Assembly: GCF_026210795.1 (NCBI RefSeq)
Contig: NC_089430.1
Location: 3,906,001-3,970,000, forward strand
DNA length: 64,000 nucleotides
Reading direction: 5' to 3'
Origin: Rhizophagus irregularis
Taxonomy: Eukaryota
Below are positions 1 through 64,000 of this stretch, one piece after another. The first letter of the stretch is position 1. Each line of letters begins with the position of its first letter. A program made the translations under genes and the position numbers. The notes beneath the pieces are model-generated. The model had not been told where the DNA came from, made no database searches, and worked only from the letters and a program-made list of their open reading frames with translations.

Positions 1-149
1 ATCTAATTTTAAGTTTATGCTTCAATCTCGAATTATCAGTTCGGAATGTCGATTATTAAATGAAAAAATTTTCCGACATTGTTCATTATTTTTATTTTTT
101 CTGCGCCTAAAAAAAGAATTGGATCTTCGACTTCAAATAAATAAATGAA

Positions 150-246
150 AATCAAAAAAAATAAAATAAAATAAAATAAAATAAAATATAAAAAAAAAAG
201 TAAAATAAAATAAAATAAATTAAAATAAAATAAAATAAAAAAAAAA
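150..246. repeat. (AAAAT)n low-complexity microsatellite
   Basis: Imperfect tandem AAAAT repeats. Confidence 0.85.
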
Positions 247-3200
247 ACTTTTTTACTTATGAAGGTATAAATAAATGCAAATGATGACATACTGTACTTT
301 TTTTATTATTATCAGACTATCCATTTAATTAATTTTCGGGATATTGATAAAGTTTAAAATTTCATCATGTCACGTGTGAAAAATCGACAGTCGATTTTTC
401 ACTTGAATTTTTAATTTCAAATACAAATGATATTATCCCTATTATCCCTATTATCCCTTCAAGAAATCTTAAACTTATTACATGAGATAATAATAATTAA
501 AATGAGATTTCTTCCCTCCTGTCTCCATAAAGATTTCATATTCATTACCAAATAAAGTTGAATAAAAAGATAAAAAATTGTTAAACCGAGTGATAAACTC
601 TGAAAGGAAGATTACATCGGAAACTGACCGAATATAGTATCATATTTCCGGGATGACTCCGGAATTTTCACAAAGTAAGGCTAAATATAATACGAATTTA
701 TCCGAATCAGAACTTTTTAGTAAATTTGTGAAACCATGGATCTAAAACCTTATGGGCGACACCATGTATTATATGTATTAAGTTGCAAGCATTTCATAAT
801 TTTTTTTACCGGAATTGTAAACTAACCTCATGTAAATAAATCAACGTTTCATATATTCTTCAATTGTTTAGTAAAAATAACTTGGTTCAAAATTATTAAT
901 TCAAATTCTCATTGTTTCACCATTAACTGATTTTAGAACCTCATTAAATTTTGTGCCCCGCAATTATGGCAAATTTCCTTTTATGTATCTACGATTTTCT
1001 AGACGATCATCACAAATCTGGCTATCACTTTAATATCATAGCACAAATTAAAATACCCTCTGAAACCAGTATTTTTATCGTTAAAAAAAAAAAATGAGTC
1101 AAAATTTGTATGTATATTGTACGCATATTTTTTGACAAAGAAATCTTGTTTTTAATCTTTTTTATTATTAATGTTTATATTTTTGTATAATTTCTAAAAC
1201 TATACTTAATTTATCCCTTTGAAACATATTATTACTATATTTGGTTCTATTCATTGTTAATATATAGATTCCTTGTTAAAAATAAAAAGACTCCCGTGCA
1301 CAATACTTCACTTATTTGATATTATAGAGTTCATTTTTATCGATGAAACCTTTATATACATTATATATATATATATATATATATTTCGTTGTTTATAATT
1401 TATTTATACAATCATTATTACTTGAAACTTTAAAGGTTTCGATTCTTACTTTTTTTAAATAACATTGTTATTCTGATCATATAATAAAACAAACATGTGT
1501 AAATAAAATTAATTTAAGATTAGGTTGGAAAATTCCCGAATTTCCTTATGGTTTTCATAAATATTAATTGATTGATTTTTGTGATAAATAACAAAGAATA
1601 TCATTTTTACCATAAAGATTACGCCAATTTTATATATAATTTATTTATATAAAATTTCTTTGATCCATTTATTCTTTCTTTTCATTTTAATCCCATTCAT
1701 TATGGAAACTAGAAACCTATTCATTGTGTGATGTTGTGGCTGAATCACGGTATTTTTTAATATTAATTGTACCTTTTAATTTGGGTTCATTCAGAATATC
1801 ATTTTTTTCATTCTTATATCTATGAACCCTTTTAACCTTTTTGACACACAAATTGGATCGTTGATGACGCCACAAATTTTGTATTTGGTTAGAATGTACA
1901 TGACGACAACGTACTGCCAAATGTTACGTAGTAATGATTTTATGGCTCTATTGTATTTGTCTTTGTAAAAAAAAAAAATTTTAATTTTTTTTGTCATGTT
2001 ACATCCATTATATTTGTTATCTATTGTTTTATCCTTGAATCAAATCAAATAAAGTCTATTAAATAATGTACGTTTTGAAATTTGTTGTAAATTATCCAAA
2101 AAAAAATAAATTTATTCATTTTTCTAACGATTTACAGAAAATTTTAAACGCGAAATTATTTGATACAATGAAGAGAACAAGGATAAGTACATACATATTG
2201 AAGCATTGATTTTTTTTGGGGGTTCTTGGGGTGGTAAATTTAAGTGAACTTATAAAATGTCATTTTTTTTTTTTGGCCCACCTTACAAGCCTCACGGGCC
2301 TCACCTCTTTTTTTTTTTTTTTTATTTTCTTTTAAGAAAACCTAGACCGGTCTAATATTAAATTTTTGTTGGCTAAAAATACAATGACCTATTTTTTTTT
2401 TATTATAGTAACTATTAAATACTTTTTTTAGCATCTTTCAAAAAAGATTATTTCATGTATTTATAAATCAAATGAAAATACTTTTTGAATAATTTTAAAT
2501 ATTATTTTATCTTTAGTTTTTTTTATAATTTTGGAATTAAATAATTCTACTAATTATTAGATTATATGATGACATTTTTGTTGACATCAATGACATGTAT
2601 TTCATGTATTTCATCTAAAAAAAAAATAATAATACATGTTAGCATCAATGATATGTATATAGTTTTAAATGTAATAGTTTTTAAAATAATACATTAAAAA
2701 TAAACAGTATATTTAGTACATAATTTACATATATTCAAAAAAAAAAGTGAAAAAAAATTCATTCTGATTGAATTTAAATAGTTTTAGTTAATAAATATAA
2801 TTTTTTGATTAAAAAAATTTTATTGAATTATTTTTTAATATAAAGAAGTTTAGTGTAAAAATAATTAGTATCAATTTAATAAATATAATTGTTTAATTAA
2901 AAAAAAAATTTTATTGAATTTTTTTTTCTAATATAAAAAAAGTTTAGTGTAGTAAAATAATTAGTACTAATTTAATAAATATAATTGTTTGATTAAAAAA
3001 ATTTTATTGGATTATTTTTTTTTTTCTAATATAAAGAATTACCTAGAATTACAATATAAAATATATATGTATATTTATAATTAAAATAATCAAAATTATA
3101 ATAGCTAAAAAATTCATTTGACTGATTAATTTAATTAACTATTTGGTTAATTAACCAACTAATACAGTAATTATTTAAAATTTCAAAAGTAAAGTAATAA

Positions 3201-4039
3201 ATATTATATGAAAAATCAGTTAAAAAAATACTCCAAAACTTTGTAAATATAATACATTTATGGAAAAATAACCAAAAATCTAAGCAATTTTCATATTTTA
3301 GTAAGACTTTAAATTTTAGAAATATGATACATTTTTAAAAATAATAGGAAATAAAAAATATAAAATAAATTCTTTATAAGATTTAAGTATTTAAATTAAT
3401 TACTGTTCCAATTTGATTATTTATTTAACGTCCCCACCCCCCTCTATTTTTCAAAAAATTTGAGATCTAATAAACATATATTATTAAATACCCCCTTTAT
3501 TTTTGAAAAAATTTAAAAGTAAATAAACATATAGTAATAAATATTTCCTTTAAATTTTGCCTGAAATTTTCAAATTTTCCTATGTTTATTTATTTAATTT
3601 GTTTAACTTAAGCCCTCTTTCCCCCTTAGTTTTTTCAAAAGATCTGGATGTTAAATAAACAATTAAATTGGAACATCCTTATATTAATGTAAAATTTTCC
3701 ATTAGTTTCTTTATTTTTAAAAGCATTGCAAAGATTTTTTTACAAAATTCCAGTTAAAGTAAGGATGACTACTAAAAAGTGAACTTGTTCTTTATTATCA
3801 ATTGATATTTAATAGATTATAATAGTAAATAGAAATTTGGAGTTTATTTTCTTCTTTACTCAATTTTTCCTTTAGGATTTTCTAAGGATTATAATTTTCT
3901 TTTTTATTTTTTTAGTTTTTTTTTTCAGAATTTTAGCATTTTTACTTTTGATTTTCTTTTGAAAAAGTTAAAGGTATTGAAATATTGATTATCTGAATTA
4001 AAGGTTTGATATTATTATTTAACTTTTTTGGATTTATAT

Positions 4040-4283
4040 TAAGGTTGCTTGCCGAAACCTAGGGGTTTAGGCAAGATGGCGTTTCGCCGAAAAGCGAAAT
4101 TCTGCTGAAACTATATTAAAGTTATATTAAAAAACTGGCGAAACTTTGGAGAAAGGTAAACCTGCCGAAACTTATTATAAATGCCAAAACTGCCAAAACT
4201 CTGCCAAAACTATAATAAATCTATAGTAAAATTTTGACAAAACTAATCGTAGGATTTTGAAGAGGTTTAGACAAGCAACCTTA
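4040..4283. mobile_element. 244-bp hAT-type MITE (family A)
   Basis: TIR TAAGGTTGCTTG..CAAGCAACCTTA; 8-bp TSD ATTTATAT (4032-4039 and 4284-4291); near-identical copy at 41219-41462. Confidence 0.92.
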
Positions 4284-4454
4284 ATTTATATAGATCAATT
4301 AATAAAAAAAGGCTAATAAAATTAATGGATTTAATTTTTAATTTTTACTAATTTAAATTGATTAGCAAAGGGGATCATCAAAATTAAAAATATTAGAAAA
4401 CTTAAAAACATAATTAGTTGAACTTAATGTATCTACTTAAAATTAAATGGGTTA

Positions 4455-5218
4455 TTATCCCTTAAACTGTAAGCAATTGCAGGCAAATTTGCCCGGAATT
4501 TTACTAAAATTTCAGCTCTCATCTAATTTTATGAAAAATAAAGCAATTTTAATAAAATTTTTTTCCAAAATAGTTTAAATTATATATTGTGTAGCAATTA
4601 TTATCATTTATTAATTATATATTAGGAAATTAAAAATTACCTATTGGTCAAAAGTTGTATTTTAAGATAATCACAAAATTTTAAAAAACTTTGCACTTAA
4701 CTTCAACGATTTCATTGATAATTGATTGTAGCTATATAAAAGCTTAATAGAATATGTAGAATTTGGTATGAGAAACAACTTTTGTTAATATAATTTTTGA
4801 TGTTTAAAAGTAGGATTTTGACTTTATATAGAACCTTAGTGAAAATTTTATTATACATTTTAATTATATACTCATAAAAATTAATTTTTTTTTTCTTTAT
4901 TTTGTTTATTATAATGCAAAATTTTTATAATGAAAATAAAAAGTTATAATAAATATTCAAATAGAGAAAAAAATATGATAAGAAAAGTTAAGATTTTACT
5001 ATATAAAAATTCCGATACTATTTTTGTAGAGTTAATTTCTCATCCAATTTTAATGATCAACCGCATATCTAACTCACATAATTTATGGCCAGAATGTAGA
5101 TCAATTTGGCTGCAAAATTATGTGACGATCTGGCCAAAATTAAAGAATTTTTTATAGCGTCATTTATCCTAATTTAGAAATTGCGGCAAATTTGCCTGCA
5201 ATACAATTTAAGGGATAA
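4455..5218. mobile_element. Non-autonomous TIR element
   Basis: Inverted ends TTATCCCTTAAA..TTGCAGGCAAATTTGCC / GGCAAATTTGCCTGCAA..TTTAAGGGATAA; superfamily unclear. Confidence 0.65.
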
Positions 5219-5224
5219 TTATTC

Positions 5225-6810
5225 TTTTTTTTTTTTTTTTTTCTGCAATGCATTTGATATTTTATTAAACAGTACAATTGACTTCGGAAAATACATAAAG
5301 TATAAAAAACTCCTAATCTAACGCTAACTATCTAACATTATTAACTACTAAACCACTCGTCATGCTATTAAAGCATCCCACATGTGCACTGTTAGATGAA
5401 GTTTTTGCTCAGAGGATATGATTCGTGTAAAACAGCTATTCTTAGCATAAATGCCCCTTTTTCTTCACAAGGCATTCACAAAGACCTACTACATTGCGAA
5501 TAAAAAAGAAAAGAAAAAACAAATTTTAACATTGTGAATGAATAAAACTCTGATATATAAATTCCATTCAAATCGATCCTTCCACGAGTGTCCTGAAAGC
5601 GTAGGGAGAGAATAGCATTTTTTATCTGAGTCATAGGATTCTAGGAATGCATTATAAAACCAGGACTGACCAGCTGTAAATAAAGCAAAACATTCACAAT
5701 TCTTGAAGTCAACTGGCGAAAGGTTCCATTTACTGTTTGCAAGTTATACAGTCAAACCTTTATATAATGATATGTCGGGACATATATGAAATTTTTAGAA
5801 AATATCGTTATATCAAAGTTATACCGATATTTATATGTCCTCACATATAGTAGGAAAATAAAATTTTATCAGTATATCAAGTTTTTAATAGTATATCGGT
5901 ATATCGAATATCGGTATATCGAGGTTAGACTGTATATTGTATAAAGAGGCGAACTCTAACATCGAATGTCTATTGTCATGACTTAAATTTTTGAACACTG
6001 TAAGCTGCCAACCATCATCACCCCCATTTAACCTAGCAAAGTAAGCTCTATCCAAATTTATAAGGGAAGTAAAGAAATGATGCTATAACTATATCTAAAA
6101 TTTTTTATTAAAGAAATGTAGTAAATAAAAGAAAAAAAAATTAAAAGATGAACAAAAAAGAAAATCTGGGCGCCATAATATCGAAGTTTATCTTTATCCT
6201 TCTTTCTCCGAGGTGTGTATGTACAATTGAAGATGAGGTCTAAGGTCTTTATCAAAGGTTGTTTAAAGAGAAACTAGATTCAGTTAGTTTTACAATATCG
6301 GATAAAGGATAAACTAAACATTATACCAAAAAAGCCATCAAAATTCTGTAAGAAGTAATCCATTCCGTAAGTTATCCCAAAATAGAAGTTTTCTTCTGAG
6401 TTGTGAGTTATTTGTTATTGTGCCAGCAATTTGCGGAAAGTAACTAGAAATGTGTTAAATTTATGATGTAATTTAATCTAAAATTCTTCAGATAGTGTCC
6501 TAATCGGGAGTCTTGTGACTTGACGAATAGGAAATACTGGTGGGTATGAGTAAATAATATGCGTTGAAGAAGGTGTAGAAAGAGGTAAAGGTGTGTATAA
6601 TTTGAAACGTTCAAGTAGGCTAGTTAAAGTCTTTCAAAGATAGTCTTGTATGTAGTGCTTAAGTTGTTGTGAAGCCATTACATGTTTCTTAATAGCCTGG
6701 TCGAGTATCTTGAATAGCGATGGTCTGTTAATGTAAAGAAAATTGTTGTGGATAAAGTCCACAAAATCTTTATTATTTAAAAGTTTATTGGTCGCTCTTT
6801 CCATGTCCAA
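5225..6810 (-). mobile_element. Decayed poly(A)-tailed retroposon remnant with broken ORF
   Basis: Poly-T at 5225-5242. The 3' segment 5340-5480 resembles 9120-9270. The minus-strand frame starting near 6805 (MERATNKLLNNKDF...) is broken by stops and by a MITE at 5749-5932. Confidence 0.5.
5749..5932. mobile_element. Tc1/pogo-type MITE
   Basis: TA|CAGTCAAACCT...AGGTTAGACTG|TA: TIRs with TA TSD. Confidence 0.8.
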
Positions 6811-8003
6811 GGTTTATTTATTCCGCTTAAAAAAGGTAGCTAAAGTTTGTCCTCATCTCGTCATTGTCTAAAGCTTGCTTATTTTAAGCGGTACGCCTCT
6901 CCAGACCGTCTTGAGTCCAGGAACCCTACAAAGAAAAGAAAAATGCGTAAGATAAAAAAAGGGTGAAGAGAAAAATTTTCTAACACTAAAATAAATCACT
7001 ACAGGTTCTTTGCTGTCAAGGCTATGCTTGAAGTGTATAAAATAAAATAAAGTGTATAAAATATAAGCGAAAATAATAAAAAAAATAAAAAAAATTATTA
7101 TTGAAAAAATATGGTCCAGACATTTAGCAGAAAGAATCTGTTATTATAACTATTCTTAAATGATGTTTATGAGTTTTTATTTCAATACTTTATGTAGTAT
7201 TTCTTTAAACAAGCATATTTTTTAATAAATAAGACTTAAAATGAAAAGTATTGAATCTGATTATTCATATATCATTAAAGGAATTTAGTGAGAATTATAG
7301 AAGGGTTTAGCCCATTATATTACTTTTTAATTTTTAATATTTTTATAATAATAATATGATTTATATTTATAGAGTAGTTTTATAATTTATCAAGCATAAA
7401 TTATAGAACTTGTAAAGGCTAAAATAAAGTTTATTTTAAATAGACTATATTTATATAGTTTTATAACTACTCAACTGTACATATGTGAAATTTTAAAATG
7501 AAATGACAAGTAGTTTATTTTGATAGATAGTTTATAAGTTTTTTGTATATTTTTGTATATTTGTATCTGTTTATATTATTCTTAATAAATATACAATGAT
7601 TAATATAAATATATATATATAATTATTTCAGAATATAGGTTTTGTGGTAACCTAACTAAGAAAGTAAAGCAATTGCTAAGAGTGATCTGTTTCATATGTA
7701 GTTCACCTATTGAGTTAAATAATCATCTGACAATCACACGTAAAGTAATTTTATATTATAACAAGTAGTTGGATAATTAATAATATTAGATAGGATTTAG
7801 TTTTGTATATTTTACTGTATATATTTATGAATTAATATTTTGTTTAATAAATTATCAAATGCATTGAGGCAAAAAAAAAAATTATTTCAGGATCTAATAA
7901 TCAGATTTTAATATTTCTTAGTTTATTAGATTCATTTCATTAAGAAAAATAATTAATATTGATTAAGTAATTTAATTTTAAAATTAAATCAACATTTTAT
8001 ATA

Positions 8004-8400
8004 TGGGGATGCCTACAGCAAAAGCTGGGGCTCAGCCAAAATTTTGATTTTAAAATTTTATTATAATTATATATTTATTAATCCAATCTTTTAGAGAAAA
8101 AAAAAATTTTTTATTCATAGCATATTAAAAAAATATAATATTTTATAATTTATGATTTTTGTATTTTTATTTTATTATATTTAATGGATAATATAAATTT
8201 GCTAGAAAAGAAACCAATGTTTTAATGAATTCCTTGCAAAATTTTACCCTAGTTTGCAAAAAACTGATTTTAAAAATCTTTAAAAATGATAAAATAAATT
8301 GCGATTTACTAAATTAACCAATAATATTAAATTGTGATTTTTCGCAAAATCACATGATTTGCCAAGCCCCGGCTTTTGCTGCAAGCGTCCCGCGTCCCCA
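8004..8400. mobile_element. MITE with GC-rich TIRs
   Basis: TGGGGATGCCTACAGCAAAAGCTGGGGCT versus AGCCCCGGCTTTTGCTGCAAGCGTCCC..CCCCA. Confidence 0.7.
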
Positions 8401-8733
8401 TATATAAAATTTATATAACATTAATATTTTGATTTTATTTAATTATTCCAAATTCTAGTAATTAGATTTTAATGATTTTAAACTATTAGAATTTCAACTT
8501 AAAATAATTAAATTAATTTATATTAAAATTAAATTGAAAAGTTAAAGTATTATCAATTAAGCTTCAGAATATACTTTTAAAATATTATATAATCAAATTT
8601 TAAGCTATAAAATAAACTCTTTTCTTTAAAGTTTAATTATCATTAATTGAACTTTGAAATATATAATTATCACTAAATATATTAATTTTCCATTTCAGAA
8701 GATTTAGTTCAATATAAATAAATTCATTATATA

Positions 8734-8915
8734 CAGTCAACTCTTTATAAATGCATTTCCCTTAAAACTGGATAAAAGCATGCAATTACAAAGGATATAT
8801 ATTTTATATTTATAAAAAGTAAATAATTAGAGGTTATATATATTTGGAACTGATTTAAAATATACATTTAAAAAGAGAATACATTTATAAATAATGTATT
8901 TATAAAAAGTTACTG
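8734..8915. mobile_element. pogo-type MITE
   Basis: TA|CAGTCAACTCTTTATAAATGCATT ... AATGTATTTATAAAAAGTTACTG|TA. Confidence 0.7.
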
Positions 8916-9036
8916 TAATATTTTAAACTATATACTAAATTATTTAATATATAAATTATACTAAAAAATTATTAAAGATTTTTAAAATGAATTATAAATT
9001 ATCTTTATTATTTAACCTGCATATCATATTATTATT

Positions 9037-9273
9037 ATTATTATTATTATTTTTTTTTTCAAAGTAAAAAAAATAAAGAAAAAATATATACAAAGTAAAA
9101 TTCCCTAATAACTACTCTAATATAATTAAACTACAAACCACTCGTTATACTGGTAGTACCTCACGTGTGCACTGTCGAGTGATCGTTTGACTCCATAGGT
9201 AGACTTCGTTTAGTAACAAGTCATCTTAACCATAAAAGGCCCTATCTTGAATGTCATTGACATGGATGACCCA
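9037..9273 (-). mobile_element. 5'-truncated non-LTR retrotransposon 3' end
   Basis: (TTA)n plus poly-T tail on the left; 14-bp TSD ATCATATTATTATT at 9023-9036 and 9274-9287; similar to 5340-5480. Confidence 0.7.
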
Positions 9274-11148
9274 ATCATATTATTATTTAATTTATATAAT
9301 TATATTATATTACTATATTGTTTTATTTGTCAATTACAATATTATTTTAATATCAGAAATAGTTGAATTTTTTTTGATTTCATAAAGTTTCTATTTTTAT
9401 ATAGTTTTTGCTGATATATTGTATTAATATTAGAATTCTTAAACCAAATTTTCCATATTCTAATTTTGGTTCATGTGATCATTTAATATATCAAATATGT
9501 AGCTAATATATTTGATTAATAAATATGAGTTCAGATGCAATATATAGCATTTTACTAGGACCTGGACATTACATATACAACTTAGAGAATAACTTTTTAG
9601 CAAATTGGTCTAAATTTCAAAAAAAAATCACATTTTTTGCGATTATCTCGGCATCCAGTGATCCAATTTATGCGAACTTTTTTTGTTTTGTAGTCCCCAT
9701 CAAGCTTTACAAAATAAAAAAAAAATTCGCATGAATCAGATCAGGACCCTGAATAATACTAATATAACTCACAAGTGAACTTTAAGTACTGAAGTAAAAA
9801 TACATTTTATGATATAACTCTGTTAATATTGAAGCTAAGAATTCAATTTTACTATCATTAGAATCCTCTCATTAAGACGAATCTAATGATATAAATTTTA
9901 TTAAAATCGAATCACTGGTTGTGTTAAAAACAGGAGTATGTAGGATAACAAAATTTTAAAAATACCTCTATAATATGCAACTTTTGAAAAATTTTAATAT
10001 AAACTCTACATAAACTCAAATGTGAGTTGTATCAGTATTGTTTGAGTCCTATCAAATCACTAGATGCCAAGATAATCACAAAAAACTAAAAATAAAAAAA
10101 GAGTAAATTTGGTTTTTTTTAGCAAAAAGTTAGTTGTAAGTTTTATAAGAGATGTTCAGAGTCCTATTTTACTATATAATTTTATTATATTCAGTATAAT
10201 TAATCATTTTAGTTTGATATAATAAGTTTTCAATATATTTAGATTCATTATATATATTCAGTAATAAGTGATACTATACTTTTAAAATATTATATAATTA
10301 AATTTTAGAAATTTGCTACTTATCATTAGCAGTGATCATTGCTGAAATCATGTAATTTTTAATTTTAGTCATAATTAAATGATTTATAATATAAAAATTG
10401 CTTTTTTGAAATATTGTGTACTAATTCATTTTTCCATTTTTTATGAAAATAAAATTGCCTTTTTTGGATTATATAATATTACTCAAATTTTTAAAAAAGC
10501 GAAAATTTGGCCAAAATTACAGAATATGACAAATAAGAATAACAAATAGACACAGTATGACCCTAATTGCTTCTGAAAAATAAAAACGTATTTTACAAAT
10601 AACTTTTGATCTAGCAGTTTAATTTTAATAATTTTTTTTTATTTTAATCAGGATAATAAAAGTTATTAATTAAAAAAAAATTATTAAAATTGAATTACTA
10701 GATACTGAGATAATTATTTTTGGAAGTTAAATTAAGTTCAAATCAAGTTCAAATTAAATCGAATTTTAAAGAAAAATTTGATTCGTGCAAAAGACTACTG
10801 GTGATCTGTTTTCTAAAGCAAATATACATATCAATAAATACTATTCTGCTAAATATTATAAGAAAAAAAAATTTAAAATATTTTTGAAAATTAATTTATA
10901 TGTAAAATTATTTTATTATACAAGTATAATTTCACAAATGATTTGCAAAATATTATTTATTACATTATATATATATCAATAAGAATTAAAATGATTTAAA
11001 ATTCTATTTACTTATAATAAAGGTCATTATAGAAAATTAGCTCTTTACTAATGATTTTTACTTTACTTTTTTCTTAAATTTTATTGGTTAATTAGCTAAA
11101 AAGAAAAAAAAATATAATAATATAACATAAAATTTTCTTTTATAATAA

Positions 11149-11327
11149 GGGGAGTTACACATATCACGTAATATTCATTTTCTTATAAACCTTACCCCCC
11201 CCCCTGTTAGATTTCATAACCAATCAAATTATAATATTTATAAATCATATGATTTAAATAAGTGTAACGTAAAATTTTAACTACCCCCTCCCCCCCTATA
11301 ATAATTACATAATATGTGTAAGCTCCC
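11149..11327. mobile_element. PIF/Harbinger-type MITE
   Basis: TIR GGGAGTTACACATAT / ATATGTGTAAGCTCCC; 3-bp TAA TSD. Confidence 0.75.
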
Positions 11328-11419
11328 TAAGATCTGCAAAGAATTTTATATATTTTTTATTTTAGACCTGAAAGATTAAAGCTCTACCATCTGACCCGAC
11401 AGATCAAGTGACCTGGCGG

Positions 11420-12660
11420 TGTAAACGGCCGAATATCAAGCACGAAAAGATGATAAAACACCACCGCCAAATGTAATTATCAAGTATTAAGAACGAACAA
11501 ATTAATCGTGGATTGGTGTGGATGGATAAATAATTAGCCGAAAAGGATAAACATTTAAGAAGAGTAATGATCTGCATGATGTAATATTTATTGAATGATT
11601 GACAAAGAACCAATAGGATAAATAGAGTCGATCATTTGCGGCTTAGCGATCTTTAACAATGAGAACGATAAGAAAGAATAATTATAAGCCACAAAAGATA
11701 GATTATAAGCAAAACACATAAAGCGGATTAAAAGAATATATAAAATAATGTCGGAAAGATTAAAGAACACAAAATAATATAAAAGATAATATAAAAAGAT
11801 GGCATAAAGATGGAACATAAAAGATAACATATCAAAAAGAACATATATAAAAAGATAACACAGCCACAAAAGATGAATTATATCTTTACGACATAATATT
11901 TGAAAGATTATTTTAAAGAAAAGATAGCACAGCCATAAAAGATGGGTTATAAATTATTTCTTTACGATGTAATATTTGAATAATAGAAAAGATAATATAT
12001 AGAATAATATATAAGATAGCATATTAAAAGATAGCGTATTTAAAATATAGATAGCACATTAGAAAGATAGTTCAAAGATAATATGTAAAAAGAACATAAA
12101 AGATAGTTTATAGATAGAATAGAAAATAGCATAAGAATTGTATATATAGAGAACGGAATTCAAAGTAATTCCATAGTTCGCATCCACAGAACTCAATAAA
12201 ATATAAGTTTCATTTAATTATTTGTTAATGAAGTTTAATATTAATTAAAGGTAATAGGTTCGCCCTAAACTTTAATTAATGTTTGATTAATTAATTTTAA
12301 TTAATGAAAATTTAAGATGAATTAAATATATACCTTTGGAAGATAATAATTCGTAGCGAGAGCTATTGCAGTTTGAAATCGAAAGTGGATATAAATTGAG
12401 GAAAATTCAGAGAAGTTAATTTTATTTTATACCGTTCAACGTTTTATATTACTAACGCTATTTATTTTGTGAACCAAGAATGTTGTTGTATATTGTTCGT
12501 TGATGTTGTTGTTCGTTAATTATGTTTTGATCGCGTGTTTGTTCGTTTGATTGCTCGTTCGTTCGTTTGTTTGTTCGCTCATTCGTTCGTTCGACCATGA
12601 GAATGCCCGTTCGATGTGGCAACCTTGTAAATTGATGACAGGGGGAATTGGGGGATCTCA
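11420..12660 (+). repeat. 5' LTR (1241 bp)
   Basis: TGTAAACGGCC...GGGGATCTCA; matches 16025-17265 with two mismatches spotted by eye. Confidence 0.97.
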
Positions 12661-12662
12661 TA

Positions 12663-12680
12663 TGGTGCATGCTCGCAAGA
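12663..12680 (+). promoter_or_regulatory. Putative primer-binding site
   Basis: TGGTGCATGCTCGC begins 2 nt after the 5' LTR; TGG is complementary to the tRNA CCA end. The cognate tRNA was not identified. Confidence 0.7.
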
Positions 12681-14156
12681 AAGGAAATGATCATCATCAC
12701 ATGATTATTATTAATATGAAAATTTAATTTCGTTAGTAAGTCACTGATAGGTATTATTAATCAATATTTTATTTTAGAATTTATTTTTAGATTTCAGGTT
12801 TTGACGAGTTCAAAAGGAACCAATAAATCAACGAGGATTTAACGAGTTAAAAACTTGAAAAGGCGAAAGATTGGAGTTTGAAGTTGTGCAAGTAATCACT
12901 TAATCGATAGAAAGCACAAGAATGTTTCTTTCGGGAATAAAGTACCTGAGAAATTTCATAAGGAGATGTGGAAGTTGAAGATGGATTTTAGAATAAAGAT
13001 TAATAATGGGAGAACACCAATGTATTATCCGGGGTTCATCTGTGTGGTATGGGTTACCTCTGAGTTTGGATTTTGGATGAATGCTCGAGATTGGAAAATT
13101 TTTATTCTTCGATATTAAAGATTATAACGTATGGGTTACGTCAAATCTGGATACCCAGCTCAATAACACGTGAATTGCTTTGGGGACGGGGAATGAAAAT
13201 TGTAAAAGACACCTACTATCAAGAAACATTGGATGGATAAAATGGGACAAACCTGTAAACTATCATGCTTTGACCGAAGGGAAAAAGATAGAGATAAGCC
13301 CAGTATAGGTCCACCAATTTAAGAAAGTTGGTTTAGATGAGTTTTATGGATAGCTGATGACTTTTGAAACTGGATTTCGGAAGATTAGATTCACCCGTTA
13401 AGAGACGAGTCGGCCAACGAAGGAGGAAAAGACGGATATGTTGTATTGTTACAGGTCCTAGGCTACATTTCAGATGAGGGTTCCTGGTGTAGTGTCCTAG
13501 TTCACGCTTTCATTACAATGTTCCGTTAAAAGAAGGAAAAAATAGAAGGATATTTACACATTAACGAGCCGTATAATGAACATTACGTGCAGTATTTAAT
13601 AATAGAGTAAAATCCGAAAAGAAGGACATTTATTTAAAAGAAGAACATTTATTTGAAAAAGAATATTTATCTGAAAAAGAACATTTATTTGAAAAGAAAG
13701 ACATTTATCTGAAAAGAACGACATTTTGTGTGTTATAGATTAATTTATATAATATAGAATATATAGTAAGAAGGATTTATGTGGACGATAAGAAAGATTG
13801 GAAATTCGCAAACCTTAAAACTCCAAAATTTTCATAAAGTTTGTGATATGTGAAATTATGGATCTTGGTGACAAAAAGATGTGACAAAAAGATGTGACAA
13901 AAAGAGGTGATAAGTGAAACTATGAATCACGGTGACGAAAAGATGTGACATGTGAAATTAGGGAAATCAGTGATAAAAGATAAATTTTATGGCGCAGTAA
14001 AAAACCTCCGCAGCCTGAGGAGATCGTGGACTTAGAAAAATTTTTGAAACTTTAAGGCGCAGCAAAAATTAATAGTAAAATATGGCATAGTGAATATATA
14101 GAACCGAAAGATGGAATTTAAAGATTGGAAGAAGTAATCTATTTAAAGATGGAAGA

Positions 14157-15872
14157 ATGTTTAGAAGATCAAAAATAGAAATGATAAGAGTGAAATATAT
14201 ATATATAGAGAGAGGAATCCGATTGAGATTCTGGATGGATATTCATAGCAATTTAACTAAAGCATATAATGGAATGGTACCATCAATGGAAAGCGAATAT
14301 AGAACACATAAAGAGGAACACGAATTAGGAACGGAAGAATTGGATGAATGTTTAAATTGTGAATTATGTTATCCAATAGTAAATGAACCAATAGTATTCA
14401 AGAAATTTTGGGACGCGTTATTTAAATTTGAAGATGCAATAATAATATACAATGACGTAACGATTAAGGGAGTATTAGATTTATTAAGTATGAATAATTC
14501 AGAAAGGGAAGATACAATACATAAAGGGAAATGTAGATTTTTGGAAAGAAATATAGAATTTTTAGGACATATAGTAGGAAATGATGGATTGAGGCCGGAC
14601 GATAAAAAGATAGAAAAGATAAAAGAAATGAAGGCACCGACAACGGTGAAAGAAGTAAGATCATTTTTAGGACTTTGTTCATATTACAGAAAATTTGTGA
14701 AGAATTTTTCAAAGATAGCAAGACCAATAAGCGACTTGAGAAAGAAAGGAGTACCTTTTATTTGGGGAAAAGAACAACAAGAAGCGTTTGAAAAATTGAA
14801 AGAAAAGTTAATACAATATCCAATATTACGACATCCAGATTGGAAGAAAGAATTTTTATTAATAACAGACGCATCGGGAAAAGGATTAGGCGCAGTATTA
14901 AGTCAAAAAGACGAAAAAGGAAAAGAAGTAGTAATAGCATATGCAAGTAGAAGTTTATTACCAGCAGAAGAAAATTACCCGATAACAGAATTGGAATGTT
15001 TAGGAATAGTTTGGGGAATTCAACATTTTCATAAGTATTTAATCGATAGAAAATTTAAAGTAATAACAGATCACAGTGCATTAAAAGGATTAATGAACGC
15101 AAAAATACCAAAAGGAAGAAGAGCAAGATGGGTAATGGAATTACAGCAATATAATTTCGAAGTAGTACGTAGGTCGGGAAAAGAAAATACGAACGCCGAC
15201 GCACTAAGTAGATTATTAAAGATAGTGGAGGAACAACCAGAAATAGTAATAATCGATGGAGTAGACGGATTGGGAAAAACAAGTATAGTACAAAATTTAA
15301 TTAAAGAATGGGAAGAACAAGGATTAAAAGTAAGATTCAATACTTATAAAAGAAGAAGAAAAGATAAAGATGAATTTCACGAATCAAAGATGGATACAGA
15401 ATGGAAATTCAGAAAAGAAGTAGTGGAACAAATAAATAGAAGAATGGTAGAATACGATGAAGATACAGATATAATAATTTTGGACAAATCACCATATTGT
15501 GAATATTATTACCAAAAGACGAAAAGTTTTGACAGAGGATTAATTACTCCACATGGAAATCATGAGATGGAAAAAGAGATATTCAGATTGAAGGAAACAA
15601 TAGATAAATCAATAGTGATATTTTTAGAAAAAGATGGCGACGTATGTTGGAAAAATTACATTGGAAGAGAAACAAAGAAAACGGAAAAATCATCATATCC
15701 AACATTAAGGAAGAATGAATATTTGGACATGGTTAAAATGTTTGAAGAAAATCAAAGTGTGTACAAAGATACCAAAAGATACAGTCGAGTAAAAGTTAAA
15801 AATGATGATAATAGCTGGAGAAAAGTATTTAAAGAGGTGGAAAAATGGAGAATGGTTAAAGAAATTTTATGA
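14157..15872 (+). CDS. 571-aa fusion: CxxCxxC N-terminal region + RT thumb/connection + Ty3/Gypsy RNase H + thymidylate/deoxynucleoside-kinase-like P-loop domain
   Basis: RT: KCRF..EFLGH, VRSFLGLCSYYRKFV. RNase H: ITDASG, AYASR, TELE, TDH, ADALSR. Kinase: IIDGVDGLGKT (Walker A), ILDKSPYCEYYYQ, IVIFLE..VCWK..GR. The start codon is uncertain. Confidence 0.85.
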   Translation: MFRRSKIEMIRVKYIYIERGIRLRFWMDIHSNLTKAYNGMVPSMESEYRTHKEEHELGTEELDECLNCELCYPIVNEPIVFKKFWDALFKFEDAIIIYNDVTIKGVLDLLSMNNSEREDTIHKGKCRFLERNIEFLGHIVGNDGLRPDDKKIEKIKEMKAPTTVKEVRSFLGLCSYYRKFVKNFSKIARPISDLRKKGVPFIWGKEQQEAFEKLKEKLIQYPILRHPDWKKEFLLITDASGKGLGAVLSQKDEKGKEVVIAYASRSLLPAEENYPITELECLGIVWGIQHFHKYLIDRKFKVITDHSALKGLMNAKIPKGRRARWVMELQQYNFEVVRRSGKENTNADALSRLLKIVEEQPEIVIIDGVDGLGKTSIVQNLIKEWEEQGLKVRFNTYKRRRKDKDEFHESKMDTEWKFRKEVVEQINRRMVEYDEDTDIIILDKSPYCEYYYQKTKSFDRGLITPHGNHEMEKEIFRLKETIDKSIVIFLEKDGDVCWKNYIGRETKKTEKSSYPTLRKNEYLDMVKMFEENQSVYKDTKRYSRVKVKNDDNSWRKVFKEVEKWRMVKEIL

Positions 15873-16010
15873 TCGGAGGGGATTTACACCAAAAATAGTA
15901 ATTAAAGGAAAAGAGGTATTCGATAAGACCCGAGTTCGATTCGATTAAAATTATTATGAATGAGACCCGAGTTCGATTCTTTTAAAGTTATTTGTGAGGT
16001 CACAAATAGC

Positions 16011-16024
16011 GAAGAGGGGGATAA
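16011..16024 (+). promoter_or_regulatory. Polypurine tract
   Basis: GAAGAGGGGGATAA directly before the 3' LTR. Confidence 0.85.
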
Positions 16025-17265
16025 TGTAAACGGCCGAATATCAAGCACGAAAAGATGATAAAACACCACCGCCAAATGTAATTATCAAGTATTAAGAACG
16101 AACAAATTAATCGTGGATTGGTGTGGATGGATAAATAATTAGCCGAAAAGGATAAACATTTAAGAAGAGTAATGATCTGCATGATGTAATATTTATTGAA
16201 TGATTGACAAAGAACCAATAGGATAAATAGAGTCGATCATTTGCGGCTTAGCGATCTTTAACAATGAGAACGATAAGAAAGAATAATTATAAGCCACAAA
16301 AGATAGATTATAAGCAAAACACATAAAGCGGATTAAAAGAATATATAAAATAATGTCGGAAAGATTAAAGAACACAAAATAATATAAAAGATAATATAAA
16401 AAGATGGCATAAAGATGGAACATAAAAGATAACATATCAAAAAGAACATATATAAAAAGATAACACAGCCACAAAAGATGAATTATATCTTTACGACATA
16501 ATATTTGAAAGATTATTTTAAAGAAAAGATAGCACAGCCATAAAAGATGGGTTATAAATTATTTCTTTACGATGTAATATTTGAATAATAGAAAAGATAA
16601 TATATAGAATAATATATAAGATAGCATATTAAAAGATAGCGTATTTAAAATATAGATAGCACATTAGAAAGATAGTTCAAAGATAATATGTAAAAAGAAC
16701 ATAAAAGATAGTTTATAGATAGAATAGAAAATAGCATAAGAATTGTATATATAGAGAACGGAATTCAAAGTAATTCCATAGTTCGCATCCACAGAACTCA
16801 ATAAAATATAAGTTTCATTTAATTATTTGTTAATGAAGTTTAATATTAATTAAAGGTAATAGGTTCGCCCTAAACTTTAATTAATGTTTGATTAATTAAT
16901 TTTAATTAATGAAAATTTAAGATGAATTAAATATATACCTTTGGAAGATAATAATTCGTAGCGAGAGCTATTGCAGTTTGAAATCGAAAGTGGATATAAA
17001 TTGAGGAAAATTCAGAGAAGTTAATTTTATTTTATACCGTTCAACGTTTTATATTACTAACGCTATTTATTTTGTGAACCAAGAATGTTGTTGTATATTG
17101 TTCGTTGATGTTGTTGTTCGTTAATTATGTTTTGATCACGTGTTTGTTCGTTTGATTGCTCGTTCGTTCGTTTGTTTGTTCGCTCATTCGTTCGTTCGAC
17201 CATGAGAATGCCCGTTCGATGTGGCAACCTTGTAAATTGATGACAGGGGGAATTGGGGGACCTCA
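16025..17265 (+). repeat. 3' LTR (1241 bp)
   Basis: TGTAAACGGCC...GGGGACCTCA. Confidence 0.97.
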
Positions 17266-17389
17266 GCGGGTTGACCTGAAATATTCAGATTAGGTCATCA
17301 AATTCATGACCTGATATGGGTCAGGTTCGTGCTAGTCAGTATCTGACTTGACCCATTGATCTGATATATATTTAAGTCAAATAAATTAA

Positions 17390-18590
17390 AAAATGCTGAA
17401 ACTAATAGTTCTGGCATTTTTGTATATAAAATCAAAAGAAAAACTGCCAGAATTAATGATTCTAACATTTTTACATGTAAAATCCAAAAAAATGCTAAAA
17501 CTAATAGTTTCAGCATTTTTACATGTAAAATCAGAAAGAAAAATGCTGGAACTAATAATTCTGGTGTTTTTACATGTAAAATCAAAAAAATGCTAAAACT
17601 AATAGTTTCAGCATTTTTACATGTAAAATTGAAAAAAAAGCTGAAACTAATGATTCCAGCATTTTTACATGTAAAATTGAAAAAAAAATGCTGAAATTAT
17701 CAGTTTCAGTGTTTACATGTAAAATTAAAAATAAAAATGCCAGAACTAATAATTCTGATATTTTTACATAATTACATGTAAAATCGAAAAAACTTTAAAA
17801 CTATCAGTTTTGGCGTTTTTATATGTAAAATCAAAAAAATGCTAAAACTATCAGTTTTGGCGTTTTTACATGTAAAATCAAAAAAAATGCCAAAACTATC
17901 AGTTTAGCGCTTTTATATGTAAAATCAAAAAGAAAAATGCCAGAACTAATAATTTCAGTGTTTTTACATGTAAAATTGAAAAAAAACTTCGAAACTATCA
18001 GTTTTAGCGTTTTTACATGTAAAATCAGAAAAAAAATGCTGGAACTAATAATTCTGGTGTTTTTACATGTAAAATCAAAAAAATGCTAAAACTAATAGTT
18101 TCAGCATTTTTACATGTAAAATTGAAAAAAAAGCTGAAACTAATGATTCCAGCATTTTTACATGTAAAATTGAAAAAAAAATGCTGAAATTATCAGTTTC
18201 AGTGTTTACATATAAAATTAAAAAGAAAAATGCCAGAACTAATAATTCCGATATTTTTACATAATTACATGTAAAATCGAAAAAAACTTTAAAACTATTA
18301 GTTTTGGCGTTTTTACATGTAAAATAAAAAAAAATGCTAAAACTATCAGTTTTAGCATTTTTATATGTAAAATCAAAAAGAAAAATGCCAGAACTAATAA
18401 TTCCAGTGTTTTTACATGTAAAATTGAAAAAAACTTTGAAACTATCAGTTTTAGCGTTTTTACATGTAAAATCAAAAAAAAATGCCAGAACTAATAATTC
18501 TGGCATTTTTACATGTAAAATTAAAAAAATGCTAAAACTAATAGTTTCAGCATTTTTATATATAAAACAAAAAATAAAATGCCAAAACCT
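17390..18590. repeat. Tandem array of ~48-50-bp units with ~494-bp higher-order repeat
   Basis: Each unit carries the palindrome TTTTACATGTAAAA; variant units recur at 17521/18015 and 17761/18254. Confidence 0.92.
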
Positions 18591-18856
18591 GACATTTTTC
18601 AATAAAAATTAAAAATGTCAGGCCTGACATTTTTTGTATAATTAATAAAAAAAAATGTTACAAAACATTTTTTTACTTGAAATATTCAGTTTAATAATAA
18701 AACTTCAGGTAATCTGAGTTACCTGAAGTGATCTGAATACTTTCAGGTCAAATAGGTCAGGTTAGGTCAGAATGGTTTACCCAACCTGATCTGACATGAA
18801 AAAAAATTTTAGTTCAGGTTAACCAGGTAACCCAACCTGATCCAACCTGTGCAGAA

Positions 18857-18988
18857 TAAAGATGTTAGCCGTAATTCAAAAAAGTGCCGTAACACAAAAT
18901 TTTTATATGCCGTAATTAATTAAGGCTATAAAAATCCTATAGCCGTAATTCAAAATTTTTTAAAAAATAATTAAGGCTAACATCTTTA
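18857..18988. mobile_element. 132-bp hAT-type MITE
   Basis: Perfect TIR TAAAGATGTTAGCC; 8-bp TSD GTGCAGAA. Confidence 0.9.
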
Positions 18989-19029
18989 GTGCAGAACTCT
19001 ATGAAAGATAACTTATCTTATATTATAAG

Positions 19030-20100
19030 TAAGGATGGTGCCGCAAATAAGCAATTGCAGAATAATTGCAATTTACGGTATTGCGGAACATTGCGGATTT
19101 TTAAACCTAAATATCTGCAATTTCGCAATCCGCAATTATCCGCAATTTCGCAAATATTCCGCAATTCTGCAATTCCGCAAAGTACCGCAATTCAATTGCG
19201 GAATAATTGCGGAATTGCGGAATATTTGCGAAATTGCAAAACATTTGCGGAATTGCGACTATTTGCAATTTTGCAATATTTTTTATTAAAGCAAAGCAAT
19301 CCCGAATATACTTTGAAAAACGTTTCACAACGTTTTTTCTTTAAATTAATTGAAAAAATGTTGCGAAACGTTTTTTTAATTATAAAATAGTTTGAAAAAA
19401 CGTTTCACAACATTTTTCTTTAAATTAATTGAAAAAATGTTGCGAAACATTTTTTTCAATTATAAAATACTTTGAAAAAACGTTTCGCAACGTTTTTTCT
19501 TTAAATTAATTGAAAAAACATTGCGAAACGTTTTTTCAATTATAAAATACTTTGAAAAAACATTTTGCAACGTTTTTTCTTTAAATTAATTGAAAAAATG
19601 TTGCAAAACATTTTTTTAATTATAAAATAGTTTGAAAAAACGTTTTGCAATGTTTTTTCTTTAAATTAATTGAAAAAATGTTGCGAAACGTTTTTTTCAA
19701 TTATAAAATACTTTGAAAAAACGTTTTGCAACGTTTTTTCTTTAAATTAATTGAAAAAACATTGCGAAACGTTTTTTTCAATTATAAATACTTTGAAAAA
19801 ATGTTTCGCAACATTTTTTCTTTAAATTAATTGAAAAAACGTTGTGAAACGTTTTTTTCAATTATAAAATACTTTGAAAAAACATTTTGCAACGTTTTTT
19901 CTTTAAATTAATTGAAAAAATGTTGCGAAACATTTTTTCCAATTATAAATACTTTGAAAAAACGTTTCGCAACATTTTTTCTTTAAATTAATTGAAAAAA
20001 TGTTGAGCAAACGTTTTTTTAATTAAAAGCACTTTAAAAAAATGTTTCGCAATATTTTTCATTAAATTAGTTAAAAAAATGTTGCATAAACGTTTTTTCT
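19030..20100. repeat. TTGCGGAATT-rich subterminal block followed by a ~80-bp tandem array (~10 units)
   Basis: From 19310, units contain the inverted pair AAAAAACGTTTCGCAAC / GTTGCGAAACGTTTTTT. Probably the left arm of a non-autonomous DNA transposon. Confidence 0.85.
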
Positions 20101-20136
20101 TATTAAATCGGTTCAGTAAACTAGTGCCAAAACCAT

Positions 20137-20347
20137 ACTTATAATAAAGTTTATTGTAAAAATTGGTTTTTTACTAATGATTTTTACTTTACTTTTTTTT
20201 TAAATTCTATTGGTTAATTAACTAAAAAGGAAAAAAATCATAACAATGTAATATAAAATTTTTTTTATAATAAGATTTGCAAAGAATTTTATATATAATT
20301 TTTACTTTAAGCTTAAGATAACCTATCTTATAAGTAAGCAGGATCTT
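20137..20347. mobile_element. Degenerate copy of Mutator-type MITE family B
   Basis: Aligns by eye to 22550-22773. Confidence 0.75.
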
Positions 20348-20917
20348 CTATATATATTGTGATTAAATAATATATTATTTTATTATTAAGACAATATTTA
20401 GAATTTTGATTAAGGATTAATTTGAAAAATTATGCATATTAACTCACAATTATCATTCAAATCTAAAAAATTTATAGTAATATCTTTTTCATATATAAAT
20501 ATGGAATTTGCTATTTATCGCTGACAGCGATTACTGCTGGTATTACGTGATTTTTTAATTTTGGCTGGAATTAAATAATTGATATAGAAATTGCCTTTTT
20601 TGGAATATTATGTATATACATAAAACTGATATTAGTTAATTTCGACTAATATTTCTCACGAGTTGAGTCAAGTTGATTTTTGAATCAATTTTTTATATGA
20701 TAAAATTTGTCCTATGCTAAATTTTATAATACTTTAACTATATTATTTATGCATTTTGAGTTGTATATGCATAATACTAATTTCGGCCTCTGAAATAGTC
20801 AAAATGGTCAAAATGGTCAAAATAATTTTGACTTAGGCCTTCCAAAAGTTAAAATGATCAAAATTACATTATAGTCATATGTACCCAAGATTTTACTATA
20901 GTTTTATTATAATTTCG

Positions 20918-21083
20918 GTAAGGTTTTGGCAGTTTTGGCATTTATAATAAGTTTCATCAGGTTTCACTTTTCTCCAGAGTTTCACTAACTTTTTAATAAA
21001 ACTTTCATATAGTTTCGGCAAAGTTTCACTATTTTAGCATTTCGCCAACTTGCCAAAACCTCCTAGTTTCTTCAGCAACCTTA
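20918..21083 (-). mobile_element. Partial inverted copy of hAT MITE family A
   Basis: Reverse complement of the 4040-4200 region, ending GCAACCTTA. Confidence 0.7.
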
Positions 21084-21090
21084 GTCATAT

Positions 21091-21460
21091 AATTTTATAG
21101 TAAACAATAATATTAAAATTCAAAGTTAACGAATTCCGCATCCAGTAATTCAATTTTTATAATTTTATACGGTTAGATTCGGCTCATTAAGAGGATTCCA
21201 ATGATATGTATTTCATATTTGTAGCATCAATATTGACAGAGTTATTCACATTTAAAATTTGGTATTAAATAGTCTTATAATTTTTATAGTAAACAATAAT
21301 TTTAAAATTCAAAGTTAATGATCTCTGCATCTAGTAATTCAATTTTTATGATCTTTATGTAGTTAGATTCAGCTCATCGAGAGGATTCTAATGATATATA
21401 TTTCGTATCTATAGCATCAATATTGACAGAGTTATTCACATTTAAAATTTTATATTAAAT
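21091..21460. repeat. 190-bp tandem dimer containing a GATTC..GA(G/A)..ATTC hairpin
   Basis: AATTTTATAGTAAACAATAAT recurs at 21091 and about 21281. Confidence 0.8.
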
Positions 21461-21984
21461 TATAATTATAAAAATCATATGACTATGATATAATCAACTT
21501 TTTACTCAAATATCCAAAAAAGGATATTTTAGCTGGAATTATAAATTTAGGATTTTTTATACTAAAAAAATTCTAAGTTTCTAGAATACATAGTAAAAAA
21601 ACAGATATTATTAAAAATTACATAATACCTAATACCAGTGATAATCGCCTTTTGCAATTTATAGCAATTTTATATAAATATAGTATAGGAATTCTAATAG
21701 TAGCAAATTACATATTCTTTGTATTTCTATTAATTTATCCTTATATTTTTCACAATTTAAAATTTTGATAATATTTTCAAAGTTATATTTTTTATCAATA
21801 TAATAACTATTTTAACATATTAGACTAACTTGTATCTTTAATAATTATATAGTCTTACTAATATAATATTTTAAAAGTAATTAGGTATGTTATAGTATAT
21901 ATTTATCTATATAACTGATTTTTTTTACTTTTATTTAAGTAGAAGTAAAATGCTTATTTTTCATATAAAATCAATTATTTACAA

Positions 21985-24066
21985 AATTTTTTTTTTTTTA
22001 AAAAAAAATTTTGTTTATTAATTATAACATATAGAAATATACAATATAGGTGAACTATACCACAAAATATACAGCAGATTGGTCAACCACTCCCGAAGTG
22101 CAATGAGAATGCATTAATAAATCTGGTGCAATGCACCTTCGCATTAAAAGAAAAGATGCAGGAAAAAACAAAACAAAAAAAAAGAATTCCACATACAAAA
22201 ACGAAAACAAAAAAAAATAAAATGTAAAAATAAGGAAACAGTCAGTAACAAAGCCACCCTACTACATCTACACTCCTAAAACTAAGATTATTTGACCATT
22301 CTTTTGAACTTATATCATGACGCTCCCAGTTTTCTAAGCATCAACCTTATTTCTGCTAAGATAGTAAGCTTGTCAATACCACCCAAAGCCTTATCTATAT
22401 TCTTGATTTTCTTGGCCACCTTTGTTTTCTTACTCGACTGATTGTTAGTATTAGTTGTTCGAACCTTAGAATCACCTTCTTGATTCATCTTCTGAAAGCG
22501 TCTACTTTTTTGCTTCAAGTTAGGGGCAAAGTATCTCATTCAATCACCAGGATCTCGCTTACTTATAATAAAGGTCACCATAGAAAATTGGCCCTTTACT
22601 AATAGTTTTTACCTTACTTTTTTCTTAAATTCTATTGGTTAATTAGCTAAAAAGGAAAAAAATCATAACAATGTAACATAAAATTTCCTTTTATAGTAAG
22701 ATTTGCAAAGAATTTTATATATGATTTTTACCTTAGGCCTGAGGGTAACCTATCTTATAAGTAAGCAGGGTCTTCAATCACCAGTAAATTCGTTCAAGCT
22801 AAATGGCTTACCAATGACCTTCTCCAAGTTAGCCCATGATTTATAGTAAAGTTATTAACTTGCGGGTGCCCTGATCTTGAATTAATTTAAATGCTTTACA
22901 CTAAGGCGTAAGAATAGAATGAGCGAGTTATCGAAATATGTTTACGAGGCGAGGCTCTTTTAATCGCAGCTTGAAATTGTTCCTATTCTAACTTTGCTTG
23001 AGATCCCAATTAGCCAGAAACTATCGTATGGGTAAACTTCTAAGTAGAGCTGTTCAAGCTCCATCATTCCATAGTTTTATTGCCTTTTAATTGAGTTCAA
23101 TCGAAACTGTTACAGTAACGTATTTCTGTTAAGATTTAAATTTAATCACAACTACTTAATCCCAAGCTTTAAGATGATTAAGCATATCAAGTTGAGACCA
23201 GGTGGAAGGGATATCATAAACCATAATTTCTCAGATAAGATTCTTATTTGTGAGCATATATCCAGTCATTACAGTACAAATCGTTTTAGGTAAAAGTGTA
23301 GCGGGTTGTTTCTTGTTAGTTTTAGAAAGACTTTGGCTATTATTAGCTTTTGAAATAGGCGCAGTTTTTCTCTTTTTTTTCTGTAGAAGGTAAAGGTGAG
23401 TTTGATCTGCTGACATCATCTTTCAGATCCGTTTAACCATGTCAGCATAGCGAAACTTGCTTTACTTAGGCGTAAAAGGCGTGGAGTGGCTTTTGCCAGG
23501 ATGGCGTGATTGTTCCTTTTGTTGTGCTGCAGCTATTGATTGGTGTTTGGGCGTATTTGGCGCTTCTAAAATTTCTATTTCTATCGGTTGATCCTCTATG
23601 ATTCAGATGCTGCTTCGGGTACATTTTGAAGGCGACGTCCATCTGTTATTTCACGAATTCTTTGCAAGCATTTTCCATCCTTTACTAACGCTGACTTGGA
23701 GAAAGTCAAAAGACTCATAAAAAATAAAGAGAAAGTGATATAAAGATTGCAAGTTACTGACACTGAAGGTTGAGAGGGCCTCATGATGTTCTATAAGTAA
23801 GTTGGTAAAGTGTTCGCTATCGCCTACGCTTTTTTCAACAGTTCGAGCGATAATTTCTTCAAATAAACTCAAGGAGCTATATTTTCTTAAGACGTGGCTA
23901 ACCGGTTCAAAGTAGAAAGCTCTATTTATAGCTGTTTTAAGGTCGCCGCTTTCAGGCAGAGCTTTGAAAATGTTTTGTTTTGACAAAAAGTTCATATTTT
24001 CAGAAAATTTTCCTTCAAAATTCCTATGGGAAAAAATAGTTTATGCGATCAGCAGAAAGAGTTCCC
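21985..24066 (-). mobile_element. Decayed ORF1-like, RT-less retroposon
   Basis: Poly-T at the left end; fragmented same-strand ORFs 23995-23651, 23419-23231 and 22539-22315 with basic/Q-N-rich stretches; no RT motifs; 5' end shares AACTCTTTC with the LINE at ~59030. Confidence 0.5.
22550..22773. mobile_element. 224-bp Mutator-type MITE (family B)
   Basis: TIR GGATCTCGCTTACTTATAA / TTATAAGTAAGCAGGGTCT; 10-bp TSD TCAATCACCA. Confidence 0.85.
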
Positions 24067-24715
24067 CTAATGTTTTCTTAACTCATTATTCACATAATTT
24101 AATTCTATTAGTTTTCCATTAATAAAATGATATACTTCAAAATCTTTTTATCATCAGAAGTACTATTATTTTTCAATATTTTTCAAACTTATTTTGCCAA
24201 TAATTTAGGTCTTTTTTTGTAATTTCTATAAGCTCATTGGATAATTATTGCATAAAAATTTTCAAAGTTATAATAATAGTATTTAAAAATTAAAAATCCT
24301 TAAAATCATAATATTATACTTTCTAAACTTTAGGAAAATACTTCATAGATTAAAAAATTTAGTTTACATATTTTTTATCTTATATAAATTGTACAGGTAA
24401 TATATTTTACAAATTTACTTAGTAATCATATATGCAAATTATATAACTATTTATTTTACAAAAAAAATTATATAAGTTATATAATTTATTAATATTAATA
24501 AAGCTAAACACTATATATATTGTATAAGTATTTTTTGAGACTATCTATTAATATAATAGGCTTTTATAGTAATAAAGGAGAAGTCAACTTATTTCTTTTT
24601 TTATATTTTTTTTGTATAATATTTTTTACTATAATTATTTTAATCTGTGTATAAATTTTATAGCTAGTTAAATAACTATCATAATTATATAATATTAATA
24701 AGAAATAATGTACAG

Positions 24716-24863
24716 TATTTACCGCACTCTGCGTTACAAATTTATATATATTTGTATGTTTATTATTTGCCATTTTAAGGGGGGTGCGGTGTATAAACTA
24801 AAGATCGATATAAACAATTTACAAAAAAGGAAGGATGCATTGTAACGCAGGGTGCGGTAAATA
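24716..24863. mobile_element. Small MITE
   Basis: TATTTACCGCACTCTGCGTTACAA versus TTGTAACGCAGGGTGCGGTAAATA. Confidence 0.7.
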
Positions 24864-26575
24864 AATTCACTCTATTAATAATGCCAATTTATTCTTTTCT
24901 AAATGTAAAGTAAATTAGAATGAAAGTTCCAATTGGAGATACTATATTTCAGCCTTTTCTTATAATATGTATTATTTATTGCCAGATATTAAATTCCTTT
25001 AAAGTAATAGACTGAAGAATTTTTTCTCTTTTTGCATGTTCATTAGAAATAGTAGTGAATTATATACTTTTTAAAAATGAATACTAGGGGTTACATACAA
25101 TGCAATAAATATAATTTGTTTCTATTTTGGAACCCCTTTTATAAAATTTTGCACATATTTTATATATTTATTCTTAGAAAAATTTTTTTGGGTAAAGTAT
25201 TCTTCTAAATGGATCATGAATACAAAAATACCATATTTTTGGTATTTCATTATCATATTTATATATTTTAAAAGGGCTAGTGCTTTTCCTATTCTTTAAT
25301 ACATTTCATATGTTTCATATGCTTCATCACAATCAGATGAAGAAATCTTAAAGTATGCATTACTATTTAAATCCATCTTGTATATTATAATAAAATATTG
25401 GTTTATATATGATTATATCTTCTCAGGCTATGCTAATTTTATATTTACATGCATATAATCAGTTTGTGAATCTCTTGTGATTAACAGGGGATTATGACGT
25501 ATATCATATCGTTCCATGTGGCACTATCATGACGTCAAGTTGTTTCTCAAAATCACGAGATGATTGGCTAATCAGGTTTCAGATTTTTTCTTTAACCGGA
25601 TAAGCAGGAAATAAAATACACGTGAAAGGAATACCTATCTTTTCTGATGGTAGTCTGGACACAGTGTCCGGGCTCGTCAAAATTGCGCAGAAGAATGAAT
25701 CATCTAGCGCAGTAGACAGCAAATTCTTTTTATTTGAAATCTTATTGAAAGTTATGGCGATCAATTTATTATATTTAACACAAAAAAAAAAAGCCCGATA
25801 GCATCATAGTAATGCTCTATTAATATATGTTTTGAAATTCACGTGCAAGAAAATACCTCTGATGAGTCTAGACATGGTCATTCAAAATTACACAGAAAGA
25901 GATGGTATAGTACTAAAGCTATAAAGGGTTAATCCATTTTAGCGTCGGCAAAAAGTTTATCAGATTACATTTCTGGTGGTAAAAGTCATTATATCAAACT
26001 TTGTTTTAAGATTTCGGCCATTTTTCATCCTTAGTTAGATTTAAGATGAAACCGCCCGGAGGGATGGATTTTATCCGCAACTGCGCCTGTGCTCTGGATT
26101 AATTCCTCCCTGGCCAGCCTTAGTTTAATTTCTCTCTAGTTTAATTCCTGCTAAAAGTGCTTCGAAGAATTTTTTTCCATCAACAAGGTATAGCTTTGCT
26201 TTGAGAGTGTAAAAGCAATCTTTCTTACCATAAATGTGGAAATTTTCATCAAGCAACCCCAAATCTTGTTCTTTCACTCAATTGAAGTTTGCCATTTTTT
26301 AATGTAGTGCATCATTATACTTCCTCAAAGCCATTTTGTGTGTGGTTTTTTCTGTGCATGCTGTGAGGAATTGCTGGTGAATGAGTTTCAGGTGATCACA
26401 GACTCTGCGCAGAAAATCACAATTTTTATGTGTGACACCCCGATGTCATGCAATATGCGAACGATTTAAAAAATGAAATTATCATATGTTTATTAAAATA
26501 CATGTACAGTTAGTTTACTATCTTGATATTTCTTGGTGTAGTCAATCAACAATAAATAAATTAATTAATATAGCA

Positions 26576-28282
26576 TCATGTAAGGTGGTTATACCTAAAA
26601 GAAATATTTAATAGCTCATGCACTCGATGTGTATGAGCATATTGCGAGAATGAAACATCAACATTATCTACGTCCTGCCCTCTGAAAAAATGATTCTGCC
26701 AATTATCTTTTACTCTCCTCGCCAAAAACACATTAGAAATATTATGCGGGTGCTTAAAAATCTGGTCATATCGGAAATACCCAGATGGATCAATAGCCGG
26801 TCCAGATTCCAGAATCATCTTTCGAGCATCAATCAAAATCTTGCGACGAACTCTACTATCATCATAGTCTGCGATATGTCCACCAAAGACTTCTGTTACC
26901 CAATTCATTGATGACATTACGTGAACCGTATTGCTTCCTGAACAAGCTTTAATCAATTTGTGAAAATCGCGTGCACGAAAAAAATCGCAAATATTACTCC
27001 AAGACATTGTTGATGCATTCAATTGCTTAATTGAATTTAACAACTCGGAATCATCACTAACCATTTGAAAATGCAGGTAGATTTCCATCATTTCTATAGG
27101 CGGTGATAACCAAGTGCAAACTTTTGCAATTGCATCTTCAAGGAAATTGCAAAGTGCATCTAAAAAACTAGTATTTTCACGTTGATATTTAGGTAGAATA
27201 GCATTCACTGGCATCATATGAAGCATAAATTCGCTTGCCGAGTGTGGTGAAATCCCATCATTGCAGTTAAACATCGTAATACTTGCAACTAGATTTTTTG
27301 GTTGTTGGTCATTCATGAGTGGAAACTCACCAGTAAGGATATGACGCGCGACTTGTACACGATCTCGCGGTTCAACAAGATTTGGAACAATAGCAAATAT
27401 GCTGTCTGTTTTATCAAAAGTACTTGCCCAAAGATCATGTGCATTTTTCCGGGATTTCGGCGAGCTAACTGACTGACACCAGTGAGAAATCAACGATCTA
27501 ACTTCCGGGTGAAGCTCTTTTTTAGTAGGGTTTGGTGGTTTGTCATTCGGTGCATTTTCAAATTGCAAGACATTCTTGGCAGCAATCTTAAAGTAATTTA
27601 AAGTTTCAACTGTCCAAACAGTAGAAAGCCAAACTTCTATGATTGACCGAACTGGTGCCTTTCTCATCATCATTTCCACAATCACATTGGTCTTTGCAAC
27701 CGCATAAACAGATCCTTCATAACCAATAAATTTGTTTGGCTGTTTCGTTGAATTCTCATTTTGTACAATTGTAGCTTGTAAAAGTAAATCTAAATCTACA
27801 AATCCGACAGCAACATGAACTTTACCTTGATTAAGTGATAGGCTTTGCTTATGCGTATTACTAAAGCTCAAAGCACATGAACCTGTATCCGAAAAATATG
27901 GTATAGCTGTTGTTCTAGCAAAAATGTCGCCAATTTGCCTGGGGGATGAGAGAAAATCTGAAAGTTCCTTTGACCATGAACGCCATCTCCCTATTTTGTT
28001 GTCTTTGAATTGTAAAATCGTATCTATGGAATCTTCATTATATTGTAGGTTTCCTTGCACATGCGCAAGGAGTTGGATTTGGTTTTTTTCACGCTGATAT
28101 TTTTCAGCATAATCTCGTTTGAAATTAGGTACAATGGCTTTAACAGCTGGTTGCTGCGTTACGCATATTTCCTTGTGATCTTTATAGTCTTGTTTTTGGC
28201 ATGCCTTAGAACAGTAATATGTTTGTTGGCATCTCGAACATCGGTCCTTGCAAGGTTTCTGGCAGACATTGCATTTATTCAT
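26576..28282 (-). CDS. Intronless 568-aa MYND zinc-finger protein with a large uncharacterised C-terminal domain
   Basis: N-terminal CNVC..CSRC..YYCSKACQKQDYKDHKEIC fits the zf-MYND consensus; long open frame; higher GC than the flanks. Confidence 0.88.
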   Translation of the reverse strand: MNKCNVCQKPCKDRCSRCQQTYYCSKACQKQDYKDHKEICVTQQPAVKAIVPNFKRDYAEKYQREKNQIQLLAHVQGNLQYNEDSIDTILQFKDNKIGRWRSWSKELSDFLSSPRQIGDIFARTTAIPYFSDTGSCALSFSNTHKQSLSLNQGKVHVAVGFVDLDLLLQATIVQNENSTKQPNKFIGYEGSVYAVAKTNVIVEMMMRKAPVRSIIEVWLSTVWTVETLNYFKIAAKNVLQFENAPNDKPPNPTKKELHPEVRSLISHWCQSVSSPKSRKNAHDLWASTFDKTDSIFAIVPNLVEPRDRVQVARHILTGEFPLMNDQQPKNLVASITMFNCNDGISPHSASEFMLHMMPVNAILPKYQRENTSFLDALCNFLEDAIAKVCTWLSPPIEMMEIYLHFQMVSDDSELLNSIKQLNASTMSWSNICDFFRARDFHKLIKACSGSNTVHVMSSMNWVTEVFGGHIADYDDSRVRRKILIDARKMILESGPAIDPSGYFRYDQIFKHPHNISNVFLARRVKDNWQNHFFRGQDVDNVDVSFSQYAHTHRVHELLNISFRYNHLT

Positions 28283-28358
28283 TGTAAAATTGGTTAACGT
28301 GTATTTTATCGGTGTTTAATATATGTTTTTATGTCGCACAGACCTAATCGCCATTACA

Positions 28359-29002
28359 TCATTGCGCAGAAATTTGTCTGAGCTGGCTCCGGGCTATCAT
28401 TAATCGGAATATACTGTAAACTTCTTGTGTATCTGATATATGGCCTGTTTCTTTAGCCCTCTGCAAGAGTAAGCTTATATCCGATCTCCTTACAAATTTT
28501 CTACATTTTTTAGCCAGTTCGATAATAACCTTCAGGCTGATAATACAGCTTATAGAATATATAAGTTTCCAATATTTAAGATGCTCCCCTCCGGATCTTC
28601 TAAACAGTTCGAGAATTACTTCTTTTTTCCATGTATAATTTATGCTATGACAATTATAAAGATCCTGTATCAGCAAATTCTTTGTATTAATTCTGGTGTA
28701 AGCTGATCAAGTAATATACATTTTATATGGTTCAAAGATTTTTTTTCAATCGGAAAAAATGATTAGTTAATAAATGAATTGCGACTAACACTGCCCGAGA
28801 ATTGGACTCCCAAATATTCACACAGCTCAGGATAATCAAACACACCTACAACCCTATCCTGTCTTTTATTTTTGACAGTGATAAAACCTGGTTGCCCTAT
28901 CATATGTGTGTTCAGATTGCATAACGGTATATACTGCATGAGGTTAGTAGTAAACTTATTCATTGTTTTGCGCTGATTATTTCTTGATTTAGCCATTACC
29001 AA
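28359..29002 (-). pseudogene. Fragmented intronless ORF(s) of unknown function upstream of the MYND gene
   Basis: Two co-oriented ORF fragments (79 and 105 aa) with coding-like composition. Confidence 0.3.
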
Positions 29003-29599
29003 CTAACTTAGCTGATTCAATTAATCTGATTGGCAATGTGCCTGAATAAAAAAATAACTGAATATTTATCGCGCCAGAAAAAAAAAACTCCTTAATCTGT
29101 TGATCTGCCGGGAGATGACCTACCCTGAATATTTATCGCACCAGAAAAAAAATATAATAATTATGTAAGCACAGCCTCCTCCAGCTTGCTTGTATGCACT
29201 GTATCAATAGTCTAGCTCACTGCCATGATCTAAACCTAATGATTTTGGTTGCAAAGTAGACAAGTAAGGCGGCAGCATAGCGGACATGCTTTTATCACTT
29301 TGCCGATCATTTGTCGATCATATAATATATCATGTCACATTAATTTTGAAGCTATGGTTAAAGCCATAAAATGCTTAGCCAAACTATACTAATGTCTTTT
29401 TAGTAGTATAATTTATGAAAAATAAAAAAAATTATATTGTCAAAGTTAACCTTAAACCGAAATTTTCAATAATTTGATATTTGCCTATATTTGCCGATCA
29501 TCTCACTGGTCGAAATTAAAAAAATCGGGACATATGGAAAATCGGCCAAAAATCAGACCAAAATTGACTAACATTATAAATCGGCACATCTGATTGATG

Positions 29600-30500
29600 C
29601 CAATCAGACAATTTGATAAAAATTCAGCAAAAAATCATTATATTTGATTGACGGCTGATTGATGCTAGTTGAAATCAAAAAAAAAATGGACAAATGGCAA
29701 ATCAACCTAAAATTTGCCCAATATTCAAATATGCACTTCCGATTTATGGAAAATTGACAATTCAATAAATATTCAATAAAAATTCAATAAAAATTCAGCA
29801 AAAAATCATTATATTTGATTGACGGCTGATTGATGCTGGTTGAAATTAAAAAAAAATGGACAAAATAGCAAATCAACCTAAAATTTGCCCAATATTCAAA
29901 TATGCACTTCCGATTTATGGAAAATTGACAATTCAATAAATATTCAATAAAAATTCAATAAAAATTCAGCAAAAAATCATTATATTTGATTGACGGCCGA
30001 TTGATGCTTGGCCAAATTAAAAAAAAAAATTGACAAAATAGCAAATCAACCTAAAATTTGCCCAATATTCAAATATGTACTTCAGATTTATGGAAAATTG
30101 ACAATTCAATAAATATTCAATAAAAATTCAATAAAAATTCAGCAAAAAATCATTATATTTGATTGACGGCTGATTGATGCTGGTTGAAATTAAAAAAAAA
30201 AATCTGACAAAATGGCAAATCAACCTAAAATTTACCCATTAATATTCAAATATGTACTTCAGATTTATGGAAAATTGACAATTCAATAAAAATTCAATAA
30301 AAATCCAACAAAAATTTGTTAAAAAATCATTATATTTGATTGACGGCTGATTGATATCAAAAAAAAATCTGACAAATTTGTAAATCAACCTAAAATTTAC
30401 AATATTCAAATATGTACTTCAGATTTATGGAAAATTAACAATTCAATAAAAATTCAATAAAAATTTAGCAAAAAATTATCATATTTGATTAACAGCTTAA
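29600..30500. repeat. ~170-175-bp tandem array (5-6 units)
   Basis: AAAAAATCATTATATTTGATTGACGGC recurs. Confidence 0.9.
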
Positions 30501-30939
30501 AATTTGCCTAATATTGTCTGATTTATGGCACTTTTATATCAAATTGCACTGGTCGAAATCAAAACTTTTGGGCATGGAAAAATTGTCTCAATTTCAGAAG
30601 TTATTCGAATAAACGATTTTTCAAAATCAACTTTATGATGTACTAAGCCGCAGCCACAGTAAAATTAATCTGGCAATTAGTTGATCTATTACCGAATTTA
30701 GACTTTATTTAAACTAAAGTTTCGAAACTTTATCTTCATCTAACTTTATTCCTAAACAAAACGGTTTTAAACGTTTTGGGATTTTTTTTTAATTTTTTAT
30801 CGGAAATAATGTTCCAATTTTTAACATTTTTATTTTTTACGAAACGTTTTTTAACTTTTCATTTAATATTTTCAATCGGAACATTAGTTAACGTTCTGAT
30901 TTTATTAATTTTTTTTTGCAAAACTATTACTTTAAAAAA

Positions 30940-32900
30940 CGTTTTCTAACATTTTTTTTTTATACTTTTAAATAGGAAATCGGCTCCTACTTGGATACCG
31001 AATTCCAAAGGTAAGTTTCGAAGAATTTCTTCGAAACTTTATAAAAAAAACGTTTTCTAACGTTTTTATACTTTTATATAGGAAATCATCTCTTACTTGG
31101 ATACCGAATTCCAAAGGTAAGTTTTGAAGAATTTCTTCGAAACTTTATAAAAAAAATGTTTTCTAACATTTTTTTTTATACTTTTATATAGGAAATCGGC
31201 TCCTACTTGGATACTGATTTCCAAAGGTAAGTTTCGAAACAAAAGTTTCGAAACTTTAAAAAACGTTTTTTAATATTACTAAAAACGTTTTTTTTTACTT
31301 TTGTATAAAAAATCAGCTCCAACGTGGACGCCGATATTCCAGATAAGTTTCGCATTTTCGAAACTTCTTTGAAAAAAATGTTTAACGTTTTTTTTTTTAA
31401 TATTATTGTAGGAATACCGTAAAGTTTCGAATTTTCGAAACTTTTTGACAAAAATTAATAAAAAACGTTTAATTTAACGTTTTTTATTATATTTTATTAT
31501 TTTTTTTTGCAGGGAAATTGGCTCCAATATGAATACCAGAATCCCGCAGGTAAAGTTTCGATTTTTCGAAACTTTTTGAAAAAAATTAATAAAAAACGTT
31601 TAATATAACATTTTTTATTATATTTTATTATTTTTTTTTGCAGGAAATCGGCTCCAATATGGATACTGGAATCCCACATGCAAAGTTTCGATTTTTCGAA
31701 ACTTTTTGAAAAAAATTAATAAAAAACGTTTAATATAACGTTTTTTATTATATTTTATTAATATTTTTGCAGGGAAATCAGCTCCAATATGGATACCGGA
31801 ATTGCACATGCAAAGTTTCGATTTTTCGAAACTTTTTGAAAAAAATTAATAAAAAATGTTTAATATAACGTTTTTTATTATATTTTATTAATATTTTTGC
31901 AGGGAAATCGGCTCCAATATGGATACTGGAATCCCACATGCAAAGTTTCGATTTTTTGAAACTTTTTGAAAAAAATTAATAAAAAAACGTTTAAATTTAA
32001 CGTTTTTTTATTATTTTTATTAATTTTTTTTGCAGAAAATCAGCTTTAAATTGGATATCGGAATCCTGCAAGTAGTTTCGATTTTCGAAACTTTTTGACG
32101 CAAATTAATAAAAAAACGTTTAAATTAACGTTTTTTTATTATTTTTATTATTTTTTTTTTGCAGGAAATCGGCTCCAAATTGGATACCGGAATCCCGCAA
32201 GTAAAGTTTCAAGTTTCGAAACTTTACGAAACTTAATAAAAAAACGTTTAAATTTAACGTTTTTTTATTATTTTTATTAATTTTTTTTGCAGGAAATCAG
32301 CTCCAAATTGGATACCGAAATCCCACAAGTAAAGTTTCGATTTTCGAAACTTTTTAACGCAAATTAATAAAAAAAAACGTTTAATTTAACGTTTTTTTTA
32401 TTATTTTTTATTATTTTTTTTTGCAGGAAATCGGCTCCAAATTGGATACCGGAATCCCGCAAGTAAAGTTTCGAAGTTTCAAAACTTTATGAAACTTAAT
32501 AAAAAAACGTTTAAATTAACGTTTTTTTATTAGATTTTATTATTTTTTTTGCAGGGAAATCGGCTCCAAATTGTACCAGAATCCCGCAGGTAAAGTTTCG
32601 TCAAAACTTTTTGACGCAAATTAATAAAAAAACGTTTAATTTAACGTTTTTTTATTATTTTTTATTATTTTTTTTTGCAGGAAATCAGCTCCAAATTGTA
32701 CCGGAATCCCGCAGGTAAAGTTTTGATTTTTCGAAACTTTTTGACGAAACTTAATAAAAATGTTTAATTTAACATTTTTTATTATATTTTATTAATTTTT
32801 TTGTATGGAAATTGGCTTCGATTTGCCATCCTACAGGTAACGTTTTGATTTTTGAAACTTGAAACTTAAAAAAAAACGTTATTTTAATGTTTTTTCTTTT
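30940..32900. repeat. ~120-130-bp tandem array (~15 units)
   Basis: GGAAATCGGCTCC..TGGATACCGGAATCCC..AAGTTTCG..CGAAACTT recurs. Confidence 0.92.
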
Positions 32901-33059
32901 TTTTTGTAGGAAAATCATCTCCAATTTGTAGAAACAAATGGGAATTAAGGAATTTAACGTATACCGGATTTGTTAGAAAGTTGGGATGATTTTTGGTGAA
33001 ATTGTTTTATATGTATATGTAATATTTTAAATTTCAGAATAAAATTTACTGTAATTTGC

Positions 33060-33290
33060 GATACAATTCAGAATACAAATCAGAATAAATTTTTTACTAC
33101 AAATCAGAATAAATTTTACTACAAATCAGAATAAATTTTACTACAAATCGGAATAAATTTTACTACAATTCAGAATAAATTTTACTACAAATCAGAATAA
33201 ATTTTACTACAAATTGGAATAAATTTTACTACAAATCAGAATAAATTTTACTATAATTTGGAATAAATTTTACTACAATTCAGAAAATTT
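33060..33290. repeat. 22-bp minisatellite (~10 copies)
   Basis: TACAAATCAGAATAAATTTTAC in tandem. Confidence 0.92.
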
Positions 33291-34234
33291 TGTCACAAAT
33301 TTACCATAATTCAGAATAAATTCACTGCAATTCGGTAAATTTATGAATAATATTTTTTAAACAATTCGGATTAAAAATATTAAGCAATTCAGATACAATT
33401 CAGACATTCTGATCGGCATCGATCGGCCTGCCAATCAGAACTTTGCCTAAATTAATAAATCGGCCATATTTATCACCAAATTCAGCCTAAAATCGGACAT
33501 CCGATTTCTAGCCGATTTGGACTATTTCGACCAGTGTCTGCTAATTTGACTTTGGAGCTTCGGGCGAAGCCACAGATTTATGGGCGAAACTTGAAATTTT
33601 CAAAATATATTATTTAGGTATTCAAGAATCAATGGCCAAAATAATCATGTAGAATTTTAGGTAATCAAAAAGTTATCATTGAGCAAATGTTTATGAATAT
33701 TATTAAAATACACATATAAACAAAATTTGTAAAAATTTATTAACTGTTTAAAGAATTTTTTTTGGTAAATTTAGTATGCAGTAAATTTAAATGAATGTTA
33801 AATTTGTCTGTAAAATTATTATTATGTAGGATTTTCAACTGAAGTAATTATAATGAAGTGATGAAATTGAATAAATGATCGATAAATGATCGACAAAATT
33901 GTGATAAAGTAAAGATGTCCGCTATGCTTAAGGCAGCGTACATCACTGGTTGAAATTAATAGTCGATCATTACTTTTTAGCTAGTTTTAGATTCTAGATA
34001 TCATATAATAACCAGATAATATTTATCAAAAATCGATCTAGCATTTAACAACCAATTGATACAGTTTCACCAAATAATAAATATTGAAATCGGCAAGAAA
34101 TCATATAATATTCAGTAAAAAAATGAACTTCCAATTTTTGTGCTAATTTTTAAATTTTATTTCCGATTTTTTATCTTCATAATAACAATTTTATAAAAAA
34201 ATAGTATAAGACTAATTTTAACACAGGTGATTAA

Positions 34235-34354
34235 CACAGGTCGAAAAGTGAAAAATCAGGCATCAATCAGTTACCAATCGGTCACCAATCAGTCACCAAT
34301 CAGCTACCTGATTGGTGACCGATTGGTGCCTGATTTTTCACTTTTTGACCTGTG
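34235..34354. mobile_element. 120-bp CACTA-like hairpin MITE
   Basis: CACAGGTC..GACCTGTG ends, TAA TSD, nearly fully palindromic. Confidence 0.8.
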
Positions 34355-34982
34355 TAACCTTGATGATTTACCTACTAGTAAATTTTATATAATTATATAA
34401 TTTTGCCTAAATTTTCAAAAAAAAAAAATGTAAATTATGATTACAATAAAAAATAGGAGACATTGTCAAAAATATAAGAAAAATTGGTCATTATACTCTA
34501 TAATATCCAAATAAATAAAATCTATATAAAGTGAAATGAATAATAATACAAATAATTTTTTTTTTAAAAAAAAATATTGATGTAAAATATAAATTTTAGG
34601 GGGTAAAGGCAGTAACATATATTAGCTAATATTATTTTAATAGTAACGTTTACTCTCCCAGGTAAGATTTTATGACCAATCACAACCATTTCATATGGTT
34701 TATATTATGTGTAACCTAAGATTTTCTTTTACTCCCCCACCCCTTAAAATATTAGCTAATATATGTCATTACCCTAATTTAACCCAGGTTATTTATATTT
34801 AACCTAGGGGCAAATTAGCAAAACTCAAAAAAATATATATTTCCTATAAAATCCTATGTAAATAACCTATAAATTGTCATCCTGTTCTTATTTCGATTAG
34901 ACGATTTTAAAGAGCTATTAATTATCTTTTTATAATCACTAAATGCAGAGAAATTAAGCAAAATGTCTAGCAGCGCAGTAAA

Positions 34983-36941
34983 TAAAGTTACCTGCCGAAA
35001 CCTATTTGGCCTAATGCCGAAAGGAGAAACTCCACATATAGTGTCGTAACTGTGAAACTGCGAAACCGTGAACCTGCCAAAACTTGTGAAACTGCCAAAA
35101 TTTGCGAAACCTTTATAACGAGTTTATCCGTAGTTTCGGCATAATAAATAATAATATTTTATATGAATTTTGGCATAATTACAGCATTCCTAATATTTTA
35201 TTTTTAATTTCAGTCTCTAATAAATTTACATGTAAATAAACAACGTTGTAATATTCTAATAATAATATTATTATTGAAAAATCCTAACAAATGCAACAGT
35301 CGTGATTTTTTTTCTGGGAATTCTACATAAAAAAAAATAAATTAATTAAATTTATCAAAAAAAAAAATAACGAAACCCTTCTCCCAGTACTTTACCTTGA
35401 TTACAAAAGTCCGGTCATATTTTTTCATCTGACAATCCTACAAAAAGAAAAAAAAATCAATTAAATTTATTAAAAAAAAATGATGAAAACACCTTCTCTG
35501 ACCCTCCCTCACCTTAATTTTAAGAGTCTGGTCATGTTTTTCATAAATTATAAAAAAATTAACGAAAAACTTTCACCAGTCCTCCTTTACCTTAATTTAT
35601 AAATCCGTACATATTTTTCGTCTGGCAATACTACAAAAAGAAAAATAAATAAGAAATTTATTAAATAAAAACAACGAAAAACCTTTTTCAGCCCCCTCCT
35701 TTACCTAAATTCCAAAGTCCAGTCATGTTTTTCGTCCAGAAATACTACAAAAAAGAAAAAAATAAATAAGTTAAATTTATTAAATAAAAAAACAATGAAA
35801 AACCTTTCCTCAGCCCCCTCTTTTATCTAAATTCCAAAGTCTGGTCATGTTTTTCGTCCGGCAATACTACAAAAAAGAAAAAAATAAATTAGTTAAATTT
35901 ATTAAAATAAAAAACAACGAAAAATCTTTCCCTCAACCCTTCCTTACCTCATTTCTAAAGTCTGGTCATATTTTTCGTCCAGAAACACTACAAAAAAGAA
36001 AAAAATAAATAAGTTAAATTTATTAAATAAAAAAACAACGTAAAACCTTCCTCGACGCCCCCTCCTTTACCTAAATCCCAGAGTCCGGTCATGTTTCATC
36101 CGAAACACTACAAAAAAGAAAAAAAAATAAATAAGCAATTTATTAAATAATAAAACAACGAAAAACCTTTCCTCAGTCATCTTTTTTATTTAAATTCCAA
36201 AGTCCGGTCATGTTTTTCGTCTGGCAACACTACAAAAAAGAAAAAAATAAATTAGTTAAATTTATTAAAATAAAAAACAATGAAAAATCTTTCCCTCAAC
36301 CCTTCCTTACCTCATTTCCAAAGTCCGGTCATGTTTTTCGTCCGGCAACCTTACAATAAAAAAAAAATAAATAAATAAATTTATTAAAATAGACCTTTTT
36401 CCGGTCCTTTCTTACTTCAAAAGTCCGGTCGTGCTTTTTGTCCAGCAACCCTACAAAACGAAAAATAAACTATTACATTTTTTAAATAAAAACTTCCTGT
36501 CTGGACCTCCTTAGTTCTTTACCTCATAATTTTTGTCCAGAAACCTCAATACAAGAAAAAAGAGATCATCAGATGATTTGTACTATGCAATCTGTCTGAT
36601 AATCTAACTTTTCTGTGCCAGATTGGCGTAAATTATTGACAATTCGATAAATTCGGCAAATTTCGGCAATTACGTCTATATAAATTCAATACAGCTGAAT
36701 ACGGCATTGCATCAAAAAAAAAATCCATGCCGAAATTAATCATAATTCATAATATTGCTGAAACTATATGTATATCATATGATGCACTACGCCGAAACAG
36801 TTACGGCAGCTTATTAGACAGTTTTGGCAGGTTTCAGCAGTTACGGCATTTTAACATTTTAGACCAATTTTGCAAAACTAGTTTCAGCAGTTTCGCATAC
36901 GCCATCTCGCCGAAACCTCCTAGTTTCGGCAAGCAACCTTA
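34983..36941. mobile_element. Non-autonomous hAT element (family A ends) with an internal ~121-bp tandem array (35300-36500)
   Basis: 8-bp TSD GCAGTAAA; ends TAAAGTTACCTGCCGAAAC / GTTTCGGCAAGCAACCTTA. Confidence 0.88.
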
Positions 36942-37255
36942 GCAGTAAATATAAATCAAGAAATATTAAAATGCCAATTTTTAACATTTCGTTAAATATC
37001 TCATCAGCCAGTAATCATAGAAAGATGAAACTACTACCATTTGATTCGTCGTAATGAAATGATTCCAACAAGCTGTATTATATCTTTTTACAATCATTAG
37101 ATGCTGAGCAATTTATTATATTCTTTACATAACTGTAACTATACATAGTACTTTTTAATATGAGATTTTTGAAAATAGGTGTGATAGTGACTATAGATGG
37201 ATTGTGACTATATAGGATAAATTTTAATAATAAAATATTTTGAACATCCAACTGG

Positions 37256-37530
37256 CAGTGTTGTCATAAGGACAGGGACATGTCCATAAGGACTTGAGGA
37301 TGGGACGGGGACGATCAGAGACAGCGTCTAAAAGATTTTAGTAATGTCCAGGACATTAAGGGGACATTAAAATCACATGATCTTAATTATAAATTATAGC
37401 CCATTAGGTGCTGTCTTGATAAGACAAATTGTAAACTTGGACAATTTTTGGACGGGATGTGGACGGGACATGGACAGGACAATGTCTGGGATATTAAAAT
37501 TTTGGCTGGACATGTCCACGTACAACACTG
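37256..37530. mobile_element. hAT-like MITE
   Basis: TIR CAGTGTTGT / ACAACACTG; CAACTGG duplicated at the flanks; GGAC/GTCC subterminal repeats. Confidence 0.8.
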
Positions 37531-37899
37531 CAACTGGTATAACTATATAGTAGAATGTGACTATAATGAAAGTGTTTATAAAGGAAGTTGACTGTAACGA
37601 ATTTTCCATTTCAGAAGATTTAGTTCAGTATAAGATGAGTTTGCTATATAATATTTACATTTTTATACTAAATTGTTTGGTATATAAAATTAGCTAATAA
37701 AAATATAGATATGTAACAGTTTTGCAATAATTTATTTATTATATGATATTACAAGACTTTATTTATTATTATATTATATGTAAAGTATATTATATACAGG
37801 AATTTATTATTTAGTATTATTGTGAAAGTGATTATGAATATCAGCCTGTTTTAGATTTTCTATAATTAGCAATTTAATTCGCTTATACAACTCTCTTAA

Positions 37900-40448
37900 A
37901 ACTTTTAATTCATTATTTATTTTACCAAATTCTGGTGTTTGTTCATATAAAAATCTTATTATTTTATTTGCAGCATCATCTGCTTCTACTAAACTAACTT
38001 TTCCAATACAGGTAGAAATTCATCTTTATCTATTAAAAACTCTTCTTTATTATTTGCATTTAATATAGTATCAATTATTTCATTATCAGTAAATCCTTTT
38101 TTTGGCATTTTATTATCTATATGAAGATACTCATACATGTACATTAAGATTACTTTTTGGAAGTTGAGCAATTAGCATATCAAGTTCCTTAATTTTTCTA
38201 TCTAATGTACTAAAAATTTAATATGTGCATTATTAAAATTTTATAATAATTTCTATATATACATCTTGTTATATCATATCTATCAGAGAGTTATTGAATT
38301 ATAAATTTTTAGAAATTTCTTCAATTTCATTATTTGGTGAAAGAATACCTGTTTTTTCCAGCAATTTGAAATTATTTAAGATGATACCATAGATCATGCT
38401 TCAGCTGCATTTTGCAAAGCATCATAAATTGTATAATCATTAAGTTTTTTTTATAATATCATCTTGCATATTATTATATGCATTGAGATTCCCTAATTTC
38501 CTCTTTCATCAAAATAAAGAGTTGTCACATCAAATCAGCATTCTCATGGACGATCAAACAAATAAACAAACAAACAAACAATTATGATCAACAAATAATA
38601 ATATTTCACATAAAATAAATCATGTTAGTAATACAAAACATCAAATGATATAAAATAAATTCAACTTCTCTAAATTTTCCCCATAATTCATCCTTTTATT
38701 AACATTTTCAAACTTCGATAGCTTTTATTATGAAGTATTTCATATTTATTTCAACTTCAAAAATTCAATAATTCTCATTACGAAAGTGTATATTTATTTC
38801 TTCTTGTGGTTATTATTAAAAAATTAAATATTAATTAAAACTTAGACGAACCATAAGTATATTCGAAATAACTTTTAATAATTAATATTTTATTGAGTTA
38901 CACTAAACTGTGAGATTCACTTTAAATTCCACTCCTATTTATACTTTTACAAATTTGATTTTCTATTTTATGTGTTATACTTTCTTTCATCTTTTTATTC
39001 TATTTTTTTCTAATCTGTTACTTTCTATTCTAATCATTCAATAAATATTACATTATAAAGAAATATTCTATCGTAAAGAAATAATCTTTTCAAGAAATAA
39101 TCTTGTAAAGAAATAATCTAATACTTATCAATTATTTCCAACTTATAATCTATACTTTGTGACTTATAACTACTCCTCCTAATTATTCCTATTGATGAAC
39201 TTGATAAACTTATTATTTTATTCCTATTGATGAGCTCAATAAACTGGTTGTTATGTTATAATCGATCAACTTCCTAATTAATCTATTTGATCTTCATTAA
39301 TTATTCAATAAATATTACATCATGTAGATTATTTCATTTTCCAAATGTTTATCCTTCTGGCTAATTATTTATCCAATTATGTGACTTTCTATCATATGAT
39401 CTTTCATTCAATACATTATTCTTCCATATTACAAGGTTATCCCGATATCTAGGGTCACAGTATAAATAATCCAAAAAAGTTTATATTTATAATGATATTT
39501 AAATGAATGAATTATATCTGCATCACATGATTGAAGTTTAGGTGTAGTATTTGGTGGTAAAAATTTTACTTCTATACTATTTAATTTTTCACGAGTTTTA
39601 TTTAAAATGAAATACACTGGTGCATTATCAATTAATAGAATGATCCTTCTATTTTTTTTTTTCATTATTTCATTAAGTTTAAAAAGAATCATATTAAAAA
39701 TATATACTAACTTGCACCCAAGCTTTATTGTTCCAAAAATAATAAACTGAAAGGTTCTTATAATTAATATTTCTTATAACGTATGGAGCTTTGTATTTAT
39801 AAATAAATAAAAGGGATATTTTTTCTATTCCAGTTGCATTTATTGCACAAAAAATTGTAACTTAAGATTTTTTTTTCTTATGTTCTGATAAAAAACTCAT
39901 GCTAATATTCTAAAAGGTTCCATTTTTCAGAAAAAACCAGTTTCATTCCCATTCCAAATATTCTTAGAATTGTAAAATGCAAGAATCTGTTATAAAGTAA
40001 GTCGGTCATGTTCTATTGATTTAGCAGAAAGTGCACTTGTGACTTCACTTTGCTTCTTGTATTGGCATAAACTATGATGTTTTTTAAGGTCAATTAATTA
40101 TTCATCTGGTTGATGAAAATCTTCTATTGAAAACTGGTTAGTAAAATAACTTACCTTTATTTTTAAAATATTACTATCAATATCTTGTTTTATATTAAAT
40201 GCATTGTCAACCCAAAAAGTAAGTGCATTTTTAAGTTATGACTACTTTGGACCACAAAATTTTTCAATACTTTTTTAATTTTCTGTAATTGAAAGCTATT
40301 ACTCTTTTTCTTTTAAAATATTTTTTATTGTTGATTTTCTAATATGATATTATTGTGCAAAACTAACGTTAAAAAGGTTAGAATTTTTTTTTATTTTACA
40401 AAGTTCATGTTTTTATGTAGCAAAAAGGATAACTTTCTTTCTTGACAT
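37900..40448 (-). pseudogene. Decayed pogo/Tigger (CENP-B-like, DDE_1) transposase
   Basis: MSRKKVIL.. N-terminus, IILLIDNAP, FLPPNTTPKLQSCDADII, DALQNAAEA, W.KTGILS; many stops and frameshifts; Tigger-like TIR ends at 40745; interrupted by a solo LTR. Confidence 0.85.
38484..39459 (-). mobile_element. Degenerate solo LTR related to the 11420-17265 element
   Basis: Reverse complement matches the LTR 3' part (CATGAGAATGC..GATGTG.CAAC..GGGAATCTCA); TG..CA ends; 4-bp TSD GCAT/GTAT. Confidence 0.85.
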
Positions 40449-41019
40449 ATCAGAATTTTTAAAACAAATTTTTCTGTTTCTGATAAGAAAAGATTGTTCA
40501 CATTTTGGTAAAATAGATTATCTGTGTTTAATTTTTATCATATAATATTTCAATATATCAAATATATAGGTTAATATAACCATTCAGTTAAAATACATTC
40601 GGATGCAGTATATAGCATTTTATTATATAGTTTCGTTATATTCAGCATAATTAATTGTAAAAAATTCAGGTTTGTGATATTTGGTTCAGTATATTAAAAT
40701 TTAAGTATATACAGATTACAGATTCGTTATATTCAGAATTCACTGTATTATTGAGTATAGACTTCCAGCATTATATCAATTTTATCAATTTTATTTTAAA
40801 GGTTTAATAGAATTATTATTTTTTTAATAAAGTGGTTTATACTTTATACCTATAATTGCATTTTCAGATATATTAAAGTTGCAAATTAAATTTATTTGAA
40901 ATTTGGCAAAATCTAAACTTTTAAGTTTTAATAAATATAATATTAAAATTTTAATATATATTTCTTTTCCAAAAGTATTCAGTTAACTAATAAATATTAT
41001 ATTTTATTAATAATAATTA

Positions 41020-41600
41020 GTATTTAGTTGGTCATATATTATTTTTAATGCATGCTTCAATTTGGCATGGCATGTTCTTAATTAAATTAATGTAAATTTG
41101 GAAATACTTTTCACTTTTTTGCAATGCTTTTTTAAGTTTTATAAAAATTCTTTGGATGTGCAGATAGTTTTTAAAGTCTCCATTCAAGTTTATGCAACAA
41201 ATATTCAATAGGATTAAGTAAGGTTGCTTGCCGAAACCTAGAGGTTTAGGCAAGATGGCGTTTCGCCGAAAAGCGAAATTCTGCCGAAACTATATTAAAG
41301 TTATATTAAAAAACTGGCGAAACTTTGGAGAATGGCGAAACTGCTAAAACTTATTATAAATGCCGAAACTGCCGAAACTCTGCCGAAACTATAATAAATC
41401 TATAGTAAAATTTTGACGAAACTAATCGTAGGATTTTGAAGAGGTTTAGACAAGCAACCTTAGGATTAAGGTCCAGGAATTGGGAAGACCAATTTGGAAG
41501 AACTTTAATCATTTTCTGTACAATCCAATTTTTAATTTCTCTTGTGATATAACTCAAAGTATTATTCATAATATTGCTTATGATGTTTTAATTGAATGAT
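41020..41600 (-). pseudogene. Tc1/mariner transposase C-terminal remnant
   Basis: WSSQFLDLNP|IE (consensus WPSQSPDLNPIE) and MPCQIEACIK; split by the hAT MITE. Confidence 0.7.
41219..41462. mobile_element. 244-bp hAT-type MITE (family A)
   Basis: TIR TAAGGTTGCTTG; 8-bp TSD GGATTAAG. Confidence 0.93.
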
Positions 41601-42309
41601 TTTAATTGCCAAATCTGATACATGCATTATAATAATAAACAATAAAAACACATCCATTTTAATCGTCAGAACCAGAGAAATTATTTTTTTTTTTAAAAAA
41701 AAATGATATTTAATATAATTGATCTAGAGAAAATCAAATAGAGCTTGGCTGGATACTTTTGGAAGGGTAGTGTAGATTTGCCTTTTCCAGAAATTTATTA
41801 ATAAATTTAATATATTTTGACTTTTTAATAGTTTTAAGAAATTTATTAAGATTTAAATAAAATTTTGTCAACAGTTTGCTAAATCTAGAGGTTTTACCTA
41901 TAATTTAATACCTTTAATTGGATTAGTAAAAAATTAGTACATTAATATTTGTTTTTTAATAATACAACTTATACCATCGTACTATTTGTACAGAGTGAAA
42001 TTTCTTTTTACAATGTGCATACTGTGTTTTTGAAAATTTTTTGTACTCTTGGGGTAGTTTAACTGATTCGTAATATTATAATCACATGATATCATGATAA
42101 TCAATGAAAAAGCATAGGGGCAAGAGATAGTTGAGCAAAAATTACATAATTTTGTAGGAACTTAGGGGTAGAAAATTATGTAATTTCTGCCTACATCAAC
42201 GATCATCAAACTTGTTAAAATGCTGATTTAAGATCATATATTGTTACACCTGATCCCGATAAAAAAATTTTTTTTTTTCACGGTTTATTATTTACTCAAT
42301 CAAGCTAAG

Positions 42310-43579
42310 ATGGGAAAAAGAAAAGCAAATAGTAAAAATGTTGATAAAGATGATCCTATGGATGTTTCAGAAGGGGAAGTGAATGAGGAAAGAGTATCTG
42401 ACGAAGAAAATGGGCATTCAGAGGTAACTTTAATTAATTACTTCGTATAAATCGCCAACCAGTTGTTTATGACTCCTTTTCTCTCAAACATTATTTATTG
42501 TAGGAAGAATTAGTTGATGTAGATTTTGACTTTTTTGATCCAAAAGAGATAGATTTTCATACGATAAAACAATTAATGATACAATTATTTTCGTCAGATG
42601 CAGAATTATTTAATTTAAGTGAACTATCAGAATTAATTATAAACCAACCATTATTAGGTACAACTGTTAAAGTTGATGGTACTGATTCCGATCCTTATGC
42701 TTTACTCACAGTATTAAATATGAATGAACATAAGGTAGTATTTGTTCGAGTTTTTTTATTATTTATATCGAGTTAATTAATACATAATAATTTTTAAAAA
42801 TTTTAGAATAAAGAGTGTATAAAACAAATAAAGAATTATTTAATAGAAAAGACAAAGAAACTTACAAATTTGAATGAAAAGTTAGTTGAATTATTAAAAG
42901 ATACCTCAAAAAATAATATTGGACTAATATTAAGCGAAAGATTAATAAATATGCCGGTACAGATTGTTCCTCCAATGTATAAAATGTTACAAGAAGAAAT
43001 TCAATGGGCTATCGAGGATGTAAATATGTATTTATTATTTATTAACTTATGAAAAATTTAAGAGGCTAAAAGTCTATTCTTTTTCTTTGTATCAGAATGA
43101 GCCATATGAATTTGAATGGTATCTTATTATAACCAAAACATACAGAGAAATTGCCTCTACTTTGGACGAAGAAAGTGAGATCCCAAAACAAAAAAAGAAA
43201 AAAGCCAAAGTTGTACGTATTAAATTTTACAATTTAAATTTATTACGCATGCGTATTATTAAAAATTTTCTTCTTATTAGTCTGAACCGACTATCTTTTA
43301 TTTTCATCCCGAAGATGAAATCATTGAACAGGTAATTAAATGATTTTAAATTCATGTCATTTCATAATTCACGTTCTTAATTTAAATGTATTCTTTTTTC
43401 GGAATGTTTGATAGATCGCGGATTATCAATGTAATTTTAAATTAACAAAACAACATTTATCATCCGATTCAAAAAGAGCCTTTTCGGATTTTGGCATTGC
43501 ACCCGCAATGAAAATATTTTTATTACATAAAAGTAAATTGGATAAATTAATTAACGATTTAGAGGTAGCTTGCAAATAA
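42310..43579 (+). CDS. BCP1: BCP1/BCCIP family protein (6 exons)
   Basis: Exons 42310-42423, 42504-42734, 42807-43019, 43096-43212, 43281-43331, 43415-43579 with GT-AG introns; motifs VDFDFFDP, GTTVKVDG.DSDPY, LSERLINMP, YFHPEDE. Confidence 0.93.
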
Positions 43580-43723
43580 AAAAATCCAAGATTTATGAAG
43601 TTTTCACATGTCGAGTAAGTTTGAAAAATTTTTAATCTTGTTATGCAAATTGAATTTTAAATAACTAAAAATACAATTGATATATTACATGAATAATAAT
43701 TAATGGTCTATTATGTAATATTA

Positions 43724-44598
43724 TTAGCAGCCTTCCCAAGTAATTGGAACTCTACCCTCATCTAATTCAGCAATTTTCTGTTTAAAAAATTTTTAAATTT
43801 TTAATTAGTTTACTGTATATTATGTATTGTACATAACGATTGAGCATATATATATATACTAATTACCTTAAATGCCGCTGGTGACATATCAATGTCTCCA
43901 CGTTTACATACCGGGCACTAACGGAAAAAAATATATTAAATTTATTAAAACTTTTAAATAATAATAATTTTGAATAAATTATTTACCTTATCGACCAACT
44001 TTACTTTAACGGAACCCTTTGGTCCGGTAATTTTTATACATTTGCCGCATATCGGTGAATCTGCCGGATCACTAAATTTTCCATATTGGGGAGCATTCTA
44101 TAATAAAGAATTTAAGAAAAGATTTATTATTTGCTAATCTCCAAATTAAAAAATTTAAATCCATATATTATAACTCACCAGGGCTGCAACAAATTCGCTA
44201 TCATCATTTTGCCAGCCACATGATCCAGTACCTACACTAGGATCTAATATGGAATGAATTAGTATAAAACTAATATTATTGAAATTATACAGTATAATTG
44301 ACTTACTATAAAAAGTTCCATCTCCTTTACCACTCATATTAATACCAGGTTTACCAGTATCTTGTGAATCACCGTTTGAAAATCCACCAACGGCAGCAAC
44401 AATGATTATAACCAATATTATAATAAAAAATATTATTAATGATACTATAATTGGTTTTTTATTTTTCTTAAAAAATTCAGCTGTTTTTGGAAATTTTTCC
44501 GAAAACCGAGTCATAAATTTTGAATCAGAATTGGATTCATTTGAGGGTTTATTGAAAAATGGAAGTGATGGAAGCGTTTTTTCTTTATTGGATACCAT
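43724..44598 (-). CDS. Expansin-like/RlpA double-psi beta-barrel protein with an N-terminal transmembrane anchor (5 exons)
   Basis: Exons 44598-44307, 44243-44179, 44097-43987, 43917-43867, 43777-43724; motifs GDGTFY, GSCG, CGKCIKI, VDKCPVC..GDIDMSPAAF, GRVPITW. Confidence 0.9.
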
Positions 44599-46334
44599 TT
44601 TTTTTAGATTTTTAGGAATTTATTTTTCATTAACTTTTTGAACCTGCAAATAACTTTTTTGTAAAAATTTTTTGAGTGAATATCTTTTTTGATATTAAAA
44701 AAAAAGTTAGTCAGGAATAAAAAAAAAATTCTGAAAAAAAAATTGAAATCAATTCAACTTTTTATTTCAAAATTTTTTTTCAGAATTTTTTTTTAAAAAA
44801 AATAAAGAGGATTCCTAATAAAGAAAAAAAAACAAAACTAGTGTAAGATAAATTGAATCGTCGTCATAATTCGTAATTTAAAGGCGGGAAAATCATTGGA
44901 GTATTAACTAATTCAAGTTAGATTCTCACCTTTTTTAATATAGACGATATCAAACCGTCAAAATGAAACAAAAGACCTTTGAATCAAGAAAATATTCACT
45001 AGAGAAAATTTTTTTTAAAAAAAATTCAATTATTTATATAAATTTTTCTTGATTTTTTCTTGATTTTTTCAACAAATTTGTTGCTATAGTAATTTTTTAA
45101 TATTAATTTTGTTTGTTGTAAAAGGAAATAAACATAGTAGGAACCTGCAGGTAATGAACAGGAAGATAATATTTAGTATGTATGCGCGTCAATGTATGCA
45201 CTCTAAGTATAAAGCGGATTGTATATATGCATATCTTGATGAAAAAAACCTTTCTCTGTTTCAAAGATGCTAATGCAAGAATAACTATAGACACTAAAAT
45301 GTATTTCAAATTTTTTATTTTAAATAACTTTGTTTTTCAAAAAAAGGTAATGAGTGTTAGACAATATTTTATGCTTTTTTCTACTACGATTAAAGAATGT
45401 GGGGTACAATTGTTCAATATTCATTATTGTGACGTGACACGAAATTAAAAAGGTGGGCGGAATCACTTTGCAGATCACTAGTCACTGTCGCATTTAAAAG
45501 TTACATTTATAGAGAAAAAGATAATTTCTTTTAACTTCTTTAAACAAGGATGTTTTTACTCTTATAGTCACTTATAATTTGCAAATGCAAAAATGATAAG
45601 CTGTCACGTTGCATTGACTCAAAAAAAAAAATAGTAAACCGAAAAGTATTACAAGCTATCTTATAAAGAAAATATTATATACTACTAGAAGTAAGTAAAG
45701 AACCATTCATTAATTTCTTCATTTAAAAATTTAGTGTTGAAATCCTTTCCTTATGCTACTGCCAAATCGGGATCGATTTTCTTTAAATAACTTGCCACAG
45801 ATTCTTAGAATAAGTCCATGAACAAACATAAGAGAATCTAGCACCAAGTTAATGAACAAAGGACCATATGATATCTACTGTCGAAGAAGGCTCTATGTCC
45901 TATAAACACGGAAATAGGGTACCTCAATGATGTTGGAAGCTTTCAATGACTTTTATTGGAATTGGAAATATTATTGGAATCGGAAGAATTATTGGAAGCT
46001 TCCAACTTCCAGTACATCATCACTGTGTACATATCTGTTTTAACGAATTAAAATTTAATTTTTCGCCATTCATTGGATTGAGGAATGTAACTATTCTGTG
46101 AAACTTGAAACAAGAATCAGGTATTATGTAATATTGCAACATTTTTCCGAGTAGAATGCAATAATTAAATAAAAGATCATTCTGACTTATATACAGAAAG
46201 ACTTCTTTTTAACTATTTTTTTTTAGTATAGTTCTCAACCTATCGTCATGAGGAGTGTCATGAGGCTAATTTTGTTAAAGTAACACGAAAGATCCTAAAA
46301 AAAACAAATAAACAAGTCATAACAACGTTAGTCA

Positions 46335-46564
46335 CACGTGCCATAATTTATTGGTTCCTTAATCCCTGATTCAGCTGAATTAATTATTTCCTTTAAAGTA
46401 AATGAGATAGGAGGGAATTTAAAAAGATGTTTATTTTAGAAATCGGCTGAAACCTTAAATCTGTGACACTACAAAATTACGAAATTACGGATTTTTCTTT
46501 TCTTTTTTTATTTTTTTTTAAAAAATTATAATTGCCTATGAAGTATGAACATGATTTCCACGTG
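46335..46564. promoter_or_regulatory. Two CACGTG E-boxes (candidate Pho4 sites) upstream of the alkaline phosphatase
   Basis: CACGTG at 46335-46340 and 46559-46564; CACGTT at 45605. Confidence 0.4.
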
Positions 46565-46765
46565 TGTAAAATGATTCGATTAAATAAAAAACATTCATGT
46601 ATTTTGATTTTCAGCCTTTTGTAGGGATGCTGGTTAATGATACCAAATAAATTTTTATATTTAAACCACTCATAAATACTTACATTCCTTTTTAAAATTT
46701 TTAGAAGTTTTGCTTCTTTTATTGATTCATTTGTTGAATAAGTTCCAACTTTTATTACAGGAATC

Positions 46766-49326
46766 ATGAGCACTCACGGAGATCCAGCAGAAACGGAACG
46801 TTTACTTGGTCTTGGCCAAGAACGAAGAAAGGTCGGAATAACTTATTCATAGTAATAACAAGAAAAAATTTTCTAAGCTTATTAAAAATTACCTGTGAAT
46901 TAATCGATTAAATGAAATGTCAAATCATTTTTTTTTTTCTATCGATTAATTTTTAATTCAATCATCTGAAGACGCGTAAAGAAGTGTGTACTGTAATTTT
47001 CGCTGCGGTGATAATCGTAGCCGCAGTAATAGTAATAGTTTCATTATGGACATCATTATCTTATGGTAAGAAGCGAGAGATCAAAAATTTGTATCATATC
47101 AAAAATATTTCTTTAATCAACATTTATTATTAGATGATTCTTATGAGAAAAGAAATGTCATCCTTATGATCTCTGATGGATTTGGTCCTGCATCGGAAAC
47201 ATTCGCTCGCGATTACGTACAATATGTAAAAAAATTGAACTATAATTATCTCACTCCATTAGATAAAATTCTTGTTGGATCTTCTCGAACTAGATCATCA
47301 GATAGCCTTGTCACTGATTCCGCTGCTGGAGCTACAGCTTTTGCATGTACTATTAAAACTTATAATCGCGCTATAGGAGGTTAATTTTTGTCATTTATGA
47401 TTATTTTTTTGTTTTAAATATTTATACTTAACTAAATTTGTGTGTGTATGTAACGAATAGTTAATCCGGAGAAAGTTCCTTGTGGTACCGTGTTGGAATC
47501 TGCCAAACACTTAGGTTTAGCGACTGGCTTAGTTGTCACGAGCCGTATCACTCATGCTACACCAGCCACGTTCTCGGCTCATGTAGTTGATAGGGATATG
47601 GAAGCTGATATTGCTGCACAACAAATTGGCGATTATCCTCTTGGAAGACAAGTTGATTTAATGTTTGGTGGAGGTCGATGCTTTTTCTTGCCAAATAGTA
47701 CAGAAGGAAGTTGTAGAATTGATGAACGTGACTTGGTTAAAGAGTCAAAAGAAAGAGGGTTTAAATATTTTTCTACAAGGAAAGAGTTTGATGATCTTGA
47801 ACCAAGAAAAGACAAGTATGATCTTCCTTGCCTTATTTGTTTTACTAAGATTTTATTATGTAACTCATTTAATTTACATGTATATATATATATTGAAGGT
47901 TTCCCCTTTTAGGACTCTTTACACTCGATGTAAGTTCTCTCTTCATATGTTATCGATAATGATGATGTTAAAATTAACGTACATGATTTAATAGCATATG
48001 TCATATGAAATTGATCGTGATCCTACTAAAGAGCCATCTTTGAAAGAAATGTCAGAAAAAGCTCTTAAATTCCTCGAATCTGCAACTGCTGATAGTGATA
48101 AAGGCTTTTTCCTTATGATTGAAGGCAGTAGGATTGGTAATTATTAAAATGAAAAAAAAAATTTTTGATTCTAATGAAATTTACATCAAACATTTTGTCT
48201 AATTTTTTTTTATGAATTCATTTCAAAGATATGGCTGCTCATTCGTATGGATTTTTTTTTTCATTATTTGCTGACTCAACAATTTTTCTTTTTTAGTAAC
48301 ATATTGCAAAAATCATGAAAATATTAAAGATTTGTTTAAAATTACTTAAATTACTTGTAGAAATGATGCCGCCACACATGCTCATGATATTATGGCTTAT
48401 CATGAAACGATTGATCTAGTCAAGAAATATGTCGATAAACATCCTGGTACAGTTATGATTTCAGTCAGTGATCACGAAACTGGTGGATTGTCACTCGCTC
48501 GTCAAGTTTCCGATCTACCACAATATCTATGGTATATTTATTATTTTCGTTCATGAAATTTTAATGCTAAATTTAAAATTAAAATTCATACTTAAATTTA
48601 AAATTATTTTGATAGGTATCCTGAACCTGTCTCGCGTGTAAAGAATTCATCATTTATTCTTTCACAGGAGCTATTGAATTATTGGGAAAACGATCGTGAA
48701 GCTTATATTAAAAATATAATTCGTAGCGGATTAGGAATCGGAGATATTGATGATTATGATGTTAATTGGTTAAATCAAAATCGTACTCAATTAGATTATG
48801 AATACTTTTTGGCTAATATTACAAACTTTAGGGCTCAACTTGGGGCAAGTGCCTTAGTCAATTTTTTTTACTAGAGTTATTTGAATACACAGTATGACTA
48901 AAATTTTCTTAAACAAATCTCTCTATTAGTGGGCGACACATGGACATTCTTCTGTTGATGTTAATCTTTATGCATACGGACAAGGTAGTGATGCTTTACG
49001 CGGAAATCATGAAAATACTGATATTGGAGATTTTATTGTCAAATATCTTAATTTGGACCTTGATTTTATCACATATAAATTAAATAGGCATGTATTAAGT
49101 ATCTAATAATGTTATTTATTGGTATATTTATAAGCTTAACTTATTAACAAATCTTTCTTTTTTCCTACTTAACAGTGATAATGGTATATATTTTCAAATA
49201 CATATTAAATCAAATTAAATAGTTTACTAATTATTATTATTACTAATTATTATTATTTTTATAGGAACATTTCATCAAGCTTTTGAATCCACTCATTTCC
49301 ATAATGATGAACACCACCATCACTAA
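46766..49326 (+). CDS. PHO8: Vacuolar/repressible alkaline phosphatase, type II membrane protein, multi-exon
   Basis: TM exon 46972-47065; motifs ISDGFG, VTDSAAGATA (catalytic Ser), THATPA, EGSRIDMAAHSND, SDHETGG, THGHSSVDV; ends HHHH-stop. Confidence 0.93.
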
Positions 49327-49840
49327 AATTAAATTTATCTTATTTATACATAGTAGAGCGATACAATAACATTTTTTTTTTTGTATAATATATTTATAAA
49401 TAAAGTTAAATTTTTATTGAATTAAATACATAAATATTAACAGTATTAATTGTCAAAGATCAAGGTATCCTAATATAAGCAATTTTGATTAACTGGACCT
49501 TTGACAAACCGGATTTGGTGTTATTTAGGATTTTTCTTTTAGAACCAAATCTAAAATTAATATAACTGGAATACTGGATTTTATTAGTATAATCATAATA
49601 CTTTATAAATTGGGATTCTAAGTCAGTTGTATCAAAAAAAATTTCTGTGTAGGGAGGATGTGTTAGGATTGTCATATTTGCAATCATTAATTTAGCCAGA
49701 GTTTGCAAATTATAATGTTGGCTAACATTATATAATTCTGATTAATCACAGAATTTTACAGAATTAACTTTTATTTCAGATAGAATTCATTCTAATCATT
49801 GCAGAAAATCATCTCCTCTAATTCCATGATTTATTGGATA

Positions 49841-49975
49841 CCGTATTTGCCCAAAAACAAACAATTACCTAAAATAAGCAACATGGCCCACATTATAACA
49901 AATTTTGGCCCATATTATCAAAACTTGGATGGCATTATGTGCAAAAACTTGTTGCTTATTTTCGGGCAAATATAG
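49841..49975. mobile_element. Tc1/mariner-type MITE
   Basis: TA|CCGTATTTGCCC..GGGCAAATATAG|TA. Confidence 0.7.
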
Positions 49976-50172
49976 TATTTAGATTTTTTCTAAATATATT
50001 TAATATAATAAACTTCCTTTATAATTATTTTCATTATAATTACATTTTACTATATAGTTATACTAGTTAAATATTTAAAGTACTTTGTTATTAAAATTTA
50101 TTCTAATCTATCTATAGTTACTCTATTACATCTACAATCAACTCCTTTATATATAATCATACCTCTTGGAAT

Positions 50173-50397
50173 AGGACCCCGCCTACTATTAAGATAAGTC
50201 ACCCTGTAGCATAAGGTAAGGTTTACATATAAAACTCTTTAAAGATCCTACTATAAAAGGAAATTTTATGTTATATTGTTATGATTTTTTTCCTTTTTAG
50301 TTAATTAACCAATAGAATTTAAGCAAATCCTAAGGTAAGGTTTCATATGAAAGTGAAATTTCTACTGGTAACATATCTTAGTAATAGGCGGGGTCCT
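50173..50397. mobile_element. MITE, interior related to family B
   Basis: TIR AGGACCCCGCCTA.TA.TAAGAT. Confidence 0.75.
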
Positions 50398-50993
50398 CTT
50401 AGAACTACCCAATAGTGTAATTATAATGAGATATGCCTATTGGTAAAGATATTAATCCAGTACTCCTGTATACAAATAAATATGATTATATATGTAAAAT
50501 ATTTGCAAAAATATTTTATAATATAAAATATATTTAAAATTATTTATTTATTAAAGATATTGGAAAAATAAAAACTTTTTCTACTATCAAGTTCAAAATG
50601 CAAACTACAGTCAACTCTCTTTATAGTCACACATTTGGGACAGTCCATATTTGGTGATTATGAGCAAACAGTCTTATGACTTTATCTTTTATTATAATTT
50701 TCAAACGAAGAGTACAATAATCAAATCGAACAATATTACAAATGAAATATAGAAAAATAAACATAAAAAATAAAAAGAACTAGCTTCACGACTTATACAA
50801 GTAAAGAAATCTAAACTAAAATAAAATTAAAGCAAAGAAAAACTGAACTATTACAGAATCGCATACCCCAACTTTACCCGAAGGCCAGTGTGAGTCAACT
50901 ATCCAGCATGCCCTAAGATCTGATCCGTTATCAAAAAGAAATCCTAAGTAGAGGCTGAACTGTTAAGCGGCGCCAAAAATCCAAGTGCGAGAT

Positions 50994-53900
50994 CTAAGAT
51001 CCACCACGGATTATAGAAGAGGAAACCCAAGAAACCCAGGAATCCGAGGAAACTGTTGCCAAGGAAGGTGTCAAAGAATCAGGAGGAATGTAAGAAGAAA
51101 GTTGAAAAATAGAAGAAGGCCCAAGAGCTGACAATTTCATTTTTTTTGTAATGCCTTGAGCTGATTTCCAATGATGAAAGAAAATGGAACGGCACAACCA
51201 GATTTGTACATAAAGGTCAAAATGAAAGTCGTATAAAGGTGTATCTAAGATAGACCAAATGGTAAATGATGAAAAATAATTTCCAAGAAATTCTGTAAGA
51301 GATATCGGTATAAGTCCACGTGCAAGCTTCAGACAGGAAATTGAAGGAGGGTCACAATCCCAGCAATCAATAGATTTAAAATCAGCAGCGAAGGAATCCG
51401 ATAAAGGTAGTAAAGATGACTCAGAAAGAAATTTATCAAGATAAGTAGTCCGAAGATCCAGTAATAGTGCTTTAAAAGTTGTTAAAGGGCTAAATTCTGG
51501 TAAGATATAAGGACAAGTCCACAAGTGGTCTAAGGTTTCAGGAGAAGAGTTACATTGAGGACAAAGCCAACTCGGATTATAAAGATGAGGTTTTTGTCTC
51601 TGGAGAGTTGTAAGCGTTAGAAGCATATCTAATAATAATTTGATACGGAAGCTACAAAAATCGGAACGGCCATTCCGATGAGAGACAAATTGCTTATTGT
51701 TGTTAAGACAAAATTTGGTGCAAGCCCAATCGATATCTGAAGTTGGGGAACAGGAATTAAATCTTGGTAATGCAGCAAGAGTTAAAAGACTTTTAGCGTC
51801 AAAGATATCTCTAACAAATTTCCGGATATTCATATCTACAGGTAAAGAATTAAATTGTAAAATGCAAGGAGCCAATAATTCTGACAATGGACGAGAAGAA
51901 AGATATGAATCAGTGTGAGCGGCTTTGGCTAGAGCATCCACATGATTATTCAAAGGGTTGTCAGCGTAAGCAGGAACCTTGATCAAGGTAACATCCAGAT
52001 TCTTTAGTGAGCATTCGTCGTATAGAAGACCGAAGGTGGTTGGGTTCTTTAAGTAATTTAGGAATAAAAGGAGCATTCACATACGAAGACCATAAAGAAA
52101 GTAATTGAGCACAATCAGTGGCGACAGTAATCTTTGAATTCCGAGGGAGGGAGTCCAATCCATGCATTAAAGCACAAATTTCTGAACGTAAAGCAGAAGG
52201 AAAAATAAAAGAAATAATATTATAGTGAGATTCCAAAATAAATCCGTCAGGATCTATAGCAGTCCATGCATAAGCCATCGAGGATATCAGATGACTAGAA
52301 GGAGGGAGGAAAGAACCATCCATATAAAGTGTAGACACCGAAGAAGGAAGTTGGATATCAGAAATCCTAGGCACTTGGTTATTCATAGAAGGTAATCGAA
52401 CTAAAAGATGGAATAATAAAAGAGATTTGGCATAACCTAACGAGGCAGAAAGTGAAACCGAGCGAGTGTCCGCATGTATGTAAGTACGAAGTTTCGTAGG
52501 ATAATGGATCAAACTTGATAACGGAACATAAGAAAAGCATCCTTCAGAGGGACATCGTTTAAGTAAAGTCTTAGAGGTAGAGGATCGCGGAATAGCAGAG
52601 GCATAACCTTGGCATGCAGTAAATTCAGAAAGCAAATCATCAACAGATGACGCAATCCAATGTGAAATAAGAGCTTCATTACGCGGAGCAGGATAGGTAG
52701 TAATCACACGGCCAACAAGAAAAGAGTTAGTATTACGATTAAAAGAAATAGCCCATTGGGGTTAAACCAATAATTTCGACTAATATCTATAAAAGAAATA
52801 AAAGCTACAGTATGAGAAATAGGAATTCTAAATTGTGGTAAAACAAACAAAGAAGGAGAATTAGGAATAACAATAAGATTAAATAAATAATTAAACCAAG
52901 CAGGCACAGATCCTTTGTTTGATACTCGTTTAAGAAAGCATAAATCTTTCCACGAGAGGAGTCGAGAGCCACACGGTGTAATCAATTGAGCAAGAAAACG
53001 AGTGCAGAAATTTTTTCGAATATTATTCATGGAAATAAATAAATCTTTCGGTAAAATAGAACGGAGTGGAATCGCCGGACATAGATCCTTTCTCGGAGGT
53101 CAGAACAATAAAGACCACGTGATATTTAATCGAGAAGAGAATAATAAAGAATTGAACAAAGAATGTGTTCGCAAGGAAAATGTATGGGACTATGGTTCTA
53201 AATCAATAGTAGAAGGACAGGCATCACAATCCAAAAATCCTTGAAGATAAGTAATCATACAGTTGGCAAAAAGCTTGTATGAAGGGTGAGAAAAAATTCT
53301 TTGCCATGAAGCCACATGAGATGATAGGAATCGACCAAACGCTTGTTGGATAGAGAACGGCAACAGTGTGAAAAGCGCGGAAAGAGGAGTGACTGAGGCC
53401 AAACCAGCCTTCTGTCGAATAAGAGAGAGCATTGGAGAAACCATGCGATTAATGGTAGATTCAGCAAATAATGTGGTTTGAAGGCGAAATTCTAGCCTTG
53501 GAAGTAAGACAATGTTATAAAGATAGGCCACATGTTGTGCCAAAAGCTTTTTAGGACTGAGTAGAGCAGCCATGTCTTTGACCATGGAAGTACATTGATC
53601 ATGAACAAAATGAGAGGAAGCTGAAAGACAAAACCAGACACCTAAAAAATGGAAAGATTTAGATAAAGCTAACGCCTTCAATGTAAGGGAACAAATAGGG
53701 ATTAAGGGGGATGGAAAAAGATCAAACACTATAGTTTGAGAAAATTGTTCAGAAGAAAGAAGGATATATTTTGCAGAATTCGCTTGAGTATTATTTAAAG
53801 TATAGAATTCAGCAGTAATGGAAAGGCGATCTTCAATTCCTCGTTTAGATGAAGCAATCAAAGTAGAATCATCCATAAATGTAATATGCGAAACAGGAAG

Positions 53901-56389
53901 ATTGTATTGTTCATATTCAATTGGAGAATAATCCAATAATGCAGAAGATTTCAAAATAAAAGGATCACAAGCATCTCGATTAAGTATGGTAAGCAAAGGA
54001 TCCAAGTAAATAACCCATAATAATGGAGAAATGATTTCACCCTGGTCAATACCAATTTTAACTCTATATCCAGAAGTATCACCATGATAGGTAATAATTT
54101 TATTATTACGTCTTGTAAAAAGATTAATGATAAATTTGATCAGTAAAGACGGTATGTGTAGACGAATTAGAGCTAGTCTGAGCATATTCAAGTCAATTGA
54201 GTCGAAGGCCTTAGAAATGTCCTGAGAAACAATCCATAACTCTTGGGCATCAGTTTTATCAAAACGTCGTTGATGAATAATAGCATCAAGCATCTTAATA
54301 GGAATATCAGTAGAACCACCTGGTAATCCAGCAAAATTACCACCTTGGAGCACTTGATTGTCAGCTAGGATCTTTGAAAGCCGAATTGTAACAACCTTAA
54401 CCACACATTTCCGAACGGTTTCCAATAAAGTGATAGGACGCGTATTCTTTAATTGTGCATCAAATTCATGAGGCTTTGGAATGGGATAAACAAGCGCTTC
54501 ACGCCAATCAGCAGGAACATCTCCATGAATGAGACAGGCGTTAGCTAAGACAAGGGATAAATTAAAAGCGTCGCCAGTTAAATGTTTGAGCATTTCATAA
54601 GAAATTTTGGAAGGACCAGAGGCTTTATTGTTAGGCATAGAATTGAGAATGTTCTTCCATTCATCTTCCAGAATAGGAGACATGACCGAATTATATAATG
54701 ACGAATCAATATCAGAAAGAGGAGAATATGCTCTTTGCCATCGTGGAGGAAATGAATCCGTGGAAGAATACTGGACCAAAGGAGGAGTAACAACCGATTG
54801 AAAGTGTTTAATAGCAGCTTGTTTGATATCTAAAGGATCAGTAAGTAATGTGGGTTTGGAGTCAATAACAACCAAGACTCTATCAAGAACGATAGAATGA
54901 TGTTCCACTGATAGGGCTGAAGAAATAAAAGAGCCCGGAGACGTAGAGAAATGTTCATCTCTAAGAGCAGTATAATATTCAATAGAATCTACACGATGCT
55001 GATGAAATTGCGTGGAAAGATAAGCTGAGACCAAAGCCTTTTGTGAATGTAAAAATTTAACAAAAGTGAAAATTGGCGTTGTACTATAAGAAGGTATAGT
55101 ATAATCTGTTAAAAGAGATTTAAGGAGGATTAATTGGATGGGTAAAGAATTAATCATTTGTGAAATTTGAGCAGGACGACTAGGCTGAGACGTGGTCAAT
55201 TTAAACAATAATCTATCCAAGAATTTGTTGATAGCAATAAGCATGGTAAGCTCAGGAGGATATTTATGATGGTGAGTATTAGATACATGTTGAAATGGTA
55301 AAGAGTCAATGGCACCACCAAGAATAGAACGTTTAAGAGCGTGCCAAAGTTTATCCAGGGAAAGGGCTGAAAGTGAAGATATGGAGGGATAATGTGTGGA
55401 CAAGTATAACTCAAGACGTGAGTTCACTTCATTAGAAAATTTATCCCAAGTATCTTCGTTCAAGTTTTTATAAAGAAAAATGGTGCGTTGTTCGCTTTTT
55501 TGCTTTATTCTAGCTTTAGCTAGAGTAGCGAAACAAGAGCTAAAATCAAAAGCCGTTGTAAGTACTCGGTGATCGGTAAATTGATTATCATTCAACTTAG
55601 GGCAAGTTTCAACATGAGAGAAAAGACCAGGAGCAGGAAATCCAGGGGACGACCAAATATAATCAAGTCTTGAAGAACCATTCTGATAATAGAAGGTAGG
55701 ACTTGGACCTGAAATTGAAGAGGTATGGGATTGATGATCCGTAAAATATCGAGAAGAAAGTGATCGCAAAATTTTTAAATGATGTCGAGGAAGATGTGAA
55801 TGTGAAATTTCATCTGCATTAAAATCACCAAGGATGACTACATGATAATTATTAGAATGGGCATTATCAAGCCACAAATTAAGTTGTGCAAAAATAGCAT
55901 CGCATTCTTTATAATGAATAGAATGATAAGGAGGAATATAGACAGAAATAATAGAAATTTTTGTTTGGTGGAAAAAAAGATCTAGTTTTAAAAGACGACC
56001 TTTCCAAGGATCAATCTTCTGAACATGTTTATGCAAAGGATGGCAAAGTAAAAGATAAGCCCATCGTGAGGTCGTGAATTAGAAGGAGAGGGAGCCCAAT
56101 AGGACTTAAAATTATATTGGGAATGTTCATTTTGATAAATAAATTTAGCACTGGAAGAAGTAAGACGAGTATCATTTAAAGATAAAATGCCGAAAGAGGA
56201 ATGGAGAAAATAATTTAACAAATGCAATTGTCTAACAGGGGAACATAAACCATTAACGTTAAGTTGTCCAAATGTAATAAGAAGGGAAGGAGAAGAGGAA
56301 TAGATATTGTTATTAAGATTATCAGGTAACACACTATCAGGGGGGTGAAGTCCCTGTAAATCACCAAGATTAAGTTGGTGTTCAATCAT
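50994..56389 (-). pseudogene. LINE ORF2: APE endonuclease - RT - RNase H - CCHC finger, frameshifted
   Basis: APE: QLNVNGL, LGDFN, RLDYIW, TDH. RT: RPITLL, DISKAFD, GIDQG..SPLL, FMDD. RNase H: YMDGS, RSE, TDC, DALAK. Finger: CPQC..ETLDHLWTC. Breaks near 56040, 53190, 52705 and 52000. Confidence 0.93.
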
Positions 56390-58903
56390 TAGAAGGGGAA
56401 GGCTTTGATGGGGTAAAAGGAGGTTCCAATTTATCCATTAATCGAATCCAAGATTGAGGGCGAGAAAGATTCTTTTGTGTATTAGAGACATTAGAAATTT
56501 CCAATTGCAGATGGGAAGCATTAGCATCAGGGGCAATAATAGTATGTCGAGAGTTAGGTAAGGGGACATGTCGTCTTGATAAGACGGAATTAGGGTCCAA
56601 AGCTGAGAAGGAGGCATCAGGGGAAGTGTCCATAAGAGAAGGAGAAGTATGGGGAGGAAGATTGAATCCTGAATTTGTGTCGTGGCCTGTAGCATCATCC
56701 CATCCATTATCATAAGAGTAAGTTTCTTGGTCATTATGAGGCGGGTACAAATCTGAGTCACCAGAATTATTGTTATCATAATTCATCATTGATTCGAGCT
56801 CAGATATTCTATAATCATGATGCGTGATAGTGTCCTGCATCCAGGAAACAGTTTCATCGAGAGATTTGAGGGTAGTAGCAATCTCTTTGATCTGCGCCTT
56901 TAGCTCATCAATGATATGTTGAGGAAGTGTATAGGCAGAATTGTCAGAAGAAGAGGTATGTGCAGAATTATTAGGATGAGGTACAAGTGGAGGTTGAGTA
57001 GAACCAGAAGAATGTTCATTATTCTTAAGATTATAATTATTATTGTTGGTCTGGTTACTACGTCGAGAAGTATTAGGACGAGAAGTGTTAGTATTATTAT
57101 TACTGTTGTTGGAACGGGATGAAGAGGAACTATTATTACGGGATCTGGAATTAGATCGTGATCTTGAACGGGAATTGGATTTATCACGTGATTGGTGTGA
57201 ATCCTGGCGACCACGTCTAGGGCCAGCATTGAAGCGAGAATAAAGTTTGTTAAGGCGATCATCCACTTTTCGTGTAGAACGAGGATTACAAACAGAAGGT
57301 GAACAACCAGGACGCCCTTAAGACAAACATGCATAGAGTATGTGCTTCATTGGGAGGGTGCCACGTCAACCCTTTGCCACGGAAAGCTACGGTCATTTCT
57401 TTCGCAGCCTCAAGAGTGTCAAATGAAGAGAAATTCAAATATGCATAGGGTTTAGGCTTGTACAAGTTGATAGACAGTGGGACATTAAGGGCTTTAGCAT
57501 TAACCTGAGAAGCAATTTCAAGAAGGTCGGCCTCTTTAATATTTTTTGGAATGCCGGCAAGAATAGCGACATGTTCTCTACGGCTGGCACGTTGGGATTT
57601 CGAAAAAGATGCCGGGCAGACACGTAAAGAATTGCCAAGGCAGATAATCGCCCAGATTTCATTAAATTGGGTAATTGCATCCGCGAAGGAAAATTAGATA
57701 TGACCATTGTAGTAATGTTTTTTAGGGGTGAGTTTGCATTTAATCACAGTGCCATATCGGGAAAATGCCTGGCGGACTTGCGTCTCGTTCAGGAAGAGTG
57801 AGATGTCGGTAACAAACAAAGACTTCGCTTCGTCATTGAGTTTGGCATCTGCAGGGGAATAGTGAGTAAAGGCTAAATTGAGAAGATCTGCACGTGGGAG
57901 CTGACACAATCGGTATAATCATGCTGATCATTAAAGAAGACAAGGATCTTTTTGTTATCGCGTGATCCATCGCAACGTGCACGGGCACCATAGGAAAGAT
58001 ATCGGGAGAGTGAACAATCCCCGTCGCGCGTGGAGCGATTAGTGGTGAATTTATCTTTGAACGTGTCGGGCGCGTCGCGTAGATAGGCCGCAGCATGATA
58101 ACGAGTGGGTGCGGATTTGATAGCGGCAGCATTACCATCAGGGGATGGTCGGCGTTCCGGGATATTGAAGGCGGAACGGACGCTTTGCTTTACCGTCGGT
58201 GTTAGAGGGGGCGTGGATAGAAGCGTCGACGGTTTCGAACAGGAGTAGTAGTATTTTGAAAAGAGGTGATCACTTGGACTTTGTTGACAGGAAGACCAGA
58301 AGGAACGGTAGAAACGAGGGTAGGAGCAGGAGGCGAGGGGGCGAAGTTATATCAACATTCATCAGAGTTCCAATCCGTCATCCTGACGGATAATCGCATT
58401 TTGACAGTTGTACGCTCATTTAATTAATATAAAAGAGCATTTTTTTTTAAGGATATCCTAAGAGCATAATACAGTATATAATTTAATAAATAAACTTTTT
58501 TTTCAAAAATGAAAGTGAGGAGAAATTAGGAACAGATTAAAATATCATCCGATCTGATGAAAATTTCAATCCGACTAAGATTTCACCCCATTTATTTTAT
58601 GTTCAATTAATTAAATAATGCATAGTCTGATCACCTTACATCGAATGCAGTTCCTAAATTATAAATTATGAAACATAAATGTCTCTTTCCAAAAATAAAT
58701 GAGAAGAGATTGATCATCCGTCGGATGACGGATTGGAACTCTACATTCATCGCGTCCTCAGAGACAGTACGTGTACGTTTATTGGGTGCGCCAGTGGTAC
58801 TAGTGGGAGATAAAGGTCGGTCTCCAGAGGGAGTAAAAACAATAGGACGCGGTGGCGGCGGAATATCCGGGTTAATAACAGAAGGAGCTGGAGGTGTAGT
58901 CAT
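56382..58903 (-). pseudogene. LINE ORF1 (RRM-like domain, RS/N-rich region, coiled coil), disrupted
   Basis: SLFVTDISLFLNETQVRQAFSRYGTV (RRM-like); intact C-terminal 294 aa; MITE insertion and many indels in 57300-58350. Confidence 0.82.
58364..58742. mobile_element. 379-bp Mutator-type MITE inside LINE ORF1
   Basis: TIR AGAGTTCCAATCCGTCATCC; 9-bp TSD ACATTCATC; removing it restores ...EDAMNVDITSP. Confidence 0.92.
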
Positions 58904-60663
58904 AGTTTAAAGCTCAGTAAAGAGGAAAGCAACTGTGGAAATATTAGTATTGTGAACGAGCATTTAGAAATTTTCGAATGAAAATTTCAAAAATAAATTT
59001 TATTAGTATTTTCAAAAATTCAGGAAAGAGTTGTGATGATCCTCATATATTTGGTGATTATAAAGAGATGTGACTATATAAAAAATTTCTTATATTAGTA
59101 TATCATAATTCCGGCCAAAAATTAACATAATTTTGGCCAAAATTATACTTAAAACTTTATTGTATCGTAACTCCTCCAATATTAATCGTAGAGAGATGAT
59201 CTTACCGCCATTCGATTCGTCTTGATGAGACGGTTCTAATGGTATAAAATACATCAAAATCCAATCACTAGATTAATTTCCGAAATTAAAAAAATATTAA
59301 TGGTTTTTGTGTAATAACTCTGCCAATATTGATCCTAGAGAGACGATCTTACTACCATTCGATTCGTCTTGATGCGACGAATCTAATGGTATAAAATACA
59401 TCGAAATCCAATCACTAGATCAATTTCCGAAATTAAAAAATATTAAATAGTTTTTAAGTAGTAACTCCGTCAATATTGATCATAGAGAGATGAGCTTACC
59501 ACCATTCGATTCGTCTTGATGAGGCGATTCCAACGAGCTATTAATCGTCTTTTTACAATCACTAGGTACCGAGATATTTAGCAAAATGTTAAATGGCGCA
59601 GTAAACGTAAATCAAGGAATATAATAATGCCGATGCTTAACATTTTGTTGAATAACTCATCGGCCAGTGATCGTAAAAGGATAAAACTACCACCATTCGA
59701 TTCGTCTCAGTGAGACGATTCTAACAAGCTATGGTACATCTTTGTACGATTATTAGATGCCAAGTTATTTAATATATTCTTTATATAACTGTGATTATAA
59801 ACGGTTCTTTTTAATATAAGATTTTTGAGGATAGGTGTGATAGTGACTATAGATAGATTGTGACTATATAGGATAGATTTTAATAATAAAGTGTTTTGAA
59901 CATTCAACTGATGTGACTATATAGTAGAATGTGACTATAACGGGAGTGACTATAGAGGGAGTTGACTGTATACCTTATTAGTTATTTCATCAAATCATGT
60001 GATTTATATGTTTTATGCAGAAGGAATTTTATATTTATTATAATATGAAACATATCAGTAATAAAAAATTTAGTGAAAAACCAATTGAATTAAAGAGAAA
60101 TAAGGTAATTTACTGTAAAACAAATTGCAATAATAAATTTATTCAAAGATAAATCAATTATATTTGTAGCAAATTATGTGTTATAATAATAATAATAGTA
60201 ATTTTATTCTTAAATCTCTTGTTTGCAAGAAAAAAATGTTTGAAAAATAAAGATAGAAAGTTTTTAATTTTAATATTAATTATTTGATTTTATAGAACAA
60301 GTGGGATTATAGGATTTTGATATAAAAAAAGGTCAGGTTACATGCTAAACAATATTATTTGCCTTTATATCTTTATTTAAATTTAATTAGTGTTTTTTTG
60401 ATCATAATTTTGTGATTCTGTTTTTCCTATATTAGAAATAGAGATAGTTAGTAATATAGTAGGATTAGAAATGGATTTGTGTGTTTTTTTTCTTTTTTTT
60501 GTTATTTGTTTTTAGTTTTTATTTTTAGAATATATTATATTTATTTATTATAAAGTCATATCATATTGCATGTATGATTCTAAGTATTTCTGTAATTAAA
60601 TATCTATTCTTAATAAAGAAATATTATTAAAAAATTTAAAAAAAAATTTATACAAAATTTAAA

Positions 60664-60672
<9 letters not shown>

Positions 60673-60721
<49 letters not shown>
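60673..60721. repeat. A49 homopolymer within an extremely AT-rich tract
   Basis: Direct count. Confidence 0.9.
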
Positions 60722-60728
<7 letters not shown>

Positions 60729-62032
60729 TTAAACTAAATATATAATAATACATAAAAATGTAATTTTTGTAATACTAATAAAGAAATATATGATTACTTA
60801 TAGTATTGTTTTAAATTAATAAATACAATATATGAAATAATAAATAAATTTAAGAAATATCTAAAAAGGACTGTAATGGAAAATATAAAGAAGGTAAATG
60901 AAATTCAATTTAAAAGACATATTGAAAAATTAGAAATATAAAATTTGCATAGTAGTTATAATTTTACATTAATATTAAAATGCCAGATTTAAATTAATAA
61001 AATTCGTTATTTAATATATATAAGATAACTAATATATTTATAATATAAAGAATATTAATAAATTAATTAGAAAATTACTATTAGATTTTAAAATATTAAT
61101 ATGGAAATCTAGAAATAAATTATAGATAATAAAAAAAAAGTGTAATATTAGTAATAAAAATAAAAAAAAATAAATAGTAAGTAAAATATAATAAAAAAAA
61201 TACAAAAGCATTTTATATTAAAAAAAAATAAATAAAATAAATAAAATAATTTTCTTTTTATTGTGATAAGTATTGGTTAAATTTTTAGGCAGTTTTTAAT
61301 AAATCATTTAAAAATTTTTGTTTATATTATTATTTTTAATAGTAATATAACTGTATAAGTAATAGATTAACTTTTTCTTTGAAAAAGTATTTCTATTTTA
61401 TAATACTAGTATTTTAGATCTTATATATATTTATTTTTCTTATTTGTATAAGCTGAATGTATATAAGTTAGCAATATTTAATATAATATAATAAGATTAC
61501 ATACTGTAAATAAAAAAACTATTAATTATATCAATATATATATTATATAATATTATAGCACTTAGTATTACAATTATGATTTTTACCATAATATTATAAC
61601 TATATTATAATGCTATAATTCTGTTATAATATTTTAATATTATAATTTAATATCATAATATTAATACTTCAAAAATAAAAAAAAAATAAAAAAAAATTGT
61701 AAATCAAATTTTAATAAAAATTGTCTTATAACTATAAAATTTAATACTACTACAATTATTTGAAATTTCTATAAATTAGTTATTAAGCTAAAATAATTTA
61801 TTAAGAATTAATTACTTTTTAACAAAAAAATTAATTAAAGTAAATGGATAAAATCCAAAAACTTGTAAATTGTTATATATTTATTTATATACTGTTAAAA
61901 TTATTTTAAGCTATTATAATTATAAGTAAATTTAATTATTTTAATTAGTATTTTAATACTTCATATAGTAAATTATATATATACAATATTCTAAATTATA
62001 TTTAAGGCATTTCAAAATAATTTTAGCAACAT

Positions 62033-62175
62033 ATAGGTCTGATCTAAAAAATTAAGGTAAAAGAATTTTTTGGTTAAAATTTAAAAGTTATTGTATTTTA
62101 ATCTAATTATATCAAAAGTATAATGCAAATTTTAAAAAAAATTCTCTAACCTTAATTTTTCTAGATCAGGCCCAT
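62033..62175. mobile_element. Small MITE
   Basis: GGTCTGATCTAAAAAATTAAGGT versus ACCTTAATTTTTCTAGATCAGGCC. Confidence 0.65.
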
Positions 62176-62933
62176 TATGTAATCTATTCAATCATAAATA
62201 TAATACCTATATTATAAATTAATTAAGAAGATATTATTGATTTTTAGAAAGTTTTTTGGAAGTATTTTAATCAAATTTTTTTTTAACAAGTATAAATATA
62301 TAAGCTTCCTGAGTATATCTGCTGATTAGGTAGAATACAATGCTTTATATATTTTATAAAATTTATTTTTAAATAAAATACTAGTAAAGATAAAAAAAAA
62401 ATCATAAATAAATGGAAAAATGTAATGTTTACTAATATATTTGAAATTTTTGTACTTTGCAAATAAATTTTATTCAATAAAAATAAATAAAATAATAGTC
62501 TGGCTTTTTATTAATTTTCATTTAATAAGAATAAAATATTTTTATTCTAAAACAAAGAGCTGCTTACATTTTTAAATTGACTTTTTTGACTATTACTTGT
62601 TCACATTTTTAGAATTGATCGTCATTTGAGCTACAAATCCCTTTGTTCTGCAACACCAAGCAGCTATGAAAGCTTTTCAATTCTTCGCAAATTATTGATT
62701 CCAAATATATCATACAAATACTATTTGTGGAACAACTCCTCATGTTTCACGAGAAATATAAAGACTTTCAAACACACACATCCGAATTACTTTACTTCTT
62801 GTTGCGGGGACTTCAGGAAGCTTTGCAATAAAAAAACTATAAGTAGAATTATCATAGTTAACACAGATCTCGTTTTCTCTCGATTTTATCAAGTATATAT
62901 TTAAACAATTATTGGAAATCAGGAAAATTCAAA

Positions 62934-64000
62934 ATGCCTTCTGAACATTCTCGCTCTTCATCGAGCTCTTCGGTAACATCGCCCATTCCGACAATTAACG
63001 TCAAGCTTGTCAAGTCCAACGGTAAAGATGGTCATGGTCAGTCAAATTCGAACAGTAGAGGATCTAATAGTGACCTTTTAGACATCTTCAACGCTCGTAC
63101 AGGTCAAACAAAAGATAAAGGCTCTAGGGATAAAAGTCCGTCTTCTAGGGATAGAAGTCCCTCACGTGGTAAGAGTCCTGGAAGAAGTAAAAGTTCTGAT
63201 AAACGAGGAAAAAGCCCTTCGGGCCGTAAAAGCCCTTCTGGTGATAAACTTCTTAGTTCGCCTAGAAGTCCGGGTTCGAGGTCTAGAAGCCCAGGGCCTC
63301 GTTCAAAGAGTCCAAATCGTAAAGAAACATCTTCACGTTCAAAGAGTCCCCGATCAAATAGCCAGAATCGTGATAACTCGATGAATAGATCTTCTTCTCA
63401 GGATGCTCGTCTTGGTATGGGTAGCAAAGGGGCGCACCCTTGGATTGCTCCATCACTTTCTTCTGAAAAAGGCGGCAATTCAAAAAACTCCAACAGATTA
63501 AGCCTTCCTCCTAACTTTGCTGACTTTAACATAAACAGCGTTATACGTGAAAGTAATGAACGATGGGCTAGATTAAATCTTGTTCCAAGTGATAAGGATA
63601 GCAAAACTAGTAGTATGGGAAATTTCTCTAAAACTGCTAGCCTTCGAGTGGTGAATCCTATTGCTCGCCCAAAACTTTCCGTTGAGACCTTTAATAGTTT
63701 GCTCGGTAGCAGGTCTATGCAAAGAACTCCTTCAGGTGGACGCACTGGAAATTTAAGTAATCCTTTTGCTGCTGGGGTTCCCTTGACCAGATCTAGAAGT
63801 CATAACTCTGCCATGGATGATTCCAAAAGAGTATATTCAAAGGATGATAAACCACACCCTCTTCAACATAATTGGTTAGTGCAATACACAATACAGTTAT
63901 ATAGAGGGATTTTTTTAACAAATTATTTTATTGATATATGTATATTTTTTACAGGACTATGTATTATGATAGTAAACCTGTCATGACACCTGGACCAAAA
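62934..64000 (+). CDS. eIF4E-family cap-binding protein (5' part) with a ~300-aa RS/SP-rich N-terminal extension
   Basis: Exon 1 is 62934-63874, followed by a GT-AG intron 63875-63954. Splicing gives HPLQHNWTMYYD, matching the eIF4E core start HPLxxxWxxW/Y. The gene runs off the window. Confidence 0.75.

Follow-up and report, generated by a model that had tools for sequence, protein, structure and literature searches.

A predicted thymidylate/deoxynucleoside kinase-fold domain between RNase H and integrase in a Ty3/Gypsy retrotransposon lineage of Glomeraceae

Here we present a lineage of Ty3/Gypsy LTR retrotransposons from glomeromycotan fungi whose pol region encodes, between RNase H and integrase, a domain predicted to adopt the P-loop fold of thymidylate and deoxynucleoside kinases (TMPK and dNK). 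The window, that is, the whole 64,000-nt stretch of Rhizophagus irregularis DNA analysed, holds a young, internally deleted member of this lineage at 11420-17265. The kinase belongs to the element, stays linked to pol throughout a lineage, and is under purifying selection about as strict as that on an essential pol enzyme. On balance we lean slightly towards a predicted nucleotide kinase that supplies dNTP precursors for reverse transcription. The fuller proposal is more tentative, with a little less than an even chance of being right: that a glomeromycotan LTR lineage encodes on its RT an anabolic TMPK/dNK-type kinase of its own with a D-K motif, derived from a NUDIX-kinase ancestor and making dNTP precursors where the cDNA is synthesised, possibly with host polyphosphate, and is the first such retroelement.

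Retroelements have been thought to depend wholly on host dNTPs, and the best-known nucleotide cargo among them, dUTPase, removes a bad substrate. If the predicted activity is real, a selected kinase on RT-RNase H would amount to a retrotransposon investing in nucleotide supply in the manner of large DNA viruses, and to the first retroelement known to build, and not only to sanitise, the nucleotide pool. It would also open to test the question whether retrotransposition in fungi that are multinucleate and divide slowly is limited by the dNTPs available. The D-K kinase family is newly defined, and its chemistry is open to direct assay.

The features of the element in the window are as follows.

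11416..11419, no strand: left target-site duplication, GCGG
11420..12660, + strand: 5' LTR, 1241 nt, TG...CA, with 2 differences from the 3' LTR
12661..14268, + strand: long 5' leader, with no + strand ORF of at least 80 aa before 14094
12663..12674, + strand: PBS-like site TGGTGCATGCTC, 2 nt 3' of the 5' LTR
14269..14537, + strand: remains of an additional ORF, which full elements have upstream of gag, with a CxxCxxC motif, fused in frame to RT at a shared K-C-R
14529..15215, + strand: the C-terminal region of RT followed by RNase H (TDAS, ELECL, TDH, ADALSRL), the RT catalytic core being deleted
15237..15851, + strand: kinase domain, predicted TMPK/dNK-fold P-loop, about 205 aa (DGVDGLGKT, NTYKRRR, EWKFRK helix, DKSPYxE, lid YIGRE)
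15841..15948, + strand: integrase remnant, the last 35 codons, in another frame; deletion join near 15844-15852
16008..16021, + strand: polypurine tract (PPT), just 5' of the 3' LTR
16025..17265, + strand: 3' LTR, pairing with the 5' LTR at 99.84% identity
17266..17269, no strand: right target-site duplication, GCGG

The initial annotation of this DNA had placed the kinase ORF between a PBS and a PPT and taken it as part of the element, and the LTRs, the PBS-like TGGTGCATGCTC, the PPT and the GCGG duplication bear this out. No tRNA genes were found in the 64-kb window, and the PBS-like site was not matched to a primer tRNA. Three short blocks of the leader are similar to the leader of a relative, L002. 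The element is inserted just left of an AT-rich tandem array (17370-18580).

The window ORF listing has a single stop-free frame at 14094-15872, which runs past ADALSRL (15195-15215) into about 210 aa as had been described; the kinase domain begins 7 codons after that motif, and an open run of 215 codons would arise with p about 2e-10 given the base composition here. The kinase motifs quoted at the outset are all in place (IVIIDGVDGLGKT at 15243-15281, IILDKSPYCEYYYQ at 15474-15515 and IVIFLEKDGDVCWKNYIGRE at 15612-15671), and Pfam identifies RT_RNaseH at aa 228-332 (E 8.5e-38) and RT_RNaseH_2 at aa 203-302. Set against fuller relatives, the frame reads from about 90 codons of the extra ORF through a jump at K-C-R into the C-terminal part of RT, RNase H, the kinase and an integrase tail; gag, protease, the RT catalytic core and nearly all of integrase are missing. 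Both deletion joins lie in short stretches common to the two sides, as judged from protein and from the DNA of the relatives L001 and L002, which suggests template switching or microhomology repair. The out-of-frame integrase remnant gives the kinase ORF its tail, MVKEIL. That the kinase replaces the integrase is ruled out by this tail at 15841-15948 and by L002, which has both the kinase and a full integrase. The kinase had been reported where integrase should be because the integrase is deleted in the window copy; the place of the domain is between RNase H and integrase. The window copy is non-autonomous, a by-product of its retrotransposon family.

An R. irregularis protein of 534 aa (P0003) is identical to the window copy over the kinase and is the same deletion derivative, read from the ATG at 14269. 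Relative to P0003 the window has a one-base frameshift just 3' of this ATG, which would be either a mutation or an assembly error. The start at 14157 given in the initial annotation is probably not the real one, and we rejected it for the ATG at 14269 because P0003 begins there and the frameshift in the window follows right after. Two further proteins, P0009 and P0011, fuse the same upstream ORF to the same point in RT, from a later position, although these are gene models that may hide introns. All three are deleted derivatives in which the upstream ORF is in frame with the end of RT, RNase H and the kinase, and this type is possibly a non-autonomous subfamily. NCBI names all three phosphodiesterase-like. 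The kinase flags many R. irregularis gene models as transposon parts, some of them misnamed in this way.

Using the kinase alone as query, we retrieved 38 homologues of 378-2000 aa and 66 more of 118-377 aa. RNase H was present in 31 of the 38 long homologues and integrase in a further 4, so that 35 carried one or the other; of the remaining three, one had a zinc knuckle, one a NUDIX domain and one none. Named matches were restricted to Glomeraceae (R. irregularis, R. clarus, R. diaphanus and Glomus cerebriforme), the others being metagenome records, and of the 3 loci from a metagenome scan 2 were true relatives. The layout is seen in the DNA of L002, which encodes the end of gag, protease, an RT-RH-kinase frame of 709 aa without a stop, and an integrase (H2C2 + rve); the order in the family is therefore protease, RT, RNase H, kinase, integrase. 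The linkage of kinase to pol, on which the initial annotation had left a question, thus holds across many copies. The best match of the L002 RT-RH is the RT of Ty3 (PDB 4ol8, E 2.5e-109), followed by caulimovirus-type (3e-75) and foamy (3e-46) enzymes, a Ty3/Gypsy assignment by match scores.

With its two TG..CA LTRs, target-site duplication, PBS-like site and PPT in the window copy, and its protease-RT-RNase H-integrase order and Ty3-like RT-RH in L002, the lineage falls with Ty3/Gypsy elements. It is unlike typical members in the kinase between RNase H and integrase, in the division of the L002 pol into separate frames, in an extra ORF upstream of gag, and in that no chromodomain was found on the L002 integrase, where one was looked for. 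The separate frames (protease, RT-RH-kinase, integrase) are seen at L002:3010-3018, L002:375-890 and L001:1040-1290. The integrase of L002 opens at a TAATG stop-start overlap, an arrangement that would suit termination-reinitiation, and in L001 an ATG 2 nt past the kinase stop opens a coiled-coil-like ORF of about 80 aa ahead of integrase. The extra upstream ORF, with its CxxCxxC motif, is seen at 14269-14537 in the window, at L002:5966-6286, in residues 1-213 of P0009 and at the N-terminus of P0037; it had no Pfam match and no Atlas match above 0.79.

Sub-lineages differ in the linker between RNase H and kinase, which is 4-5 residues long in the clade of the window and 74-80 residues in others. 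The family also includes stand-alone ORFs of about 264 aa and kinase-integrase gene models, and automatic annotation calls some members "thymidylate kinase". In AU tests on 37 of the 86 full-length kinase domains, with P0057 and P0072 (pol) and P0120 and P0131 (NUDIX) labelled by likeness, a clade of pol-linked kinases apart from the stand-alone ones was rejected (p-AU 1e-5), and the NUDIX group as a clade was not (p-AU 0.25). The former result suggests that the stand-alone kinase ORFs are likely to lie in elements as well.

Modelled with AlphaFold2 from a 35-sequence alignment, the kinase domain is predicted to have a TMPK/dNK P-loop fold with a lid (pLDDT 91.4, pTM 0.88), in agreement with the NMP-kinase-type fold that the initial annotation had anticipated. 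Three structures tied as best in the VIA structure search: human deoxyguanosine kinase (dGK; 2ocp, Z 16.0, rmsd 3.1, 197 aligned), Staphylococcus aureus TMPK (4dwj, Z 15.7, rmsd 3.2, 184 aligned) and Giardia deoxyadenosine kinase (dAK; 8puu, Z 15.4, rmsd 3.5, 199 aligned). Adenylate, gluconate, shikimate and polyphosphate kinases gave Z of at most 12.2, the rows of the polyphosphate kinase PPK2 lying at 10.5-11.7, and the top Foldseek rows were dAK, archaeal AK, TMPK and dCK. Solved kinases share 9-18% identity with the domain, and TMPK and dNK are not told apart by the fold. Among profiles phrog_761, thymidylate kinase, matched best (E 1.8e-13 over aa 6-208), and 33 of the 35 members matched it. 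Curated TMPK profiles were reached below their cut-offs: Pfam Thymidylate_kin (PF02223) scored the window kinase at 21.6 bits (E 1.3e-4) against a cut-off of 27, a value exceeded by P0029 (30.2) and P0053 (28.9), and the NCBIfam dTMP kinase models gave 20-21 bits against cut-offs of 83 and 193 (TIGR00041, 20.1 against 83). Pfam PPK2 did not match the window kinase, and sequence matches to PPK2 covered the P-loop only (E 0.065-0.08).

Residues were counted over 86 full-length domains out of 205 proteins scored, fragments being excluded. Nine positions are invariant in 86/86: K18 of the P-loop, R63, K88, Y91, Y96, Y145, R148, Y166 and Y180. R45 and D87 (85/86 each), D14 and E93 (84/86 each) are near-invariant, and E149 nearly so. 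The domain thus has the TMPK P-loop, with its acidic residue and GK[ST]. In HH alignments D87-K88 falls on the D-R of TMPKs and [FY]KRR on their FPxR; at the D-R-X arginine the family has D-K in 85/86, E-K in 1/86 and arginine in none. Likewise, N-T-[FY]-K-R-R-R stands at the probable place of the catalytic Glu that dNKs have after strand 2, and D-K-S at that of their E/D-R-S. A monophosphate acceptor, more than a nucleoside, would fit both the acidic P-loop residue and the basic one that follows strand 2, and the domain is likely to work like a TMPK.

The initial annotation had noticed lysine in place of the DR arginine in the window copy. The change is family-wide (86/86), and it is therefore not decay of that copy. 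According to PMC12995831, the D-R-X arginine is essential in TMPKs and PPK2s, its replacement explains the inactive PPK3 subunit, and the same fold has become a polyphosphate kinase, or an inactive subunit. With the D-K motif set against an essential arginine, in a fold known to be repurposed, we have not filed the domain as a TMPK; the change from Arg to Lys is the main doubt about the predicted kinase activity.

Three pairwise comparisons among the window, L001 and L002, which are the only three DNA sequences on which the estimates are based, gave kinase dN/dS values of 0.098, 0.081 and 0.058 over 205 codons, with upper 95% bounds of at most 0.165 and dS of 0.6-1.3. RNase H in the same pairs gave 0.048, 0.085 and 0.067. 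In the 16 proteins that have the two domains together, identity in RNase H co-varies with identity in the kinase (Spearman 0.69, the pairs not being independent). P0013 is an exception: its RNase H is 96% identical to that of P0021, while its kinase is 85% identical to that of the window and 64% to that of P0021, a pattern consistent with a kinase swap between sub-lineages.

Concerning origin, we searched 1.84 billion representatives with a profile and obtained 73 matches at E<=0.001, 45 of them at <=1e-10; the next matches beneath the kinase family, at E 3e-6 to 9e-4, were FtsY-type and prokaryote- or phage-like kinases, as judged on 31 scanned proteins. A recent capture of a host TMPK is unsupported, with no ordinary host gene as a source in this search. 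The initial annotation had raised the case of a host gene captured once, with dN/dS near 1; neither a host source nor such a ratio was seen. The nearest relatives, and the most distant full-length members, are metagenome NUDIX-kinase fusions (P0121, P0123, P0035 and P0184), which belong to the same kinase family and have D-K-[ST]-P-Y, but differ in an N-terminal MutT-like NUDIX domain and in having no pol domains in their records. Their kinases are 33% (P0121) and 46% (P0035) identical to that of the window, and a model of P0121 matched the MutT-like NUDIX domain of 4dyw at Z 15.9 and gave Z 14.8 for its kinase. Pairing of NUDIX with a kinase is typical of nucleotide-pool enzymes. The P0121 cluster has 71 members, many of them fragments on short contigs, and looks like a multicopy element.

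A segment of about 55 aa before the kinase aligned to NUDIX with an HH probability of 83% (E 9e-6, 34 columns in register), but just 2 of the 10 targets scored above every one of 200 shuffles (from the 35 retroelement rows, 2 were dropped for want of a motif match). The long linker of some retroelement sub-lineages may thus weakly resemble the end of a NUDIX domain, which we treat as a lead only. Kinase trees, one of them a quick tree, lack resolution at their deep nodes and do not give the direction of transfer. No close phage, plasmid, bacterial or host donor was found in the IMG/VR, GTDB, phage, plasmid and profile searches. IMG/VR gave 0 loci with P0001, P0121, P0035, P0184 and A2, and 46 with A4, all weak partial matches (E>=2e-5); GTDB gave 10 weak loci with A3; and P0121 had 2 marginal matches in phages and 3 in plasmids, P0001 having none in phages. 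The top Atlas clusters for the kinase were viral, and in HH alignment the phage-type group scored slightly better than canonical TMPKs (98.9% against 98.3%). A match to phrog_761 does not show phage origin, since this broad family also matches canonical TMPKs. Two large phage contigs, L017 and L018, encode a NUDIX-TMPK with the canonical D-R-Y and weak similarity to the kinase family; at 9860-12298 of each lies an 812-aa protein with NUDIX and canonical TMPK first and then a long uncharacterised region.

In the role that we narrowly favour, the kinase would be made as the C-terminus of RT-RH and packaged into the particle with RT, where its P-loop would bind ATP-Mg. It would phosphorylate a deoxynucleoside monophosphate, most plausibly dTMP, and Lys88 would take the part of the D-R-X arginine; host NDP kinase would finish the dNTP. 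The result would be a higher local dNTP supply or dTTP/dUTP ratio during cDNA synthesis, of benefit in hyphae, where dNTP pools are likely low. For this role speak the predicted fold, the linkage to pol, the selection, the invariant residues, the NUDIX-paired relatives and the slot, which is that of the lentiviral dUTPase. Against it stand the lysine found everywhere in place of the D-R arginine, the missed curated cut-offs, the 9-18% identity and a fold that can be repurposed; also, the host has its own dTMP kinase. Furthermore, yeast deletions of rfx1 and sml1, inhibitors of RNR, raised Ty1 mobility without more cDNA, as PMC3002893 reports, so that dNTP supply need not limit cDNA synthesis.

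An unlikely reading, though one to be taken seriously, is that the domain has been repurposed as a nucleotide or nucleic-acid binder, whether as a weak or non-catalytic sensor, as a module by which RT-RH dimerises or is scaffolded, or as a nucleic-acid-end kinase. The universal lysine would suit such a binder, as would the invariant basic K42-R45 with R63 and R73, which could bind a polyanion, and the linker of just 4 residues to RNase H in the window's clade; yet the P-loop GK[ST], the lid Arg and the acceptor-pocket aromatics are conserved just as they are in active kinases, and this holds even for relatives without an RT partner, whether stand-alone or fused to NUDIX. Less probable still is a deoxynucleoside (salvage) kinase acting on free deoxynucleosides, a route that many fungi are without. 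Although two of the three structures that tie as best, dGK and dAK, are of this kind, the two best Foldseek rows are Giardia dAK, the lid has the conserved R148-E149, and Pfam dNK weakly matches the NUDIX-kinase P0121 (E 2.4e-4), the P-loop acid D14 (84/86) is of TMPK type, the conserved Glu is absent after strand 2, presumably the site of the dNK catalytic base, and sequence profiles favour TMPK families.

Arbuscular mycorrhizal fungi are rich in polyphosphate, and a PPK2/PPK3-like nucleotide kinase drawing on such stores would accord with the conserved basic patch of the family and the PPK2 structure rows at Z 10.5-11.7. We regard it as quite improbable: PPK2 lies 4-5 Z units under TMPK and dNK, its sequence similarity is confined to the P-loop, and Pfam PPK2 has no match. 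In PMC12995831, PPK3 is described as arising from TMPK and having a basic cleft, but PPK2 and catalytic PPK3 keep the Arg. Finally, a passenger gene, which the element would have captured a single time and kept without gaining from it, is scarcely credible and largely refuted. In its favour, truncation or deletion is common among the records, and gene models that join across introns may account for some of the NCBI fusions; against this stand the dN/dS of 0.06-0.10, the in-frame position across elements with kinases down to 59% identity in four named species, and the apparent kinase swap between sub-lineages.

Among known systems, the nearest in kind to our predicted kinase element are retroelements with dUTPase (non-primate lentiviruses, and Gypsy elements of basidiomycetes, truffles, rotifers and planarians), which likewise hold a nucleotide-metabolism enzyme inside pol. 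Non-primate lentiviruses have it between RNase H and integrase, the slot of the kinase here, and need it in non-dividing cells (PMC4531489), whereas the Gypsy dUTPases described sit between protease and RT (PMC5408684, PMC6431247), and the domain described here has a predicted P-loop kinase fold and is not a dUTPase. The likeness to TMPK (PF02223, phrog_761) and dNK (PF01712) lies in the fold (Z 14-16), the P-loop xDGxDGxGK[ST], the motif order and the lid Arg; the domain differs in D-K-[ST]-P-Y for D-R-x, low identity, scores under the curated cut-offs and fusion to RT-RH. DNA viruses with TMPK/dNK genes, seen among the viral Foldseek rows, also have their own dNTP-supply kinase, but with the canonical D-R and as weak partial matches only. 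Phytoplasma mobile units reportedly carry tmk genes, these being DNA elements with canonical D-R enzymes.

In the literature searched, whose scope left out Repbase, GyDB, curated TE libraries, supplements and most subscription journals, no description of kinase cargo in LTR retrotransposons was found; the initial annotation had known of no LTR family with an NMP or dN kinase either. In the portions available, three papers on transposons of mycorrhizal fungi (PMC11075540, PMC11952901 and PMC8647823) name kinases just as expanded host gene families, "thymidylate" being absent from the first two, and two on extra retrotransposon cargo (PMC5408684 and PMC6431247) name dUTPase, with "kinase" absent. 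A Gypsy element with nucleotide-metabolism cargo is thus of a known kind, and a TMPK/dNK-fold kinase as that cargo appears to be new.

Elsewhere in the window, an old, diverged relative of the element's LTR lies at 38484-39375 (- strand), with about 62% identity over 700 nt and 80% in patches, and is probably a solo LTR. Identified by eye were a LINE-like element at 50994-57317 (- strand), in which frameshifts interrupt the frames for endonuclease, RT (962 aa) and RNase H, and a 579-aa ORF at 26576-28315 (- strand) with an N-terminal MYND-type zinc finger. AT-rich tandem arrays at 17370-18580, 19250-20105, 29500-30480 and 31430-32810 have units of about 47-50, 80, 171 and 130 nt, and the 80-nt units are palindromic.
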